In this document: positions 1 through 61,836 of the stretch, piece after piece
How positions within the stretch are numbered: the first letter of the stretch is position 1
How the letters are laid out: the number at the start of each line of letters is the position of its first letter
Source of the DNA: a virus
Lineage: Duplodnaviria; Caudoviricetes
IMG/VR virus record: IMGVR_UViG_3300042386_001217
Span: 1 to 61,836 of that record
Strand: one strand, 5' to 3'
DNA: 61,836 nt
Notes under the pieces: model-generated
Databases searched by the model: none
Seen by the model: the letters and a program-made list of their open reading frames with translations, nothing else
Told to the model about the DNA's origin: nothing
Program-made: the position numbers and the translations under genes

Positions 1-935
1 TTATCTTGTAATTCTTTATTTTTTATAATTACATAACCTAATGAACCCATTCTATTATGTTTTTTAAACATATCGTCATTATCTTTTGATGTTGTACACC
101 ATTTTGTTCCTGCGCCATACTTACAAGAAGCCTCAAAAGTTAACGGTATTACCAATAAAAATTCATCATTCTCAAATAGTTTAATATATTCATGAGGTTC
201 AACTTTAAATTTTTCAATTATTACCTCTCTATTTATTAGACTTTCTTTTTTTGGTTTATATGATGTATATACAGGTTTTTGACCTTTACCTGTTTGTGTG
301 TCTTTTTTTTCTGCTTTTCTTTTTTGAGAACAGGCTGCTTTTTTTTGTGAATCAGACATTTTACCTGCAACACCAGCCGCTCTACATTTTGGATATGCTC
401 CTTTAGAAGTATCAGGTCTTCCGCATGGTGGGTGTTTACCATCAACTTTTCTACAAATATTAACCCAAGGACCTTTTGGTTGTTTACTACCCTTAGGTTT
501 TTTCTTAGTTCCAAACCAAACTGCCAAATCTTCAGTTAATAAATTTATTAATGTTTCAACATCCTCAGAAACATTGTTTGATGTTCCACCTACAGACGAA
601 ATACTAACTCTACCAGCTCCTAATCCATCATCATCTTGATTCTGTTGTCTCTTTTTTAATTCATTAGATATTTTAATGGCGTTGTGTTCTTTTGTTTTAA
701 TATTTTTACTGTCCATAATACCATCATAACTATCATATTGTAATTCAGCACTTACGTATTTTGATAAAGGCTCAATATATGGGTCTAAAGACGTTTTATC
801 CCAAAGTTTTAAACCAAGACTAATTGGTGGTTTATACGCTCCCGAGCCACCTGTTATTGTAGCCTCATTTATGTTATTCCAAACAATTGAATCATTTGAT
901 TTTATATCTTTAAATATAACTTTATCTTTTGACAT
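1..935 (-). CDS. Hypothetical protein, runs off the left edge; Lys/Cys-rich GPWVNIC..PCGR..YPKC segment plus a PLTFEASCKYGAGTKWC domain
   Basis: Not in the ORF track. Manual minus-strand translation from ATG at 935 (MSKDKVIFKDIKSND...) stays open to the window edge. TATTTAT motif upstream (953-959). YGAGTKWC motif shared with two other ORFs here. Confidence 0.8.
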   Translation of the reverse strand, partial: MSKDKVIFKDIKSNDSIVWNNINEATITGGSGAYKPPISLGLKLWDKTSLDPYIEPLSKYVSAELQYDSYDGIMDSKNIKTKEHNAIKISNELKKRQQNQDDDGLGAGRVSISSVGGTSNNVSEDVETLINLLTEDLAVWFGTKKKPKGSKQPKGPWVNICRKVDGKHPPCGRPDTSKGAYPKCRAAGVAGKMSDSQKKAACSQKRKAEKKDTQTGKGQKPVYTSYKPKKESLINREVIIEKFKVEPHEYIKLFENDEFLLVIPLTFEASCKYGAGTKWCTTSKDNDDMFKKHNRMGSLGYVIIKNKELQD

Positions 936-968
936 TTTAATTTTATCTTTATATAAATATTTCGAATT

Positions 969-1205
969 ATGGTTAATTATAATATTTTTAATCTTTTTAC
1001 TCTAAAAAATGATGAAGAGTTTCAAACATTGATAGATTCTTTAAATAAAGAACAATCAATATATTTTTTAGTTAATTCTGTGAAACACGCGCATAGACAA
1101 GGATTATATACATTAGAAGAGTCCGAAATTATTTCAAAATGTATACGAAAAATTTATTCACCTGAAATAATACAAAATGATGTAAACGAAAAAAGGGACG
1201 AATAA
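969..1205 (+). CDS. Hypothetical protein
   Basis: 78-aa ORF filling the gap, ending in a hairpin terminator. Confidence 0.65.
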   Translation: MVNYNIFNLFTLKNDEEFQTLIDSLNKEQSIYFLVNSVKHAHRQGLYTLEESEIISKCIRKIYSPEIIQNDVNEKRDE

Positions 1206-1218
1206 TCGTCCCTTTTTT
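1189..1218. terminator. Bidirectional intrinsic terminator
   Basis: AAAAAAGGGACG-aataat-CGTCCCTTTTTT between convergent genes. Confidence 0.8.
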
Positions 1219-1237
1219 ATTGTTTAGATATGTTAGA

Positions 1238-3079
1238 TTATCTCAATTCTCTCAAATCGAATGTTCTAACACCATCAACAGTCACTTTACCGTAGAAACG
1301 GTTGTTAACCATCTTCTTAGCGTATCTTGTCATGATACCTTTGATTGGTGTGAAGTTGAATGGGTTATACATTGTTGGAGTTAACTGTAGAGGAACATAT
1401 GGTGCGTATACATAACCAGTGTCTAACAATGAGTTACCTTTGTGTCCAATCAACAATGTGTTTGCTGGGAAGTAAGGGTCTCTGTAAACCTGATATCTAC
1501 CTGCCAATGTACCAACTCTTTCAATACCCATGTTGTATTGGTCTTGCTCAGGAGCTGCGTTTGATACGTGGAAGTATTCCAAATCATCAAAAATTGCACT
1601 GATTTCAGAAGATACAACAATCCAGTTAGCTCCGCCTCTTAAAGTAGATTTGTGGATTTGTGCTGACAATTGGTTGATTGCTGTAATCAAAGTCTGATTC
1701 CAATCTTTTTGTGTGTATTGTGTTAATGGATTTGCAGTTGTACCTCTTTTCCAACCGTTGTAATCCCATCTCAAAGTCCATGCTGCACCTTTTCTCAAAT
1801 CTCTCAAGATTTCTCTATCAATTTCTGCTGCAACTTGCTCAGACAATAAAGCTGTTAATTCAGCTTCAGCGTCAATGTTGTGGAATGCTGCAACGTCTTG
1901 TGCTAATTCAGGAGACCATTGTGCTCTCAATTTTCTTTCAGTTACAGAAACTGTTACTGATTCCAAATCAAAAGAAACTTCACCGATTTCATCTTCAAAT
2001 TCTAAGTTTTGATAGATTCTGTAAGTAGCTGTAAACACGTTAGTAGTTGATGTATTTGCGTTTGTTGTAATACCCGAATATCCATCTAAAGAACCTGAAC
2101 CTATTGAACATGGAACCTGTGTGTCAATTTCTAAGTAAATAACACCATTAGCATCACATATGTTGTCATAAGCACCACCGTTTCCACCGTAGTTACTTGA
2201 TGTACCTGGGAAAGTAGTCGTTTGTTGTGAACCATATTCAACAATACCGTTACCATATTTTTGAGTAACAACTCTAAATAACAATGGACCACTACCTAAT
2301 GTTGTTCCTGAGAAACCATTTATAACAGTACCTGCCACCGCACCTGCAGTAGTGTTTTGTTGAATTGTTAATCCAGCTAAGAATTCTTCAGTATCCATTT
2401 CGTTACCGTTAGGTCCGATTAATTTACCAGCACCTGCGTAGTTGAAACCTGACATACCAATCAATACTTTTCTAAACTCAGTACTTGCTGCATATCCTGA
2501 TTGGATTAAATTACTACCGTTCCATACTACAGTTGTAGCTGTAATTGTTCTTGCACTAAACTTACCTTTAGAATAGTCAAATAACCCTGGAGGGTCTAAT
2601 GCTGCTTCGTTACCTTCATAGAATCTATCATATAAATTCTTATCATTTGCACCATAACCAGTGTCAGGTGAAGAAGGTCCGTTAGGTGCTCCATAAGGTG
2701 CGAAGTGTGTACCACCCACAGTTGGGTCTTGACCCATGTCATAACCCTGAATTTTAGGTACGAAGTAGAACAATTTACCGATAGGTAAGTTCATAGCTTG
2801 TACTGATACGATGTCGTTAGCCAACAACTTAGAGAAAACTCTTCTTACGATTGGGAATACAACCGTTTCGAAAGAACCGTCTGAAGATGTGCTAGCAGCT
2901 TCGTTTATTAAGTGTGATGCTTGGTTTTCATAAAGTTGAGCGATGTTTTCTTTAACATGACCTCTCAAACCTTCTAGGAACCCAAGTCTGTCCCATTTGT
3001 TGATTGTATCTTCTTTGATAACTTTAAGGTGCTTAAGACCGATGTTACCAACAAGACCTGATTCTAATAATGCTCCCAT
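1238..3079 (-). CDS. Major capsid protein (T4 gp23-like)
   Basis: gp23 motifs RKLRAQWSPELAQD, IDAEAELTALLSEQVAAEIDREI, YAPYVPL, PIKGIMTRYA; lies downstream of protease and scaffold. Confidence 0.96.
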   Translation of the reverse strand: MGALLESGLVGNIGLKHLKVIKEDTINKWDRLGFLEGLRGHVKENIAQLYENQASHLINEAASTSSDGSFETVVFPIVRRVFSKLLANDIVSVQAMNLPIGKLFYFVPKIQGYDMGQDPTVGGTHFAPYGAPNGPSSPDTGYGANDKNLYDRFYEGNEAALDPPGLFDYSKGKFSARTITATTVVWNGSNLIQSGYAASTEFRKVLIGMSGFNYAGAGKLIGPNGNEMDTEEFLAGLTIQQNTTAGAVAGTVINGFSGTTLGSGPLLFRVVTQKYGNGIVEYGSQQTTTFPGTSSNYGGNGGAYDNICDANGVIYLEIDTQVPCSIGSGSLDGYSGITTNANTSTTNVFTATYRIYQNLEFEDEIGEVSFDLESVTVSVTERKLRAQWSPELAQDVAAFHNIDAEAELTALLSEQVAAEIDREILRDLRKGAAWTLRWDYNGWKRGTTANPLTQYTQKDWNQTLITAINQLSAQIHKSTLRGGANWIVVSSEISAIFDDLEYFHVSNAAPEQDQYNMGIERVGTLAGRYQVYRDPYFPANTLLIGHKGNSLLDTGYVYAPYVPLQLTPTMYNPFNFTPIKGIMTRYAKKMVNNRFYGKVTVDGVRTFDLRELR

Positions 3080-3107
3080 TTTTTTATTTTTTTAAGTTTT
3101 GTTTAGT

Positions 3108-4505
3108 TTATTTTAATTTTGACATCAAATCTTTCATTCTTAAGAATTGTGGATTTTCATATGTCTTGTTTTCAACCAAGTTTGTTGAACCTTTAGTTGG
3201 TGTTCTATCAATAGATTCTACGATAGATTCTTTAACAACTTTATTCTCTTTACCACCTAATTCATTTTTTATTTGTGAATAAAGATTTTTTGATTCCTTG
3301 ATTGTTTCGACGTTATCAAAACGTCTCATGATGTTTATTTTTTCTTGTTTAGTTGTAGAATGTTCTGTAAACAATCTAGTTGCGTATGCCAAGTTTGAAT
3401 TGAAAACCGCTACCTCGTTAAGTTTTTCTCTGAAGATATTCAAAGCTTTTCTGTATTCTTCGTTTTTAAGTCTTAAAACTCTAACTTCTTCTTCTAAAGC
3501 TTTGTTAGTAACAACTTTCATTTTAGGAAGACCGTCTCTCTTAGGATAGTTTCTTGAACCATTACCATAAGTTCTTGAAGCTTCTTTCATTTCATCTTCA
3601 CGTGTCTCAAAACCTGCATCATCTCTTCTTGATTTCATTGATTTTAAATCTTTTTTAGACAATGCCCCGTGTTCCATTCCTTCTTTTTCATCTTCATGGT
3701 CATCATAACCTTGACCTTCTTTAAATTCACCTTTTACGTATTTTTTAGCTTCAGGTGCTGATTTACCGTGAGGTCCTTTGTGAATGTTTTCACCCTTGAA
3801 CGATACCTTACCAGGTCCTTTACCCATACCTACACCTACATAGGTTTTTTCTTTAGACTCCATCATACCTTCTTTTTCGTCATCGTCTTCATCATCGTCA
3901 TCTGAGATTTCAATTTCATAAACAACTTCTTCAGTCATTTCGTCTGTTAAATCTTCATCTGAACCTAATGATAATTCATCAGATAAATCTTCTTCACCCC
4001 CACCAATAGGAAGTGTCATTGTGTCTGTTTGAGATAAAACATCAACATCTAACTCATCACCCATTTTTTGAACGATAAGCCTGTCACTGTCACCCATACC
4101 CATAACAATCTTCATTAATTCTTCATCTGATGCACCGACCATGTTTAAAGGTTCGATTTCATCACCCATCATGTCATCATCATCATCCATCATAGTGATA
4201 TCATCTGTCATAGACATTTCACCACCAGCGTCGTCAGATGCTGTCATGTCGATAGTCATAGAATCTTCGTCTTCATCTTCTTTCATATCCATCATGTGGA
4301 TACCTTCTGTGTTGTAAGATTCATCTGCCATCATTTCTTCGTCAGTCCCTTCAAATAGAGACTCTTTTACTAATTCTTCGATTTCTTCCTTCATTGTAGA
4401 AGCAAGTATTCCCTTTGCGTTTTCAGAAACTACATTTTCCAAATTCTTCATTTGTAAAAGAGCTTCTTCAACCAATGATTTTTTTTCTGAATTCATTTTT
4501 AGCAA
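3108..4505 (-). CDS. Prohead core/scaffolding protein (gp22-like position)
   Basis: Acidic coiled-coil protein between prohead protease and MCP; start may be ATG 4496. Confidence 0.7.
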   Translation of the reverse strand: MLKMNSEKKSLVEEALLQMKNLENVVSENAKGILASTMKEEIEELVKESLFEGTDEEMMADESYNTEGIHMMDMKEDEDEDSMTIDMTASDDAGGEMSMTDDITMMDDDDDMMGDEIEPLNMVGASDEELMKIVMGMGDSDRLIVQKMGDELDVDVLSQTDTMTLPIGGGEEDLSDELSLGSDEDLTDEMTEEVVYEIEISDDDDEDDDEKEGMMESKEKTYVGVGMGKGPGKVSFKGENIHKGPHGKSAPEAKKYVKGEFKEGQGYDDHEDEKEGMEHGALSKKDLKSMKSRRDDAGFETREDEMKEASRTYGNGSRNYPKRDGLPKMKVVTNKALEEEVRVLRLKNEEYRKALNIFREKLNEVAVFNSNLAYATRLFTEHSTTKQEKINIMRRFDNVETIKESKNLYSQIKNELGGKENKVVKESIVESIDRTPTKGSTNLVENKTYENPQFLRMKDLMSKLK

Positions 4506-4578
4506 TAAAAATTTGTTTTATTTTTCATATAAATATATCCATTTGCTAAAAAAGTTAGTTTTGTGTGGGTGTTAAAAT

Positions 4579-4603
4579 AAAAAAACCCGATTTCTCGGGT
4601 TTT
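4579..4603. terminator. Intrinsic terminator
   Basis: AAAAAAACCCGA-tttc-TCGGGTTTTT. Confidence 0.7.
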
Positions 4604-4629
4604 AATTTGACTTTTAAGCTTAAAATTTT

Positions 4630-4839
4630 TTATTCAAAAACTTCATCAATTTTGCTTTCGGCGACCGAAGTAATTCTCCAATCGTGTTGAAAACCTTTAA
4701 ACTTGTCGGTAACTTTCGCTTCAACATCGGTTACATTATAACCTCTAACAAGTTTTTCTTCTCTAATTTTTTTAATTTTTCCTGAGTTCTCGTCAATCAA
4801 ATCGTACTGAACTTTTGCAACAAAATATTTTTCGTCCAT
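4630..4839 (-). CDS. Hypothetical protein
   Basis: 69-aa ORF co-oriented with the head module. Confidence 0.75.
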   Translation of the reverse strand: MDEKYFVAKVQYDLIDENSGKIKKIREEKLVRGYNVTDVEAKVTDKFKGFQHDWRITSVAESKIDEVFE

Positions 4840-4849
4840 AATTTTAATT

Positions 4850-5572
4850 TTATCTATGTCCCAAATAATCGTTCAATTTTGTCATTAAGTCAAGTGATTT
4901 TCCTAATCCGCCATCAATTCTTGGTTCTTGTTTGTCTTTTTTATCTACATCAATATTTTCGTCATATAATTTTCTATCATCTTTGTTAGAGTAAAGATAT
5001 GCTCCAGGTGTAGACGGATTCATAACCAAGTCAAAACATATAATTTCAAAATCTTCTTGAACTTCGTTGTGTTCACCTTTTTTCGCCAAAGAACCAACAC
5101 CTCTCGAAGATATGCCCATAGTAACACCTTGTCTCATCAAGTTTGCTGCAATGTCACCTTTAGTAGAAACAACACCTCTTTCATGAAAACCTGGTGAAGT
5201 CAATAATCTTAACTTACCCATTAAAACATTATCGTCCCACCATACATCATCAATAATATGTGATACTCTGTCCAAATCAATTAAAGAAGATTCAGGGTGA
5301 TTTAATTCTGAAGTTGATAAACCTTTTTGAATTAATGATTTATATTTTTCAGCCTCTCTTCTTAATATTTTTTCAGGGTAAACTCTTCCGTTTCTATTTG
5401 GTACCCCATACTTTTGTAAAGTTGCGTAAAACACAAAAGGTTTTGAATGGTCTATTTGGGTTTTATTAATTTGTGCAAAATTCTCGTTTAAAGAATCTTT
5501 CCAAGAAATACTACCCGCATCATATTCAATTAATATACCTTTACCAGTTTCGTTTGGTCCTAAAATTTTCAT
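4850..5572 (-). CDS. Prohead core protease (T4 gp21-like)
   Basis: NRNGRVYP, ELNHP, GISSRGVGS, FDLVMNPSTPGA motifs. Confidence 0.95.
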   Translation of the reverse strand: MKILGPNETGKGILIEYDAGSISWKDSLNENFAQINKTQIDHSKPFVFYATLQKYGVPNRNGRVYPEKILRREAEKYKSLIQKGLSTSELNHPESSLIDLDRVSHIIDDVWWDDNVLMGKLRLLTSPGFHERGVVSTKGDIAANLMRQGVTMGISSRGVGSLAKKGEHNEVQEDFEIICFDLVMNPSTPGAYLYSNKDDRKLYDENIDVDKKDKQEPRIDGGLGKSLDLMTKLNDYLGHR

Positions 5573-5604
5573 AATCCTTTTTTCATTATAAATATAAGGA
5601 CTAT

Positions 5605-6051
5605 TTAAACTTTCATTTTTTCTTTTGTTTTGGCATATTGAATTGTAAAATATTTTGAATCTGATAAAACCTCGTTGTAGATTTTGTTAATTATTTTTGT
5701 TAGTTCTTCAGATATTTCATTAGATTTAAAATCTGCATCTTGTTTTGTAAAAAAAGTTATTTCTAAATTTAAGAACGATGCTTTTTTTAATCTTATACCA
5801 CTTGTTCTTAAATCCATATCAACAATAAAGTGGTCTTTAAATAATTTTTTATTTGCTACTTCTAATATTTTATGTTTTATTGTTCTTGTGATAGAACCTA
5901 CGGTAATACTCCAATTTTCCTTTTCCACTTTTGGAGTTACCCATGTTTGTAATACTAAATAAATTGATTTTAATTCTGTCGTATCGACACTACCAAAATA
6001 ACATTTGGCATCTTTAAACAATTCTAATTTGAATGTTTTTCCTTTTTTCAT
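5605..6051 (-). CDS. Hypothetical protein
   Basis: 148-aa ORF in the head module. Confidence 0.75.
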   Translation of the reverse strand: MKKGKTFKLELFKDAKCYFGSVDTTELKSIYLVLQTWVTPKVEKENWSITVGSITRTIKHKILEVANKKLFKDHFIVDMDLRTSGIRLKKASFLNLEITFFTKQDADFKSNEISEELTKIINKIYNEVLSDSKYFTIQYAKTKEKMKV

Positions 6052-6160
6052 TTTTAAATGAGTTCATATAAGTAAGTTTATTTTTACAAAATATAAGAAA
6101 AAAAAAGATATTAACAAAATTGAAAAAAGTTTTTATATTTATTATCATATAACAAAAAAT

Positions 6161-6355
6161 ATGATTGTAATAAAAATAGAAAAAGGTGAGAGTTTGGACA
6201 AGGCTTTAAAAAGGTACAAATACAAAGTCATCTCAACTAAACAGATTGAAGAGTTGAGAAAAAGACAGGAGTATGTAAAAAAGACAACAATCAAAAGAGA
6301 AAAGATGAAGAAAGCCAAATACAAACAAGCGATGATAAATAAGTTTGTAGATTGA
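6161..6355 (+). CDS. rpsU: Ribosomal protein bS21
   Basis: GESLDKALKRYK..K...LRKRQEYVK pattern; 64 aa, basic; Tyr at position 54 as in Bacteroidia bS21. Confidence 0.93.
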   Translation: MIVIKIEKGESLDKALKRYKYKVISTKQIEELRKRQEYVKKTTIKREKMKKAKYKQAMINKFVD

Positions 6356-6383
6356 TATTTATTGTTAAATAAATAACAATATT

Positions 6384-6632
6384 ATGAAATCAATTAAAAA
6401 TTTTATTAAATCACTTTTGGGTGATGGTTCTGATGTATCATCTAAAAGATTTTCAGGTATTGTTACCTTACTAAACTTAATTGTTTTGGCTTATGTTGCA
6501 ACACAAAAGACTGGTGTTTGTCCTGAGTACATGTACGACACACTTTCATTATTGTGTGGTAGTTTTTTAGGACTTACAACTATTGAGGCAATTTTTGGTA
6601 AGAAAAAGAATCCTGAAACAAAATCAGAGTAA
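6384..6632 (+). CDS. Small two-TM membrane protein (possible holin)
   Basis: SSKR motif, two hydrophobic helices and a basic C-terminus. Confidence 0.6.
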   Translation: MKSIKNFIKSLLGDGSDVSSKRFSGIVTLLNLIVLAYVATQKTGVCPEYMYDTLSLLCGSFLGLTTIEAIFGKKKNPETKSE

Positions 6633-6635
6633 ATG

Positions 6636-6663
6636 AAAAACCCATCGATTTCGATGGGTTTTT
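6636..6663. terminator. Bidirectional intrinsic terminator
   Basis: AAAAACCCATCGA-tt-TCGATGGGTTTTT between convergent genes. Confidence 0.8.
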
Positions 6664-6666
6664 ATT

Positions 6667-7395
6667 TTAAAGTCCTTCTGAAAGTTTTTTAAGTTTATAA
6701 TAAGAAATTGTGTCAACAAACGTCTTTTCTACTCTTTCTTTTGTTTCTTTAATTTTAGTTTTTGTCTCCTCATCTGAAGGTTGAACTGAATCTAATTTTG
6801 TGATAACTTCAGTCTTTAATCTTTCGATACCTTCGTTAAGTTCTTCAGTACTCATTTTTAATAATGACCTTAACTCAAACAATTCAGACTCCGATAATGT
6901 TGAAAATTCTTTTGCGAATGTATCAGCAGCGATTCCAAACATATTTTCAAGTGGAATATTAATTGTTTCTGTTATTGTTTTTTCTTCAATTTTTGTTTCG
7001 GTTAATCTCTTGTGTAATTCTTTTTTTGATTCAACAAGTTTAACAAAATCTTCTGAAGTTTTAGCGAAAACCAAATCATCTAAAAGTTTGTAGTTATTTT
7101 CAACTTTTTCATTTAAAGTTTCAACCCAAGAATCAAATTCTTGGAATTGTTTTTTGTTTTCTTTAATTGTATTTTTTATATCCTCAACAGACAATGATAA
7201 GAATTCTCTTGCCACATCTTCTTTCAAATTGTTCATTTTCATAATTGAACCGTAGTTCAAATATACTTTACCAACTTCTTTGTTGTCGTCCATAAATTCT
7301 TTGAATTCTTTTACTACTGTTTTGAACTCAGGTTTTTTATATACATTAACAAAGTGGTTTTCTACTATACTTTTTAATATTCCAAAATTTCTCAT
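6667..7395 (-). CDS. Hypothetical helical protein of the head module
   Basis: 242-aa ORF directly downstream of the portal. Confidence 0.8.
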   Translation of the reverse strand: MRNFGILKSIVENHFVNVYKKPEFKTVVKEFKEFMDDNKEVGKVYLNYGSIMKMNNLKEDVAREFLSLSVEDIKNTIKENKKQFQEFDSWVETLNEKVENNYKLLDDLVFAKTSEDFVKLVESKKELHKRLTETKIEEKTITETINIPLENMFGIAADTFAKEFSTLSESELFELRSLLKMSTEELNEGIERLKTEVITKLDSVQPSDEETKTKIKETKERVEKTFVDTISYYKLKKLSEGL

Positions 7396-7408
7396 ATCAA
7401 TAAATATC

Positions 7409-9229
7409 TTATTTATTTAATAGTTCTTCCAGTTTATTTTCAATTTCCAATAATGACTTTCTTCCTTTAGATAAATCAATTTCTTCTGAACCGTTTACCA
7501 TATCACCTTCCAAAATCAAATTCATGTCTCTATCTAAAATTGATTCAGGAGCTAATTCACCTCCTGGTGGTGGGGGTGGAGGACCACCAGCTTCTTCACC
7601 ACCCATTGGTGGTGGTGGAGCTCCTAAGTCACCCATACCTCCTTCAGGTGGTGCACCACCTTCAGGTGCGGTTCCTGCGGGTTCGTCAGGTTTTTTACCA
7701 TATAACTTATCAACCGTGTCAAATAATCCTGTATGGATAATAACCTCTGCGGTTTTTGTAAGTTCAGCACCAACAGCTCTTTCGATTCTTTGTTGTTGGA
7801 TATCAAGTTTGATTTCTTCGTCAGAAAATCCAAGAATGTGTTTTTTAGCCCAAGTTGCAGAAACAGGTTGTATTCCTAAACCAGGGTCAGAAACCGCATC
7901 TTTATACAATAACATTTTTTCTTTCCAAGTATCAATTTTAAGTAAATCCGCTTGTGTTGAAGGATTTGTAAGACCTAATGTAAAGTTCGTTAATTCATCT
8001 TCAAAACCCAAGACAAACAAGTGAATAATTGCAATTTTGTTTAATTCTTGAATCATTGATTTTTGGATTCTGTTGATTGTACGTGCGAATCTAATATCCT
8101 GTAACGCCAAATTTTTACCGTCCCCAACCGCTTCTTCAAAACCTAAGAACGCTTTTGGTACACGAAGTGCCGTAACTAATTTTTTCTGAATATATTCAAT
8201 ATCCGCAATTTCAGAAAGGTTTTGAGCTCCTGCCAATGTCTCAATTGGACTTGTTTGTGCTGGGTCACGAACAGGGATAAAGAAATCTTGGTCAACCGCC
8301 ATTTGGTTCATACGCAAATCAACGTTACCTGTTTTTGGGTCAACAACTTGGTCACGTTTAAACTTATTGGCAATTCTTTGGATATATGGTTCAACATCCT
8401 TGTCATCCATATTTCCAACAAATATTTTAAATACCCTTCTTTCAGGTGCTCTTGATGTTCTATAAATCAACATCGCATCTTCAGAAAGTAAAAGTTGTTT
8501 CCAAACCCTTCTTGCTTTTTCCAACATAGAAGTACCATAAGGAAGTTTTCGGTCATCACCTAATAATCTGAAGTGAGCAACTTCCCAAGTATTAAATTCC
8601 ATGTCTTTTACTTTCCAAACAAATTTCAAAGCTCTTGCGTCTTCAGAAGTGTTATGTGCTGGCTTAACTTTCATACCCCTTTCTAATCTTTCGATTTCGA
8701 TATTTGGTAATTGTTGACAACCAACAATACCTTTTTCAGGGTCTAATTTTAAATAAACAAAGTTATCACCATACTTACATGTGTTTCTTGTCCACATTGG
8801 TAAGTTTGTATTAATATCTAATCTATTATTAAATAAATCGGCTAACACACCTTTAATACGAGATGATTCAGAATAAATTTGTAAAATAAAACCATCTTCA
8901 TTTGTTGTTGTAGATTCCTCGGCATATATGTCCAAAGCAGTAGAAATCTCAGGTGTATATTCCATCGATTCGTAATCATAATATGATGCCAATCTTGTTG
9001 GTTCATAATAGATTGCTTGTGTATAAAGATTGTTTTCAATCTTTGCCCATTGTTGTCCTAAATAATAACTTTGTTGTGCTTGAAGTTTTTGTTTTTCAAA
9101 CTCTTCCTTATTATCAGTTTTAAGAAGTTCTTTTTTGTCGAATTTGTATATTGGTGGCTGTTGGCTCAGTGTTGAGTCAGGACCAAAGACTCTTGTAAGT
9201 CGTTGCCATACGGTTAAATTATCTGCCAT
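7409..9229 (-). CDS. Portal protein (T4 gp20-like)
   Basis: EDAMLIYRTSRAPERRVFKIFVGN, IETLAGAQNL, DIEYIQKKL..ALRVP motifs; Pro/Gly-rich tail. Confidence 0.95.
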   Translation of the reverse strand: MADNLTVWQRLTRVFGPDSTLSQQPPIYKFDKKELLKTDNKEEFEKQKLQAQQSYYLGQQWAKIENNLYTQAIYYEPTRLASYYDYESMEYTPEISTALDIYAEESTTTNEDGFILQIYSESSRIKGVLADLFNNRLDINTNLPMWTRNTCKYGDNFVYLKLDPEKGIVGCQQLPNIEIERLERGMKVKPAHNTSEDARALKFVWKVKDMEFNTWEVAHFRLLGDDRKLPYGTSMLEKARRVWKQLLLSEDAMLIYRTSRAPERRVFKIFVGNMDDKDVEPYIQRIANKFKRDQVVDPKTGNVDLRMNQMAVDQDFFIPVRDPAQTSPIETLAGAQNLSEIADIEYIQKKLVTALRVPKAFLGFEEAVGDGKNLALQDIRFARTINRIQKSMIQELNKIAIIHLFVLGFEDELTNFTLGLTNPSTQADLLKIDTWKEKMLLYKDAVSDPGLGIQPVSATWAKKHILGFSDEEIKLDIQQQRIERAVGAELTKTAEVIIHTGLFDTVDKLYGKKPDEPAGTAPEGGAPPEGGMGDLGAPPPPMGGEEAGGPPPPPPGGELAPESILDRDMNLILEGDMVNGSEEIDLSKGRKSLLEIENKLEELLNK

Positions 9230-9269
9230 TATCTATTAATTATAATTCATTTGGTTTATGAATAAAGAT

Positions 9270-11045
9270 TTATCTTCTTCCTCCACCGAATAACCATAAA
9301 TACTTTTCATAATCACTTTTTGTCGGATTACTACCAAATCTATCGCCATAAGAACTTGGCGACATTACTGGTATCCCAGGATTAAAATCAATTAATGATT
9401 TTTGTGTACTGTCATTATGAACTTCCCATGAGTTCAATAATGCCTTGGTTTGTTCAGTTACTTTTTCTAGTTGATTGTAGGCGTTTTGTCCAACGTATAA
9501 TGCCATTGATATTGACATAATTAAATCATCATGATGACCTTTCATGTGGTCTGGCCTACCATTTATATATACAAATGTGTTCATTTCACCCAACAATCTT
9601 GGTGAATATACTTTAAATCCATGTCTTAACGACTCTTCAAATGCTGATATAATCTGAACACGTTTAGCATTAAAATTAATTCCTGGAATTTTTTCCATTG
9701 CTTTAGGATTATAATCCCATACATTTGCATAATTAACACCATCAACATAAAGATTTTTATATCCCATTTCTTGTAGTTTTCTTGATGTTGATACACCCAT
9801 ACCACCTGTAATATCGACAACAATTAAAGAGTCATAATATACCGCCCATTTATATGCGATTTCAGCCGCAACGTCAGGTGGGATTTTACCAAGGTATTCA
9901 GCAACTTGTTCTCTTTCGTCAAAATCAACAACTTGAAACGATGTGTAATCTTCTGAATCACCTCTTGAAACGTCAATACCCATAATGTATCTGTGTCCGA
10001 CTTGTGGTTCTTTCCAAATCCAAAGTTGATTTTGTACCATTTTGGATTCTGGTTGACATACCATCTCAGTTCTTATTTTTTCAATAATTTTACTATCTAT
10101 AACATTATCACCTGAACCCAAGAAATTACATTCTAATTCCTGTGATATTTTTCTTCTATCAAACTTTAATTTTTTGGCCATTTTTTCAAACCAATCAGAA
10201 TGTGGTTTGTAACCTTCATCCATTAGTTTTTTAAAATCGTCATAATTTCTTTCATTGTGTGGGACACCCTCATAAGAAATTGTTTCTAAATCTTTGTATT
10301 CGTCCCTATTGAGATAATAATGAATAATATCTTTAACTTTAATGAATTGTAAGTCTTTGGTATATCTTGGGTCTCTCCACCAATACATTTCAGTTATTTT
10401 AAAGTTATTCATCCCCTTAATTGATTGGTCATAGATTGGATAATAAATCGAATCATAACCATTCGGAGTTGAAATAACTATAACTTTACCACCTGTTGAA
10501 AGTGATGCCATACAAGCTGCCCAAAAGTCGTCACCCGCCTCAATGTAAGCAGCCTCGTCAAATATTAATACGGTAGGGGTATAACCACGAAGTGCGTCAT
10601 TAGATGTTGCAACCGCTTTAACCTCACAACCATTCGTTAGTTTCCAATGGCGAGCAGCATTTTTTTCACTTGAGAAATCAATTCCCATCCAATTTGGCCA
10701 CTGTTCTGTAAATTGTTTAATTTTGTTTGCAAATTCGACAGACGTGTCCAATTTGTTGGCAATGATAAGAATCTTTTCAGGTTTTTCTTTTTTTGCAAAT
10801 ACTAACTTTTTTGATGTCCACGCGGCTGTTACTGTAGAAACACCTGCTTGACGATATTTTAATGCGATGTTTTCTTCGTATTCATCGTAGTCATTAACAA
10901 GTTGTATTTGGTCTGAAAATAAATCTAAAGGTACAAAACGTTGTACCGTGTTGTCATATGTTTGAAGATATGTTCTTAATGCATAAGGTGTACTCTTGAC
11001 ACATTTTGCATATTCAATAAGTGCTTGTTCTCTATTTAAGCTCAT
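9270..11045 (-). CDS. terL: Terminase large subunit
   Basis: KYRQAGVST Walker A, LIFDEAA Walker B, ISTPNG, QELECNF, GIDVSRG.SEDY and HDDLIMS nuclease motifs. Confidence 0.95.
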   Translation of the reverse strand: MSLNREQALIEYAKCVKSTPYALRTYLQTYDNTVQRFVPLDLFSDQIQLVNDYDEYEENIALKYRQAGVSTVTAAWTSKKLVFAKKEKPEKILIIANKLDTSVEFANKIKQFTEQWPNWMGIDFSSEKNAARHWKLTNGCEVKAVATSNDALRGYTPTVLIFDEAAYIEAGDDFWAACMASLSTGGKVIVISTPNGYDSIYYPIYDQSIKGMNNFKITEMYWWRDPRYTKDLQFIKVKDIIHYYLNRDEYKDLETISYEGVPHNERNYDDFKKLMDEGYKPHSDWFEKMAKKLKFDRRKISQELECNFLGSGDNVIDSKIIEKIRTEMVCQPESKMVQNQLWIWKEPQVGHRYIMGIDVSRGDSEDYTSFQVVDFDEREQVAEYLGKIPPDVAAEIAYKWAVYYDSLIVVDITGGMGVSTSRKLQEMGYKNLYVDGVNYANVWDYNPKAMEKIPGINFNAKRVQIISAFEESLRHGFKVYSPRLLGEMNTFVYINGRPDHMKGHHDDLIMSISMALYVGQNAYNQLEKVTEQTKALLNSWEVHNDSTQKSLIDFNPGIPVMSPSSYGDRFGSNPTKSDYEKYLWLFGGGRR

Positions 11046-11064
11046 TAAATATAAATATCCCGAA

Positions 11065-12405
11065 TTATCCCTTCGGTTTATCTATACCAAAATCATCTAA
11101 AAATGATAAGTCAATATTATCGTCATCATCGTCATCTGATGGTGGAAGTGTTGGCATATCCTCATCGTCATCATCTTCATACGAATCAAAACTTCCTAAA
11201 ATTTCTTCCAAATCCATCTTATTTAAATCATCAATTACCGTATCGGCAATTTCTTCCATTTCAGAATATGCGGATTGGTCACCACTATTAATTCTTTGAG
11301 CTAAAGAAATAAATCTTCTTTTTGGTATTTTAATCATTTCTCTAAAAACAAGTCCTTGAACTGTTTTCATACCTTCCTCATCTTCAAATATCTTAGCAGG
11401 TAACGCTTCTCTTAGTTTCTCCCAAAGATATGCACCTATGATAATATCAAAAATTTCATTTACCGCAGTATCTGCAACACCTCTAACCATTTGAGCTTGT
11501 ACTGGGTCTTCAGGTAGTGAAGGCGCCAAAATAATATCTTTATAACCTTTTAATAATTCGTGAACCAAAATTGGAAATATAACACCTCTTGCTTTAACAA
11601 TTAAATTACCTGTTTGTTCTCCGTTTTCATCTTCCTCAAACTCAACTTCTTCATCACCACCAAATCCTTGACCTGACGCTGAAATCTGTTCTAATGTTTC
11701 AGGTGGGAACATCCAATAAAGATAATCATTCATAGCCATCAAAGCACCATATTTGTCTGTAATTCCTGGCTCCATTTCTTCTAATCTTTCTCTTACTAAT
11801 TCAAACATGTAGTGTCCTTTTTTGGCAAATCCTTGGGATATTGCATTAAAGAATCTACGTCTTGCAACCATGTAATCAAAGTTTTCAAACGCATCTAAAA
11901 ATTCATCCACATCTTCACCATGCGCTGCAAATGCTTGTTCAATATCTTCAGATGAAAATTCTTCAGATGTTTTTTGAAGATTTGGATTTACAGGACCTCC
12001 TATTGGCATGAACTTCGCGTCAAATTTAATATAACCTCTGTATTTCGGGTCTAACAATTCGTTTTCAGCCAATTCTACAGCCATATTTTCAAGTTCTCTT
12101 TCCCTTGAAGATTCAAATCTTTTGATGTCACCCAAGGTTCTCATCATAGTCATTTGAAGACCCATAAGGTCTCTTGGTGCATTTACACCCAAATATCTTT
12201 GTAATTTTCCAACAACATCTGAAAATCTTTTTGTTGCTGCTTTTTCTTCAAAAGACTGTCTCTCATTTTCTTTCTTTTTTGGTAAGAATGGACTGTCTGA
12301 GTATGGAGTATCACCACGTTCAATTTTTGATTTTAACTGAGGGTTCATTCTAAAACCTTCAGGTTCATCTATAGGTGCTTCAAATATACGATTTCTGTTT
12401 TTCAT
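11065..12405 (-). CDS. Hypothetical protein with acidic tail
   Basis: 446-aa ORF in the morphogenesis operon. Confidence 0.8.
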   Translation of the reverse strand: MKNRNRIFEAPIDEPEGFRMNPQLKSKIERGDTPYSDSPFLPKKKENERQSFEEKAATKRFSDVVGKLQRYLGVNAPRDLMGLQMTMMRTLGDIKRFESSRERELENMAVELAENELLDPKYRGYIKFDAKFMPIGGPVNPNLQKTSEEFSSEDIEQAFAAHGEDVDEFLDAFENFDYMVARRRFFNAISQGFAKKGHYMFELVRERLEEMEPGITDKYGALMAMNDYLYWMFPPETLEQISASGQGFGGDEEVEFEEDENGEQTGNLIVKARGVIFPILVHELLKGYKDIILAPSLPEDPVQAQMVRGVADTAVNEIFDIIIGAYLWEKLREALPAKIFEDEEGMKTVQGLVFREMIKIPKRRFISLAQRINSGDQSAYSEMEEIADTVIDDLNKMDLEEILGSFDSYEDDDDEDMPTLPPSDDDDDDNIDLSFLDDFGIDKPKG

Positions 12406-13418
12406 TATTTTAAATTATAACCTAATTTAGTGAAAGTATCAAAACTTAACCATTTTGGTACTCTACCTTTAGGACCTGGCTTTTGAGCTGGTTCTATTTT
12501 AAATGGGTTTTTTCTACTTGGTTTTTCTTTTTCCTTTTCTTTTTCCTTTGTTCTTTCAGGTGCTTTAGCAGGTGCTGCACTTCCAGCTTCACCTAATTCA
12601 CCTTTAGGACCTGGCTTTTGTTCAGGTTTTATTCTAAAAGGATTTTTTGTTTTTGGTTTTTCCTTTTCTTTAGTTTTTTCTTTTTCTTTTGGAGCAGCTT
12701 CACCAGCACCCTTAGGACCTGGCTTTTGAGAAGGTTCTATTTTAAAAGGATTACCAGGTTTTTTCTTTTCTTTTTCCTTTTCTTTAGTTCTATCAGGAGC
12801 TTCCTTAGTTCTTGTTGAGGATTCGATTAATTCCATGAGGTCTTTTTTACTTATTGACTCAGGTATATACTTTTCAACTAACTTTGTCAAGCTTTCTTCA
12901 AGTTTTTTTACTGATTCGGCCTTTTCAGGTAACTTTTTAAAGTTTGTTTTATCTGAAAATTCTTTAGCCCATTTACACCATTTTTCTTTAGCTCTTTCAC
13001 TTTTTGAACTATTGCATTTCCACCAAAAATATTTTTGTTGTCTTTTAGATTCAAATCTTTCATTTAATTCTTTATCAGAATCGTCATCCATACCATCAGG
13101 AGCCATTTTTTGATGTGGTGTTTGAGTTATTTCACCAGCGCTTGGGTCTTCAACATCCATTTCAGTATCTTCATTAGTCACAATTAAACCACCTTGTTGA
13201 GTTGGTTTAACTTCTTTTCCGCCTGGCATTGCCAAACCTTTTTGTGCCATCTGTTTTACTTCATCAGGTGTATATTCCATACCTGTTGTTTGAAATGGTC
13301 TTGCTTCAACCAATCTATTATACAATAGATTTACTTGAGACTCCGATAAACCTCTTAATGTATTATAACTGAACCCTTCAGTTATTAGTTTTTCTATTTT
13401 TGAACCTATGTTAGACAT
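12405..13418 (-). CDS. Hypothetical protein with three KEKEK..NPF(K/R)I.P.QKPGPKG repeats
   Basis: 337-aa ORF overlapping its neighbours; internal repeats. Confidence 0.8.
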   Translation of the reverse strand: MSNIGSKIEKLITEGFSYNTLRGLSESQVNLLYNRLVEARPFQTTGMEYTPDEVKQMAQKGLAMPGGKEVKPTQQGGLIVTNEDTEMDVEDPSAGEITQTPHQKMAPDGMDDDSDKELNERFESKRQQKYFWWKCNSSKSERAKEKWCKWAKEFSDKTNFKKLPEKAESVKKLEESLTKLVEKYIPESISKKDLMELIESSTRTKEAPDRTKEKEKEKKKPGNPFKIEPSQKPGPKGAGEAAPKEKEKTKEKEKPKTKNPFRIKPEQKPGPKGELGEAGSAAPAKAPERTKEKEKEKEKPSRKNPFKIEPAQKPGPKGRVPKWLSFDTFTKLGYNLK

Positions 13419-13815
13419 GTGTTAAATCTTTTTCTATTTTTAATACTATATCTCTTTCGTATAGTTTATCGATTACTTTTTCTTCTGTGTCACCAAAATG
13501 AAAAACTAATCGTGTTTGGCTTTCATCATAATATTCGTTTTCTATATCTTCCCACGCCAACGCAATTACATTATCCACTGCGTCATATATGGAAAAAAAG
13601 TCAGAGTTTTGAATGACGTTTAATTTTATTTTGTCATTTTTCAAAACACCGACTTTAGATATAAAATCAATGTGTGGTGGTTGGGGGTTTCCTCCTGCTG
13701 GAGATGAATCCCAACCCTCACCATCTATTTCGTTTTCTGTTGAGAATATAAACTCGTAAAGATTATCACCTTTAAAGTTTGGACCCAACTCGTTTACAAA
13801 AACTAACTTATTCAT
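13411..13815 (-). CDS. Hypothetical protein
   Basis: 134-aa ORF overlapping both neighbours. Confidence 0.8.
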   Translation of the reverse strand: MNKLVFVNELGPNFKGDNLYEFIFSTENEIDGEGWDSSPAGGNPQPPHIDFISKVGVLKNDKIKLNVIQNSDFFSIYDAVDNVIALAWEDIENEYYDESQTRLVFHFGDTEEKVIDKLYERDIVLKIEKDLTHV

Positions 13816-15065
13816 AGAATTTCACCTCTTGGAGAAACTTTGATTTGTTTTCCATCATTTTCAAAAACCAAGTTTTTTAAATTGGTCTTACCAACAAACT
13901 TAGCGTTTTCATTTTCACTTAAGATAAATTCTGCAGTTAATTCTTGTTCTATTGTTTCGGAAAGTTTTTTAATTTCATCAATTACACCAACTTTGTTGAT
14001 TTTTCTTTTGATGAAAGTTTTTACTTTTTTCTTTTCACTTTGTTTTTTTTCTTCTTCAGTTATTACGAAATATTTTGATAAAATTTTATCAACTTTAGAT
14101 TCTGTAAATAACTCATCTAAAAATCTTCCGTGTTTGTGACTTGATTCACCTACCTCAGGTTGAACAGACACTTCATCTGAACCGTCAGCACCTAAATCTA
14201 AAGGAACTTCGTCTGTTGTTGCTCCCATAGCTGGCTCCGACATATCCATAGATTCGTCACCCGTTTCCTCACCTTCAATTTTACCAACAATTTCTTCAAT
14301 ATCAGTATCCTCTAATACTGATAAATCTAAAGCAGATAAAACAGAATTTAAAACGTATTTAACGTCTTCAGGTGTCATTTCGTTTTCATCACCAAAAGTT
14401 CTTAATTTTTGACCTAATTTTCCTGTAAGTTTTTGAATTGTTTTAAAAGTTACCTCTTCTCCTTCGTCACCCATATCACCCATTGGTTCAGTTCCCATAT
14501 CACCCATTGGTTCAGTTCCCATATCATCCATTGGTTCAGTTCCCATATCATCCATTGGTTCAGTTCCCATATCATCCATTGGTTCAGTTCCCATATCACC
14601 CATTGCAGGTGCAGATGGTTCAGGTGCTGCTGGAGGTGTTGGTAATTCAGCCGCAGGTTCTGATGGTGCCGCAGGTATCTGTTGTTTTGGTGTTTTTAAT
14701 ACAAACTTTTTTTCTTCACCAAACAATTCAGTACCATTAATATTTTCATTAAGTCTATTTAATTCACCAGCCAAAAGATTTAATTTCTTAAATGCTTGTG
14801 AATATGACTTCATATACTTTCTATTAGCCATTGGTTCTACATAATCCAAAGAAGATTCTGTCAAACCTCTTTTAAGAATATATCCATTTTTTTCATTAAC
14901 AATTCCATAAACATATCCATCTGCTAATGTTCTTGTATATGAAGTTGTTTCATTAATATTTATTTCTTCTTTAGGAGCTTCACCGTATCTTGCAATTTCC
15001 ATGATACGTGCAATTTTTTCCATTCCTTGAAGTTTTTCGCTACCTATTGGTTTTAAATCTGCCAT
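13812..15065 (-). CDS. Hypothetical acidic protein with M(G/D)DMGTEP repeats
   Basis: 417-aa ORF with an internal tandem repeat. Confidence 0.8.
   Translation of the reverse strand: MADLKPIGSEKLQGMEKIARIMEIARYGEAPKEEININETTSYTRTLADGYVYGIVNEKNGYILKRGLTESSLDYVEPMANRKYMKSYSQAFKKLNLLAGELNRLNENINGTELFGEEKKFVLKTPKQQIPAAPSEPAAELPTPPAAPEPSAPAMGDMGTEPMDDMGTEPMDDMGTEPMDDMGTEPMGDMGTEPMGDMGDEGEEVTFKTIQKLTGKLGQKLRTFGDENEMTPEDVKYVLNSVLSALDLSVLEDTDIEEIVGKIEGEETGDESMDMSEPAMGATTDEVPLDLGADGSDEVSVQPEVGESSHKHGRFLDELFTESKVDKILSKYFVITEEEKKQSEKKKVKTFIKRKINKVGVIDEIKKLSETIEQELTAEFILSENENAKFVGKTNLKNLVFENDGKQIKVSPRGEIL
14468..14603. repeat. 24-bp in-frame tandem repeat (~5.5 copies)
   Basis: CCCATATCA(C/T)CCATTGGTTCAGTT repeated; encodes M(G/D)DMGTEP. 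Confidence 0.9.
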
Positions 15066-15089
15066 TTTTATATTGTTTAATTTTTATTT

Positions 15090-15548
15090 TTATGAGTTTA
15101 GTCCATTAAATCCTCCCAATGTAATTGCTCCAGGTTGTGGTGCCAATCCCCTTTGGTTTCCCATCCAAATTGGATTATTTGTGTCAAACGTAACAATATC
15201 TCCAACAGTATCGCCTGTACCAGGTACATATCCAACTATTGGTTGGTTATAAATACTTGCATCTGCGTTAGTAGGAAAATTAGAAGGTGTTGGTGTTACT
15301 GTAGGAGTAACGGTTGATGTTACGGTTGGTGTAACGGTTTTTGTTGGCGTTATTGTTGGTGTAACTGATGGTGTTACGGTTTTTGTTGGCGTGATTGATG
15401 GTGTTGGCGTATTCGTTGCTGTTACAGACGGTGTTACGGTTTTTGTTGGCGTGATTGATGGTGTTGGCGTATTCGTTGCTGTTACAGACGGTGTTGGCGT
15501 AACTGTTGGTGTTTGGGTTGGGGTAGGTGTAGGTGTTTCGGTTGCCAT
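15090..15548 (-). CDS. Thr/Pro-rich repeat protein
   Basis: TPT/TPSVT repeats; TATTTAT motif upstream. Confidence 0.75.
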
Positions 15549-15578
15549 TTATTTTTTCTTTATAAATATACTATTTAC

Positions 15579-16376
15579 TTAAAATATTCTATTTTCTTTA
15601 AGCGATAGTTGTTTATCTATGATTTTATCTTCGGCTTCTTTGAATTTACCGATATATCCATTTCTTCTTAAAACTTTAAAAACTAAATTTTCGTAGGAAT
15701 ATTCGCCACCTTTTTTAAGACCACATTCCCTATAATTTTTTAATTTTTTACCATATTTTTTAAATAATTCAGATGAGGTTTCAATATCTTCATTACTTGC
15801 CGCATCAATCACACCATCAATAATTTCCATCCATTGTTCAGATTTTTCTTTAACTTTATTTAAATCTATTTTTGGATTTTCTCTTTTTGGTGAAATTACC
15901 CAATCGTTATCTAATACAGAATAAATTCCTGCAGAAAAACGAGGACCACCACTACTGTCTTCAATATACACCTCAACATCATACCCTTTAATTTTTATAT
16001 CATGTTTTAAATTAAAAGCCTTTTTCTTTAATTTAAACAACTCTTCATATAGTTCAGAATCTTTACCGTAATTAGATAATGAGGTTATAATATGTAAATC
16101 AACATCCGAATATTCGGACCAATTATAGTTGGCCAACGAACCTGTCATTCTAATATCTTCAACGAAAATATCAACTTTAACGTAGTCAATAAAAAGTTCG
16201 GCAATTTTTAATAATCTTTCTCTTATTTCAGGTTTTAGTTTCAACGACGAAGCATCAACCTCGTTCATAGGTTTGTCAGTTGGATTACTCCAAATTTCAG
16301 ATGATAATTCATCTTTTACTTCAAAACTTTTTATTATTGTTTCGACATTCTTCACAATAATAAATACAACAAACAA
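15579..16376 (-). CDS. Pol-beta superfamily nucleotidyltransferase
   Basis: hGS..NY.W...SDVDLH motif and a third acidic site (YDVEVY); true start may be GTG 16355. Confidence 0.8.
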
Positions 16377-16619
16377 TTACAATTTTTTAAAATCGAATTT
16401 TTTGTTGATTTGTGAAGAAAAATATTTTCCTTGTGATTCCGCAAGTCTGAATTGAACGTACATTTCATGTGGTACATCTTTGTATTCATATTCTTGACCT
16501 GTACTAAATTTTACCGTCATTGTTTTTGTTGCGGTATCATATTTGCTTTCTGTAATGTTTGATGATTTAACAATATTGTATATTACAGTTCCTTTGATTT
16601 CTTCTCTTAAAATAGCCAT
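16377..16619 (-). CDS. KTSC domain protein
   Basis: SSNI...YD.....VKF..G..YEYKDVP......AESQGKYF. Confidence 0.9.
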   Translation of the reverse strand: MAILREEIKGTVIYNIVKSSNITESKYDTATKTMTVKFSTGQEYEYKDVPHEMYVQFRLAESQGKYFSSQINKKFDFKKL

Positions 16620-16632
16620 AATAATAAATACG

Positions 16633-16661
16633 AAAAAACCCCCACTTTGTGTAGGGGTTTT
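16633..16661 (-). terminator. Intrinsic terminator
   Basis: AAAAAACCCC...GGGGTTTT hairpin after the UVR gene. Confidence 0.55.
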
Positions 16662-16664
16662 ACT

Positions 16665-17132
16665 TTAAGACTTCATTTTATTTATTTTGTCTCGGAGCTT
16701 TATTGCTGACTCAAAGTCTTGTTTTGAAATTGCTTCGTCAAGTTTTCCTTGTAGTTCCAAAAGTTCATTTTGGTTTGATTCAAATTTTCTAATCTTATCT
16801 CTTAACTCAACCGCTTTTTCAAATTCTTGTTTTTCAACACATAATTCTAATTCTTGTTTTAATTTAGAAATTGTGTCGTCAGTTTTTTTACCTTTTTGTT
16901 TAGGATTTCCATTAGTTAATGTTGTAATAACATGATACCTAAACGAACCGTCAGGTGTTGAATAGGTAGTTTTGGTCCATTCACCATTTTCATCACTACC
17001 TTTTTCTTCTTTTAATTTTGGGTGTTCATCATAATTAATGTCGAATCTGTTCATACCTTCCATCATTTCATCAAACTCTTTCATTAATTGTTTAATTGAT
17101 TTTCCGTAATTTTTTCCAAATAAGTCAAACAT
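16665..17132 (-). CDS. UvrB/UvrC (UVR) motif protein, two motifs
   Basis: QEFEKAVELRDKI and QDFESAIKLRDKI. Confidence 0.85.
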   Translation of the reverse strand: MFDLFGKNYGKSIKQLMKEFDEMMEGMNRFDINYDEHPKLKEEKGSDENGEWTKTTYSTPDGSFRYHVITTLTNGNPKQKGKKTDDTISKLKQELELCVEKQEFEKAVELRDKIRKFESNQNELLELQGKLDEAISKQDFESAIKLRDKINKMKS

Positions 17133-17274
17133 ACTTTTTTATTAAATTTAAAATGTTTATTTTTTTTACAAATATACAAAAGTGTGCCAATTAAACAATA
17201 CTGACTTTTTGTCATATTTACGTGACAATTTGACACATTTGATATTTTGGAAATAAATTTTATATTTGAACCAT

Positions 17275-19347
17275 ATGATAGACGCTGAAGACCGTAATGA
17301 AAAAATGGGTGATAAGAAAAACCCAAAGGCAGATTCAAAATCAAACACTCCCGTATTGGACAACTTTTCTCGTGACCTTATTAAATTGGCTCAAGAAGGA
17401 AAGTTAGACCCTGTTATTGGTAGAGAGAATGAAATTATCAGACTTGCTCAGATTCTTTCAAGAAGAAAGAAAAATAACCCAATATTGGTTGGTGAACCAG
17501 GTTGTGGTAAAACTGCAGTTGTTGAAGGACTTGCGATGAAAATATTTGAAGGTGATTGTCCACAAAATCTTTTGGATAAAAGAATTGTAAGTTTGGATAT
17601 GACATCAATCGTTGCTGGTACAAAGTATCGTGGTCAGTTTGAAGAACGAATGAAAGTTATTACTGACGAGTTACGTGAAGCCCATGATGTGATTATCTTT
17701 ATTGATGAAATTCACACTATTATCGGAGCTGGTAATTCTTCAGGTTCTTTGGACGCGTCTAACATATTCAAGCCCGCTCTTGCTCGTGGAGAACTCCAAT
17801 GTATCGGTGCAACTACTTTAGATGAATATCGTGAACACATCGAAAAGGATGGTGCTTTGGAAAGAAGATTTCAAAAAGTTATTGTGGAACCTACTTCAAT
17901 TACTGACACAATTAAGATTCTTGAAAAAGCAAAAGAAAATTACGAAAAACACCACAAGGTACATTTCAGTGACGAGGCAATTAAGGCTTGTGTTTATTTG
18001 GCGGATAGATACATCACAGACCGTGAGTTTCCTGACAAAGCCATTGATATCATGGATGAAGTTGGTGCTAGATGTCAAATTACAGTTAAAGTTCCCGAAA
18101 TTATTGAGGAACTTAAAGAAGAAGCTAACAAAATTAAACAATTAAAAATTGATGTTGTTAGAAACCAAAGATTTGAAGAAGCTGCAGAATTACGTGACCG
18201 TGAAAGAAAGGTTTTAAAAAGACTTCAAGAAGAAAAAGAAAACTTCGAGAACAACAGAAGCAACAACCGAAAGGAAGTTGGTGATGACATGGTTTATGAA
18301 GTTGTTGCGGCAATGACCAAAATTCCCGTGACAAAACTTTCACAAAGTGAATCAGAGTCATTGTTACATTTAGAAGAAAACCTACAACAATCCGTTATCG
18401 GTCAAAACGAAGCAGTCGCAAAGATTTCAAGAGCAATCCGTAGAAACAGGGTTGGTATTAAAGAACCAAATAAACCTATAGGTTCATTTATCTTCTTGGG
18501 TTCTACAGGTATTGGTAAGACTCACTTGGCAAAACAATTGGCAAGAGAAATCTTTGGTGATTCAGAAGCTTTAATTAGGGTTGATATGTCCGAATATCAA
18601 GAAAAATTTACAATGACAAGATTGATTGGTTCACCTCCTGGTTATGTTGGACACAATGAAGGTGGACAATTAACTGAACAGGTAAAAAACAAACCTTATT
18701 CTGTTATCTTGTTTGATGAAATTGAAAAGGCACACAAGGACATATTCACCCTTCTTCTTCAAACTATGGACGAAGGATTCTTAACAGATAGTTTGGGTCG
18801 TAAAATCAACTTCAAAAATACTTTGATTATTATGACTTCAAATATCGGAGCAAGAAAAATTCAAGACTTCGGAACTGGTGTTGGTTTTGGTACAACAACA
18901 AGAATTGAAAAAGAGGTTGAAATGAAGAAAATGATGATTGAAGATGAGCTTCGCAAATTCTTTCCACCTGAATTTATTAACCGTGTTGATGACATTGTAT
19001 TTTTCAATCCTTTGAAAGAAAATGAAATTTCTCAAATTGTTAATATCGAATTGGGTAAACTTATCAAGAGATTAGAAGGTATGAAATACCTAATCAAAAT
19101 TGATGAAACTTTGGTTTCAAAAATCGCTGAAATTGGTTTTGATGAAAAGTTTGGTGCTCGACCAATCAAAAGAGCAATTCAATCTCAAATCGAAGATTTT
19201 ATATCTGATGAAATCTTGAAGGGTAATGTTGTGATTGACAAACCATACACTTTGGGTTATCAGGATGACAAAGTGGTTTTCATTGAAGAACGGGTTGAAG
19301 AACCAAAACCTAAAAAGACAAGAAAGAAAAAGTCTGAGGTAGAATAA
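17275..19347 (+). CDS. clpC: ClpC-like AAA+ unfoldase lacking the N-terminal domain
   Basis: GEPGCGKT and GSTGIGKT Walker A motifs, [28 protein letters not shown]-type middle domain ([11 protein letters not shown]), VGF ClpP-docking loop; ATG 17275 chosen because TATATTTG lies at 17261. Confidence 0.93.
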
Positions 19348-19376
19348 AAAAAGGGGTCGATTAAGACCCCTTTTTT
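19346..19376. terminator. Bidirectional intrinsic terminator
   Basis: AAAAAAAGGGGTC-gattaa-GACCCCTTTTTT. Confidence 0.8.
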
Positions 19377-19378
19377 AT

Positions 19379-20200
19379 TTAACTAAATAACATCCATTGT
19401 TGGACTTTTGGAACATTTGAATACATATCGTACCCAAGAGATTCAATGATTTCTTTAACCATATCAATAGAGTTAAACAAATCTTCGACAACAACGTATT
19501 CATTTGCAGTGTGGTATCTGTAGTACCCACAAGATACGTTAATACAAGAAACATTAAACCTTGCAGTGACCTGTGATACATCGGTATAAGGGTGTTGCAT
19601 CAATCTACGGTTTTGACCAATATACTTTTCAAGTAACGGTTCAACCTTATCAAAGAAATCAGAATCCCTATCAAACAATTTTACACCCCAACAATATTCG
19701 GTAATCATGTAGTTTTCAGGAGCGTCAAACTGAATACCGTAACCTACATTACTGAAAAATTCAGGGTCGGCTTTTCTTGAGCCGTGACAACCAGTTTCTT
19801 CAGAAACAAATAACGCAACTTTCAAAACAGGTAATTGTTCTAACAAATCCAAACAAGCGTACACGCCGCACTTATCGTCACCACCAATACCAACAGGCGC
19901 ACCTGTTTCTTTATGATATGCTTTAAGCGATAATTTGTCTTCACCTGAATAGTTTGGTAACATTTCTTCTCTAACCACCATTTCGGTAATTGAGTGTACC
20001 GTGTCTGTATGAGCAATCACACAAGGATAATAATCCGCAACACCTTTGGTTACGTAGATATTACCGTTTTCTTGTACTTTGTAGTCGTATCCCTTTGTAC
20101 TTAAGTAATTTACCAAATACTCAATCATGAGTTCTTCTTGATAAGTTTTGGTTGGTATGGATAATACCTCTTTTAAATGTTCTATCTTTTGCGGTGTCAT
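19379..20200 (-). CDS. Zn metallopeptidase, M20/M28 clan
   Basis: AHTDTV, GGDDKCG, SEETG, YHT..E motifs; start at 20200 follows TATCTTTG (20208-20215, minus). Confidence 0.88.
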   Translation of the reverse strand: MTPQKIEHLKEVLSIPTKTYQEELMIEYLVNYLSTKGYDYKVQENGNIYVTKGVADYYPCVIAHTDTVHSITEMVVREEMLPNYSGEDKLSLKAYHKETGAPVGIGGDDKCGVYACLDLLEQLPVLKVALFVSEETGCHGSRKADPEFFSNVGYGIQFDAPENYMITEYCWGVKLFDRDSDFFDKVEPLLEKYIGQNRRLMQHPYTDVSQVTARFNVSCINVSCGYYRYHTANEYVVVEDLFNSIDMVKEIIESLGYDMYSNVPKVQQWMLFS

Positions 20201-20223
20201 ATACATGCAAAGATACAAAAAAA

Positions 20224-22071
20224 TTATATAATATCAAAAAGTTTGTAATTTTTCAACAAAGTTTCCAGTTGTTCTAAACTAACGAGTAATCTTTTTCTTT
20301 TGTAACCCTTAGTAAGTTCAATTAACACTTCATTTTGTGGTTCAACACCAACTATCTCAAAATAAGTGTCAGGTTGTGTTGGTATATTTTTTCTAACGTT
20401 GAATCCGAAATTTTTAACAATGTAATCAACAATTTTAGAATACTCATCAATATCATCAAATAACCCGTCTTCATTATCCATAATACTATCGTACAGTTTT
20501 TCAATTTCACCTCTTATATCACTATTAAGTTCTGAAACTAAAGTGTCCTCGTCACGATACTCATAAGAATTTTCTATAACATCAGGAAGACTTAAAGTTG
20601 TAATTGACATGGCAATCGTCTTTTCTATTGAGTTTTTTGGGTCCGAATTTTCTTCATAAAGTTTTAACATGTCTTCAACACTGATAGAATAACTTTTAAA
20701 ACACTTAATCATCTTAATACCCAAAGGTCCCAAACAATCACAAAATTCGTCTTTAATAGCCTGTTCCAATCCTACTTCATAAGCTCTATCAGATGCCATT
20801 GAATAAGAACTAATCATATCATCTTTGAATCTATCATAAGTTCCAAGAATTTGGGCCATTTCTTTATAAACTTCCCAATTTCTGCGTTCTTCTGTTTCAA
20901 GAAAATCAAAACTAGGTCTTAATATTTTTACAATCTTTTTTAATTTTCCCAAATTTTCATCATCCAAATAACCAAACATATAACCCTCATCAAATTCTTC
21001 TTTCGCGGTATAAGAATCGGTCCACTCTCTTGATGAATACCCATAAGAGTATGATGTAATAGCAATCATTTCAGATATTGTATAATCGTATAGTTCGTAT
21101 TTGAATAACTTGAAGTATTCTTCATTGTCTTCGAACATCATGAATAATGTTCCGTTTTCAATTTCAAAATTGGTGTTAGGTAAAAAAACCTCATCTTCTT
21201 TTATTTTACCTTCTTGGTACTTTTTAAGTATTTGGTATTCGTTTGTTGAAATGTTTAATATATCATCCAAAATTAAATTAATACCTGGCATTTTTTCGAA
21301 CATAATATCGAAAGTAGACCTAGCATCCTGTTGGTCCCAAACTTCAGTACTTTCTTTTTTGTTGTTTGGTATTCTTAATGCAAACTTACCATATTTTCTG
21401 TCATTACTTTTTTTATTAATGACATAAACAAATTTTGAACTTCTAGTATAATCTTCAAAATGTCTATCCGTATCTCTTGATGATACACACCATTTTGTAC
21501 CCGCACCATACACACATGATGCTGTGTAACTCAAAGGTTGGACAATTAGGTAATTAGCATCTTCGTATAATTTTTTGGATTCTTTTTTGGCTTTTTTAAT
21601 TTCGTCTTTAGCGAATGTATATTCTTTGATATGTTTATAATATTCTCGAAGTGCATTTATACTATCATAAGAATTAATATCTTTTGGTGCTTTTAATATT
21701 TTGTCGTACACCAATGCAAAATTTTGTAAGTCACCATTTTTTAATCTATTTTGAAAATCTGTCTCAATACCCTTATTAGTCCTTTTTTCAATCAACTCCA
21801 TGTATGTAGATATATCAAACATGGTATCATCTAATGAATACGGATTCAATCCAGGATTTAATTCTATTTGTCTAAATAGCCAAGGGATGTATTTTTTGGT
21901 TGGGCTCAAATCTCGGTCCCAAATCAAACGAAACAATTCGTCTTTGTTTTCTTCAGTTGTCCTTGTCGGCCAATTAATATTCAAACTTTTGAATTTGGTT
22001 AATAAATCAGAGCGTCGGTCTTCAACCAATAACATTGACATTACTTCATTAATAACATTTTCTGACATCAT
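20224..22071 (-). CDS. Hypothetical protein with YGAGTKWC domain
   Basis: QPLSYTASCVYGAGTKWCVS; TATTTAT upstream. Confidence 0.8.
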   Translation of the reverse strand: MMSENVINEVMSMLLVEDRRSDLLTKFKSLNINWPTRTTEENKDELFRLIWDRDLSPTKKYIPWLFRQIELNPGLNPYSLDDTMFDISTYMELIEKRTNKGIETDFQNRLKNGDLQNFALVYDKILKAPKDINSYDSINALREYYKHIKEYTFAKDEIKKAKKESKKLYEDANYLIVQPLSYTASCVYGAGTKWCVSSRDTDRHFEDYTRSSKFVYVINKKSNDRKYGKFALRIPNNKKESTEVWDQQDARSTFDIMFEKMPGINLILDDILNISTNEYQILKKYQEGKIKEDEVFLPNTNFEIENGTLFMMFEDNEEYFKLFKYELYDYTISEMIAITSYSYGYSSREWTDSYTAKEEFDEGYMFGYLDDENLGKLKKIVKILRPSFDFLETEERRNWEVYKEMAQILGTYDRFKDDMISSYSMASDRAYEVGLEQAIKDEFCDCLGPLGIKMIKCFKSYSISVEDMLKLYEENSDPKNSIEKTIAMSITTLSLPDVIENSYEYRDEDTLVSELNSDIRGEIEKLYDSIMDNEDGLFDDIDEYSKIVDYIVKNFGFNVRKNIPTQPDTYFEIVGVEPQNEVLIELTKGYKRKRLLVSLEQLETLLKNYKLFDII

Positions 22072-22140
22072 AAATAAATACTTTGATTTGTTTGTTTGAG
22101 AATATATTTATATCTTTGTAAACAAGTTCTTTGAAAATAT

Positions 22141-22528
22141 GGGGGTGAAATAGAATCGATTGGCGTGATTAATGAATGGACGCACGTATGAGCTGAATTA
22201 ACTCATTAAAAACTGATTTAAACAATTAAACGGCAACGTTTTGAACAAAATGGCTGCTTGCGGTTTAATCCGTGAGGAAGCTGCTGTTGTAGCCTAATCG
22301 GCACAACACACTCAGGTCGGGAGACATATAACCTAGGAACAGAAGTCTTTTAAGATGTGGTTTCTATCTCAAAAGGAACAAAAGGGTGTAGTTCACCTTA
22401 AGGACTACCACCGTCGCTGAGCGGTGTGAAAACTCAGATATTTTGGAACATTAGAAAATGTTAACCTAAACGTGTAGGGTCTATTTTTTAGGGCGAACAA
22501 GACCGCAGGGCAGTACTGCGCATCTCCA
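22141..22528 (+). ncRNA. ssrA: tmRNA
   Basis: 5' GGGGGTG pairs with 3' CATCTCC-A including G3:U70; T-arm CGCAG-GGCAGTA-CTGCG; internal tag ORF 22232-22297 (GNVLNKMAACGLIREEAAVVA*); TATCTTTG and boxA-like sites upstream. Confidence 0.9.
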
Positions 22529-22618
22529 CTTAATTCTACAAAAGTGGTCTATATTGACCACTTTTTTTTTGTAAATATAAAAAATTGTCGTACCTTTGTA
22601 TTGTTAATCACCAACATT

Positions 22619-23044
22619 ATGAAAAACATCATCAATACCACCGACATCAAAACCGTAAACTTCATAGGAGGTCGCAAAGGCCAGTTCCGTGTAATCGTAA
22701 AATCCAGAGGGGGTTTCATGATTACCGTAGATTCACGATATAATCAAGACGAATATTACAGTAAAAACCCAGCATCAATCTTGTCAGAATACCAGAAAGG
22801 TGCAATCCAAACCATCCAGTTCAAAGCAGAAGGTACCGACCATTGGTTAACCGTATTTGCTCGTTCAGGTAAAAAGGTATTTTTCATCGATGAAGATATG
22901 TTGAGAAATGTAACTGTCGGAGTTATCAACAGTTTCTTCTTGAATACCAACTTGTATAACCAAAATCAATATCAAGCGGTTAATGCAAAAACTTGGGCCT
23001 GCATGGCATACGTAATGAACGAACCTGAATTGGTGATGGCGTAA
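22619..23044 (+). CDS. Hypothetical protein
   Basis: ATG 22619 follows TACCTTTG; the track's upstream start overlaps the promoter. Confidence 0.8.
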   Translation: MKNIINTTDIKTVNFIGGRKGQFRVIVKSRGGFMITVDSRYNQDEYYSKNPASILSEYQKGAIQTIQFKAEGTDHWLTVFARSGKKVFFIDEDMLRNVTVGVINSFFLNTNLYNQNQYQAVNAKTWACMAYVMNEPELVMA

Positions 23045-23151
23045 GATAAATAACACAAAATTACTCCACTTAAAAAGTGGGGTTTTTTTGTGCAATAAAT
23101 TTTTTTAATTCAGAAATTATCCGTAACTTTGTATTGTTAATCACCACCACT

Positions 23152-23892
23152 ATGAACACCATCACTAAACACAACACCAAAGTAAGAAACTATCAGGGTC
23201 AGAACTCTTTCATCACAAAAATGAAAGAAGTAGTAAACAAATGGGGTGGCTTGACCGAAAGACAAGCCATGGCAGTAGAAAAAGCTTTTGCAGAACCCGC
23301 TAAAAAAGTGGAATTGGAATTCCTCCCTGAGCGTATCAAAACTATCGTACAGTACAAAGGTGAGAATACTTTTGTAATGGATATCAAAGCAAAGTTCGAA
23401 AAATGGGGAACTTTGACCGACGCTCAAATCAACGCAGCAAACAAGGCGATTGTTCGTGAAGAAGAAGCAAAACAACGTATGGATGTGAACATCGACGTGA
23501 TTGGTGAAACCATCGTGGTTGGTCGTAACACAGGTGAAACCTTGAAAAAACAAAAGGGTTTACAGTTCAACCCAATGTTGTTGGATATCACTGAGGTTGT
23601 TACCTTAACTGCAAAAGCGGTAAAGTTCAAAGGTAAATTGACCACCAAAAACTGTGGTGTGTGTAAGTCTTGTGGTCGTACCTTGACCGATGAGTTCTCT
23701 CGTTTGACAGGATACGGTAAGACATGTGCAAAACACATGGGTGTTGAATACATCAAGGACAAATCTGAAGTTGAGCGTTTTAACAAGGATGTTCTTGCAA
23801 AGATTGAGGAAATCGGTGAGATGGAGTTTTGGGTTCCTCGTCGTCAAATCAAAGTATGGAACGGTGATTCTGCAATCTTATTGAAATTCTAA
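23152..23892 (+). CDS. Hypothetical protein with CxxCGRxLT...GxGxxC zinc-ribbon (DUF6011-like)
   Basis: CKSCGRTLTDEFSRLTGYGKTCAKH; ATG 23152 follows TAACTTTG. Confidence 0.8.
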   Translation: MNTITKHNTKVRNYQGQNSFITKMKEVVNKWGGLTERQAMAVEKAFAEPAKKVELEFLPERIKTIVQYKGENTFVMDIKAKFEKWGTLTDAQINAANKAIVREEEAKQRMDVNIDVIGETIVVGRNTGETLKKQKGLQFNPMLLDITEVVTLTAKAVKFKGKLTTKNCGVCKSCGRTLTDEFSRLTGYGKTCAKHMGVEYIKDKSEVERFNKDVLAKIEEIGEMEFWVPRRQIKVWNGDSAILLKF

Positions 23893-23893
23893 T

Positions 23894-24367
23894 ATGCAGA
23901 CATTCCTTCCTTATCCCGACTTTAAAGATAGTTTCCGAGCCTTAGACAACAAAAGGCTCGGAAAACAAAGGGTTGAAACATTTCAAATTATTAACGCAAT
24001 CTTGGGGCGACCTCGTAAGGATGGTCGTCCCTACAAAGGATGGATAAACCATCCTTGTTCTGTTATGTGGAAAGACCACGTACCAGCTCTTCAGATGTAT
24101 TATAATGAATGTATTGAGGTTTGGGTTGAACGTGGGTTTAAAAACACAATGCAAAGGGAAGAATACGTTGGTGATATTGTTCTACCTGATTGGATTGGTT
24201 ATGAAGAATTCCACTCATCCCACAGAGCTAATCTATTAAGAAAGGATTTTGACTTCTATTCAAAGTTTGGATGGACCGAAAATCCTGAAGACCCTTACAT
24301 TTGGCACGATGAAAAAAAACTATGGTATAAACAAATGGTTGGTACCAATGAAAGAGTTTATATTTGA
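23894..24367 (+). CDS. Pyrimidine-dimer DNA glycosylase-like protein (DenV/MSMEG_6728 family)
   Basis: MQTFLPYPDF...LDNKRLGKQRVE, GW.NHP...MW, HSSHRANLLRKD. Confidence 0.85.
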   Translation: MQTFLPYPDFKDSFRALDNKRLGKQRVETFQIINAILGRPRKDGRPYKGWINHPCSVMWKDHVPALQMYYNECIEVWVERGFKNTMQREEYVGDIVLPDWIGYEEFHSSHRANLLRKDFDFYSKFGWTENPEDPYIWHDEKKLWYKQMVGTNERVYI

Positions 24368-24404
24368 TTATTACTTTGATAATACTTATGTTTAGAACAA
24401 TTAT

Positions 24405-24902
24405 ATGGAAACAGTACTTGTATTAAATTACGACTATACACCTTTGAATGTAACTTCTTTACGTAGGGGATTTGTATTGGTTGATAAGGGTAAGGCTGAA
24501 GTTCTTAGGGAATATGAAAACCCTATCATGACCACAGTTGGAAATTTTATTAGACCTCTGATTATACGTCTTCTGAAGTACATTAAATTTAGAAGAAAAA
24601 GAGATATCAAGATATCAAGGGCAAGAATTTATCAAAGAGATAAATACGTTTGCGTATATTGCGGCGGTAATAAAAAACTTACAATCGACCACGTAATTCC
24701 TAAATCAAGGGGAGGTGAAAACTCATGGGAAAACATGGTTACTTGTTGTTTTGATTGTAATTCAAGGAAGGGAAATAAAACACCAAAAGAAGCAAACATG
24801 ACTTTAAGGGTAAAACCTTATGAACCATCAGTCTTTTCTGAGTTGGTGGCAGGTCGTGCTTCAAAAATTTGGGAAGATTTTCAGCTTGAAATGTTTGGAT
24901 AA
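24405..24902 (+). CDS. HNH endonuclease (McrA-like)
   Basis: VLVLNYDY.PL, RD...CVYCG, LTIDHVIPKSRGG..SWEN....C..CN..K. Confidence 0.92.
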   Translation: METVLVLNYDYTPLNVTSLRRGFVLVDKGKAEVLREYENPIMTTVGNFIRPLIIRLLKYIKFRRKRDIKISRARIYQRDKYVCVYCGGNKKLTIDHVIPKSRGGENSWENMVTCCFDCNSRKGNKTPKEANMTLRVKPYEPSVFSELVAGRASKIWEDFQLEMFG

Positions 24903-24946
24903 TTTAAATTCTTTCGTATATTTGTAAAAGAATTGTTATTTGAATT

Positions 24947-25032
24947 GCTCGGGTGGCGGAATAGGTAGACGCGCTGGACTTAAAATCCAGTTGTCCGAAA
25001 AGACAGTACGGGTTCGATTCCCGTCCCGAGTA
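24947..25032 (+). tRNA. tRNA-Leu(TAA)
   Basis: Cloverleaf; CTGGA-CT-TAA-AA-TCCAG; long variable arm. Confidence 0.93.
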
Positions 25033-25037
25033 CTAAT

Positions 25038-25068
25038 AAAAAAAAGGTGTCTCTCGACACCTTTTTTT
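25038..25068. terminator. Bidirectional intrinsic terminator
   Basis: A-tract GGTGTC-tctc-GACACC T-tract. Confidence 0.8.
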
Positions 25069-25117
25069 AGATTTAGGACCCCTCCTCTCTTGTTTTAAAG
25101 TTTATTCCGATAAAGAA

Positions 25118-25762
25118 TTAACCTGTTACGGTTGTTCTTATTTTATCGGCTAACTTTTCATCTCTATCTTGGATGCCCTTGAGAGTGTCGGATATTTGTG
25201 AACTTATTTTTCCTGACAAGTTACTTTTAAAACTTGAATCATCAAGTAATTTATTTAATGCGTTTCTTAATTCTGTTCCAGCGGTTCCCATTTCTTGGTC
25301 GACACCAGTTTTTAAAACATTGTCTCTGAAACATTCAACATATGCGTGTGCAACTATTTCAGATACATAATCGTGGTCACTCATCAACTTTGAAATTTCG
25401 TCATTTGGAACTTCCATTATTGCTTCTTTAACACAGTCTTTTGATTGTTCATCAATTTTTAGATTTGAATTTATGTGGTCGGCAAATCTACTTTTAAATT
25501 CTACCATTAATGAATCATCTAAATCACCAAATAAAGATTTTAGAATATCAAAAACAGCTTCGTTAATTAACGAACTTGAAAAATTTCTTTTTTTGAAAGA
25601 ATTAACTTTATTAACAAGACTTTCAAAGACACAATCAAAATCTTCACAATTTTTCAAAGTAGAAAGATGTGAATTGATTATTTTTGATTCAATAATCAAA
25701 CTTTCTTTTTTTGTTTGATTTTCTGATATAAGTTCGTTATGTATTTTTTTTCTAAGACTCAT
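25118..25762 (-). CDS. Hypothetical protein (probable late/virion)
   Basis: 214 aa; TATTTAT 4 nt before ATG. Confidence 0.75.
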   Translation of the reverse strand: MSLRKKIHNELISENQTKKESLIIESKIINSHLSTLKNCEDFDCVFESLVNKVNSFKKRNFSSSLINEAVFDILKSLFGDLDDSLMVEFKSRFADHINSNLKIDEQSKDCVKEAIMEVPNDEISKLMSDHDYVSEIVAHAYVECFRDNVLKTGVDQEMGTAGTELRNALNKLLDDSSFKSNLSGKISSQISDTLKGIQDRDEKLADKIRTTVTG

Positions 25763-25773
25763 ATTGATAAATA

Positions 25774-27357
25774 TTATGCAACTCCTGTTTCTGAGTTTTG
25801 AGTATTATTTAATGAATATATTTCAGTTTCCTCCATTCCAAATGGTTTTGGTAGATTTTCAATGTCTTTAACTCCACTTGTAAATAAATTTGTTAAACCA
25901 GATATTTTTGTTCTTCCGCTACGTAAAGTACCACAATACTTAATACCCTTTTTTATATTCTTAATCTCATCTGTTTCTGTTTTAATTTCTAACTCAGGAT
26001 TTGCCTTATATAAAGTCAATGTTTGTTTTACCAATTTTGGATATTCAGATAATAAAAACTTACAATAATCAAAATCAAGTTTTTCACCTTTGTCACCTGA
26101 TGCAACAATAACTCTTGCGTATTCTTTAACTCTACCAAAAGATTGAGGTAATTTTTTGTTTTCAACTGTCTTATTGTTAGTTGATGGACTAACTTGTGTT
26201 TGACCACTTTCTTTTTTTCTTTTATCAATCTCGTCTTTATATATAAAATCAATTAAATAAGTATCAATATAACCAGGGTCATTAGGATATGTTATTTTGT
26301 TATCCATTCTATATTTTTCAATTGCCTTATATAACATATCATCAAATAGTTGTGGGTTGGTACCTTCTGATGGTTTGGGTAAATTTATTTTTTTTCTTAT
26401 TTCATCAACAATAGGTGCTTTATCAGGAAAAAGTTTATCTTTACCCTTTGGTCTTATTGCACCAAATGATTGATTATATACCCTGAAATTTATTAAAGAG
26501 TTTGAATCTACATTACCCAAATCTTCATATTGTTTAACACCTCCTAATAATTTTTGACTTCCAGGTCCATCAATAACATTGAATACGGTTTGTTCAAATA
26601 ATAAATTAATTAAACCTTCGGATTTTCTAATAAAGAAATTTTCAAATATTTTTTTGTTTGTTGTCTTTGATAGTTCTGTTTCAATATTTGTATCACTTGT
26701 AACTATACCTGTAATTGCTCCCTGATAATATTCAATTACCGCTTCAATATATGAAAACAAAGGACTGTTATTATTATAGGATAATAAGTTTTTAGCTCTT
26801 TTTACCGTACTAATTACTTGTGGGTCTTCATTAAATTGAGCATTTTTTCTGGCGTTAAATGTATAAATAACCGCTCTATTATTATCTAAGAATGTTACTT
26901 TTTTTGCAACATCAATTATACCTTTTAATTGAGGGTCTGAACTTAAACTTTCTAAAGTTTCTTTTTGGGATTGTGAAACCCCATCTTGATTTACCGCACC
27001 ACCACTCTTATATGTGTTCCCATAAGTTGTCCACGCATTTTTAGTTAAATTACCACAAACACCATATCCCTGACCTTTATTTAATTTACCGTTGGGGTAT
27101 CCTGTTGCCCACCCCGCAGCGTTAATATCCAACCAATCTTGGAATTTTTTGACTTCATCAGTATTACCAACAGGACAAGCCTGTACTGGTGGAGGAGTAA
27201 CAACTTCTTTTTCTTTATAATACCAAACACCATCCTTTTCTTTTTTTTCAATATTTGGGTCTGTTATTTTCGCAGCCTTTTTCTTTCCCACAGCGCCTGA
27301 ACCTAATGAAATCCATCCATCACCTGGTTGTTCTAATATTAGTGAAACTAAACTCAT
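25774..27357 (-). CDS. Hypothetical protein with peptidoglycan-binding-like motif
   Basis: EVKKFQDWLD...GKLNKGQGYG..G..TKNAW, shared with 28745-30796. Confidence 0.7.
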   Translation of the reverse strand: MSLVSLILEQPGDGWISLGSGAVGKKKAAKITDPNIEKKEKDGVWYYKEKEVVTPPPVQACPVGNTDEVKKFQDWLDINAAGWATGYPNGKLNKGQGYGVCGNLTKNAWTTYGNTYKSGGAVNQDGVSQSQKETLESLSSDPQLKGIIDVAKKVTFLDNNRAVIYTFNARKNAQFNEDPQVISTVKRAKNLLSYNNNSPLFSYIEAVIEYYQGAITGIVTSDTNIETELSKTTNKKIFENFFIRKSEGLINLLFEQTVFNVIDGPGSQKLLGGVKQYEDLGNVDSNSLINFRVYNQSFGAIRPKGKDKLFPDKAPIVDEIRKKINLPKPSEGTNPQLFDDMLYKAIEKYRMDNKITYPNDPGYIDTYLIDFIYKDEIDKRKKESGQTQVSPSTNNKTVENKKLPQSFGRVKEYARVIVASGDKGEKLDFDYCKFLLSEYPKLVKQTLTLYKANPELEIKTETDEIKNIKKGIKYCGTLRSGRTKISGLTNLFTSGVKDIENLPKPFGMEETEIYSLNNTQNSETGVA

Positions 27358-27366
27358 TACTTATAA

Positions 27367-28710
27367 TTATTCAAAACCTGAATTATCTGAATTTAGTTGA
27401 TAGTTTTTACCATTTAAATTAAACCCGCCAATATTTGATTTTGTAGGTGTACCTGTAAGGTTTTGCTTTGCCATCCATTTTTTGAAACTTGCTTCATCAT
27501 CTGTATATTTTTCATTGGATTCAACGCCACGTTTTTTAGGTTTTTTTTGTGTTGGTTTATACCCTTTTATTGCGTATACAATAAGACTACCAAGTCCAGG
27601 TAGTGATAACTGTAAAAAATCTAAACTATCTTCTACAATTTCTTCAGACCATGCAGTATTGTTACAGTCGGCAACGTCTGAATCAAATTTAGTTTGTCTG
27701 TCTGAAGGAAGTTTATTATCGTTACCTAAATCGTATTCTTCATCTGAATATCCTTTTTCACTAAAACATTTATCAAAATACAATTGTTCATTTTCATCCG
27801 AAGTGTATGCAGCAATCAACCCAACAATTGGTAAGTAAATTGCGGCTGGTTTCATTATTGAAAGGTTTCCCCAACTCAGTGGCTTTTCTGTTTCTTTTAG
27901 AAAAATGCTTTTAGCTAGTTCAATAAACTTATTTTTATTAATAGCTGTATTTTCTGGCAGTTTGGCATATGCATCGTTTAGTATCTCAACAAACTTATCA
28001 AAATCAATTTGCTCGCCTGATTTTAAAGCAATACTAATACACTCATTAATAAATCCAGGCCTGTTTTTCGTAAGATTTAAAATTTCTAATGGTACTGCTT
28101 GTGAGTCAATAACGTTTTTAATAACCTGTGACAATTCTAAGGTTATTTTTGTTGCAGTATTAACGACACCAGGTTTTAATTTTACCTTATTTAATAGATT
28201 TTTAGCGTTATTAGAACCAATCTCATCTGAAAGTTCACTTAATATATTATCATAAGTGGTACTACCTTCATCCATTAATTTTTGTAAAATTTTAAAATTA
28301 TCTATAATATCCTGACTTTTACTTAATGTTGTTGTTAAATCACTACTCACTTCAGGAATTTTATCATAAACTTTTACAATAGATTTTATTATATCATCAG
28401 TCCAATTTCCCGCTGGTAACTGTACAATGTCATCAAGTATTTTTGTCATATCTAACGCATTGACAGCGGCATCATCAACACCAAAAGACGTTTTGTAAAA
28501 TAACTTAAGCGCATTTTTTTCTATATCACTAATACTTGAAAGTAAGGTTCTTTCAATTTGAGCAGCATTTCCCAGTAAATTAATTGCTTTCCAACTTGAT
28601 TTTAAGGCGGTACTAACTGCTAACGATGGTAAAGAACTTTCATTTAAAAAATATGTCTCATTCAATGACATTAATTGTTTTATTCTTTTTATTTCTGATA
28701 AAATTTCCAT
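27367..28710 (-). CDS. Hypothetical protein (probable virion/internal)
   Basis: 447 aa; N-terminal EIKRIKQLM..NE; two hydrophobic segments. Confidence 0.75.
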   Translation of the reverse strand: MEILSEIKRIKQLMSLNETYFLNESSLPSLAVSTALKSSWKAINLLGNAAQIERTLLSSISDIEKNALKLFYKTSFGVDDAAVNALDMTKILDDIVQLPAGNWTDDIIKSIVKVYDKIPEVSSDLTTTLSKSQDIIDNFKILQKLMDEGSTTYDNILSELSDEIGSNNAKNLLNKVKLKPGVVNTATKITLELSQVIKNVIDSQAVPLEILNLTKNRPGFINECISIALKSGEQIDFDKFVEILNDAYAKLPENTAINKNKFIELAKSIFLKETEKPLSWGNLSIMKPAAIYLPIVGLIAAYTSDENEQLYFDKCFSEKGYSDEEYDLGNDNKLPSDRQTKFDSDVADCNNTAWSEEIVEDSLDFLQLSLPGLGSLIVYAIKGYKPTQKKPKKRGVESNEKYTDDEASFKKWMAKQNLTGTPTKSNIGGFNLNGKNYQLNSDNSGFE

Positions 28711-28744
28711 AATCTAAGTTTTTATTATAAATATGTAATATTTT

Positions 28745-30796
28745 TTATTTGTTTAATGTTTCTGTGTCAGATTCAATTTCTCCCCTACCCCTACCCAATG
28801 ATACAACAGTATCTATTAGATTTTTAGCATTTTCTTTACCAATTTTTGAATCTGTTGATTGTTTAGATTGCATTAAATAATTATTCATTTTATCTATTTC
28901 AGTTTTTGACTTTTCTAAACTTAATTTTTTTGCAGCTTCCGCGTCATCTATTATTTTTTTCAATAAATTACCAACAAATTTAGTTGTATTTTTTTCTAAT
29001 TTGTTTTTTACATCCTCAAACTTATTTTTAAGTTCTTGGTCTTCAGTCATAGACTTAAGAATATCAATATAATCGCTTATCAACTCTTTATTGGTCATTT
29101 GTGCCAATATTTCTTCTTCCATTTCATCCCATTTCGAAAATAACACTCCACCCGCTAATGACATTTCTAAACCCGCTTTTTTAAGTGCTGTTTTACCAAT
29201 TCCTGGAACATCTTTAGCAGCTTTGTTAATAGCATCCGAAACTTCTTTACTTTTTGTTATTTCTTTTACTTCAGATTTTAAATCTCCCAATTCTCTTAAT
29301 GATTGTAGGACTCCTTGCTCTTCTTTTGATAAGGTCTTAACAATATTACTAACTTCTTGTTCTGTAGTTGCATTTGCAAATTTTTTCATAAGGTTTTTTG
29401 ATACCGTAGGAGAAACTTTAATACCTAATTTACCAACAAATGGTGTTAAAGCCAATAACGCACTTACTTTTGCACCTTCAGTTTCACCTTGTTCATATTG
29501 CATTTTAGCGGCGTATAAATCCATACCAGCACTTATTAACAATAATGGCCATGTGGCGGGTAATAAAGCTAAAACTAATGAACCTGCATTAAGTAATGTA
29601 GGTCCCCAATCTTCCCAAGTTGTTTTATTAAAAAATGACCACTTGTCATAATAAATTAAGTAACCTTCTTGGTCTAAAGTACCAAAACCACTATATGTAC
29701 CACCATTAATAACTTCTTTGAATTTTATATTAACACCTTTAATTGGTACTGTAAAACTTTTAACTGTTGGCTTTGTAAAAAAAGGTGGTTTTGTTGTGTA
29801 TAATAAAGCTGCACTATTATCTTTGTCTATTATATTTTTTTTAAATTTATCAAATGACGATACATCATCATATGTCCAAAATTCTGTTGTGGCATCTGCT
29901 GGAATTTCATACTCACCAGACGCAGCGTAAATTTCAACTCTAGTTTGACTCTTTGCAATTTTATCTGCAAATTCTTTATTTGATTTTAATTCTTCAGGGC
30001 TTAATACTTGAGGTTTAACTACTGTTGTTGCGTCTCGATAACTTACTTGTCTTTGTGGTTTATTAAATTCAAGTTTTGATTTTCCTGTTGTAGTTAAATA
30101 CGAATTTTTTTTATTGAACCAATCGGTTCTTACTTTTTCATTTTGGTACCATGCTTTTGTAGTATTAGGACCAAAAGTACCGTATCCTTGACCTTTATTT
30201 AATTTACCACTTAAATACCAAGTAGGGTAGTTATCATCTAAAAAATCTTGGAAAGCTTTGACTTCTTCAGTACTTTTTGGCTTATCTTCCTCAATAAAGT
30301 TTCTTTGCCATGGTGCGACATTCGTATAATTATTATACCAAGACGTATAATCACTTACTTCTTGATTTTTTCTATATGAAGGATAGTAAGTGGGTGTGTA
30401 GTTATATGGACTTACCGCCCCTTCTCTAGGTTTACCAAAATTTTGAGGTAATGATTGTTTTAATTTTTGTGCGTTTGCTTCTTGTCTTGTTTGAATCTTT
30501 GGTTGTTTAATCGCGTTTCTTAATGATGCTGTCGAATACCATGTATTTATCGCACTTCTTTTTGTATAATCAGTTACTGTTTTTGGATACTGTCCGTTTT
30601 TAATTTCAGGGTACAACTGTGATGCGGGCATTTTTGTTTTATTAACAGGTTCTAATTTTAAATTCCCAAATTGGTCATAATAATAATCTGACATTTGTTC
30701 AACCAAAACTTTATTTTCTGTTAAAGTTTTACTCATATCGTACTTCATACGAAGTAAAATTTCATTCAATATGTCTTGTGGATTTTGATTTTTCAT
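28745..30796 (-). CDS. Hypothetical protein with peptidoglycan-binding-like motif and hydrophobic helices
   Basis: EVKAFQDFLD...GKLNKGQGYGTFGPNTTKAW. Confidence 0.75.
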   Translation of the reverse strand: MKNQNPQDILNEILLRMKYDMSKTLTENKVLVEQMSDYYYDQFGNLKLEPVNKTKMPASQLYPEIKNGQYPKTVTDYTKRSAINTWYSTASLRNAIKQPKIQTRQEANAQKLKQSLPQNFGKPREGAVSPYNYTPTYYPSYRKNQEVSDYTSWYNNYTNVAPWQRNFIEEDKPKSTEEVKAFQDFLDDNYPTWYLSGKLNKGQGYGTFGPNTTKAWYQNEKVRTDWFNKKNSYLTTTGKSKLEFNKPQRQVSYRDATTVVKPQVLSPEELKSNKEFADKIAKSQTRVEIYAASGEYEIPADATTEFWTYDDVSSFDKFKKNIIDKDNSAALLYTTKPPFFTKPTVKSFTVPIKGVNIKFKEVINGGTYSGFGTLDQEGYLIYYDKWSFFNKTTWEDWGPTLLNAGSLVLALLPATWPLLLISAGMDLYAAKMQYEQGETEGAKVSALLALTPFVGKLGIKVSPTVSKNLMKKFANATTEQEVSNIVKTLSKEEQGVLQSLRELGDLKSEVKEITKSKEVSDAINKAAKDVPGIGKTALKKAGLEMSLAGGVLFSKWDEMEEEILAQMTNKELISDYIDILKSMTEDQELKNKFEDVKNKLEKNTTKFVGNLLKKIIDDAEAAKKLSLEKSKTEIDKMNNYLMQSKQSTDSKIGKENAKNLIDTVVSLGRGRGEIESDTETLNK

Positions 30797-31089
30797 TATA
30801 AAAGTGTGTTTGCTTTACCTCGAGTTAATCCCGATTCCCATTTTGATTTACCGATTTGATTTCCTTTACCTCGTGTAACACCTGAATCCCATTTAGATTT
30901 TGGGTCTAATGTATTTCCTTTTCCTCTTTTAACCCCGCTATCCCATTTTGTAACTGTTGGGTATCCCCCTTCTCCACCACCTGATTCACCACCACCCGTA
31001 GATGTTGATGCTGCAGGTGCAGGTGCGGCCTCCTCATCCTCAGAAAGATTCATCATTTTTTTAATTCTTTTAATTTCTTCGGTCAGCAT
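30796..31089 (-). CDS. Small protein with three KW(D/E)SG..RGK(G/A)N repeats
   Basis: 97 aa; EEIKRIKKMM N-terminus. Confidence 0.75.
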   Translation of the reverse strand: MLTEEIKRIKKMMNLSEDEEAAPAPAASTSTGGGESGGGEGGYPTVTKWDSGVKRGKGNTLDPKSKWDSGVTRGKGNQIGKSKWESGLTRGKANTLL

Positions 31090-31117
31090 TTAAAGATAAA
31101 TACCTTAAGAAATTAAA

Positions 31118-31411
31118 TTATTCGTATTCAGGTTTTGGTAATTTTTCAGGATATACAACGTAATACTCATTTAAAAATGTTTTTAAATCTTCTTCGTCAA
31201 TATAATCAAAAAAATCATCGTTAGGGTCCTCACCCTCATCTTCAAATAAAAAGTCAGTTAGTGGTGATAGATATTCAAAACCAAATTCTTCAAAATAAGA
31301 ATTTTCAATAACATCAGTTCTAATCATGTCTTCTTCGTCATTAACCATTCTAAAAACAACTTCAGTTATTCTCTCACTTTGGTTGTATGACACAATTTCA
31401 ATTATTTCCAT
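31118..31411 (-). CDS. Hypothetical acidic protein
   Basis: 97-aa ORF. Confidence 0.7.
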   Translation of the reverse strand: MEIIEIVSYNQSERITEVVFRMVNDEEDMIRTDVIENSYFEEFGFEYLSPLTDFLFEDEGEDPNDDFFDYIDEEDLKTFLNEYYVVYPEKLPKPEYE

Positions 31412-31492
31412 TTTTTTAATTCAATAAAATTTATTACCTTTGCATAACAAAATATCTCAATATTTAGCAAAAGACCATTTATAATTTAAATT

Positions 31493-31699
31493 ATGTTATT
31501 TAAAAAACAAAAATCCACAGTTGACGTTAAAGTTTTTAGAAAAGCTTGTGTTGTAATTGACTCTTGTACAACGTATACTCAACTAAAAAGAGCAATGAAT
31601 TACGTTGATTTGTACTACAAAATGTACAATGATTTTAAAACGTACAACCATTTACAAAATTTGGTTTCACAAAAAATGGTTGATGTAAAAATATTCTAA
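31493..31699 (+). CDS. Hypothetical protein
   Basis: 68-aa ORF after TACCTTTG, followed by a terminator. Confidence 0.7.
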   Translation: MLFKKQKSTVDVKVFRKACVVIDSCTTYTQLKRAMNYVDLYYKMYNDFKTYNHLQNLVSQKMVDVKIF

Positions 31700-31700
31700 T

Positions 31701-31727
31701 AAAAAACCCACCTTTGTGGTGGGTTTT
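31701..31727. terminator. Bidirectional intrinsic terminator
   Basis: AAAAAACCCACC-tttgt-GGTGGGTTTT. Confidence 0.8.
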
Positions 31728-31731
31728 GATA

Positions 31732-32505
31732 TTAATTGAATTTTGAAAATCTTTTAAACCATTTTAAGGATTCCTGAATTGATTCCTTAACTTTTTCTAC
31801 TTCTTCGGGGTCTTCCATTTCTCTGAACACACCACTATTGTTGATAGGTCCTTCAGAATCAAATTCATAAGGTTCCCACTCTCCACCTAAATCTTCTTTT
31901 CCATCATAGGTGTTATTCATTGCAATTTCTAAGTCTCTTAACATTGCCCTTGCATCAGGGTCGTTATCGTGTTGTGAAACGTAGTCTAAAACATCCTGTT
32001 GTTTTTTTAAACCTGAACCATAATCTTCATCTTTATCACCAGGTTCAAATTGCTCAGGTCCACCTGAATCAAAATCGTAAGCACTGAAATCAATATCAGA
32101 ATAAGGTTCTTGTAATGACGCTGAAACTTCTTCAGCCATATAATCAAAACCTTGACTATACATTGGTTCAGGGTTTTTAACAGTATATCCACATTCGTTA
32201 CATTCGCCTTCGTACATCATTCCACTACCACACTCTTCACACATTTCACCTTCTGCAACATAATCAAACTCATCTTGTAATTTTGCAACATCACCTTTAC
32301 TTTCACGTAAGTTAAAATTTGAATAAGTCCTAACACCACCGTTAGCAGTTACTTGAACTCCTTTTTTATCGCCAGCTGGGTCGTATACTCCTATTCTGTT
32401 ATCAGGTTGTTGTAGTTGCAATGTTTGATAACCATTATAAGGTTGTTTGTGTTGGTTAAGAAGGGCTTTCTTTTCCTCGTCAGAAATGTTTAACATATAT
32501 CTCAT
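31732..32505 (-). CDS. Hypothetical acidic protein with CEECG..ECNECG motif
   Basis: 257 aa; TATTTAT upstream. Confidence 0.75.
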   Translation of the reverse strand: MRYMLNISDEEKKALLNQHKQPYNGYQTLQLQQPDNRIGVYDPAGDKKGVQVTANGGVRTYSNFNLRESKGDVAKLQDEFDYVAEGEMCEECGSGMMYEGECNECGYTVKNPEPMYSQGFDYMAEEVSASLQEPYSDIDFSAYDFDSGGPEQFEPGDKDEDYGSGLKKQQDVLDYVSQHDNDPDARAMLRDLEIAMNNTYDGKEDLGGEWEPYEFDSEGPINNSGVFREMEDPEEVEKVKESIQESLKWFKRFSKFN

Positions 32506-32555
32506 ACAATATAAATATAGTTGAATTTCATAATTTATTTTTTTATCATTGTTAA

Positions 32556-32852
32556 ATGAATTTTGTTGTTGATATTGACTCGTATGCCGAAGGAGCGGTT
32601 TTGCTCAGTGGGTTTGAAGATTGTATTATTGGTATTGTTGAAGAATTTGGAAATGGTAGAAGAATGCTTTATAGTAAAGATATGATTTTAGATAAACTTA
32701 AAAGTCGAGATTCAATGACATCAGAAGAAGCTGAAGAATTTTATGATTACAATATTTTGGGTTTACACGCTGGTGAACAAAACGCAGTATTCTTGGATTT
32801 GGAACTTACACCTGAAAAAAAGGATAAAGAATATATCTACAAATTAAAATGA
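32556..32852 (+). CDS. Hypothetical phage protein
   Basis: GFEDCIIG...EEAEEFYDYNILG. Confidence 0.75.
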   Translation: MNFVVDIDSYAEGAVLLSGFEDCIIGIVEEFGNGRRMLYSKDMILDKLKSRDSMTSEEAEEFYDYNILGLHAGEQNAVFLDLELTPEKKDKEYIYKLK

Positions 32853-33208
32853 AAAGAAGTGAACTAACATACGGAACAGAGATAGGTTCACAACTTGTTA
32901 AAGTAGATTTAAATAAATTTGAATTATTCAAAGAAAAGAAATTAAATACTACTGATAAACATTACGCCCAAAGAATCGAAGAAATTAAAAAAGAATTAAT
33001 TGACCTTTTGGATGAAAAAAGATGGAATGATATTATTTGGATGACAATTAAATTCAAACCATATGAAACATTAAAAGTTCATTTATACCAAAAAGAAGAT
33101 GGTGAATATATTACAACCATAATTGGTCCTAAAGAGTGGAATAAAAACTACGATTACATTGGGACATTTGTATTGTCATCAGAATCCAATACTTTTAGAA
33201 AGATTTGA
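32849..33208 (+). CDS. Hypothetical protein
   Basis: 119 aa, ATGA overlap. Confidence 0.7.
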   Translation: MKRSELTYGTEIGSQLVKVDLNKFELFKEKKLNTTDKHYAQRIEEIKKELIDLLDEKRWNDIIWMTIKFKPYETLKVHLYQKEDGEYITTIIGPKEWNKNYDYIGTFVLSSESNTFRKI

Positions 33209-33239
33209 ATTTAACAAAATAATTAACTAACTTTGTATT

Positions 33240-33890
33240 ATGAAATTGATTTTAGAAAAAGGACAAAATCTTTTTTTTACGAGTGATACACATTATTCAC
33301 ACTCAAACATCTGTCGTGCAACAACAAGATGGACCGATGCTGATAGTGTGACTCGCGATTTCAAAAGTTTGGAACACATGAACGATACACTTGTTAACAA
33401 CATCAATGAAGTTGTTGGACAAGATGATATTCTAATTCACTTGGGTGACTGGTCTTTTGGTGGTTTTGAAATGATTGAAGAATTCCGTAATAGAATTCTT
33501 TGTAAGAATGTTCACTTGGTTTTTGGAAACCACGACCACCACATTAGAAGAAACAAAGGTGGTATTCAAGAGATATTCAGTTCAACTCAAGATTACTTAC
33601 ACTTGGATTTACGAATTCCAAAAGGTAAAGAAGTTGACAAATTAACTTTGGTTTGTATGCACTTTCCAATTGCAAGTTGGGATGGAATGAATGATGGAGT
33701 TCCCCACTTGCACGGACACGTTCACTTACCAAGACATCAAAGGATTGGACAGGGTAAGGTTATGGATGTTGGTGTTGACGGAAATGACTTATACCCAATT
33801 TCCATCCAAGAGATTAGAACGATAATGAAGGATAGACCAGTAAGAAGTTTGTCACTTCCTAAAGACCACCATGAAAAAAGATTGATATAA
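33240..33890 (+). CDS. Calcineurin-like metallophosphoesterase
   Basis: SDTH, LGD, GNHD, HLHGHVH, DVGVD. Confidence 0.92.
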   Translation: MKLILEKGQNLFFTSDTHYSHSNICRATTRWTDADSVTRDFKSLEHMNDTLVNNINEVVGQDDILIHLGDWSFGGFEMIEEFRNRILCKNVHLVFGNHDHHIRRNKGGIQEIFSSTQDYLHLDLRIPKGKEVDKLTLVCMHFPIASWDGMNDGVPHLHGHVHLPRHQRIGQGKVMDVGVDGNDLYPISIQEIRTIMKDRPVRSLSLPKDHHEKRLI

Positions 33891-34042
33891 TGTTTTTTGT
33901 TGGTTTGATTATAGGTTTGTTGTGGGGAATTATATGGTGTTTTAAATACCATATATCCCCACTTCAAGAACAGAATGAAGAATTAACAATCGGAATGCAC
34001 GATTGTATAAAATCAGGTTTAATAGATAATAAGGAAGAATAA
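33890..34042 (+). CDS. Small membrane protein (50 aa)
   Basis: Below the track threshold; MFFVGLIIGLLWGIIWCFK..., fills the gap with a 1-nt overlap. Confidence 0.6.
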   Translation: MFFVGLIIGLLWGIIWCFKYHISPLQEQNEELTIGMHDCIKSGLIDNKEE

Positions 34043-34043
34043 T

Positions 34044-34463
34044 ATGATACAATATTCAAGCGAAGGTAAAAACCTTTATTTAGTTCGTGGTATTCCTGGT
34101 TCAGGAAAATCTACATTTGCAAAACAACTCGGCGCGACTCATTTTGAAACTGACACTTATTTTATGGTTGATGGTGAATATAAATTCGACCCAACCAAGC
34201 TACGAGAAGCTCATAATTGGTGTCAAGGAGAAGTGGAACTTGCAATGATTATGAATCAAACAACAGGTGACCACTCAGATATTGTCGTTTCAAATACATT
34301 CACACAAGAATGGGAAATGGAACCATATTTTCTTTTGGCTAAAAGTTGGGGTTATCGTGTGTTCTGTTTGATAGTTGAAAACAGACATGAAGGTAAAAAC
34401 GAACATGGTGTTCCTGAAGAAAAACTTCAGATAATGAAAGACAGATTTGAAATTAAATTATAA
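34044..34463 (+). CDS. P-loop kinase (AAA_33 / polynucleotide kinase-like)
   Basis: RGIPGSGKSTFA, VVSNTF, N.HGVP. Confidence 0.85.
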   Translation: MIQYSSEGKNLYLVRGIPGSGKSTFAKQLGATHFETDTYFMVDGEYKFDPTKLREAHNWCQGEVELAMIMNQTTGDHSDIVVSNTFTQEWEMEPYFLLAKSWGYRVFCLIVENRHEGKNEHGVPEEKLQIMKDRFEIKL

Positions 34464-34469
34464 AAACAT

Positions 34470-35306
34470 ATGAAAAGAATACTAACACTCTTACTCGTAA
34501 TGTTGACCGCTTTTAGTGTCAACGCAAAATGTGACTGGACTGGTCATTGGATGAAAAAAGTCAATCAACAAGGAAATGTATTTACATTCCAAACAAATTT
34601 ACACATGGATACCTGTACTAGTTATCTTTGGTTGGTCTATGATTATCAATTGAAAAGAACTGATACAATGCCAGATTTCAGAGGATTTACACAAATTCAA
34701 TTCAATACTAAAGGTAAGTATAGAGTTGGTTTGAAGGCAATTGATAAGTGTAATAATTGCGACACCACATTCAAATATGAGGTTGATATTACAATTTTTG
34801 GTAAAGCGGATGTTACATATAGAATTGGAGTTCATAATTGCAAATCATACACTTTTGAACTTACAAATATGAATGATACTTGTACTGAATATTATTACAC
34901 AATATACAAGAGTTTGTATTTTGATACTATGAGTAAAACTAAATGGGAAAAATTAACTGACTCAGCAATTTATTTCGGTTATGATTTCGATGATAAAGAT
35001 TTAGTTTATTATAACATGGCTTCGCAAAGAATCGTACAACACAAATTTACGGACTCAGGTAGACACTTACTTGTTGGTTATTGGTATAACAAATGTACTG
35101 GTATTGATACATGGATTATGAGAAAAATGATTGTGTGTCCAACAGAACCAACATCAGGAATTACTAGGTTTAATAAATCAGAACCAAAATTAATCGGAGT
35201 TTACGATATGTTGGGTCGTCCTGTGTACAATATTAGAGAAAATGAAATTCTAATTTACTTGTATAGTGACGGAACAAGACGTAAAATTTATAAAACAAAT
35301 AAATAA
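34470..35306 (+). CDS. Secreted protein with signal peptide and T9SS-CTD-like C-terminus
   Basis: MKRILTLLLVMLTAFSVNA; C-terminal IGVYDMLGRPV...ILIYLYSDGTRRKIYK. Confidence 0.7.
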   Translation: MKRILTLLLVMLTAFSVNAKCDWTGHWMKKVNQQGNVFTFQTNLHMDTCTSYLWLVYDYQLKRTDTMPDFRGFTQIQFNTKGKYRVGLKAIDKCNNCDTTFKYEVDITIFGKADVTYRIGVHNCKSYTFELTNMNDTCTEYYYTIYKSLYFDTMSKTKWEKLTDSAIYFGYDFDDKDLVYYNMASQRIVQHKFTDSGRHLLVGYWYNKCTGIDTWIMRKMIVCPTEPTSGITRFNKSEPKLIGVYDMLGRPVYNIRENEILIYLYSDGTRRKIYKTNK

Positions 35307-35332
35307 GGTATTTAATAATTAAACAATAAAAT

Positions 35333-36061
35333 ATGAAAAAACTATTATTCTCACTCGCTTTAATAGGTATGATTAGTTTTATGGGTTGTAAAAAAGAAAC
35401 CATAACACCAAATCCTGAACCTATCGTAAATCTTATGGTCGATGAAGAACCAAATGCGGTTGTAGATTCTATGGGTACTGTCATCTTTGACAATCCAATG
35501 ACATCTGACGTAACACCATTAACAGACGCAAAAATAATGGATTATCCTTTATTCTTGGATTATGACCCTTTTACTATGGTTGTATCAAGAACAAACAAAA
35601 TCGATTCTTGTGTAAAAGGTATTGAAACTACAAAGGCAGAAAAAGAGCTGTTAACAAAGGCTCATTTGGCCAAAATAGAATGTCAAAAACAAAATAAGTT
35701 GACAATCGCAAGAATTCACAGAGAAATTGAATCTTGGGCTAAAACTCAAAAAGAAAATTACTACAAGAATTGGTATATGGTTGAAAAAGGAAAATTAGAT
35801 GATTCTTTAAAAAGAGGTTTGTTAACACAGACTCAATATAAAGAAAAGTTAACTTCTTTGGAAAAAACTTGGTCAGGTAAAATGTCATACTTGAATGGTC
35901 AGGTTAAAGAAAAAATAAAGTTAAGTGTTGAAAGAGCGGAGGCTAGCGGTAAAATAAAAGATTGTGAAAAAATATATCTACAAAAAGTTTTAGATATTCT
36001 TGGAAAGACAAGATACAAGAAGTGGATTGAATGTCACAAATACAACTATAAGAGAAAATAA
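35333..36061 (+). CDS. Putative lipoprotein
   Basis: SPII-type signal MKKLLFSLALIGMISFMG-C-KKE. Confidence 0.75.
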   Translation: MKKLLFSLALIGMISFMGCKKETITPNPEPIVNLMVDEEPNAVVDSMGTVIFDNPMTSDVTPLTDAKIMDYPLFLDYDPFTMVVSRTNKIDSCVKGIETTKAEKELLTKAHLAKIECQKQNKLTIARIHREIESWAKTQKENYYKNWYMVEKGKLDDSLKRGLLTQTQYKEKLTSLEKTWSGKMSYLNGQVKEKIKLSVERAEASGKIKDCEKIYLQKVLDILGKTRYKKWIECHKYNYKRK

Positions 36062-36131
36062 AATAAAAAATAATTAATATTAGAAGCCCCGAGATTTGAA
36101 CACTCGGGGTTTTTTATTTATCTTTGCATCT

Positions 36132-36527
36132 ATGAAAAAACTATTATTCATTTTATCCGTTCTTCCACTCAGTTTGTTTTCACAATACATGAGTTTCCCA
36201 ACCCACTATGACGCACAGGAAACATCAAGACACATCATACACGGTGATTTGGGACATTATCTGTTAGATACTGTAGAATTTTCCGTAGAAAAAAAGAATG
36301 GTGACTTCAAAACAAAAGATATAACATCGGACAAGGTTATCGAAAACGTAACCAAAATTTTTTCAAAAGGTAATTGTGAATTTACAAGTAAAACCAATGG
36401 TGGTTATATTTTCACGATTTCAGTTATAAGTAAAAAAGATGAAACTGTAATATTAAAAAAGGTAATCTTTTATGTTGATGCACACACCCAAAAAATTAAA
36501 TCAATCGAAATCATAAAAGGAGAATAA
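36132..36527 (+). CDS. Putative secreted protein
   Basis: MKKLLFILSVLPLSLFS-Q signal; ATG after TATCTTTG. Confidence 0.7.
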   Translation: MKKLLFILSVLPLSLFSQYMSFPTHYDAQETSRHIIHGDLGHYLLDTVEFSVEKKNGDFKTKDITSDKVIENVTKIFSKGNCEFTSKTNGGYIFTISVISKKDETVILKKVIFYVDAHTQKIKSIEIIKGE

Positions 36528-36528
36528 T

Positions 36529-37239
36529 ATGAAATTTTTTAGCGAAGAAATAAAATTACTTTCAGTCTATATACTTGTACTATTTGTAATGATTCAACTG
36601 TCATTAATGAATGGACAGTCTAAAAACAGCACATCTTCAGTACAAATTGATACTATGGTTAAAAAAGATACTGTAGTTAAAGTTGAAGATACTTTGATTG
36701 ATGTTAAAGATAATGTCGCATTATTCATTGGTGATTCCCACACCGCAAATGAACAAAGTGGTTGGCAAAGAGTGTTGTGTAATAAAACAGGTATGAAATA
36801 TAACAATGCATCTGTTGGTGGAAAAACAACTTATTGGATGTTGGAGATGGGTGTGTATAAATTAAACAATAAAATAGACTATTGTTTTGTTTATGGTGGT
36901 GCGAATGACATGTATTCAAGTCATATTACACCAACAGAAGCGTTAAATAATATTAAAGGTATTGCAAGAATGTGTAAGGGATTGGGTATTAAATGTTATG
37001 TTTTAACAGGATTTGACCCAAGAAAATGTACAAGAACCCAAAACCCAAATTATGTTCCAAGATATGAAAAACTTCAAGAACTTATTTTAACTGAATACTT
37101 GGAAGGTGCAACACCAATAGATGTAAGAGTTGTTGATAGAAAAGATTGTTGGGATAATCTATGTCACATGTCACCCGCAGGACATAAAAAAATTGCGGAA
37201 AAAATTATTAAGGATTTAAAGTTAAAAACAATCAATTAA
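36529..37239 (+). CDS. SGNH/GDSL hydrolase, membrane-anchored
   Basis: FIGDSHT, GG, GAND, DNLCHMS..GH. Confidence 0.9.
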   Translation: MKFFSEEIKLLSVYILVLFVMIQLSLMNGQSKNSTSSVQIDTMVKKDTVVKVEDTLIDVKDNVALFIGDSHTANEQSGWQRVLCNKTGMKYNNASVGGKTTYWMLEMGVYKLNNKIDYCFVYGGANDMYSSHITPTEALNNIKGIARMCKGLGIKCYVLTGFDPRKCTRTQNPNYVPRYEKLQELILTEYLEGATPIDVRVVDRKDCWDNLCHMSPAGHKKIAEKIIKDLKLKTIN

Positions 37240-37257
37240 TTTTCGTATCTTTGCGTT

Positions 37258-38298
37258 ATGTTAAAGGAATTAGATGAACTTTCAGTAAAAGGTTTGGTTA
37301 CCAAACAAGTTCATAAGAACTTGCCTTTATCTATTTGGAATTATTCTCCAAAGGCACAATACGAAAGTGCTTGGGACCAATATCCGTTATTACTTCAGAC
37401 CAGAGGTTTAATTATAGATAATGATGGTAATGTTGCTGCTCGACCATTTAAGAAATTCTTTAACATAGAAGAAAATAGACACACACCAACTCAAGACTTT
37501 GAAGTCTTTGAAAAGATGGATGGTTCTTTGGGTATAATGTTCAAATACAAAGGAGAGATGGTGTGTGCAACTCGTGGTTCATTCAATTCAGACCAATCGT
37601 CTTGGATGACTAAATTTGCCAATGAACATAACTACCAAAATATAATCGTTGAGGGTTTTACTTATTTGTTTGAAATAATCTATCCTGAAAACAGAATAGT
37701 TGTTGATTATAATGGTCAAGAAAGATTGGTATTGTTGGGAATAATCAACACTGAAACAGGGGAAGAACTACCATATGATGATATTTCATTTGATGGTTGG
37801 GATATTGTTGAAAAATATGATGGAATTCGGGATTATTCCGAATTGAAGGTTAAAGTTGAGCAAAACGCTGAAGGATTTGTTGTTCGTTTTTCAAACGGAG
37901 ACCGAATGAAAATCAAAGGAGAAGAATACTTGCGTCTTCATAAGATAATGACCAACATATCAACCACTGGTGTTTGGGAACATTTATCTAATGGTGGTGA
38001 CATCAACGAACTACTAAAAGATGTTCCTGATGAGTTCTATAACAAAGTTAAAGAATATGCCGACAGATTGAAATATGGATTTTATCAGGTTTCTGAACAT
38101 TGCGGAAAATCTCATGATTATTTCCGTTATGGAAAATATGGTGATAGGGAATTTGAACCAACAAAGAAACAATTTGCCGAACATGTTCTTCAACACTCAC
38201 ATCCACCTTACAGACCTGTTATGTTTGCAATGTGGGATGGAAAACCTTATGAAAAGTTAATTTGGAACATATTAAAACCTGAATGGAAAAAACTATGA
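37258..38298 (+). CDS. RNA ligase (T4 Rnl1-like)
   Basis: RPFKKFFN, EKMDGSL, FEII, EGFV, KIKGEEY. Confidence 0.92.
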   Translation: MLKELDELSVKGLVTKQVHKNLPLSIWNYSPKAQYESAWDQYPLLLQTRGLIIDNDGNVAARPFKKFFNIEENRHTPTQDFEVFEKMDGSLGIMFKYKGEMVCATRGSFNSDQSSWMTKFANEHNYQNIIVEGFTYLFEIIYPENRIVVDYNGQERLVLLGIINTETGEELPYDDISFDGWDIVEKYDGIRDYSELKVKVEQNAEGFVVRFSNGDRMKIKGEEYLRLHKIMTNISTTGVWEHLSNGGDINELLKDVPDEFYNKVKEYADRLKYGFYQVSEHCGKSHDYFRYGKYGDREFEPTKKQFAEHVLQHSHPPYRPVMFAMWDGKPYEKLIWNILKPEWKKL

Positions 38299-38756
38299 AG
38301 ACATTTAAAGAAATTGAACGCAAATTTTTATTGAAACGTTTTCCAAGATTAGAAAAGATTAACACTGTTTATCAGATAGAACAGTGGTATCACCATGATG
38401 GATTTAGATATAGAAAACAAATTGAACTTCCTACCCAAAAGGTTGTCTTCTTCAAAACAAAGAAGACAAACCTTTCAAAGGGTGTAAACCAAGAAGAAGA
38501 AACATCATTAACTCGGGAAGAATTTGACCAATTAGATTTATCGAACTCACTTCATATTAAAAAAACCAGAACGGTAATTAAGTACAAAGGTCACAAATTT
38601 GAGATTGACAAATACGACGGAATTAACATTATTATTTTGGAAATTGAGTTGAAAGATTTGGAAGAAAAGATTATTATTCCAAAGTACATTGATAAGGAAA
38701 TATTATACGAAGTAACAGGAATAAAAGAATTTAGCAACAAAAAATTAGCAGAATGA
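38283..38756 (+). CDS. CYTH-domain protein
   Basis: EIERKFLL, KKTR, FEID, LEIEL, EVTG...SN. Confidence 0.88.
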   Translation: MEKTMKTFKEIERKFLLKRFPRLEKINTVYQIEQWYHHDGFRYRKQIELPTQKVVFFKTKKTNLSKGVNQEEETSLTREEFDQLDLSNSLHIKKTRTVIKYKGHKFEIDKYDGINIIILEIELKDLEEKIIIPKYIDKEILYEVTGIKEFSNKKLAE

Positions 38757-39070
38757 CAAACGAAGATTGGATAGAAGAATTATTTCACGACGCATATAAA
38801 CTCGGAATATTCAAAAAGATGCATCCAAAAATTGACGAACTACAACAATTACACCCCGATTTAAAATATGTCGAATTGGTAGAATTGGCTTTCATGGAAC
38901 TTAGGAGAAAACATGAAGAAAGTACTGAAAAATTATCTGATGAAGAATTGCAGAAATATTATATAAAATATGCCTCTTTTGAAGATACTGATGACACATA
39001 TACCTTTGGGGAATTTAAAAACAAAATATATAAAGACGAAAAGTTCAGAAAGGCTTATATAAATGAATAA
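38753..39070 (+). CDS. Hypothetical protein
   Basis: Operon-like overlap with neighbours. Confidence 0.7.
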   Translation: MTNEDWIEELFHDAYKLGIFKKMHPKIDELQQLHPDLKYVELVELAFMELRRKHEESTEKLSDEELQKYYIKYASFEDTDDTYTFGEFKNKIYKDEKFRKAYINE

Positions 39071-39251
39071 GTGGTTTGTCAATAAAAACAAATTTTCAAG
39101 TTTTCCTGGTCACATTTGGTTTGTACCTTGTATCAGTATTTGGTACGATAAAAATACATTCTTGGAAACAGGGGTAGAAACACCCGCATTTGGTGTCCAA
39201 ATCGCTTGGTTAAGATGGTCTTATGGATTTACAATACAGAAAGGATATTGA
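39063..39251 (+). CDS. Hypothetical protein
   Basis: Operon-like overlap. Confidence 0.65.
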   Translation: MNKWFVNKNKFSSFPGHIWFVPCISIWYDKNTFLETGVETPAFGVQIAWLRWSYGFTIQKGY

Positions 39252-39254
39252 TAA

Positions 39255-39470
39255 ATGAACAACATCGATAATAAATACATTGTTGACGGAATCACTATCA
39301 ATAAAACAAAAGAGGGGTATAGAGTTTTTACAATACCAACCCAACATTTTGATATTGTTAATTTAGATGAATTAACTAACGATAGATTTGATTATGAAAT
39401 TAAAAGACAGGAAAAATATCAAAAAGATAGTTCCGAATTAATTAACTTATGGTTAAATGAAAATGAATAA
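39255..39470 (+). CDS. Hypothetical protein
   Basis: Starts MNNIDNKY, resembling the ThyA N-terminus. Confidence 0.65.
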   Translation: MNNIDNKYIVDGITINKTKEGYRVFTIPTQHFDIVNLDELTNDRFDYEIKRQEKYQKDSSELINLWLNENE

Positions 39471-39645
39471 CGTAGATAAACAATATGCTGTTTATGAAAA
39501 AGAACCAGCACACCAAAATAAAGAAAATGGTGTTATCTTAGCTCCCTTCAAAACTAAGGAAGAAGCAGAAAAGGCTAAACAAAAATATGGATACACTTCA
39601 GATAACTATTACGTAGATTTATTAAAATATGAACAATATAGATAA
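39457..39645 (+). CDS. Hypothetical protein
   Basis: Contains MNNVDKQY near its start, resembling the ThyA N-terminus. Confidence 0.65.
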   Translation: MKMNNVDKQYAVYEKEPAHQNKENGVILAPFKTKEEAEKAKQKYGYTSDNYYVDLLKYEQYR

Positions 39646-40885
39646 ACAATACCAGCAGCTACTCAAAGACATTATTGAGTATGGTGTAGAAAAACGAGAT
39701 AGGACAGGAACAGGAACTAAAAGTATATTTGGTTATACTATCCGTCATAATATGAAAGAGGGTTTCCCTCTTTTAACAACCAAGAAGATGGCTTGGAAAA
39801 CTATGGTAACTGAATTACTATGGTTCCTTCGTGGTGATACAAACATTAAGTTCCTTGTTGATAATGGTTGTCATATTTGGGATGGTGATGCATATAAAAG
39901 ATTCTCAACAGAGGCAACACTAATTAAAGAAGGATATGAATCTGGTGATATTTTGGGTTCACAACCACACATTGATAAAATGTTTAGTGACCCCGAAAAA
40001 TTAATAATTTTATCAAAAGAAGAGTTCATCAACAAAATCAAAACTGATGATGAGTTTGCTAAGGAGTGGGGAGAATTAGGTCCAATTTACGGTGCACAGT
40101 GGAGAAGTTGGTTCAAAATGGGAAGTGTCATGAATAATGATTTTGAATCTAATATGCAATTAATTGAAATAGACCAAATCACAAGCCTAATTAACGACCT
40201 TAAAACAAACCCAGACTCAAGACGATTAATGGTTAATGCTTGGAATGTAGGAGAATTAGCACAAATGGTTCTTCCACCTTGTCATTATGGATTTCAAGTT
40301 TATACAAGAGAGTTGAGTATAGAAGAGAAATGGGAACAATATACTAAATCAGGGTTGAATATTGAAATAAATGAAACACCATTAGAATTAAAACATATGG
40401 GAACATTGTTCTACCCTAAATCATTACCACAACGAGCAATCTCTTTAATGTGGAATCAACGTTCAGTAGATACATTCTTAGGTTTACCATTTAACATCGC
40501 TTCATATGGGTTGTTGTTAATGATGTTAGCCGATGAGGTAAATATGGTTCCCGATGAATTGATTGGTAATTTGGGTGATACACACATATACTTAAATCAT
40601 ATTGAACAAGCAAAAGAACAGATTGGTAGAAAGTTAACTGACGAGGAAAGGTATAATATATGGTTTAATAACAACTACGAAACAGGTATGGAAAGATATT
40701 TTGACCCTAATAATTTACCTGATTTCGATAATGAATATTATGTACCAACACCAAAAAGAACAAGAGAGCCTTTTGAATTACCAACGGTCCATGTGAGAGA
40801 TGGTATTTTCTGTAGTTCAATTAATGATATTATTTTAGAAAATTATAAATCACACCCAGCAATCAAAGCTCCTTTATCAAATTAA
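39629..40885 (+). CDS. thyA: Thymidylate synthase with insertions
   Basis: DRTGTGT, FPLLTTKK, ELLWFLRG, GPIYGAQWR, LPPCH, QRSVD.FLGLPFNIASY, DTHIYLNH. Confidence 0.96.
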   Translation: MNNIDKQYQQLLKDIIEYGVEKRDRTGTGTKSIFGYTIRHNMKEGFPLLTTKKMAWKTMVTELLWFLRGDTNIKFLVDNGCHIWDGDAYKRFSTEATLIKEGYESGDILGSQPHIDKMFSDPEKLIILSKEEFINKIKTDDEFAKEWGELGPIYGAQWRSWFKMGSVMNNDFESNMQLIEIDQITSLINDLKTNPDSRRLMVNAWNVGELAQMVLPPCHYGFQVYTRELSIEEKWEQYTKSGLNIEINETPLELKHMGTLFYPKSLPQRAISLMWNQRSVDTFLGLPFNIASYGLLLMMLADEVNMVPDELIGNLGDTHIYLNHIEQAKEQIGRKLTDEERYNIWFNNNYETGMERYFDPNNLPDFDNEYYVPTPKRTREPFELPTVHVRDGIFCSSINDIILENYKSHPAIKAPLSN

Positions 40886-40889
40886 TAAC

Positions 40890-41414
40890 ATGGAAACACC
40901 TTTTATAATAGAACAAAAAACATTTCAAGATGAACGTGGTAACTTTTGTGCGACTCCTTTTTTAAATAAATCAGGAAAATCATTAGTTAAGAATTGGGTT
41001 CAAGTTAACACCAGTGTTAGTTTTGAAAAATACACAATTCGTGGTTTACATTACCAAGAAGAACCTTTTGAACAATCAAAATATCTGAAAGTAGTGTGGG
41101 GTAAAATATATAACATGATTGTTTGTATTGATAAAATAAGTCCAGACTTTGGTTTAACGTATATATTTGAAGTAGATAAGGACCACGCTGTTTTTGTACC
41201 GAGAGGATATGCAAATGGACTAATTACTTTGGAACCAAATACAATAATTCAATATTTTGTGGACAATAGTTATTCACCTGAACACGAAAAATCAATCAAA
41301 TATAGTTCGGTAAAAGATTTTGACATTATAGTAAAAAGATTTACAGATTCACCTGTAATATCCGATAAAGATTTAAATGGTATTGATTTTAAAGAACTTA
41401 CTACCAATTACTAA
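40890..41414 (+). CDS. rmlC: dTDP-4-dehydrorhamnose 3,5-epimerase
   Basis: F.DERGNF, IRGLHYQ, VPRGYANG, Y.PEHE, ISDKD. Confidence 0.9.
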   Translation: METPFIIEQKTFQDERGNFCATPFLNKSGKSLVKNWVQVNTSVSFEKYTIRGLHYQEEPFEQSKYLKVVWGKIYNMIVCIDKISPDFGLTYIFEVDKDHAVFVPRGYANGLITLEPNTIIQYFVDNSYSPEHEKSIKYSSVKDFDIIVKRFTDSPVISDKDLNGIDFKELTTNY

Positions 41415-43080
41415 AATTCTCTTCAACAATCCAAAGAGCAAATTTTTGAATTTTTGAATTAATTTTTGGTAGACTATATTCAGAATCACCCAAAGATGAT
41501 ATTGCGGCATTTATTAATGCGGATTGCATTTTTGGGTGAAGTTCTCTAAGTTTGTCCATCGCTTCTTCCCTATCATCAGACAAATCCATCCATTTAACTT
41601 GGTCTTCAATCCACTCTAATGGTGCGTAAAGATAAGGTGGTGCACCAAACATATTTACAATACCTGTTTGTCTTAATGTTTCTAAATATTCTTTGGATAT
41701 GTCCCAATCTTCAGGTGAAAAATTAGAATATAATTCATCTTTTTTGAAAAAATTGTCAAGTTCTTTAACTTCCAACATTAATTTTTCTGATGTTTTTAAT
41801 TCAAACTCTTCAATAATCCCTTCTTTTAGACTGGTCACAATTTCAGGATAAATCATCCCTATATTTTTTTCTTCTTTATCAGGATAATCAGTATAGGTTA
41901 AAACTACTCTTAACGCATTTAAAATACCTGTCCTTTTATCATTAGTATCAATCAAATACCAAGGCGCAACTTCTTTAGTTTTAAGTAATGCGGTTTTTTT
42001 ATACTTTGTGTAGTCTTCCCACTTCTCAACTGACTTTGCGTCATTTGGTGAATATTTCCAATACTTAAGTGGTGACTTTTGTCTCATTTCAAAACGCTTA
42101 AGTTGTGTTTCTTTTGTAATTGAAAACCAAAACTTGAATATAGGAACTCCCGCACTAACTAAACTCTGTTCAAACGGTCCAACACCCTCCATAAATTCTT
42201 GATATTCTTCAAACGAAGAATAACCCATTACAGGTTCAACAATACCTCTGTTGTACCAACTTCTATCAAATAATATTATCTTATTTGGTTCCATTTGACT
42301 TTGATATCTTTGAAACCAATTCTTTCTTTCTTTTTTTGTTGGTATACCTAACGCCACAACTTTAAAATACTTTGGGTCCATGTATTCGGTCATTGTTTTG
42401 ATGATTGTTCCTTTACCTGCAGAATCTCTACCTTCAAAAACAATTACAAATGGTTTACCTGATGTTTTAACCATCTCTTGTAGTTTTAATAATTCAACTT
42501 GTAATGGTCTTAATTCTTTAAAAAATTTCTTTTTCTTTAATTTAGATTTTTCAATTTCAACACCACCTTTTCTCAATAAAAAATCTTCCAATTCATCATC
42601 TTCTTCTGAATCATCGGCATCGTTGTATATTGCTTGTCTAATCTTTAAAGACTCAATATATTTTTTAAGATATTTTTTTACGTTCTCAACTGTATCACCA
42701 GACTTAAGTAATTTTCTGTCAATATTTCTTAAAAATTCATCAGTAATATCTTCATCTTTTAATTGTTGTATAAATTCATCAAAATCTTCAGGATTAAGAC
42801 CATCCAATTCCAATACATCTTTTAATTTTTCAATAGACTCATTTAAATCTTCTTTACCAACAATATCATCAGACTCAAGTATCCACATGTCTGTTTCAGG
42901 GATTAGGGTAAGTGTGGAACCATTATCCCACTTCATTCTATATTGATAACCAACACCAAAAGGTACTTTTTCAATTGCTCTAACTTCACCAGCAGTGCCA
43001 AAAGGAACTCTTAAAGAGTCTCCTTCCATGTAGTGACAAATAATTCTATCACCAACTTTTAATTCGGGATTAAGTTCCAT
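41401..43080 (-). CDS. ppk2: Polyphosphate kinase 2 with extra N- and C-terminal domains
   Basis: FEGRDSAGKG, WFQRY, FDRSWYNR..VEPVMG, PLKYWKYSPND; start MELNPE at 43080 follows TATTTAT. Confidence 0.92.
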   Translation of the reverse strand: MELNPELKVGDRIICHYMEGDSLRVPFGTAGEVRAIEKVPFGVGYQYRMKWDNGSTLTLIPETDMWILESDDIVGKEDLNESIEKLKDVLELDGLNPEDFDEFIQQLKDEDITDEFLRNIDRKLLKSGDTVENVKKYLKKYIESLKIRQAIYNDADDSEEDDELEDFLLRKGGVEIEKSKLKKKKFFKELRPLQVELLKLQEMVKTSGKPFVIVFEGRDSAGKGTIIKTMTEYMDPKYFKVVALGIPTKKERKNWFQRYQSQMEPNKIILFDRSWYNRGIVEPVMGYSSFEEYQEFMEGVGPFEQSLVSAGVPIFKFWFSITKETQLKRFEMRQKSPLKYWKYSPNDAKSVEKWEDYTKYKKTALLKTKEVAPWYLIDTNDKRTGILNALRVVLTYTDYPDKEEKNIGMIYPEIVTSLKEGIIEEFELKTSEKLMLEVKELDNFFKKDELYSNFSPEDWDISKEYLETLRQTGIVNMFGAPPYLYAPLEWIEDQVKWMDLSDDREEAMDKLRELHPKMQSALINAAISSLGDSEYSLPKINSKIQKFALWIVEENFSNW

Positions 43081-43110
43081 AATTAATAAATACAATATTT
43101 ATATATAAAT

Positions 43111-43722
43111 ATGAAGATTACTATAACTGAAGAGCAATATAATTTGATTCTTGAAGCCGCATTTATTGATAAGGTTAAAGAAAAATTGGAACAATTTAAG
43201 TCTTTAACCGAAAAAATAATATCCGATTTAAAACAATCGTATAATTTTCATATTAAATTTGGGTTGACTTATGGTGCTGGTATTGGGGCGGTAATAGGTC
43301 CAATAACTAATTTCTTACATGGTAGATATCCTGAAATTGACTCACATCAGATTAATATGTTGGCAGTTGCCGCGATAATGATTGTCTTTTTTGAAAACAA
43401 AGAAATTGAAAAGATTGAAAAAAAGATTTCAGAAGAAAATTTGGAAAATGAATTGGCTGAAGCGGTAAACTTCACATCATTCTTTAGTAGAAAATTTTCA
43501 AAGTTTTTTAATGTGTTAGGTGCTAGTATTCAAAGAGCTAGTGATATTGTTAGTTATGCATTTCTTTTACCGTTATTAACTGAAATGTACAAATTAATGT
43601 CTGGTGGACTCGATAGTCTTGATTTTGACCTCATCTCTAAAAGCATTTTGTACGCAACAGGTATTATGGTTTCATCCAATCTCCTTAAGAGAATGGTGGA
43701 TAATATGAGAATTAAAGGATAA
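43111..43722 (+). CDS. Hypothetical membrane protein
   Basis: MKITITEEQY..ILE N-terminus; several hydrophobic helices. Confidence 0.75.
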   Translation: MKITITEEQYNLILEAAFIDKVKEKLEQFKSLTEKIISDLKQSYNFHIKFGLTYGAGIGAVIGPITNFLHGRYPEIDSHQINMLAVAAIMIVFFENKEIEKIEKKISEENLENELAEAVNFTSFFSRKFSKFFNVLGASIQRASDIVSYAFLLPLLTEMYKLMSGGLDSLDFDLISKSILYATGIMVSSNLLKRMVDNMRIKG

Positions 43723-43723
43723 T

Positions 43724-44014
43724 TTACTTTAATTCAAAATAGATTGTGTCATTGGCATAATACAATCTATGGGCTAGTTTCTTTTCAACCAATTTACCCA
43801 TTTCTGCCAATTGTTCAGATTCAGAAAGTTTCACACCTTTAATTTTTAATTTTGGCGATTTTTTTTGTGATTCAGTCTTAACTCTCATAGGTTTAAAATA
43901 TTCGTCAAGTGCAAAGATAAGCTCTTCTCTACTTTTATCAAAATTTAAACCTTCTTTTTTACAGAGATTTTTAAGTTCCACTAAATTGAGTTTTTGAAGC
44001 TCATTTTTTTCCAT
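43724..44014 (-). CDS. Hypothetical protein, SAP-like N-terminus
   Basis: LQKLNLVELKNLCKKEGL. Confidence 0.65.
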   Translation of the reverse strand: MEKNELQKLNLVELKNLCKKEGLNFDKSREELIFALDEYFKPMRVKTESQKKSPKLKIKGVKLSESEQLAEMGKLVEKKLAHRLYYANDTIYFELK

Positions 44015-44609
44015 ACCTTTTATCGTATTCTTTTCTTAACTCTTTTTTTAACTTTGAATAGTCTGATTTTGACATTGTTTTTTCATCAAATGTTCTTTTG
44101 TACCAATCGTCCAAAGCATCCTCTAAAGATACTTTTCTTAATTTCATAACTCTTCTTAAACCTTGTAAAACCGCTGGTATTTCGTGTGGTTGTAAATAAT
44201 ATGTATAATCTGTCGGTTGGTCTTCAAAATCTAATTCATTAAATTCTTCATCAGGTCTTAGACCGATATTTTGCATATGGTGTTCGTATTCGTGTCTAAC
44301 AATATCATTTAAATCAGCAATTAAATCATAAAGTAATTCAGGGTAATAATCTTCATTGATAAAAAGAACAACTTGCATTGTTGAGCTTTCGTCATCATAG
44401 TTTCCGTCAACAAAATACTTTTGATTATTTTCTTTCCATTCTTTATTCCAATCAAAATATACACTCATATCGTGTTTATAATAATCTTCACCATTAATCT
44501 CCAATGGTAATTCATACGAACCTACTTCGCCCGTTCTAACAATTTTAATAATGTCTTTGACAATATTTCTTGTTGGTAAATCTAATCCTTCTGTTATTAT
44601 GCGTTCCAT
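44001..44609 (-). CDS. Hypothetical protein with HExxH motif
   Basis: RHEYEH...Y..QPHEIPA, zincin-like. Confidence 0.7.
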   Translation of the reverse strand: MERIITEGLDLPTRNIVKDIIKIVRTGEVGSYELPLEINGEDYYKHDMSVYFDWNKEWKENNQKYFVDGNYDDESSTMQVVLFINEDYYPELLYDLIADLNDIVRHEYEHHMQNIGLRPDEEFNELDFEDQPTDYTYYLQPHEIPAVLQGLRRVMKLRKVSLEDALDDWYKRTFDEKTMSKSDYSKLKKELRKEYDKRYGKK

Positions 44610-45073
44610 ATTACTTCATTTACTGAAACATAGGCACCTAAATTACAAATTTTTTCAAATAATTCAACTTCATAGGTTATTACTTGTAAAAATTTAGTGA
44701 ACCTAATTGAGTCAATACTAAATTTATTGCCTTCACGACCTGATAGTAAAAACATCATGTCTTTTATTTTTTCTTTTTCAACATTTTTTATTCTTTCATC
44801 AAGGTCAAAGTCTATAATTTCAGCACTAAACATAAAATATATTACCCAATCACCAACACTAATCATAGGTTTGGCATCATTTAATTTATATTTTACTTTC
44901 ATAGTACCAAATGGTGTTGGTTTATCATGTTCGTATGGTGTCCCCATAGGGAAATACATTGGAACATCATAAACATCATTTAAAAACATATCTAAACAAG
45001 GTTCTGACATTTCTATTTTTTTAGAAATATTTTCTAAAGCTTCCTCCTTACTTTGATATATTATTCTTTCCAT
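44597..45073 (-). CDS. Hypothetical protein
   Basis: 158 aa; TATTTAT upstream. Confidence 0.7.
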   Translation of the reverse strand: MERIIYQSKEEALENISKKIEMSEPCLDMFLNDVYDVPMYFPMGTPYEHDKPTPFGTMKVKYKLNDAKPMISVGDWVIYFMFSAEIIDFDLDERIKNVEKEKIKDMMFLLSGREGNKFSIDSIRFTKFLQVITYEVELFEKICNLGAYVSVNEVIWNA

Positions 45074-45121
45074 AATAGATAAATACCTTGAATAAATTAA
45101 TAATAGTAATATATTTGTTTT

Positions 45122-45547
45122 ATGGAATTATTGAATACTCACCCAATCAAAAAATCAGACTTGGGTTTTCACGGAAATTTATTTGGTGGTAAAATTTTGG
45201 CTTGGGTTGACGCCGCAGCATCCGCACTTTCAATGCAACTTTGCGACAGTCCAAGAATGGTAACTGTAACACTTGATGAATGTAAATTCATTAAACCAGG
45301 TAAAGAAGGTCAACTACTAAAAATCTATGGAAAACCATTAAAAGTTGGTAATACATCAATCACCTTATACTTGGAAGCTCGTTCACATAGTGTTTATACA
45401 GGGGCCCAAACAGTGATACTCCACACCAAGATTACATTTGTAAGAATTGATGAAGAAGGTAATCCAATTCCAATTAGTGATAGAGCAAGAAATCGTATAT
45501 CAAGAATTATCAATGGTGAAGAAGTAAAAGGTGACGTAGCCCTTTAA
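45122..45547 (+). CDS. Acyl-CoA thioesterase (hotdog fold, YciA-like)
   Basis: HGNLFGG.ILAWVD.AA, VTV, VGNTS, TFV.IDEEG.P. Confidence 0.9.
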   Translation: MELLNTHPIKKSDLGFHGNLFGGKILAWVDAAASALSMQLCDSPRMVTVTLDECKFIKPGKEGQLLKIYGKPLKVGNTSITLYLEARSHSVYTGAQTVILHTKITFVRIDEEGNPIPISDRARNRISRIINGEEVKGDVAL

Positions 45548-45570
45548 TATCCTTTGGGATAATTATTGGT

Positions 45571-46152
45571 ATGAAAAGACTTTTATTATTTTTAGTATTA
45601 TTACCACTTGTTTCTTTTGTACCACCTAAAAGAAACAAAGTTGCATTTCAAAATGACATCTTCAAAGGAGAATATTCCGAAACTTTAGAACAACCATTAT
45701 GGGTCGAATATAAGGTACAGTGTCCGACAGGAACTGCATCAAGAACGGGTATGGATTTCTACACAAATGATTCCATATTCACCTCAGACTCAAAAGATTA
45801 TGAAAATAATGTATACGATAAAGGGCACTTAGCGCCAGCTGCGGACTTCAGTTGTGACAAACCAACATTATTTAAAACATTTTCTTATTTAAATTGTGCA
45901 CTTCAAAATCAATACCTTAATAGAGGTGTTTGGAGGATGTTAGAAATACAAGAAAGAGACTTGGCGAAGAAGTATGAAGTTAAGGTTAAAATTGTATTGG
46001 ACTTTAACGGAAAATGTGAGGTGTTGACATCAGGAGCAACGGTTCCTGTTGGATTTTTTAAGTACATAACATTCAACAAAACAACACTAAAGTATTATTT
46101 TGGAAATGAAAAACCAGTCAGTCCTAACCCCGAACATTATTTATTAAAATAA
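45571..46152 (+). CDS. Secreted DNA/RNA non-specific endonuclease (NucA-like)
   Basis: YDKGHLAPA, N..LQ...LNRGVW..LE; signal peptide. Confidence 0.92.
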   Translation: MKRLLLFLVLLPLVSFVPPKRNKVAFQNDIFKGEYSETLEQPLWVEYKVQCPTGTASRTGMDFYTNDSIFTSDSKDYENNVYDKGHLAPAADFSCDKPTLFKTFSYLNCALQNQYLNRGVWRMLEIQERDLAKKYEVKVKIVLDFNGKCEVLTSGATVPVGFFKYITFNKTTLKYYFGNEKPVSPNPEHYLLK

Positions 46153-46189
46153 TAATCAATAATAACAGATAATAATCAATAATAACAGA
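46150..46189. repeat. 20-bp tandem duplication
   Basis: TAATAATCAATAATAACAGA x2. Confidence 0.85.
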
Positions 46190-46255
46190 GGGGACCTAAG
46201 TGGTCCCTTTTTTGGTTATAAGGGGTTTGACTTTTTACAATAAATGGTTTAAACT

Positions 46256-46597
46256 ATGAATATGAAAATGGAAAATATAAAACAGAGATTAACACAAATT
46301 TGGAAACAATTGTCACTTTACACAATTATTGCAATTACATTGACGGTTGGAATTTGTATTGGTTATTATTACGATTTTATCAAAAATAGTTTAACTAGAA
46401 ATAAACCATCATCAGTTAAAAGAGAAGAAGTCACTTTAGCAATTGATGAACGTAATAATCTACTAATCGTTAAAAAATCTGACGGTACTTATACCACTTA
46501 TCAAGATTCAGTAGGTTACATGATTTTCAACTTGTACGCAAAAAATATTTGGGGACAAGCTGCAAATCCTAAAACACAAACAACAGATGTTAAATAA
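46256..46597 (+). CDS. Single-TM membrane protein
   Basis: Hydrophobic N-terminal helix; overlaps the SLT gene. Confidence 0.7.
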   Translation: MNMKMENIKQRLTQIWKQLSLYTIIAITLTVGICIGYYYDFIKNSLTRNKPSSVKREEVTLAIDERNNLLIVKKSDGTYTTYQDSVGYMIFNLYAKNIWGQAANPKTQTTDVK

Positions 46598-47126
46598 AAC
46601 AGTAAAATTCGCCTATCTTTTATTTTGTTCCGTAATATTATTTGCGGTGTTCACACTTTTCTCTGAATTTAAAACTAAAAAGAATTCAGATTATGAGATG
46701 TATGGTAAACCTAACTCACCATATAGTCTTCAAATGTATAATTCAATTGAAAAGTATTCTAATCAATATAAGATTCCAAAACACGTTGCCTATAACGTGG
46801 CATATTGTGAATCAGGATACAGAGGTCCATTTCATTGGTCTTATCAACCCGTACATATTTCAAACATGGGTGCGGTAGGACCAATGCAAATTATTCCAAT
46901 GTATGCTCACAAATACGCAGGTAAACGTGTAACCGCAAATGAACTTATGAAAAATATTGACTTAAATGTCAAAGTAAGTATGAAAATGTTACGAGCGTGG
47001 TACAACATTCATGGTAATTGGACTGATGCTTGTGGTGCGTACAATTCAGGTCAACCAATCCACAACGCATACGCTATTTTCTGTTCTTCTAACAAAAATT
47101 ACAAGATTAATTGGATTTCCTATTAA
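46587..47126 (+). CDS. Lytic transglycosylase (SLT domain), membrane-anchored
   Basis: CESG, GAVGPMQI, AYNSG. Confidence 0.88.
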   Translation: MLNKTVKFAYLLFCSVILFAVFTLFSEFKTKKNSDYEMYGKPNSPYSLQMYNSIEKYSNQYKIPKHVAYNVAYCESGYRGPFHWSYQPVHISNMGAVGPMQIIPMYAHKYAGKRVTANELMKNIDLNVKVSMKMLRAWYNIHGNWTDACGAYNSGQPIHNAYAIFCSSNKNYKINWISY

Positions 47127-47145
47127 TTTTTTGTAACTTTGTAAT

Positions 47146-47841
47146 ATGAAAATTACTTTCATTAGTGACACGCACACCAAACACAAAAAAGTAACTAGTT
47201 TGTTACCTGGTGGTGATTTGTTAATTCACGCTGGCGATTTAAGTTCTATGGGTTACCAACATGAAATCGTACAGTTCCTAAAATGGTTCAATGGTTTGGA
47301 TAACTACACACATAAAGTTTTTATCGCTGGTAATCATGATTTTGGATTTCAAGATATTCCTGACGTTTGTAAAAAGTTTTTAGATATTTATGACGAAGTA
47401 ACTTATCTTCAAGACAATTTACATTTGATTGGCGAAGACTATCAAACCGCAGTAAAAGTTTATGGTGCCCCATGGCAACCTGAATTTCATAATTGGGCGT
47501 TCAACTTACCAAGACAAGGTAAAGAGTTAGAAGATGTTTGGAACAATATCCCTATGGATACCGACATTCTTGTAACACACGGACCCGCTTGGGGACATTT
47601 GGATACTGTTAAATTTAATCCGACTTTTAATCTTGGTTGTGAATTACTAGCCGAAAGAATCAAAGTTGTAAAACCAAAGATTCACGTTTGTGGACACATC
47701 CACACTGGATATGGATATAAATTTGATGGTGACACACACTACTTCAACGCTGCGGTTTTGGATGAAAGTTACAACTTCACCCAAAAACCTTTGACTGTTG
47801 AGTGGAACAAAGAAACTAACGAAATCGAGTTTTTAGACTAA
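47146..47841 (+). CDS. Metallophosphoesterase (MPPED-like)
   Basis: ISDTH, HAGD, AGNHD, THGP, CGHIH. Confidence 0.92.
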   Translation: MKITFISDTHTKHKKVTSLLPGGDLLIHAGDLSSMGYQHEIVQFLKWFNGLDNYTHKVFIAGNHDFGFQDIPDVCKKFLDIYDEVTYLQDNLHLIGEDYQTAVKVYGAPWQPEFHNWAFNLPRQGKELEDVWNNIPMDTDILVTHGPAWGHLDTVKFNPTFNLGCELLAERIKVVKPKIHVCGHIHTGYGYKFDGDTHYFNAAVLDESYNFTQKPLTVEWNKETNEIEFLD

Positions 47842-47842
47842 T

Positions 47843-48415
47843 ATGAAAAAAGAATATAACGAGTGGTATTGGAAACTATACAGATGGTTTAAGTGGGATG
47901 CCAAACATCTTCATCGTGATATTGCTCAGGGTTTTAGAAACTTATGGAAATGGTTCCCAATCATTTGGAAAGACCGTGATTGGGATGACCATTTTATTTT
48001 TGAAGTTCTGAAATTTAAAATCAAGAATACTGCTAACTATACCGAAAAAAAACAAAGGTTTGTTGGATGGGAAAACGAAGTTCGATATATGAGAATATGT
48101 GAAACATTAATTGATAGAATTCAAAATGAATATTATCAAAGTGAACATTTTGATTATTATGATTTTGACATGAATTTTGTTCCGACAAAAAATGACCTGT
48201 ATGAAGCTGTGTTTGACGTTAAACGTGACGATACTGACCAATACATTAAAAAATACCCACACGCATTAAGAAGAGCCAAAAAGGACCCAAGATTTAAAAA
48301 TTATTTTAGTGGTGAAAGAAATGGTTATATCGCGGTAGGTATTATTAGACACGAGAAAGCAAAAAAACTACTATTTAAAATTCTTGAACAAAGAATTGAA
48401 CATTGGTGGGATTAA
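47843..48415 (+). CDS. Hypothetical phage protein
   Basis: W.PIIWKDRDWD motif; ends WWD. Confidence 0.8.
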   Translation: MKKEYNEWYWKLYRWFKWDAKHLHRDIAQGFRNLWKWFPIIWKDRDWDDHFIFEVLKFKIKNTANYTEKKQRFVGWENEVRYMRICETLIDRIQNEYYQSEHFDYYDFDMNFVPTKNDLYEAVFDVKRDDTDQYIKKYPHALRRAKKDPRFKNYFSGERNGYIAVGIIRHEKAKKLLFKILEQRIEHWWD

Positions 48416-48431
48416 AAATATTGACAAAGAT

Positions 48432-48893
48432 ATGGAAAAAGTAAAAATATACCTTGACGACGTAAGGACACCAATTAAAAATGATTGGATTGTCGTTAGA
48501 AACTATGATGAGTTCGTAGATAAAGTTGAAGAAGTTGGAATTGAAAACATTGATGCGATTTCTTTTGACCACGATTTGGGTGATACCGCAATGAAAGAAT
48601 ACTTTGATAATGTATCCCCCAACTATACATTAAACTATGACAACATTCATGAAAAAACAGGATATGATTGTGCAAAGTGGTTGGTTAACCATTTCTACAA
48701 TAAAAATCCTGAAGCAACAACAAAACATAGAATGTTTCGTGGAACAAAGATTGAATTTCCAAATGTATATGTTCATTCGGCAAATCCAATTGGAGCTTCA
48801 AACATTATGGGTTACATTAATAACTTCTTAATGAACGAAGCTCAACCACAAACCTGTGTTCGGGTTTCAATACCACACACTGTTGATGAGTAA
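48432..48893 (+). CDS. Cyclic-phosphate-processing receiver-like domain protein
   Basis: YLDDVRTP, ISFDHDLG, TGYDCAKWL, VHSANP.G. Confidence 0.82.
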   Translation: MEKVKIYLDDVRTPIKNDWIVVRNYDEFVDKVEEVGIENIDAISFDHDLGDTAMKEYFDNVSPNYTLNYDNIHEKTGYDCAKWLVNHFYNKNPEATTKHRMFRGTKIEFPNVYVHSANPIGASNIMGYINNFLMNEAQPQTCVRVSIPHTVDE

Positions 48894-48896
48894 TTA

Positions 48897-48921
48897 AAAA
48901 CCACCTTATGGTGGTTTTTTT
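48897..48921 (+). terminator. Intrinsic terminator
   Basis: AAAACCACC-ttat-GGTGGTTTTTT. Confidence 0.75.
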
Positions 48922-48942
48922 ATGTCGTTTATATTTATTGTT

Positions 48943-49641
48943 ATGAAAAAATCAAAATTGTCTTTGAATGAAGAACTAAAAACTATAAGAAGACTTTCAG
49001 GGTTAAATGAAGGTTTGGTCGATGATATCGTAGATAAACTAAAATCATTTGGTGGTTCTGTGGTTGATAAATTTGAAGATTACATTGACAGTGATTCTGA
49101 AGATAATAAAGAAGAAAAAAAAGATGGTGAAAAGTCTATGGTTGACAAGATTAAGAATTTCTTTTCCGATAATGAGGAAATTGAGACTAAAGTTGAGAAA
49201 ATTGTTTGGCCAACATGTAACTCTGATAGTAAAATCACAAGTGATTTTGATGAGATGAGAGGTTCTGAACAACACAAAGGTGTTGATATCAATGTAAATT
49301 CAGGGACAAAAATTGTTAGTCCTTTTGATGGTAAGGTTGAAGTCGCATCGTTTACCAACGACAGATGTGGTGGTATGATACAAATAAAACAGGTTGACTC
49401 AATAACAAAAGAAAAGACAAGTATGTCTGCGAAATTCTGTCATATGAAACAAATTGATGTTTCAGTGGGAGATACTGTAATGGCTGGTGAAGTAGTTGGA
49501 TTATCAGGGGGAGGTGCAAGTGATAAAGGTGCTGGAAATTCAAAAGGAGCTCACTTACATTTTGAACTTTTAGACGGGAATAGACATGTTAACCCTGAAA
49601 AAACAATAAAAGACAAAAAATTTTGTCCAAAACCAAATTAA
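48943..49641 (+). CDS. M23 family peptidase
   Basis: HKGVDI, FCHM, HLHFE, VNP; ATG 48943 follows TATTTAT. Confidence 0.9.
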   Translation: MKKSKLSLNEELKTIRRLSGLNEGLVDDIVDKLKSFGGSVVDKFEDYIDSDSEDNKEEKKDGEKSMVDKIKNFFSDNEEIETKVEKIVWPTCNSDSKITSDFDEMRGSEQHKGVDINVNSGTKIVSPFDGKVEVASFTNDRCGGMIQIKQVDSITKEKTSMSAKFCHMKQIDVSVGDTVMAGEVVGLSGGGASDKGAGNSKGAHLHFELLDGNRHVNPEKTIKDKKFCPKPN

Positions 49642-49643
49642 TT

Positions 49644-49674
49644 TTTGACTTTTAAAAAAACTTTTGTAACTTTG
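49644..49674 (+). promoter_or_regulatory. Bacteroidetes-type promoter of tRNA operon 1
   Basis: TTTG (49644) - 19 nt - TAACTTTG (49667). Confidence 0.75.
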
Positions 49675-49700
49675 TACCATATTTAATAGAAAACAAAACA

Positions 49701-49796
49701 ATGACACTCGTAAACAAACATATTGTGAAACAATTTATTCAATTCTGTCAGAATTGGTATGTTCGCACATATGCAAGTTCGGGTGACCTAGGTTAA
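49701..49796 (+). CDS. Putative attenuator leader peptide 1 (MTLVNKHIVKQFIQFCQNWYVRTYASSGDLG)
   Basis: 31-codon ORF between promoter and terminator; contains all ten amino acids of the downstream tRNAs; its 3' part overlaps the antiterminator strand. Confidence 0.8.
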   Translation: MTLVNKHIVKQFIQFCQNWYVRTYASSGDLG

Positions 49797-49856
49797 TAAA
49801 AAACAGCCTAAGATAAACAACCAACCCGAACTCACAAGGTTCGGGTTTTTTGTTTT
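49776..49856 (+). promoter_or_regulatory. Antiterminator/terminator pair (attenuator 1)
   Basis: Terminator AACCCGAAC(49823)-loop-GTTCGGGTT plus U-tract; competing AGTTCGGGT (49776-49784) pairs with ACCCGAACT (49824-49832). Confidence 0.8.
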
Positions 49857-49857
49857 A

Positions 49858-49869
49858 GTTCTTTGACAT
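49858..49869 (+). promoter_or_regulatory. boxA-like antitermination site
   Basis: GTTCTTTGACAT, identical at 51995 and 57803. Confidence 0.65.
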
Positions 49870-49884
49870 ATTGGTAACCAAAAT

Positions 49885-49957
49885 GGACAGGTAGCTCAGG
49901 TGGTAGAGCACTGGACTGAAAATCCAGGTGTCGCGGGTTCAACTCCCGCCCTGTCCA
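49885..49957 (+). tRNA. tRNA-Phe(GAA)
   Basis: CTGGA-CT-GAA-AA-TCCAG. Confidence 0.95.
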
Positions 49958-49966
49958 CAAATACAT

Positions 49967-50043
49967 TGGTGATTAGCTCAGTTGGTTAGAGCACTACGCT
50001 GATACCGTAGGGGTCACAGGTTCAAGTCCTGTATCACCAACCA
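49967..50043 (+). tRNA. tRNA-Ile(GAT)
   Basis: CTACG-CT-GAT-AC-CGTAG; CCA encoded. Confidence 0.93.
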
Positions 50044-50048
50044 TAAAT

Positions 50049-50119
50049 TACCCTTTCGTCTAATGGCAGGACAAGTGGTTTTGGTCCACTGAATGGAGGT
50101 TCGAGTCCTTCAGGGGTAA
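50049..50119 (+). tRNA. tRNA-Gln(TTG)
   Basis: AGTGG-TT-TTG-GT-CCACT. Confidence 0.92.
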
Positions 50120-50125
50120 CAATAT

Positions 50126-50200
50126 GACCTTATAGCTCAATTGGCTTAGAGCACTACACTTTTAATGTAGGGGTTTCGGGTTCGAGTCCCGATGGGGTCA
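50126..50200 (+). tRNA. tRNA-Lys(TTT)
   Basis: CTACA-CT-TTT-AA-TGTAG. Confidence 0.94.
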
Positions 50201-50202
50201 CA

Positions 50203-50327
50203 AAGGTTGATTGGGGAATCCCACAATGTTAACGTGTCGGTAGTTCGTTGTTGTGGGGGAGTTTGAACTGTCATAGTAATGCCAATCGTAAAAGGAGTCG
50301 TCCACTGAACCATCTTCTCTTTACCTT
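50203..50327 (+). ncRNA. Putative structured RNA between tRNAs
   Basis: Closing stem AAGGT..GGGGAA / TTCTCT..ACCTT; inner CCCACAAT/GTTGTGGG; GC-rich, no credible ORF. Confidence 0.4.
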
Positions 50328-50331
50328 ATTT

Positions 50332-50403
50332 AGTTCCTTAGCTCAGCGGGAGAGCACTTGGCTTACATCCAAGGAGTCGTTGGTTCGAATCCAACAGGAA
50401 CTA
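50332..50403 (+). tRNA. tRNA-Val(TAC)
   Basis: CTTGG-CT-TAC-AT-CCAAG. Confidence 0.93.
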
Positions 50404-50466
50404 CGGAGTTTCCCCACACTTCCACATGGCAGTCGGTCCGTTAATCCGATGAAGTGGGGAATATTT

Positions 50467-50548
50467 GCCAGTATCGCATAGCGGCAATTGCACTTGACTG
50501 TAAATCAAGCCTCTTTTGAGTTCGTAGGTTCGAGTCCTACTGCTGGCA
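50467..50548 (+). tRNA. tRNA-Tyr(GTA)
   Basis: CTTGA-CT-GTA-AA-TCAAG; long variable arm. Confidence 0.93.
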
Positions 50549-50558
50549 CAAAATATAA

Positions 50559-50632
50559 GTCCATATGCCTGAGTGGTTCAAAGGGGCGGTCTGCAAAACC
50601 GTTATTCGTTGGTTCAAATCCAACTGTGGACT
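50559..50632 (+). tRNA. tRNA-Cys(GCA)
   Basis: GCGGT-CT-GCA-AA-ACCGT; U73. Confidence 0.92.
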
Positions 50633-50642
50633 CAAAATACAT

Positions 50643-50715
50643 GGTGTCTGTAGTTCAGAGGAAGAACACTTGGTTGTGGTCCAAGATGTCGTGGGTTCGA
50701 TTCCCATCAGTCACC
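50643..50715 (+). tRNA. tRNA-His(GTG)
   Basis: CTTGG-TT-GTG-GT-CCAAG; G-1:C73. Confidence 0.92.
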
Positions 50716-50722
50716 CAAAATT

Positions 50723-50794
50723 GGTTCTTTAGTTCAATGGACAGAACATGTGGCTACGGACTACAAAATGAGGGTTCGAGTCCTTCAGGAACCA
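50723..50794 (+). tRNA. tRNA-Arg(ACG)
   Basis: TGTGG-CT-ACG-GA-CTACA. Confidence 0.92.
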
Positions 50795-50802
50795 CATTAT
50801 AC

Positions 50803-50873
50803 AGGCCAGTAGTGAAAGGGTATCACCACAGTCTCCAAAACTGTTATTGGCGGTTCGAATCCGTCCTGGTCTG
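50803..50873 (+). tRNA. tRNA-Trp(CCA)
   Basis: ACAGT-CT-CCA-AA-ACTGT; G73. Confidence 0.92.
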
Positions 50874-50919
50874 CAAAACAATTTTTGGTATTGTCAAGTT
50901 TTTTCTTTAACTTTGTAGT

Positions 50920-51462
50920 ATGGAAAAAGAAATAATATCTGAAATGGTTGATGATATGATTAATAGTTTTGGACTTTTCCAATCTGAAAACGAGAATTTC
51001 AAAACTACATTCAGTTATGAATTTTTGGGATATTGGAACAATAAATTAAGTATTGCTTTAGTTACTGAAGTTGACTGTATGGAAGTTTATCGTAATAACG
51101 ATAATGTACCTGAATTTCAGTACATTAGACGTAAAATAGACAAGGATATCAAAACCATCGAGAAATATGGTATTGTAGATAATCACCCATACACTCACAC
51201 ACACTTAATAAGAAAAAATTTTGAATTTTGGAAAAATACTGAATTGAAAAAATTGAAAAAAAGGGTTAAAGAACGTTTTGGTAAATATGTTCACGCAATC
51301 AGAGTAGATTTTGATAGTAACTATACTTTGTTTCCACGACTCAAAGTAATATTCAGTAGAGAATATTCAAATTGGGGTAATACGAGATATGACGCAATTA
51401 GAGAAATTCAAAATTTAATGTCTGAACTTGGATTCTCTAAACAGATAAGACTTAATTGGTAA
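50920..51462 (+). CDS. Hypothetical protein
   Basis: 180 aa after TAACTTTG. Confidence 0.75.
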   Translation: MEKEIISEMVDDMINSFGLFQSENENFKTTFSYEFLGYWNNKLSIALVTEVDCMEVYRNNDNVPEFQYIRRKIDKDIKTIEKYGIVDNHPYTHTHLIRKNFEFWKNTELKKLKKRVKERFGKYVHAIRVDFDSNYTLFPRLKVIFSREYSNWGNTRYDAIREIQNLMSELGFSKQIRLNW

Positions 51463-51498
51463 TTTTGCCGTTTAACTTTTTTGCCGTATCTTTGTAGT

Positions 51499-51975
51499 AT
51501 GGAAGTTCAATATATCAGCAGCGTTAAAGGTATCAAAGGTTATGCGGAATCACAAATCGCAAAGGGTGAAACCAATGACTGTGTTGTTAGAGCATTTGCA
51601 TCTTCATTTGAAATGGAATACGACGAAGCTCACAAGATTGTTGCAACCGAATTCAAGCGTAAACCAAGAAAAGGTACATTTGGTTTTGCAACAAAAATGA
51701 ACTTGTTCGCACAAAACGAAACCAAATTCAACGATAAGGGTGTAACTAAAATTTCACACGAACACAACACCATGTGTTACTACGTAAATGTTAAAGGTGT
51801 GAAAACCTTGAGAAATTGTACCTTGAATTACTTCCTTAAAAATTATGGTCAGGGTACTTACGTTGTTATTGTTCGTGGTCATGCGTTTACAGTTAAAGAT
51901 GGTGCGGTGATTGGTAACTCAGAAGATGCAAAAAAGACAAAGAAACACATCGTAGGTGCTTGGAAAATAGGTTAA
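51499..51975 (+). CDS. Hypothetical phage protein (NDCVVRA...GHA motif)
   Basis: ATG 51499 after TATCTTTG; Cys/His motif pair. Confidence 0.78.
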   Translation: MEVQYISSVKGIKGYAESQIAKGETNDCVVRAFASSFEMEYDEAHKIVATEFKRKPRKGTFGFATKMNLFAQNETKFNDKGVTKISHEHNTMCYYVNVKGVKTLRNCTLNYFLKNYGQGTYVVIVRGHAFTVKDGAVIGNSEDAKKTKKHIVGAWKIG

Positions 51976-52017
51976 TACTTTCTACCTTTGTAAGGTTCTT
52001 TGACATCTTGAAATAAT

Positions 52018-52102
52018 ACCGAAGTGGCGTAAAGGTAGCCGCGTTAGTCTTAGGAACTAATGTCTTCGTGACGTGTGGGTTCGATTCCCACCTTCGGTAC
52101 CA
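52018..52102 (+). tRNA. tRNA-Leu(TAG)
   Basis: TTAGT-CT-TAG-GA-ACTAA; long variable arm; CCA encoded. Confidence 0.93.
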
Positions 52103-52105
52103 AAT

Positions 52106-52186
52106 ATCAGTGTGGTGTAACGGTAGCCACGGTTGTCTCAAAAGCAACTCCCTCACGGGGTGTAGGTTCGATTCCTACCACTGATA
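52106..52186 (+). tRNA. tRNA-Leu(CAA)
   Basis: GTTGT-CT-CAA-AA-GCAAC; long variable arm. Confidence 0.9.
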
Positions 52187-52191
52187 CAAAT

Positions 52192-52273
52192 TGGCAGGTA
52201 GCCTAGAGGCCAGGCAGCAGACTGTTAATCTGCGACTTAAATGTCTACGTGGGTTCGATTCCCACCCTGTCAG
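52192..52273 (+). tRNA. tRNA-Asn(GTT), atypical (long variable arm, G3:U70)
   Basis: GCAGA-CT-GTT-AA-TCTGC; variable GAC-TTAAAT-GTC-TAC; acceptor TGGCAGG/CCTGTCA-G. Confidence 0.85.
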
Positions 52274-52372
52274 CAACGTGAGACTAAGACACAGAAACAA
52301 TATCAGGTCAGTGGAGGGGAAACCCGTAGAAGCGTTTTAACACTTGATAAGTAACGGATACCTCACCATTTT

Positions 52373-52488
52373 GGTCAACTACGTAATGCGGGAAGGTACC
52401 CAAATCCTGAAGACACTACGGTCCATAACCATTTGGACGCGAGACGTTGTAAGGTTGTCTAGTGCAGGTTCGAGTCCTGTGTTGACCA
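52373..52488 (+). ncRNA. tRNA-like RNA with expanded body
   Basis: Acceptor GGTCAAC/GTTGACC-A and T-arm GCAGG-TTCGAGT-CCTGT; no canonical D or anticodon arm. Confidence 0.65.
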
Positions 52489-52687
52489 AGAGAGCTAACC
52501 CAGCTTCACAATGAAGGCTAATACCGTCGGAGTGGGGGTGACGGTCAGGAAAGACTGACTTTTTTAAATAAAAGTTTGGCAGATTAAAAAATCTGTTGTA
52601 ATTTTGTATCAGAATATGGGGGGACGGTTGTTGGTGAAGTTGGTGGACCGTCCTCCCTGTCTGTTAAGTTATTTGAAATAAAGATAT

Positions 52688-52825
52688 TGATAGTGGTCAC
52701 TCTTACAATGAAAGTCGACAAAGTAATTGTAAGGTTCATAGTGTTCAGCACCCTCTGCCAAGGCCTTGAGAAAACTCAAAAGAAGCAGTTAAGATTGGGA
52801 CGAGACGGGTATCCCATCACTATCA
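52688..52825 (+). ncRNA. Putative multi-stem ncRNA
   Basis: Closing stem TGATAGTGGT/ATCACTATCA enclosing CTTACAAT/ATTGTAAG, TTGAG/CTCAA and TGGGA/TCCCA. Confidence 0.55.
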
Positions 52826-52831
52826 TAATAT

Positions 52832-52924
52832 AGTCAGGTGGCGGAATGGTAGACGCTCGCTTCAAGGTGCGGATAGTCAACGAAATGTAAAGCTAACGTA
52901 CAGGTTCGAATCCTGTCCTGACTA
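52832..52924 (+). ncRNA. tRNA-like repeat copy 1
   Basis: AGTCAGG TGGCGGAATGGTAGACGC ... ACAGGTTCGAATCCTGT CCTGACT A. Confidence 0.75.
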
Positions 52925-53002
52925 CGAATGTTCAATAGTGGTAATTACGGGTCCGCCTCCTTGCCTGGAAATATACACTGGACAAATTAAGGGAGGCAAC
53001 AT

Positions 53003-53115
53003 AGTCAGGTGGCGGAGAGGTAAACGCCCCGAATAGTGAAACGGAGTGGAATAAACCGCAGTATAGTTGAGATACACACAAGGTCCACATGCAGGTTCGA
53101 GTCCTGTCCTGACTA
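53003..53115 (+). ncRNA. tRNA-like repeat copy 2
   Basis: AGTCAGG TGGCGGAGAGGTAAACGC ... GCAGGTTCGAGTCCTGT CCTGACT A. Confidence 0.75.
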
Positions 53116-53257
53116 CAGACTCTCATCTATAGCTGTGTAGAGAACTGATGAGAATTGTTGGAGGACACAGACCTCACGAACAGTGGTTTAGGGCGAAGGT
53201 AGCACCCCTATCACGAAGAGTACCAAAAACCAAATGGTTTAAAAGCTCTTCAAACAT

Positions 53258-53334
53258 AGTCAGGTGGTGGAATGGTTAACACACCCACGTCGTGGACTAA
53301 GCGCAATTTACAGGTTCGAATCCTGTCCTGACTA
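53258..53334 (+). ncRNA. tRNA-like repeat copy 3
   Basis: AGTCAGG TGGTGGAATGGTTAACAC ... ACAGGTTCGAATCCTGT CCTGACT A. Confidence 0.75.
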
Positions 53335-53534
53335 CACGTTCCGAGACACTACAACGGATAGTGTGCCCAACACGATGAGAAACGGAGTGATGACCGTATG
53401 GGAACCTACATTGGAGTGGATGGGGATAACTCCTGAGCAAGTCAGCTCGACCTCGTAAGGACAAATGATTATTCCTAACCTAGTAATAGGGACAGCCATA
53501 ACACTTGTAAGTTGGATAGAATAGAGTGTTACAT

Positions 53535-53644
53535 AGTCAGGTGGTGGAATGCTAAGGGTAGAGTGATGATTGATTGGAAGACATTAAGTTGACACCCATT
53601 CGATACGTAGCTTAATACAGGTTCGAATCCTGTCCTGACTACCA
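53535..53644 (+). ncRNA. tRNA-like repeat copy 4 (CCA encoded)
   Basis: AGTCAGG TGGTGGAATG ... ACAGGTTCGAATCCTGT CCTGACT ACCA. Confidence 0.75.
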
Positions 53645-53646
53645 AT

Positions 53647-53886
53647 ATGGACACAAAATATATTATTACTGAATCAGGAAACATTGTTGTGTTTGGTCCC
53701 GTATTCAATCATTCGGATTTCAGACATATGAATCCTGTAAGAGCTGGATTTATTTCTTTTGGTGTAAATAAAGACGGAAATCCAACCTGTTCTTGTTATG
53801 GTAAAAGTATTAGTTTGGGTATGGAATCAGACCCAGAACTTGATACAAGAATTGCAAAATTTCAGTTGGATTTAATGGATTATTAA
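53647..53886 (+). CDS. Hypothetical protein inside the tRNA-like array
   Basis: 79 aa; F.H......AGF........CYG.S.SL...S pattern. Confidence 0.75.
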   Translation: MDTKYIITESGNIVVFGPVFNHSDFRHMNPVRAGFISFGVNKDGNPTCSCYGKSISLGMESDPELDTRIAKFQLDLMDY

Positions 53887-53910
53887 AAATAATTATCCTA
53901 TAATTATGTC

Positions 53911-54027
53911 AGTCAGATGGCGAAACGGAAGACGCTTAGTCCAGTGAAGTGAAAATTATAAGTAACAGAGGACGAATACCGTAACTGCAGTAATTCGGTT
54001 CTACAGGTTCAAGTCCTGTTCTGACTA
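53911..54027 (+). ncRNA. tRNA-like repeat copy 5
   Basis: AGTCAGA/TCTGACT (compensatory change), TGGCGAAACGGAAGACGC, ACAGGTTCAAGTCCTGT. Confidence 0.75.
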
Positions 54028-54029
54028 CA

Positions 54030-54520
54030 AAAGACCCCACAATTAACAGAAGTACTCGTCTGTTATGGTGTGTGAACCCGACTGGAAGTCTTCGGGGCTA
54101 TGGGGGATAGATACACAGAGTGAAACACATATAACCTCTTATAAACGGGGTTCATTGGGAAGGGGAAGTTCTTCTTAAGTATGTGGGAATCTCAAAACAA
54201 ACAGAGTTCCCCAATTATGGATTAAGGGGGTGAGGGGCTTTAATTAGTCGTAATAGAATCCACAAGTTGTAGAAATACTGGACAATTCTACAATATACAC
54301 TCATATCTTCCGAGTGAGACTCCCACGTAACTATGGGGGTAGGGTCGAAGATGTCCTGAGGGTAGCACTGAACGCTGTATTGAAAACTCTATGACTAATC
54401 GATTAGATAAGTAAATATGGACGGAGTGTGAGAGTACAGGTCTGACGTGGATGGTTACTAAGTCCTATCGTATCGTAGGAATATCGTCAGAAATATATTA
54501 CGGATAATATCTAACAACTT
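54030..54520 (+). ncRNA. Putative structured non-coding RNA region
   Basis: ~490 nt, relatively GC-rich, no ORF in the track, many stems (TAACAGA/TCTGTTA, TTGTAGAA/TTCTACAA, ACACTC/GAGTGT, TCTGACG/CGTCAGA). Confidence 0.45.
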
Positions 54521-54567
54521 AAAGGGTACTTCTGTAAATCCGCAGAGATGATACAGTACCCTTTTTT
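54521..54567 (+). terminator. Terminator-like hairpin ending the RNA region
   Basis: AAAGGGTACT...AGTACCCTTTTTT. Confidence 0.6.
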
Positions 54568-54608
54568 ATTTTCTTTGGTTACTTTGTATTTATCATTAAG
54601 TTCAAGGT

Positions 54609-55550
54609 ATGCCGAAAGTAAACGGAGTCGATACTTCAAGTATCAGTAAGGTAAATGGTATTTTAAAAACAAATATATCCAAATTAAATGGGATATCTGG
54701 TTTATTTGATGCATCACCAACACCAACGCCAACAAATACTCCAACTCCAAGTATTACACCGACAAGAACTGTTACACCAACGGTGACTCCTTCAATAACA
54801 CCAAGTATTACACCGACAAGAACTGTTACACCAACGGTGACTCCTTCAATAACACCAAGTATTACACCGACAAGAACTGTTACACCATCAGTTACACCAT
54901 CAATAACACCATCAGTTACACCATCAATAAGTGTTTCACCAACAAGAACACCAACTGTTACACCATCAGTTACACCATCAATAAGTGTTTCTCCAACAAG
55001 AACACCAACTGTTACACCAACAAGAACTCCTACCGTTACACCTACCGTAACACCTTCACCATCCGCTGCTGCATGTAACGATGTTAATGCAACATATGGT
55101 TCAACAGGTCAAGAATTTACTTACTGTCCACAAAACGTAACTGTTTCGTTAAATGGTACTAACTTGTCAAACGCAACTACAGTATTCGCATTTGGTTATG
55201 GTTGTGACCCTAATTTCTTGGCACCTGATGGATATTATGGTGACGGTTCAGGTAATTATGAATGGTCTGGAGGTGTGTTAACCCCGAATCCTACAATAGT
55301 TTTCGTAACTTGTAATACTGTAAACCTTTATACCGCACCTATGGCTAATGACATTTGTAATTGTATAGCACCTAACATACCATTTGGTCTTGATAGTACT
55401 CCATTAACATCCGCAAGTGCAATCTACACAGATTGTTGCACGGCAAATTTAGCAGGACCTGGTTGGTATTCAGAAAACTGTGGTACGGGTAGTATTGCTC
55501 GTGAATGGGATGGTACAGCATTTATTGGAGCACCATATACATGTCCATAA
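54609..55550 (+). CDS. Thr/Pro-repeat protein with Cys-rich C-terminal domain (possible virion fibre/decoration)
   Basis: KVNG repeats, long TPSIT/TPTVT linker, Cys-rich tail; TATTTAT upstream. Confidence 0.75.
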
Positions 55551-55586
55551 TTTGATATCTTAACTTTTTTATTTTAATTTTGTATT

Positions 55587-56180
55587 ATGAAATATACTGT
55601 AAACACCTATGGTTGGAGCATGGAAGCTCTTGGTAAATCACTAACTGACGAACAAGTTCAACTTATCAAAGAAAAAATGGTTGAAAAAGGTTATGATGAA
55701 ACATCAGAAATAAGATTTGAAGTTGAAGACTTTATGGAATTTGACCATTGGGATGGAGATTTGTTCCATGTTTCAAAAGCAATAGATAACCAAACATTAC
55801 ATTTTGAAATTGAAGATGAAAACGGAGAAAAGGTCGTTGCGTTTGGAATTGAAGATATTTCAAGACCATATGATGAAGATGGAAATGAAAAATATGAGTA
55901 TGATGAATTTTCTGCTTGGCCAAATGAAGAAACTTCAACAAACATTTGGTTAACAATCGATGAAAGTAAGGGTGGAGTTTTCACATACGAGATTGAATCT
56001 GAAGATGTTCCAAAACCTGAAGACTTTTCATACTCTATTGGTTGTGTTTCAACACCCGAAGGTGATTGGGATTATATCAACAATATCTATTTCAAGGGTC
56101 AAGAATTGGAAATAGTTGATTTCTTGGACAATACAGGAAAAGCGGCAACAATAGAAATTTTCACGTTAGAAGATATCTAA
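55587..56180 (+). CDS. Hypothetical acidic protein
   Basis: 197 aa after TAATTTTG. Confidence 0.78.
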   Translation: MKYTVNTYGWSMEALGKSLTDEQVQLIKEKMVEKGYDETSEIRFEVEDFMEFDHWDGDLFHVSKAIDNQTLHFEIEDENGEKVVAFGIEDISRPYDEDGNEKYEYDEFSAWPNEETSTNIWLTIDESKGGVFTYEIESEDVPKPEDFSYSIGCVSTPEGDWDYINNIYFKGQELEIVDFLDNTGKAATIEIFTLEDI

Positions 56181-56189
56181 TTGTTAAAA

Positions 56190-56263
56190 GGCGAGGTAGC
56201 TCAATTGGTCAGAGCGTCTGTTTCATACGCAGAAGGTTGTCAGTTCGATTCTGACCCTCGCTA
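56190..56263 (+). tRNA. tRNA with CAT anticodon (elongator Met; Ile2 not excluded)
   Basis: TCTGT-TT-CAT-AC-GCAGA; lacks initiator features. Confidence 0.88.
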
Positions 56264-56303
56264 CAAATTGATTATTAACAAATATTAACTTATATTTTAT
56301 TTA

Positions 56304-57572
56304 ATGGAATCTTTATCAAAAGTAGGAAACGGAATCGTGGGGTCCGAAATCATTAAAATCTCACAACAAATCAAGGAAATTGCGAAAAATAAACCCGTAG
56401 CAAATTTAACCATAGGTGACTTTGATTCAAAAAAATGGCCAATACCATTTAGACTCAAACAACTTATTGAAAAATATTACGAACAAAACTATACAAACTA
56501 TCCGAACTCACAAGGTGAATTGTCGTTGCGTGAAGCGGTAAGTAATTACTTGAACAGTCAATACGAGTTAAACTATAAACCAAGTGAAATTCTTATTGGT
56601 GGTGGTGTTAGACCGTTAATCTACACAGTATACAAAGGTACTGTAAATCAAGGTGAATCTGTGATTTATCCAGTACCATCTTGGAACAATAACCACTATT
56701 GTTTTCTTCACGGAGCAACCAAGAAAGAAATTGAATGTAAACCTGAAAATTCATTCTTTCCTACGGTTAGTGATATTGAAAATAGTATTGATGATTCAAC
56801 ATCTTTGATTTGTATTTGTTCGCCACAAAACCCAACAGGTAGGGTAATTCCATCAGAAACGTTAAAAGGTATTTGTGAAGTCATTATTAAAGAAAACAAG
56901 TTAAGAGCAACACAGGTAAATTCAAGACCAATATATCTTTTCTTCGACCAAATTTATTCCGATTTAACAGATAAAGAATTATTCACACACCCATTGTATG
57001 TTTGTCCTGAAATAAAAAATTATTTGATTTGTGCTGACGGAATTTCAAAATCATTAAGTGCTACAGGTATTAGAGTTGGTTGGATTTTTGGACCACAAGA
57101 TGTTATTGGTAAATTAACCGAAATATTTTCACACATTGGAGCTTGGGCACCAAAACCTGAACAAAACGCAGTTGCGGAATTTTTAAATGAAGAAAGGGAA
57201 GTTCACAAAGTTCATACAGAATTTACACGTGGTGAGTTCATGTATTATAGTTCATTGATTTGTGATAAAATTGAAGAATTAAAAGAAAAAGGTTTTAGAG
57301 TTGATTGTCAAAGACCTGAAGGTGGAATTTATATTTCAGTTTATTTTGATTATGCAAAATCATTTAGCTCAAGCGAAGAATTTGTTTATCATTTAATTAA
57401 TACCTATGGACTTGGAATTGTACCCTTTGAATTTTTTGGTTCAAAAGAAAACAGAGGATGGTTTAGAATCTCTTTAGGTAATATTGATGACGAAAATATT
57501 GATGAAATAATAGATATTATTGAAAATTCAGTATTAAAACTACATCAATTTGTAAATTCAATGGTATTTTAA
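56304..57572 (+). CDS. PLP-dependent aminotransferase class I/II
   Basis: CSPQNPTG, DQIY, GISKSLSATGIRVGW, FRIS. Confidence 0.92.
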   Translation: MESLSKVGNGIVGSEIIKISQQIKEIAKNKPVANLTIGDFDSKKWPIPFRLKQLIEKYYEQNYTNYPNSQGELSLREAVSNYLNSQYELNYKPSEILIGGGVRPLIYTVYKGTVNQGESVIYPVPSWNNNHYCFLHGATKKEIECKPENSFFPTVSDIENSIDDSTSLICICSPQNPTGRVIPSETLKGICEVIIKENKLRATQVNSRPIYLFFDQIYSDLTDKELFTHPLYVCPEIKNYLICADGISKSLSATGIRVGWIFGPQDVIGKLTEIFSHIGAWAPKPEQNAVAEFLNEEREVHKVHTEFTRGEFMYYSSLICDKIEELKEKGFRVDCQRPEGGIYISVYFDYAKSFSSSEEFVYHLINTYGLGIVPFEFFGSKENRGWFRISLGNIDDENIDEIIDIIENSVLKLHQFVNSMVF

Positions 57573-57622
57573 TTGACTTTTTTTAATTTTGACTATATTT
57601 AATTAAAAAACAAAGACTTTCG

Positions 57623-57694
57623 ATGCAAATTATAAAAAATATCACCATAGGCACAGAGACAGGGGCTGATACTTCACTAGTGAGGGTGGGATGA
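57623..57694 (+). CDS. Putative attenuator leader peptide 2 (MQIIKNITIGTETGADTSLVRVG)
   Basis: 23-codon ORF; core TIGTETGADT matches the downstream Glu/Thr/Gly/Gly/Asp/Ala tRNAs; its end overlaps the antiterminator strand. Confidence 0.75.
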   Translation: MQIIKNITIGTETGADTSLVRVG

Positions 57695-57746
57695 TATTGA
57701 ATAAAAATATTTAAAATCAGAACCCACCCACAAGGTGGGTTTTTTT
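57684..57746 (+). promoter_or_regulatory. Antiterminator/terminator pair (attenuator 2)
   Basis: Terminator AACCCACC-cacaa-GGTGGGTT plus U-tract (57721-57746); competing GGGTGGG (57684-57690) pairs with CCCACCC (57723-57729). Confidence 0.75.
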
Positions 57747-57753
57747 ATTTTAA

Positions 57754-57814
57754 TTTGTTTTTATCAAAAAAAAGTAGTAACTTTGTATCATAGTTGAGAA
57801 TGGTTCTTTGACAT
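57754..57814 (+). promoter_or_regulatory. Bacteroidetes-type promoter and boxA-like site
   Basis: TTTG (57754) - 20 nt - TAACTTTG (57778); GTTCTTTGACAT (57803). Confidence 0.65.
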
Positions 57815-57828
57815 ACGAGAAAAAAAAT

Positions 57829-57900
57829 GGCCCTTTCGTCTATCGGTAAGGACAGGTCCCTTTCACGGACCAGAGACGGGTTCGATTCCCGTAGGGGCTA
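57829..57900 (+). tRNA. tRNA-Glu(TTC)
   Basis: GGTCC-CT-TTC-AC-GGACC. Confidence 0.93.
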
Positions 57901-57904
57901 CAAA

Positions 57905-58000
57905 TGAGTTATATCTTCAGGTACCCGTACCGCTAACGTGGGGCTAAGTAAGATACAATTTCGTACTGCGGGAAGTAGAATGCCTGTCTGAGATAACTCA
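57905..58000 (+). ncRNA. Putative rod-like ncRNA between tRNAs
   Basis: Nested stems TGAGTTAT/ATAACTCA, CAGGTA/TGCCTG, CCCGTA/TGCGGG. Confidence 0.5.
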
Positions 58001-58005
58001 AAATT

Positions 58006-58079
58006 GCCTCCATAGCTCAGTTGGCCAGAGCAGCTGATTTGTAATCAGCGGGTCGTTGGTTCGAATCCGACTGGAGGCT
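58006..58079 (+). tRNA. tRNA-Thr(TGT)
   Basis: GCTGA-TT-TGT-AA-TCAGC. Confidence 0.94.
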
Positions 58080-58089
58080 CAAAATAAAT

Positions 58090-58160
58090 CGCGAGTTGGT
58101 GTAATGGTAACATATTGGGCTCATAACCCAAAGTTCCGAGTTCGAGTCTCGGGTTCGCAA
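58090..58160 (+). tRNA. tRNA-fMet(CAT)
   Basis: C1:A72 mismatch; GGG/CCC anticodon stem. Confidence 0.9.
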
Positions 58161-58205
58161 CTAAAGTGTCTTGGTGGACAAAATATGTTTGATTCTACCA
58201 AAATT

Positions 58206-58277
58206 GCGGGTGTCGTATAAAGGCTATTACTCCAGCCTTCCAAGCTGGAGATGGGAGTTCGATTCTCCCCACCCGCT
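58206..58277 (+). tRNA. tRNA-Gly(TCC)
   Basis: CCAGC-CT-TCC-AA-GCTGG; U73. Confidence 0.93.
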
Positions 58278-58280
58278 CAA

Positions 58281-58480
58281 AAAGAACCCTTCCTTACAGA
58301 AGACAGATTAGCACTGTTGAAAGAGACCTTGGCTTCGTGGGAGTAGCTACCCAATGAAGTAATCATGACCTGAGGTATTCTGTGATGGACCCTGCTCTAT
58401 GGTGCACTCATACCAGGTGAACAGTAAATTATGTTCAGTCAAATCCACAACTACGGTGAGCGTAGAAGGAAAGTTTCTTT
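58281..58480 (+). ncRNA. Putative ~200-nt structured RNA between the Gly tRNAs
   Basis: Closing AAAGAA..TTCCTT / AAGGAA..TTCTTT; inner GCTTCGT/ATGAAGT, TGAACA/TGTTCA, CTACG/CGTAG. Confidence 0.5.
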
Positions 58481-58484
58481 TATT

Positions 58485-58557
58485 GCGAGAGTAGCTCAGT
58501 TGGTAGAGCATCACCTTGCCAAGGTGAGGGTCGCGTGTTCGAATCACGTTTCTCGCT
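58485..58557 (+). tRNA. tRNA-Gly(GCC)
   Basis: TCACC-TT-GCC-AA-GGTGA; U73. Confidence 0.94.
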
Positions 58558-58777
58558 CAATGAGTAAGAGATACTCATCAGTCTTTCATCCAAGACTCAT
58601 TTAACAATGGATGGGGATAAAAAATGTCCACCGACGGACTTTCGATTCGGAACTACGGATGCAAGACCAGCTTCGCCGACGTAAAGGTTGACTTTTTTAT
58701 GGGGGATGCTCCACAGGTTTTTGAAATAGAAAAAACCGAAATGACTACTCACCAGTAATCTCAAGGTGGGGAATAAC

Positions 58778-58849
58778 GGTCCGTTAGTTAATCGGCTATA
58801 ATCCTGCCCTGTCACGGCAGTGTGGCGGGTTCGACTCCCGCACGGACCG
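58778..58849 (+). tRNA. tRNA-Asp(GTC)
   Basis: CTGCC-CT-GTC-AC-GGCAG; G73. Confidence 0.93.
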
Positions 58850-59040
58850 CAAATTTCAGTTAGGGTCGAGCCACGTTGTGCCACGACTGAAAAATAGGTA
58901 AAGAAGGATTAGAGGTGGCCGTGACTACTCTTTACCAAAAAATTAAAATGAGCTTCCCTACACCATTCGGTTAGTGACTAGTTAAAGGGGGACAAAAGTG
59001 GTACACAAGTCCACGGCTCATTTTTTTTATATTTATAGAT

Positions 59041-59127
59041 ATGTTAAAGAAATTTTGGTCATATCTCACATTCATTGAATACCACAGAATGAAGTCTATG
59101 ATACATTCAGGATGGGGTAAATTCTAA
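59041..59127 (+). CDS. Small hypothetical protein (MLKKFWSYLTFIEYHRMKSMIHSGWGKF)
   Basis: 28-codon ORF 4 nt after TATTTAT (59030-59036). Confidence 0.5.
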   Translation: MLKKFWSYLTFIEYHRMKSMIHSGWGKF

Positions 59128-59128
59128 T

Positions 59129-59202
59129 GGGCTGTTAGCTCAGATGGCTAGAGCACCTGCCTTGCACGCAGGGGGTCGAGAGTTCGAGTCTCTCACGGTC
59201 CA
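59129..59202 (+). tRNA. tRNA-Ala(TGC)
   Basis: CCTGC-CT-TGC-AC-GCAGG; G3:U70, A73. Confidence 0.94.
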
Positions 59203-59232
59203 CAATTTTAAATTAACAGATATTTATTAAAC

Positions 59233-60876
59233 ATGATATTGTCTGAAGGACGTAAAGAAGACGTTTACAATAAATTCAAAGGTAAAATCGATTCTGAAAG
59301 AAAATTAAATTCATTGATTGAACCTAAATCATTCTACGACATTGTGTTGGAAGAACCTTTCATGGAACAAACCAACTACAAATATTTGGAACCATTACTT
59401 ACTCAACATTTTTTATGGAATGATGTTTATCCAAGACAGGGTAAAGAACTCGAAGAGTTGGAACCAAACATGGTTTCCACTGCAAGGGATTATTTCATAA
59501 ACATCAGAAGAACAATTGCAAACATCATCCCAAAACTAGAATTTTTTGATAGAAATAAAGACAAATACCAAAAAAAAGATTTCAAACAATATATTGGTTG
59601 GGATTTTGATAGAGAGTTTTTGGATTTGACTGATGGGTTGATGAGAGCTCAGAATGAAAAGAAAGAAAAAGAAAAAGAGAGAAAAGAAATTGTAAAAATT
59701 TACGAAGATAACAGAGTGTTAATTGTAAAACCTTTATCACACGTTGCATCCTGTTATTACGGAGCAGGAACAAGATGGTGTACGACCATGAAAGGTCAAC
59801 CTGAGAGATTCAAACAATATACTAGAGACGCAAATCTTTATTACATCATTGTTAAAGGTGTACCATCGGATAATAAATTCTACAAAATAGCCATTAATCC
59901 AAAAAAAGGTCAAATGTTGAGAAATTCAACTTTTTATGATGCGTCAGATAACACCATGTCAGCATCAGAAAAAGAATTATTCTTTTCTTTGATACCACAA
60001 GAAGCATCGGCAAAACTACAAGAGGATATTAATGAAAGTTTCAAATCTCAGTGGAAACGAGATATGATAGACCAAATCGAAGATTTGACAACTATCCAAC
60101 AACGAACTGTAATAAAATTATCAAAAACAAAAGAATTAACTTTAATATTACGTTTTGACGATTGTCAACCTGTAGATTTTGAAGATGAAACAAACGATGA
60201 TGATTATATCAGATTTACATGTAGATATAGATTATCACCATATCCTTACGAGGTTATAGGTGCGACGAGTGTTTTTGATGACGATGGATATATTTTAGGT
60301 ATTATAGAAAACAAACGTACACACATCCAATATAATTTGGTGTTTGAATCGGACCCTCGTTTTGAAATTAATCCTGAAGATAAAGGAGATACACATTTAA
60401 ATGATGACTTTGAAATAAATTTTTCGAGTTCAGTTGAAAAAGACAAATTTGACAGTACAATGGATTTCTTGTTAGAAAGAACCATGCAAAAATTAAAATA
60501 CAAAGTTCAAAATTCAGAAAATCTAAAAGTTTATATGCAAAAATTAGGTTTAAAGGTACCAGCACAAAAATACGGAACAGGATTTTCATTTAGTAAACCA
60601 ACAGAAAATATTATAAAATTTTATGAGGTAATGGACAGTATACCTGAAGGGGAACCAATAAAGAGGGTGGATTTCATGGAAAAGGCGGGTATGGTTAAGA
60701 AAAAACCTGATGGAACATATGTCAATAGAGGTGGAGGTAATATCACAATCAAAGGTTATTTTTCATCGTGGTTTTCAGCATTAAACGCGGCAAAAATTAT
60801 CGAATATGTCGGAAAAAAAGGGTTCAAAAAAGGACCTCGTTACGAAGAATTTAGAGAAAAAATATTTTCAAAATAA
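59233..60876 (+). CDS. Hypothetical protein with YGAGTRWC domain
   Basis: KPLSHVASCYYGAGTRWCTT; TATTTAT upstream. Confidence 0.8.
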   Translation: MILSEGRKEDVYNKFKGKIDSERKLNSLIEPKSFYDIVLEEPFMEQTNYKYLEPLLTQHFLWNDVYPRQGKELEELEPNMVSTARDYFINIRRTIANIIPKLEFFDRNKDKYQKKDFKQYIGWDFDREFLDLTDGLMRAQNEKKEKEKERKEIVKIYEDNRVLIVKPLSHVASCYYGAGTRWCTTMKGQPERFKQYTRDANLYYIIVKGVPSDNKFYKIAINPKKGQMLRNSTFYDASDNTMSASEKELFFSLIPQEASAKLQEDINESFKSQWKRDMIDQIEDLTTIQQRTVIKLSKTKELTLILRFDDCQPVDFEDETNDDDYIRFTCRYRLSPYPYEVIGATSVFDDDGYILGIIENKRTHIQYNLVFESDPRFEINPEDKGDTHLNDDFEINFSSSVEKDKFDSTMDFLLERTMQKLKYKVQNSENLKVYMQKLGLKVPAQKYGTGFSFSKPTENIIKFYEVMDSIPEGEPIKRVDFMEKAGMVKKKPDGTYVNRGGGNITIKGYFSSWFSALNAAKIIEYVGKKGFKKGPRYEEFREKIFSK

Positions 60877-60958
60877 TTTTTTAAAAAATTGTTGCTGGTA
60901 TACCCAAAATAACTGATTTTTGGTATATTTATTGGACGAAGGTAAATCCCCAAACTTA

Positions 60959-61129
60959 ATGGACCCAAATCAACTAAATAACGAAACTATGCCCGAAGTG
61001 GTTGAGCAGAATTTGACTGCACAAATCGAAGAACAGGTCGAGAAAATACTCGACTTCAATTACGATATGTTCGGTTCTTGGGAAGATGAATGGGATAACT
61101 CACAAGGTGATATTATTCTATTTATCTGA
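60959..61129 (+). CDS. Small acidic hypothetical protein
   Basis: ATG 60959, in frame with the track ORF. Confidence 0.5.
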   Translation: MDPNQLNNETMPEVVEQNLTAQIEEQVEKILDFNYDMFGSWEDEWDNSQGDIILFI

Positions 61130-61308
61130 ACTGTTCAATTACTAACCAAACGGTCATTAGTCCACACAATAAAGTGAAGGACCAGCCAATTATTTTGTAA
61201 GAAAATTCTATTTGGTCTCTACGTTTTCCTTGCCAATCAAAATTGTTATCCATTTTTATTTATAAGTAGTTGTTTAATTCAGAATTTTGTTTTAATTTTG
61301 TACCGAGT

Positions 61309-61719
61309 ATGACATATAAACATCAATTCAAACGATTTCTACAAAAGTTAGCGGTCGACATATCACGAAGATTGGACCCTGCCAATATTGAAAAAAGTTC
61401 TCACGGTAGAGAATGTTATTCAATTTGTCAGAAATTGGTTAACAACCCAAACACTGAACTTATTGTTTCACCTTTGTCTTCAAAGAAATACATTAAATGT
61501 GACGACTCAAATATTTTTGTAATTCTTCAGGGTAGAACGGTACAAATTATTAATCACATCTATAGTTATTCTATATTGACGGATGAAAAAACTTGGGAAA
61601 AAATAATGAACCTTTTTAACCAAGAACAAGAAAAAAGATGTATTAGACTTGAGTCTGAAGCCGAAGTGAACATAAAAAAATCGTTGAAGAATATAAGTAG
61701 TAATTTAGACAAAAAATAA
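61309..61719 (+). CDS. Hypothetical protein
   Basis: ATG 61309 after TAATTTTG. Confidence 0.72.
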   Translation: MTYKHQFKRFLQKLAVDISRRLDPANIEKSSHGRECYSICQKLVNNPNTELIVSPLSSKKYIKCDDSNIFVILQGRTVQIINHIYSYSILTDEKTWEKIMNLFNQEQEKRCIRLESEAEVNIKKSLKNISSNLDKK

Positions 61720-61720
61720 T

Positions 61721-61836
61721 ATGAAAAGTAGTAATTTTAAATCAGCCTATCGTTTTGGTGGAACCGTGTTCATTCTCACAGTTCTAATATTTTCACTAAT
61801 CTTTGGATTCTTATTCAAAGGATGTAGTTCAGACAA
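61721..61836 (+). CDS. Partial membrane or lipoprotein (runs off the right edge)
   Basis: MKSSNFKSAYRFGGTVFILTVLIFSLIFGFLFKGCSSD... Confidence 0.6.
   Translation, partial: MKSSNFKSAYRFGGTVFILTVLIFSLIFGFLFKGCSSD

Follow-up and report, generated by a model that had tools for sequence, protein, structure and literature searches.

A short phage ORF whose codons mirror the tRNA genes downstream of it probably forms part of a ribosome-mediated leader-peptide transcription attenuator, which would connect a Bacteroidota-type promoter to a phage tRNA operon and sense the operon's own tRNA supply. The element lies in IMGVR_UViG_3300042386_001217 (Caudoviricetes), whose whole 61,836-nt stretch we refer to as the window. 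By computation, we found its parts, a geometry conserved across leader families, covarying stems, and a codon match specific for one reading frame and for the adjoining array. An earlier note on this DNA had listed a promoter, an ORF, a terminator, a boxA-like site, and ten tRNAs and had read them as an attenuator; all of these parts are present where it placed them (Table 1), and its attenuator interpretation is supported by the results described below.

Table 1. Positions, within the window, of the leader element and the neighboring tRNA genes
Feature	Position	Strand	Description
Promoter P1	49644-49674	+	-33 TTTG at 49644-49647, 19-nt spacer, -7 TAACTTTG at 49667-49674
Leader ORF	49701-49796	+	ATG start, 31 codons, MTLVNKHIVKQFIQFCQNWYVRTYASSGDLG, stop TAA at 49794-49796
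Sensor zone (codons 4-22)	49710-49766	+	17 of 19 codons correspond to the array's ten tRNAs
CATATT motif	49719-49724	+	about 18 nt after the leader ATG; conserved
Region 2 (antiterminator 5' strand), AGTTCGGGT	49776-49784	+	complementary to the terminator 5' arm
Small hairpin TAGGTT/AGCCTA	49789-49794/49806-49811	+	spans the stop codon; in minimum-energy and centroid folds
Intrinsic terminator	49823-49856	+	5' arm 49823-49832, loop 49833-49837, 3' arm 49838-49847, T tract
boxA-like 12-mer, GTTCTTTGACAT	49858-49869	+	15 nt 5' of the first tRNA
Ten-tRNA array	49885-50874	+	ARAGORN; Rfam tRNA matches of 54-74 bits
Next tRNA cluster	52018-52274	+	Leu-TAG, Leu-CAA, Asn-GTT; own promoter and boxA-like site

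The elements of P1 fit the Bacteroidota -33/-7 promoter consensus, TTTG/TANNTTTG with G numbered -5, as given in PMC6847099, and transcription is predicted to start near position 49679. The leader ORF lacks a Shine-Dalgarno sequence and the region upstream of it is A-rich, a start context also described for Bacteroidota in PMC6847099. The same holds more widely: among 44 leaders, a Shine-Dalgarno-like 4-mer occurs once, A is found at -1 in 32, and the second codon is AAA in 23. Of the 24 family representatives in the discovery set below, 14 have a TAnnTTTG box 5' of the leader. Further downstream in the window, region 2 ends 9 nt before the leader stop codon, the small hairpin at 49789-49811 is compatible with both conformers of the switch, and the terminator consists of a 10-bp stem (49823-49847) and its T tract. 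The array that follows encodes, in order, Phe-GAA, Ile-GAT, Gln-TTG, Lys-TTT, Val-TAC, Tyr-GTA, Cys-GCA, His-GTG, Arg-ACG, and Trp-CCA. No terminator-like sites were found on the plus strand between 49857 and 51200, and the next cluster, at 52018-52274, may also be reached by read-through from the ten-tRNA array. The spacers around tRNA-Val (50202-50331 and 50405-50466) fold no better than shuffled sequences.

We propose that these parts work as follows, using leader-peptide attenuation in the sense summarized in PMC3082878. RNA polymerase would start near 49679, and a ribosome would translate the 31-codon leader. With all the needed tRNAs present and charged, the ribosome would reach the stop codon and cover AGTTCGGGT; the terminator hairpin would then form, and transcription would end before the tRNA genes. 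Were any one of the sensed tRNAs scarce, the ribosome would stall within codons 4-22 and leave AGTTCGGGT free to pair with the terminator 5' arm, and the polymerase would read through, pass the boxA-like site, and transcribe the array. Such an operon would be under autogenous feedback, its products shutting it off by way of leader translation. We infer that a stalled ribosome leads to more read-through and that the signal in nature is the supply of tRNA, falling by cleavage or depletion.

The leader in the window matches its own tRNAs beyond chance. As the earlier note had observed, 17 of the 19 residues at codons 4-22 belong to the set of ten amino acids served by the array, all ten amino acids are present, and both nonmatching residues are Asn, for which the next cluster carries a tRNA. 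These ten amino acids make up 41.9% of the residues in the long ORFs of this phage fragment. When 200,000 random 30-residue windows were drawn from this phage's proteins, none contained a 19-residue stretch with at least 17 residues in the set, and 1,374 contained all ten amino acids. Among 318 ATG ORFs of 20-60 codons in the six frames, only one has both properties, and it is the leader. A test of the whole leader, which is less post hoc, is weaker: 18 of its 30 residues are in the set (P = 0.056, marginal taken alone), and its coverage of the array amino acids is 10 of 10 (P = 0.0066). The leader's Asn codons match the tRNA-Asn of the 52018-52274 cluster. Since tRNA-Leu and tRNA-Asn directly extend the same array in three close relatives (L007, L008, and L009), the two apparent exceptions fit. 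The same cluster probably serves the leader's Leu codons, CTC and CTA; a strict wobble rule lets Leu-TAG read only CTA directly.

The same layout of promoter, 21-47-codon ORF, antiterminator/terminator, boxA-like 12-mer, and tRNA array recurs in many contigs of uncultured phages. A scan with the window's own stems returned at least 17 viral loci, all with a promoter, a short ORF, a terminator, and a tRNA; scans anchored on the T tract and boxA returned many more loci, with differing stems and leaders. All elements analyzed here were found through the same anchors, namely GGGTTTTT, a boxA-like motif, and a tRNA no more than 60 nt away. The discovery set comprised 46 sites, from which two were dropped for weak stems and two because the ORF stayed open more than 60 codons upstream, leaving 42 elements in 24 leader families. 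For replication, 240 other loci yielded 74 sites, of which six were dropped and 68 kept; 29 of these elements have leaders less than 50% identical to every discovery element and form 20 further families. The total is at least 44 leader families, with less than 50% identity between families. Every site that passed the stem filter has an ATG ORF of at least 15 codons ending 20-48 nt 5' of the terminator, and no site in either set was dropped for want of an ORF.

Searches with flanking proteins (an M23 peptidase and a 180-aa ORF) found no relatives in viral contigs. By blastn, the window region matched isolate phages over tRNA genes only, and leaders L233, L229, and L150 had no match among isolate phages. 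The nearest isolates by major capsid protein include Flavobacterium phage immuto (41.6% identity); GTTCTTTGAYAT is absent from its genome, and no cultured carrier was found.

The earlier note had proposed that leader content should track tRNA content in related phages, and the result is strongly positive in the 24 discovery and 20 replication families alike. We counted the leader residues whose amino acid is served by the tRNA set downstream and compared them with 20,000 shuffles of arrays among leaders; the extent of the transcription unit was assumed from the gaps between tRNA genes (the inter-tRNA distance), and coverage is the number of array amino acids present in the array's own leader. 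In the discovery families, in-set residues numbered 151 against 100 in shuffles with gaps of up to 100 nt (z = 5.5; coverage 59/60), 228 against 148 with gaps of up to 200 nt (z = 6.9; 94/95), 239 against 155 at 400 nt (z = 7.2; 100/101), 347 against 244 at 800 nt (z = 8.1; 160/166), 394 of 704 against 280 ± 13 at 1300 nt (z = 8.6; 179/186), and 430 against 335 with no gap limit (z = 7.2; 201/223). At every gap definition, 0 of 20,000 shuffles reached the observed match. The residues outside the set were 310 of 704 at the 1300-nt limit. The match is confined to the ORF frame, with z = 8.7 there and -1.6 to +0.3 in the other five frames. In the replication families, z was 4.5-5.5 in the ORF frame (0/5,000 shuffles) and -0.9 to 0 in the other two forward frames, with coverage of 61/62, 71/73, and 97/104. 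When families were merged into 14 super-groups, the match still gave z = 6.4-7.7.

The match is not an effect of phage-wide composition. The in-set fraction is 0.58 in leaders and 0.41 in the long ORFs of the same loci, compared in 20 of the 24 family representatives, as four had too little long-ORF sequence and were left out. More of the distinct anticodons in an array also have a codon in the array's own leader that they can read directly than in shuffles (108 of 116 versus 76.2 ± 5.2 with gaps of up to 400 nt; 190 of 211 versus 138.1 ± 6.6 with gaps of up to 1300 nt). Split codon families track the isoacceptor in the array for Leu in 35 of 42 cases and for Ser in 16 of 27; for Arg, AGA codons accompany Arg-TCT arrays and CGY codons accompany Arg-ACG. 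In L010, the array ends in tRNA-Met and the leader has two internal Met codons at places where its relatives have Ile, Phe, or Val. Counting against the match, L017 retains a family-A leader above an array of only Phe, Ile, Gln, and then Glu. Three amino acids, Ile, Met, and Arg, are no commoner in leaders whose array has their tRNA, and codon order bears no relation to tRNA order (mean rho 0.12, p = 0.15). Each tRNA has one to four leader codons, not runs like those of the trp or his leaders, and the leaders of L222 and L235 cover up to 17 amino acids.

The same switch could have amino-acid starvation, acting through tRNA charging, as its natural signal, in which case the leader would report on host nutrition and the match to the tRNAs would be a side effect. 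Classical attenuators do respond to charged-tRNA levels, sequence cannot part charging from abundance, and the breadth of leaders such as those of L222 and L235 resembles a general probe of translation capacity. We nevertheless consider this unlikely, because extra tRNA gives no relief from an amino-acid shortage and because the match follows the array itself: sensor zones contain 1.41 codons per amino-acid type for tRNAs in the array, as opposed to 0.52 for tRNAs elsewhere in the locus (and 0.53 for types with no tRNA in the locus). The match also reaches the isoacceptor level (Arg, 13 of 16), and codon number scales with tRNA gene copies in the array, averaging 2.05, 3.0, 3.9, and 4.0 codons for one, two, three, and four copies (Spearman 0.30, p = 2e-7).

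Pairing of AGTTCGGGT with the terminator 5' arm, which the earlier note had pointed out, has a computed energy of -15.5 kcal/mol, compared with -13.7 for the terminator hairpin, and the whole window leader folds better than 200 of 200 shuffles (z = -3.8). The note had further suggested that the stems would covary in relatives, and they do. Although stem sequences differ among families, each antiterminator matches its own terminator: own pairings average -15.5 kcal/mol against -10.6 ± 0.52 for swapped ones in the discovery families (z = -9.6, 0/20,000) and -15.3 against -10.4 kcal/mol in the replication families (z = -9.1). Thus, the antiterminator covaries with each family's terminator. A helix between the leader 5' half and region 2 (1:2) is present in the window's minimum-energy fold, where 49705-49710 pairs with 49780-49785; across families, this helix did not differ significantly from swapped pairings (-7.75 versus -7.2 kcal/mol, z = -1.5; 1,473 of 20,000 shuffles were equally good).

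The trp/his-type geometry that had been proposed for the window, in the position of the stop, the antiterminator, and the sensor codons, turned out to be conserved across families. In every discovery family (24 of 24), the antiterminator strand ends at -18 to +3 nt relative to the stop codon; in the replication families the range is -31 to +16 nt, and 17 of 20 lie within -21 to +2. The stop codon lies 22-39 nt upstream of the terminator 5' arm. Across the 24 families, the in-set fraction of codons is 0.67 at 30-44 nt upstream of the antiterminator strand, rises to 0.78 (2.0 times swapped) at 15-29 nt, and is 0.52 at 0-14 nt; inside or after the strand it is 0.38 (0.94 times swapped), and the first four leader codons are likewise at 0.94 times swapped. 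Thus, matching codons concentrate at positions from which a ribosome, once stalled, would not cover the antiterminator strand.

This geometry bears on a reversed logic, in which full translation of the leader would be needed for read-through, the tRNA genes would be transcribed only in cells that translate well, and feedback would be positive. In its favor, the untranslated RNA folds with the terminator in the full-length minimum-energy structure of 22 of 24 families, so that some translation-dependent event must open it. At 22-39 nt from the 5' arm, however, a ribosome terminating at the stop codon would be too distant to melt the terminator, and it would cover the antiterminator strand, which favors termination. 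Together with the peak of matching codons at the place where stalling frees that strand, this makes the reversed logic very unlikely.

An independent micro-protein gene, with the ORF and terminator merely upstream of arrays that have their own promoters, would account for an ORF with a promoter on one side and a terminator on the other. The window does contain two other arrays that start straight from promoters without a leader, and a TAnnTTTG box lies between terminator and boxA in 4 of the 24 families; this second promoter-like box may free those four arrays in part from the switch. The -7 promoter box is absent between terminator and boxA in the other 20 families, the window's included, as expected of arrays that depend on read-through. 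The peptides are unconserved as proteins, with less than 50% identity between the 44 families, and yet their composition goes with the tRNA set downstream, in a single frame, and in every family the ORF has at its 3' end a sequence that can pair with the family's own terminator. We regard a stand-alone micro-protein gene as extremely unlikely.

Alternatively, the leader RNA might act without translation, as a T-box-like or protein-bound switch in which tRNAs, or a factor, make direct contact with the codon-like triplets. T-box leaders do use a specifier codon and an antiterminator, and the CATATT motif is conserved whatever the reading frame: CATA[TC] occurs at ORF nucleotides 12-27 in 18 of the 24 families used for discovery and in 10 of the 20 used for replication, as opposed to 0-1 for two control windows, and its reading frame differs among leaders. 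Against such a switch, a cmscan search of 49300-51200 at E up to 1 matched no T-box or other riboswitch family and returned only tRNAs and a few hits below threshold. An uninterrupted ATG ORF of 21-47 codons at every site passing the stem filter, a single-frame signal over up to 17 amino acids, and a stop codon fixed in position relative to the switch are all expected for a ribosome and not for tRNA docking, and a translation-independent switch is hardly credible at all. One of the hits below threshold, Rfam Thr_leader (RF00506), scored 33 bits against a threshold of 55; it lies on the minus strand, covers the terminator hairpin only, and was rejected.

The boxA sequences of rRNA operon leaders and of the phage lambda nut sites direct processive antitermination. 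GTTCTTTGACAT also precedes two further arrays in the window, at 51995 and 57803, and in phage arrays the boxA-like site lies 4-32 nt 5' of the first tRNA. The same 12-mer also occurs upstream of 16S genes: among the bacterial matches listed, 6 of 120 loci carry it 167-209 nt upstream of a 16S gene. By simple tests, 111 of the 120 loci lack both a 16S gene and a tRNA downstream of the motif, and we take most of these to be chance matches or incompletely covered loci. From the sequence identity, we infer an rrn-type antitermination role for the phage site. In contrast to rrn leaders, however, the phage site adjoins the first tRNA, downstream of the attenuator terminator, and being 3' of that terminator it cannot be what overrides it. 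A 242-nt contig from a run labeled metatranscriptomic extends from the leader across the terminator and boxA into tRNA-Phe, with a single difference; it is a weak hint of an RNA, as low-depth contigs show no transcript ends and may be carried-over DNA.

The mechanism that we propose is well known from the leader-peptide attenuators of amino-acid operons such as trp, his, leu, thr, ilvGMEDA, and pheA. Like them, the phage element has a promoter-proximal short ORF with regulatory codons, an intrinsic terminator before the regulated genes, mutually exclusive 2:3 antiterminator and 3:4 terminator helices, and a stop codon at which a terminating ribosome would mask strand 2. Sensing of more than one amino acid also has precedents in thr (Thr and Ile) and ilv (Leu, Val, and Ile). 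The amino-acid operon attenuators regulate biosynthetic enzymes, whereas the genes downstream of the phage leader are tRNA genes, which neither make nor charge the sensed amino acids. Their leaders carry runs for one to three amino acids, whereas the phage leaders devote one to four codons to each of up to 17, in a set that is rewritten for each array. The phage elements also differ in their Bacteroidota-type promoters, in lacking a Shine-Dalgarno sequence, and in that a conserved 1:2 helix is not evident.

Two other systems come close. T-box leaders share the sensing of tRNA status and an antiterminator/terminator choice upstream of translation-related genes, but they bind one uncharged tRNA directly and without a ribosome, by means of their specifier loop and T-box sequence, whereas the phage signal is a single-frame ORF. 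The pheST operon has a leader-peptide attenuator, pheM, that resembles the phage element in the ribosome-mediated attenuation of a translation component by charged-tRNA supply; it is cellular, controls a synthetase, and senses one amino acid, whereas the phage element is viral. A Phe-rich leader of the E. coli tRNA-Phe gene pheV was considered as a precedent and rejected, as none is present in the 105 nt 5' of this gene in K-12. A search of the open literature, mostly at the level of titles and abstract openings, found no description of leader-peptide control of tRNA genes or arrays. Thus, the mechanism is known, and its target and logic appear to be new.

To our knowledge, the control of tRNA genes in phages is largely undescribed, and the reason for carrying such genes is debated. 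A leader that mirrors the tRNAs implies that these phages use translation to gauge how much tRNA is available and produce tRNAs only at need. On this reading, a classic mechanism of bacteria would act on regulated genes of a new class, with inputs far beyond those of any known attenuator, in a family that is large, with its 44 or more leader families. That leader content predicts array content provides a tractable rule, and leaders also indicate which tRNA genes share one transcription unit. The element is also relevant to work on tRNA-targeting antiphage defense. Possibly, although we put this forward tentatively and would not bet on it, the leaders are demand sensors with OR logic, in which a shortage of any of up to 17 tRNAs turns on the whole array as an inducible, self-limiting countermeasure, and the leader is rewritten codon by codon as tRNAs are gained and lost. 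The shortage would then come from host shut-off induced by the phage, from codon mismatch, or from host defense nucleases that cut or deplete tRNAs. If this OR-logic reading is true, the leaders would be a natural template for programmable multi-input translation sensors, and the tRNAs that a given phage treats as limiting could be read from its leader.

The window, a 61.8-kb viral contig with a CheckV-estimated completeness of 21%, carries genes that include those for a gp23-like major head protein, portal, and terminase. By capsid protein, its closest cultured relatives are a Microcystis phage and Flavobacterium phage immuto, which are distant (41-43% identity). The promoter, leader ORF, terminator, boxA-like site, and ten tRNA genes described in the earlier note were all found where it had placed them. 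As the promoter matches TTTG/TANNTTTG, the consensus described for Bacteroidota with its G numbered -5 (PMC6847099), transcription is predicted to start near 49679.

Features of the window around the leader and its tRNA arrays
Feature	Position	Remark
Calcineurin-like phosphoesterase gene	47146-47841	Upstream of leader region
Cyclic-phosphate-processing receiver domain protein (cREC_REC) gene	48384-48893	Upstream of leader region
M23-peptidase gene	48922-49641	5' flank of promoter/leader region
Promoter -33 TTTG	49644-49647	19-nt spacer to next box
Promoter -7 box TAACTTTG	49667-49674	Followed by A-rich stretch
Leader ATG ORF	49701-49796	31 codons
Terminator	49823-49856	G+C-rich 10-bp hairpin and T tract
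BoxA-like 12-mer GTTCTTTGACAT	49858-49869	Before first tRNA of the ten-gene array
tRNA array	49885-50874	Ten genes
12-mer GTTCTTTGACAT	51995-52006	Before first tRNA of second array
12-mer GTTCTTTGACAT	57803-57814	Before first tRNA of third array

Codons 4-22 of the leader, the sensor zone, read V N K H I V K Q F I Q F C Q N W Y V R. As the earlier note had proposed, 17 of these 19 specify amino acids of the ten downstream tRNAs, with all ten represented. The same ten amino acids make up 41.9% of residues in the fragment's long ORFs. Among 200,000 random 30-residue windows, none contained a 19-residue stretch with at least 17 residues in the set, and 1,374 contained all ten amino acids. The six frames contain 318 ATG ORFs of 20-60 codons, and the leader alone had both properties. 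A test of the whole leader, with no sub-window chosen, gave a weaker signal (P = 0.056 for count and 0.0066 for coverage). The 9-nt strand AGTTCGGGT (49776-49784) does pair with the 5' arm of the terminator, at -15.5 kcal/mol compared to -13.7 kcal/mol for the terminator hairpin, and the whole leader folded better than 200 of 200 shuffles (z = -3.8).

Neither flanking-protein searches nor a blastn comparison with isolate phages yielded useful relatives, and no cultured carrier of the element emerged from the isolate-phage comparisons. A pattern built on the window's stems matched at least 17 viral loci, all with a promoter, a terminator, a tRNA gene, and a short ORF whose 3' end adjoins the first stem copy; their leader peptides were of four unrelated types. 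Patterns combining a T tract with the 12-mer recovered many further elements, whose terminator stems and leaders differed considerably. We infer hosts solely from promoter and start-site features.

The discovery rules were blind to amino-acid content. A site consisted of GGGTTTTT, at most 40 nt, GTTCTTTGA, and then a tRNA within 60 nt; the terminator was the best stem ending in GGG, with at least six pairs, at least three of them G-C; the leader was the longest ATG ORF of at least 15 codons, no more than 170 nt upstream; and the array comprised same-strand tRNAs 3' of the motif, closed by the first gap above a threshold. Sampling used the boxA-like motif as its anchor, and element counts are those among the matches listed. 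From the 46 sites listed, we excluded two with weak stems (L061 and L217) and two whose frame was open for more than 60 codons upstream (L010 and L225). The remaining 42 elements, with leaders of 22-37 residues, formed 24 families at 50% leader identity, each represented by the member having the most downstream DNA.

The permutation test suggested in the earlier note was positive. At a gap threshold of 1300 nt, 394 of 704 leader residues in the 24 families fell within the amino-acid set of their own array, compared to 280 ± 13 after shuffling (z = 8.6). Across gap thresholds, z ranged from 5.5 to 8.6, and none of 20,000 array shuffles reached the observed value. Almost every array amino acid occurred in its own leader (94/95 at 200 nt, 100/101 at 400 nt, and 179/186 at 1300 nt). 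The match was confined to the ORF frame (z = 8.7), since the remaining five frames of the same nucleotides gave -1.6 to +0.3, indicating that the signal sits in the codons and not in base composition. Nor did the leaders mirror the proteins of their own loci. For the 20 of 24 family representatives with enough long-ORF sequence to serve as a control, the fraction of residues in the set was 0.58 in leaders and 0.41 in long ORFs, and coverage was 151 of 158, compared to 113 for random windows. When families were pooled into as few as 14 groups, on the basis of looser leader similarity or of array similarity, z was 6.4-7.7.

The correspondence extended to individual tRNAs. Across 44 families, the sensor zone contained 1.41 codons per amino-acid type for amino acids of the array, compared to 0.52 for those whose tRNA lay elsewhere in the locus and 0.53 for those with no tRNA in the locus. 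At the 400-nt threshold, 108 of 116 distinct anticodons had a directly readable codon in the leader (76 ± 5 after shuffling); several of the misses paired U34 tRNAs with pyrimidine-ending codons. In split codon families, the codons used agreed with the isoacceptor in the array for Arg (13/16), Leu (35/42), and Ser (16/27). Seventeen of the 20 amino acids were commoner in leaders whose array has their tRNA, with Glu at 1.83 compared to 0.08; in this per-amino-acid comparison, Ile, Met, and Arg were no more frequent. Codon number increased with tRNA gene copy number. Some attenuated arrays, in L233 (3042-5349) and L346 (357-3368), have more than one copy or isoacceptor for an amino acid (two for Asp, three for Glu, Val, and Leu, and four for Ala), and their leaders have correspondingly more codons for these amino acids.

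Individual loci illustrate how leaders and arrays change together. The array of L010, from the window's family, ends in an additional tRNA-Met, and the L010 leader contains two internal Met codons. In three further loci of this family (L007, L008, and L009), tRNAs for Leu and Asn are contiguous with the array and codons 4-22 all fall in the set. The leader of L233, whose array is Asp/Glu/Val/Leu/Ala/Trp, is rich in L, V, D, A, and E. A Ser/Thr/Leu/Arg-TCT/His/Pro array (L246) follows a leader containing LPLHSSLSSSTRRP, with Arg written AGA, and a Gly/Trp/Cys/Gln/Glu/Asp array (L012) follows a leader containing GFNGCDWQQE. One locus is a counter-example: L017 (968-1861) has a family-A leader near-identical to those of L007 and L008, with an array of Phe, Ile, Gln, and then Glu, and no further tRNA in 5 kb. 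The array seems to have lost genes by a recent deletion, leaving behind a leader that no longer matches. Separately, a 461-nt contig of a relative (run X2), compared to window positions 49737-50197, matches the leader end and terminator and then tRNA-Ile to tRNA-Lys, and 107 other letters replace the stretch from the boxA-like site to tRNA-Phe, suggesting exchange of the first tRNA among relatives.

We replicated the analysis with the same pipeline on 240 loci of metagenome and bacterial-genome collections, adding a filter that removed sites near contig ends. The pipeline identified 74 sites and retained 68 after discarding 6; of these, 29 leaders were less than 50% identical to all discovery elements and formed 20 new families. 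At three gap thresholds, the ORF frame gave z = 4.5, 5.0, and 5.5, and none of 5,000 shuffles was as high; the other two forward frames gave -0.9 to 0. Coverage was 61/62, 71/73, and 97/104. Leaders also paired with their own terminators at -15.3 kcal/mol, compared to -10.4 ± 0.53 kcal/mol when swapped (z = -9.1).

In all 24 discovery families, approximately the last 30 nt of the ORF contain a strand complementary to the 5' arm of their own terminator. Mean pairing energy was -15.5 kcal/mol, compared to -10.6 ± 0.52 kcal/mol for swapped terminators (0 of 20,000 as strong). Since the stems differ widely among families, this own-terminator pairing represents compensatory covariation, for which the earlier note had proposed a test. 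The strand ends between -18 and +3 nt relative to the first base of the stop codon, so that a ribosome at the stop codon would cover it, and as the stop codon lies 22-39 nt 5' of the terminator, the terminator would remain free to form. Full-length RNA folded into the terminator in 22 of 24 families, and RNA ending at the 5' arm mostly formed the antiterminator. Support for a conserved helix between the leader 5' half and the antiterminator strand was not above chance across families.

The placement of matching codons fits a ribosome footprint. The fraction of codons in the set was 0.78 at 15-29 nt upstream of the antiterminator strand, twice the swapped value, 0.67 at 30-44 nt, and 0.52 at 0-14 nt. 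Neither the codons inside or after the strand (0.38) nor the first four leader codons were enriched. Twenty of the 24 families, among them that of the window, have no -7 box between terminator and 12-mer, and their arrays therefore depend on read-through; a box is present in the other four.

The 12-mer lies 4-32 nt 5' of the first tRNA in arrays with and without a leader. The window arrays at 51995 and 57803 start directly from a TAnnTTTG box and have no leader; as the 12-mer at 51995 is only 4 nt after the TACCTTTG box, the predicted transcript would start at the motif. The 12-mer is identical to one located 167-209 nt 5' of the 16S gene in 6 of the 120 bacterial loci listed. Phage tRNA operons seem to have borrowed a host rRNA-type boxA, and the 12-mer presumably has a boxA-like function in these arrays.

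Other motifs recurred. Of the 24 discovery families, 18 have CATATT (CATA[TC]) ~18 nt past the leader ATG, as do 10 of the 20 replication families, compared to 0-1 in control windows; the motif is at 49719-49724 in the window and between nt 12 and 27 in leaders generally. As its reading frame varies (His-Ile, Asn-Ile, and Asp-Ile), the signal is at the level of RNA or DNA and not of the peptide, possibly a pause or processing site. A related string, ACATATTG, follows the boxA-like site at 49866-49873. In many families (L012, L110, L183, L191, L193, L220, L235, and others), a TATTTATAA-like motif 13-35 nt 5' of the ATG follows or replaces the TAnnTTTG box and may mark a class of promoters specific to phages or an initially transcribed element.

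Directly 3' of tRNA-Trp are TTTG (50884-50887), a 20-nt spacer, and TAACTTTG (50908-50915); with G at -5, the predicted start is the A of the ATG at 50920, which may give the 180-codon ORF at 50920-51462 a leaderless mRNA. At 52832-52925, ARAGORN called a 94-nt tRNA-like gene whose anticodon has four bases (caag) and whose variable arm is long; this may be a class II tRNA in which the anticodon loop is enlarged, or else Leu-CAA called wrongly. In L007, a tRNA with anticodon CTA (5291-5363, minus strand), designated Pyl by ARAGORN and in effect amber-suppressor-like, lies just 5' of the leader promoter, adjoining tRNA-Cys and outside the attenuated array. Calcineurin-like phosphoesterases and cREC_REC proteins are domain types linked to RNA-end repair, and the two genes upstream of the window's leader may be relevant to damaged tRNAs.

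The comparative tests proposed with the attenuator interpretation support it, and ribosome-mediated attenuation with the logic of trp and his leaders is the likely mechanism. When all array tRNAs are supplied, the ribosome would get to the stop codon and transcription would terminate. When any one is short, the ribosome would stall in the sensor zone, allowing the antiterminator to form and the array to be transcribed; the boxA-like site may afterwards render the polymerase resistant to termination. We infer the direction of control, the strength of a single-codon stall, and the natural trigger, which could be host tRNA depletion or cleavage, codon mismatch, or starvation. One contig, from a run labelled metatranscriptomic and possibly derived from DNA carry-over, spans the leader, terminator, 12-mer, and tRNA-Phe.

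In five tested features, the phage element agrees with the structural definition of leader-peptide attenuators. It does not belong to the T-boxes, and no other Rfam leader matched. Searches of openly accessible full texts turned up no account of leader peptides controlling tRNA genes or arrays. E. coli pheV, considered as a precedent with a Phe-rich leader, was ruled out by the sequence before pheV. Unlike the classical leader-peptide family, the phage element has tRNA genes as its targets. Our comparisons support the view that the mechanism would be a known one, and that its class of target, its far larger number of inputs, and the customization of the leader to each operon would be new.

Follow-up and report, generated by a model that had tools for sequence, protein, structure and literature searches.

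The window analysed here, a stretch of 61,836 nucleotides of a virus of the Caudoviricetes (IMG/VR record IMGVR_UViG_3300042386_001217), contains an intrinsic terminator that sits between a short leader ORF, downstream of an aminotransferase gene, and a cluster of seven tRNA genes. This arrangement raises the question of what a terminator does in front of tRNA genes. An initial annotation had read the locus as a leader-peptide attenuator in which the sensor codons reflect the tRNAs that follow, and all the features on which that reading was built were recovered in our analysis, as follows (all on the plus strand).

57574–57603, plus strand: promoter-like region P1, TTGAC (57574–57578), 16-nt spacer, TATATTTAAT (57594–57603)
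57623–57694, plus strand: leader ORF of 23 codons encoding MQIIKNITIGTETGADTSLVRVG, stop codon TGA at 57692–57694
57644–57673, plus strand: sensor core, codons 8–17 of the leader, T I G T E T G A D T
57684–57729, plus strand: antiterminator, GGGUGGG (57684–57690) pairing with CCCACCC (57723–57729), two inner helices enclosed
57719–57746, plus strand: intrinsic terminator, stem AGAACCCACC / GGTGGGTTTT, loop CACAA, then T7
57754–57785, plus strand: promoter-like site P2 of the Bacteroidota type, TTTG-N20-TAACTTTG, downstream of the terminator
57803–57815, plus strand: boxA-like site GTTCTTTGACATA, 26 nt before tRNA-Glu
57829–57901, plus strand: tRNA-Glu(ttc)
58006–58080, plus strand: tRNA-Thr(tgt)
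58090–58161, plus strand: tRNA-Met(cat), presumed initiator
58206–58278, plus strand: tRNA-Gly(tcc)
58485–58558, plus strand: tRNA-Gly(gcc)
58778–58850, plus strand: tRNA-Asp(gtc)
58945–59018, plus strand: multibranched RNA fold with a 10-bp closing stem, then T8, before tRNA-Ala
59129–59203, plus strand: tRNA-Ala(tgc)

The seven tRNAs, identical to the set originally listed, span 57829–59203 and are separated by structured spacers. Read by eye, the Met(cat) tRNA shows a C1/A72 mismatch and three G-C pairs adjoining the anticodon loop, which we take to be the marks of an initiator tRNA. What had been described as a hairpin with a T-tract before tRNA-Ala is the multibranched fold followed by T8 (z −2.5, with 2 of 200 shuffles equally stable); the terminator scan did not call it. 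It may act as an internal terminator or as an element for processing, and tRNA-Ala may be partly insulated by it. The phage is present in 14 DNA runs, and contigs from four RNA runs (shares 0.06–0.07) cover the tRNA-like parts and some spacers, and not 57300–57700.

Which tRNAs, then, could the leader sense? Codons 8–17 read ACC ATA GGC ACA GAG ACA GGG GCT GAT ACT, and nine of these ten amino acids are represented in the downstream tRNA set, with GGC and GGG addressing both Gly isoacceptors, exactly as had been claimed. The final sensor codon lies precisely 12 nt upstream of the antiterminator arm, and the run of matched codons stops at the predicted limit of the ribosome footprint. The cluster reads neither codons 2–7 (Q I I K N I) nor codon 9, ATA, and each sensed codon is present only one to four times, with no long runs of the kind found in his and trp leaders. 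A Shine-Dalgarno sequence is absent from the leader, as is usual in Bacteroidota, which the phages bearing this element probably infect.

Judged within the window alone, this match is modest to weak. Against 14,282 stretches of the same length from 49 long ORFs, the best 10-codon segment (9/10) reached P=0.016, the longest matched run (8 codons) P=0.011 and the codon-level match of the whole ORF (10/22) P=0.19. Under strict wobble rules, the cluster reads just 6 of the window's 16 sensor codons: ACC, ACT and GCT, which make up three of the nine matches in the sensor core, need the expanded wobble by which U34 reads U or C. The original claim that the match exceeds chance thus gains little from the window's own statistics, and it is carried by the family-level tests given further below.

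The two alternative folds are more clearly distinguished from chance. The predicted pairing of the GGGTGGG arm with CCCACCC was reproduced in a fold of −20.9 kcal/mol (z −5.4) that none of 200 shuffles equalled in stability, and the arm, which ends one base before the leader stop codon, attains a complementarity that 3 of 1000 shuffles reached. The terminator (stem 57719–57743, T-run 57740–57746), folded alone, has −14.6 kcal/mol (z −4.9), and the antiterminator remains the minimum free energy structure when the 3′ arm of the terminator or the whole terminator is included (−24.6). No significant upstream 1:2 (anti-antiterminator or pause) hairpin was detected, the leader alone giving z −0.7 with 50 of 200 shuffles as stable; on these models the attenuator is a two-state design that lacks a 1:2 hairpin. 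Since the naked RNA folds as the antiterminator, its default state would be read-through.

At least 12 leader families, found in phage contigs from IMG/VR and from metagenomes, share this arrangement. Among boxA sites with a tRNA within 60 nt, we found 28 distinct upstream regions with a terminator and 8 without, and 27 of the former 28 carry an ATG-initiated ORF of 22–37 codons that ends 21–41 nt before the terminator. Loci of families B, D, E and J2 have homologous ORFs of 22–24 codons, and the difference between 23 codons in the window and 22 in its relatives keeps the reading frame. Shuffled sequences reached the observed complementarity of the arm 0 times in 1000 in families A and H, 3 times in B and J2, 6 in D, 13 in J, 20 in C, 52 in I, 63 in K and 78 in F; a clear antiterminator arm was absent in G (515/1000) and E (941/1000, the E arm having been mis-set in the computation). 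A DNA search of the GenBank phage collection returned no syntenic relative, only matches the size of a tRNA.

Across the 15 aligned attenuators of the B/D/E/J2 superfamily, a single nucleotide separates the arm from the stop codon in all 15 and the loop from arm to arm measures 27–32 nt. The comparison that the initial annotation had called for thus came out in its favour: leaders of related phages keep the ORF, the position of its stop and the complementarity between arm and terminator. At position −1 of the helix the window has G-C where 14 of the 15 have A-T, and at position −3 it has G-C where 12 of the 15 have A-U, the latter change being compensated only in the antiterminator and not in the terminator. 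These two compensatory double changes support the antiterminator pairing. The window's own GGGTGGG arm occurred in none of 26 further distinct B/D leaders retrieved by a metagenome scan for window-like B leaders, all of which share the invariant core GTPATE[GA]DTSKVEMG.

Such an invariant core could perceivably mean that the ORF encodes a small peptide functioning in trans, and that the RNA structures are incidental or merely terminate its mRNA. However, the peptide sequence differs between families as well as between the window and its closest relatives, and where the C-terminal VEMG has become VRVG the RNA pairing is kept and the terminator arm compensates. The variable sites of the leaders are distributed over codon positions as 15:21:31, a weak third-position bias (P=0.054) that counts somewhat against the attenuator as well. 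We consider a trans-acting peptide extremely improbable.

Where transcription of this region starts bears on a second alternative. The promoter box TAATTTTG named in the initial annotation is present at 57584–57591 and is not conserved in relatives, in which TTGAC and TATATTTAAT are; TTGA[CT]-N16-17-TATATTTAAT is kept in L001, L005, L027 and the D-family loci, and P1 is a putative promoter. The second promoter, at 57754–57785, is itself conserved in position, in B- and D-family loci as well as in L025, and sites of its type number 26 in the window against 7.0 expected, a count that none of 100 shuffles attained. Because P2 is conserved, only part of the transcription of the tRNAs would pass through the attenuator.

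The boxA-like site also proved to be where it had been annotated, with an rrn-like core, GTTCTTTGAC, at 57803–57812. This core has three exact copies in the window, and in each case the first tRNA of a cluster lies 23–27 nt downstream. A boxA 20-mer was found at 52 genome places, nearly all in Bacteroidota, and a related 20-mer stands just upstream of the 23S rRNA in 2 of 10 Bacteroidota loci checked. None of the 52 places with that exact 20-mer shows the arrangement of leader, terminator and tRNA in a cellular genome. At one of the 52, a tRNA-like gene lies at +181. Matches in gut viromes were expected to be rRNA leaders, a candidate explanation that was rejected, the sites being tRNA regions. 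The core resembles the boxA of rrn antitermination with Nus factors, a system covered by PMC4807359 and PMC5725501; unlike there, the phage copy precedes tRNA clusters and always lies downstream of an attenuator terminator, and binding of NusB/NusE is putative. Presumably, the site confers a Nus-type processivity on the polymerase.

A good and conserved promoter of the Bacteroidota type after the terminator, together with the modest codon statistics inside the window, is what one would expect if the hairpin simply ended the aminotransferase mRNA, the tRNAs were transcribed from P2, and the ORF and GGGTGGG had no function. This is difficult to reconcile with the conservation of ORF, stop position and arm, with the compensatory changes, and with an antiterminator stability beyond chance. 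The genomic contexts also speak against it. Downstream of the aminotransferase gene, a B-type terminator at +143 to +147 with a boxA occurs in 4 of 27 distinct contexts, which are the only ones followed by the window's type of tRNA cluster; the element is missing from the other 23, those that lack this cluster, and in families D, E and J2 it stands behind unrelated genes. The element thus travels with the tRNA cluster and not with the aminotransferase gene. L025 has the same aminotransferase gene upstream and a different leader, rich in P, I, C, W, Y, Q, M and S, which is followed by Pro, Ile, Cys, Trp, Tyr, Gln, Met and Ser tRNAs. Some D-type leaders, on the other hand, precede a protein gene, the tRNAs following only 1.4 kb further on. 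We regard an ordinary terminator next to a chance ORF as very unlikely, all the more so since the swap test described next ties the leaders to their own tRNA sets.

In 10 family representatives, downstream tRNAs can decode 162 of 207 sensor codons as compared with 53 of the 98 remaining codons, those too close to the antiterminator arm (Fisher P=1.9e-5); under strict wobble the figures are 146 of 207 and 46 of 98 (P=6.4e-5). The match of the sensor codons is lost when leaders are paired with the tRNA sets of other families (P≤5e-6), whereas the remaining codons, which serve as the negative control, give P=0.35. Both tests leave out family G, which has no clear arm, and family E, whose arm was mis-set; with boundaries set by hand, the swap test over 12 families gives P=1e-5. 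At the amino-acid level the two-by-two table has rows of 100 and 28 and of 10 and 62, and 75–100% of the amino acids of each cluster are present in its sensor. As the families are partly homologous, these pooled P values overstate their independence.

The link also holds within families. The window's relatives in family B have a tRNA-Pro and a CCA codon, and the window has neither; tRNA-Ser(tga) in clusters L166-1 and L169-1 is accompanied by a sensor Ser codon, at two different positions; and internal ATG codons accompany tRNA-Met in L240, L206 and L207. In the D leaders, the rare codons TTA, ATA, AGA and GGA correspond to Leu(taa), Ile(tat), Arg(tct) and Gly(tcc). Leaders L168 and L169 contain two Ala codons, and ARAGORN finds no tRNA-Ala in either cluster; L168 was dropped as a counter-example because of a weak tRNA (29.5 bits, Rfam) with a TGC anticodon loop. 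Altogether, the comparison across 10–12 families and within families (Pro, Ser, Met) supports the idea that leader composition tracks the tRNA set.

It could still be argued that the attenuator is coupled to translation without tRNA specificity, in that it senses the general availability of ribosomes or the rate of translation, or times the infection, the codon likeness arising for example from a shared ancestry of leader and cluster. The low copy number of each codon, the unmatched N-terminal codons and the default to read-through of naked RNA would all fit such a device, and some of the association is inherited because families are homologous. Against this, the match is confined to those codons at which a stall would free the arm, as the contrast between the two swap tests indicates, the gains of Pro, Ser and Met tRNAs come with matching codons, and the rare codons of the D leaders have their tRNAs in the cluster. 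We therefore judge a non-specific attenuator unlikely.

In our view, the locus is likely to be a ribosome-mediated leader-peptide transcription attenuator that gates the phage tRNA cluster and probably monitors, as a feedback device, the capacity to decode the codons of those tRNAs, a reading in line with the initial annotation and supported mainly by comparative evidence. Of the hallmarks of such attenuators, ORF, terminator, antiterminator with covariation, ribosome geometry and, at the level of families, related codons are found here, and the 1:2 hairpin is not.

The model that we propose builds on what the analysis shows, namely the anatomy of the locus, the energies of its alternative folds, the conserved and covarying positions, and a statistical association of leader codons with downstream tRNAs. 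It presupposes that the leader is translated, that ribosomes stall on it and are coupled to the polymerase, and that boxA functions; these points, like the direction and size of regulation, we infer. The leader would be carried by transcripts from P1 or by read-through from the aminotransferase gene. If its translation proceeded smoothly, the ribosome would reach the UGA, one base past GGGUGGG, and cover the arm; CCCACCC would then pair with GGUGGG, the terminator would form and the polymerase would stop before boxA. If, in contrast, the ribosome stalled at a Thr, Gly, Glu, Ala or Asp codon (codons 8–17, at least 12 nt upstream), the arm would be free, as it would likewise be if no ribosome were loaded. 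The more stable antiterminator would then form and allow read-through past boxA, presumably with Nus-type processivity, so that the Glu-Thr-fMet-Gly-Gly-Asp(-Ala) tRNAs would be transcribed. P2, lying 3′ of the terminator, would add expression independent of the attenuator. By this mechanism the phage would probably respond to a shortage of these tRNAs at the ribosome with a higher output of them.

How does this element compare with known systems? In the trpL, hisL, thrL, ilvL, leuL and pheL attenuators of amino-acid operons, a ribosome translating a short ORF with regulatory codons decides between an antiterminator and an intrinsic terminator, and a stop codon lets a finishing ribosome block the antiterminator; the phage element shares these features and, with the thr and ilv leaders, the sensing of several amino acids at once. 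Unlike these leaders, which control biosynthetic enzymes by runs of codons, the phage elements would control tRNAs and sample up to 12–15 amino acids once or a few times each. The operon leaders also have a 1:2 hairpin that the phage element lacks, and untranslated phage RNA would therefore read through. The Rfam Trp_leader model (RF00513) scored 27.5 bits at 57661–57748, below its gathering score of 41, and the only match of Thr_leader (RF00506), 33 bits as compared with 55, lies near the first tRNA cluster on the minus strand.

A further parallel is the attenuator of pheST (phenylalanyl-tRNA synthetase) with its pheM leader, in which a component of the translation apparatus under leader-peptide attenuation senses its own cognate tRNA; pheST/pheM, however, has a synthetase as its target and responds to a single amino acid, whereas the phage element would control tRNA genes and sense a set of codons. 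In T-box riboswitches, too, the status of tRNA decides between terminator and antiterminator upstream of translation-related genes, but the T-box binds uncharged tRNA directly and without translation, while the phage sensor would be a translated ORF; no T-box match at E≤1 was found in 48000–61836. The T4 cluster and other phage tRNA clusters, which supply decoding capacity during infection, resemble the present one in combining tRNA genes with structured spacer RNAs. Phage tRNAs also counter tRNA-targeting defences, according to the available part of PMC11555353. The literature searched contained no description of an attenuator or translated leader before phage tRNA clusters.

If confirmed, these would, as far as the literature searched shows, be the first tRNA genes under leader-peptide attenuation, and they would establish a direct loop from ribosomal decoding demand to tRNA supply. 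The findings would further imply that transcription–translation coupling and leader-peptide attenuation operate in Bacteroidota hosts; in the part of a 2010 survey available to us (PMC2965389), such leaders were known only from Proteobacteria, Actinobacteria and Firmicutes. For annotation, they would mean that in phage tRNA regions ORFs of 22–37 codons and boxA sites should be labelled regulatory elements and not hypothetical genes, and the leaders would represent natural multi-codon sensors of tRNA availability that could be used as reporters. Why phages carry tRNAs would become a testable question, since the codons that a phage treats as limiting could be read off its leaders.

Taken together, we lean, with somewhat less assurance than for the attenuator itself, towards the view that large freshwater and marine Bacteroidota phages carry programmable tRNA homeostats, in which every tRNA cluster has a leader that samples, one codon after another, nearly every downstream tRNA, shortage measured at the ribosome raises the transcription of the matching tRNAs, and leaders and tRNA sets co-evolve. 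If this were true, decoding capacity in these infections could be limited by a poor host pool or by host defences that cleave or deplete tRNAs, and each new tRNA to enter a cluster would then gain its codon in the leader.

We consider it likely that the seven-tRNA cluster (57829-59203) is controlled by a two-state leader-peptide attenuator (attenuator 2, with leader 2), a reading offered by the initial annotation and now supported by relatives, compensatory changes and a family-wide link between leader codons and tRNAs. The window, which is AT-rich phage DNA, has 23 tRNA genes (ARAGORN). Every coordinate originally assigned to attenuator 2 was correct, and the region is laid out as follows:

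56304-57572: class I/II aminotransferase gene, upstream of the element (PF00155, E=1.2e-48)
57574-78: TTGAC, downstream of the aminotransferase gene
57594-57603: TATATTTAAT, between TTGAC and the leader ORF
57623-57694: leader ORF, ATG start, 23 codons, MQIIKNITIGTETGADTSLVRVG
57684-90: arm GGGTGGG (leader-side strand of the antiterminator), ending one base 5' of the TGA stop
57719-57743: terminator stem with T7 behind it, containing CCCACCC (57723-29)
57754-85: promoter-like site P2, TTTG-N20-TAACTTTG
57803-12: boxA GTTCTTTGAC
after boxA, in order: tRNAs Glu, Thr, Met(cat), Gly(tcc), Gly(gcc), Asp, Ala

By eye, the Met(cat) gene has the C1/A72 mismatch and the three G-C pairs that mark an initiator tRNA. 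Spacers between the tRNAs (57902-58005, 58279-58484, 58851-59025) are long, structured RNAs (fold z -2.1 to -2.9); an Rfam freshwater-1 match at 58381-58443 scores 66.6 bits, slightly under the gathering score of 72, and 57917-57983 and 58345-58469 have counterparts of 90-99% identity among metatranscriptome contigs. A structured element plus T8 may partly set tRNA-Ala apart from the cluster.

The proposed pairing of GGGTGGG with CCCACCC, which are separated by an A/U-rich stretch, is supported by folding. The antiterminator, folded from 57675-57732, reaches -20.9 kcal/mol (z -5.4; 0/200 shuffles as stable) and is still the predicted minimum-energy state with the full terminator present (-24.6), the terminator by itself giving -14.6 kcal/mol; no competing hairpin was found upstream of the arm (leader fold z -0.7). 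As a chance test within the window, this RNA evidence is good. The claimed match between tRNAs and sensor (the leader codons far enough from the arm for a stalled ribosome to leave it free) held for 9/10 residues in the best 10-codon stretch, but its in-window statistics are only modest: against 14,282 same-length segments from 49 long ORFs of the window, P was 0.016 for that 9/10 stretch, 0.011 for the matching run of 8 and 0.19 for the whole-ORF codon-level match (10/22), and three matches (ACC, ACT, GCT) require U34 reading U or C. The match is much stronger in attenuator 1, which has a separate leader (leader 1, 49701-49796) and another tRNA set, where a 20-residue matching run was equalled in 0/13,890 windows. 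Sensor codons of leader 1 are matched by its own set in 20/21 cases and by the other set in 1/21, those of leader 2 in 9/16 and 5/16; in both, the matched run stops exactly at the footprint limit (R22 in leader 1, T17 in leader 2).

That the element might instead belong to the aminotransferase gene can be judged from 27 distinct contexts downstream of that gene. Only four of them have the B-type terminator with boxA, and these are the four where this tRNA cluster comes next; 18 have no terminator within 300 nt, and three carry a small lipoprotein-like gene that ends in a terminator of its own. At locus L025 (4670-5100; boxA variant GTTCTTTGAAAT) another leader type, MKPINKNMISKRQPQISICWYPRITHSSVIGESNIS, stands behind the same aminotransferase gene and leads into a different, matching tRNA set (Pro, Ile, Cys, Trp, Tyr, Gln, Met and Ser), a natural leader swap. 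By these comparisons the element belongs to the tRNA cluster, not to the aminotransferase gene.

Among the 41 IMG/VR loci found with the aminotransferase protein, the order aminotransferase-leader-terminator-promoter-boxA-tRNA-Glu cluster is kept in four distinct ones (L001, L005, L027, L037). Their leaders read M[KIR]TI[FN]IFGTPATE[GA]DTSKVEMG, with CCA in the leader and tRNA-Pro(tgg) in the cluster; the window lacks both. A scan for boxA plus flank gave at least 113 loci. Over boxA sites with a tRNA within 60 nt, a terminator is present in 28 distinct upstream regions, and in 27 of them an ATG ORF, 22-37 codons long, stops 21-41 nt short of this terminator; the eight regions without a terminator are internal boxA sites behind another tRNA or a gene, the window's third boxA (51995) among them. 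This exact copy (51995-52004, within 51983-52017) lies behind a promoter-like site, TACCTTTG, and before tRNAs Leu, Leu and Asn, with no leader ORF or terminator. Elsewhere in the window are three tRNA-like genes with long insertions and a common 5' end, TAGTCAGGTGG (52832-52925, 53003-53115, 53258-53334; Rfam 36-46 bits, one assigned a 4-base anticodon by ARAGORN), and a 313-aa ORF (54609-55550) with long Pro/Thr/Ser-rich repeats and then a Cys-rich C-terminal part.

Extended regions and family-specific scans yielded at least 12 leader families, labelled A-K, the window leaders being families A and B; B, D, E and J2 are grouped because they share the arm GGAGATGG. Directly upstream of the leaders, ATATTTAAT (window 57594-57603 and 49682-49691) is kept in families A, B, D and H, in A besides a TAnnTTTG box a few bases further upstream, and may belong to the promoter or to the 5' UTR. 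Codons 6-8 of many leaders (families A, C, D, E, F, G, H, I, J, K; window 49701-49796; L155-L170) read [L/K]-H-[I/M], in nucleotides AAACATAT or TTACATAT; tRNA-His is sometimes missing from clusters despite this motif (D, E, H). At L184, L190 and L193 a D-type leader, terminator and boxA precede a promoter with a protein-coding gene behind it; tRNAs begin ~1.45 kb further on in L184 and L193, and none occurs within the 2 kb examined in L190. Suppressor-type tRNAs with anticodons CTA (Pyl in ARAGORN) and TTA (Stop) in relatives L167 (rc coordinate 384) and L034 (1536) hint that some of these phages read through or recode stop codons.

Across families, the effective sensor was taken as codons whose first base is at least 12 nt 5' of the arm, since a stall that far back would keep the ribosome off the arm (the cut-off reflects ribosome footprint size), and the tRNA set as all same-strand tRNAs until the next predicted terminator or locus end. 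With one representative each for ten families (A, B, C, D, F, H, I, J, J2 and K, leaving out G and E), the own set decodes 162/207 sensor codons versus 53/98 of the rest (Fisher P=1.9e-5; under strict wobble 146/207 versus 46/98, P=6.4e-5), although these and the following P values overstate independence because the families are partly homologous. When tRNA sets were permuted among leaders, the observed sum was reached in 0/200,000 permutations for sensor codons (P<=5e-6), with P=0.35 for non-sensor codons; in an earlier version that covered all 12 families, P was 1e-5. Tabulated by amino acid (in sensor or not versus tRNA present or not), the counts are [[100,28],[10,62]], and 75-100% of each cluster's amino acids occur in its sensor. 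Within family A, tRNA-Ser(tga) is present in the L166 and L169/L246 clusters, with a sensor Ser codon at 11 and 17, respectively, and both are missing in the window, L167 and L168; L240, L206 and L207 combine a cluster tRNA-Met with internal ATG codons. The rare codons TTA, ATA, AGA and GGA of family D match Leu(taa), Ile(tat), Arg(tct) and Gly(tcc). L168, with Ala codons and apparently no tRNA-Ala, was dropped as a counter-example, a weak Rfam tRNA there having a loop with TGC.

The alternative helix is conserved too. In all 15 aligned B/D/E/J2 attenuators a single nucleotide separates the arm from the stop, and the loop from arm to terminator arm is 27-32 nt. Relative to its relatives, the window has A-to-G at two arm positions, each with T-to-C in the terminator 5' arm; the position -3 pair forms only in the antiterminator, so this compensation is specific to the alternative helix, and since the compensated changes turn VEMG into VRVG, it is the RNA and not the peptide that is conserved at the arm. 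Arms vary between families (AGTTCGGGT, GGTTCAG, AGTTCAGGGTT, ATAGTCCG, GGGCTC, ATCTCGG), each fitting its own terminator; the own-arm score was equalled by 0 to 20 of 1000 shuffles in A, B, C, D, H, J and J2 and by 52-78 in F, I and K, and 1000 shuffles gave no signal of own-arm complementarity in G and E.

The window has 26 copies of the Bacteroidota promoter pattern TTTG-N17-23-TAnnTTTG versus 7.0 expected, and the boxA 20-mer has 52 places in species-representative genomes, nearly all Bacteroidota (directly upstream of 23S rRNA in 2/10 loci checked); this makes Bacteroidota the probable host group. None of these 52 places has the leader, terminator and tRNA arrangement, which was seen in phage contigs only. 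DNA of the phage is present in 14 lake-water DNA runs. A full-text search, with subscription journals largely outside its scope, found no paper describing tRNA genes or phage tRNA clusters under leader-peptide attenuation; passages of PMC2965389 give Proteobacteria, Actinobacteria and Firmicutes as the groups with leader peptides known at that time, and those passages do not mention tRNA genes.

For the mechanism we infer leader translation, stalling, coupling and boxA function. Smooth translation as far as the stop would mask the arm and let the terminator form, whereas a stall at Thr, Gly, Glu, Ala or Asp codons, or a leader left untranslated, would keep the stronger antiterminator in place, and polymerase would proceed into boxA and the tRNAs. 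BoxA directly follows the terminator (3-16 nt) in families A, C, E, F, H and J; in B and D only part of tRNA transcription would be gated, because P2 is conserved. Decoding capacity would in this way feed back negatively on tRNA synthesis.
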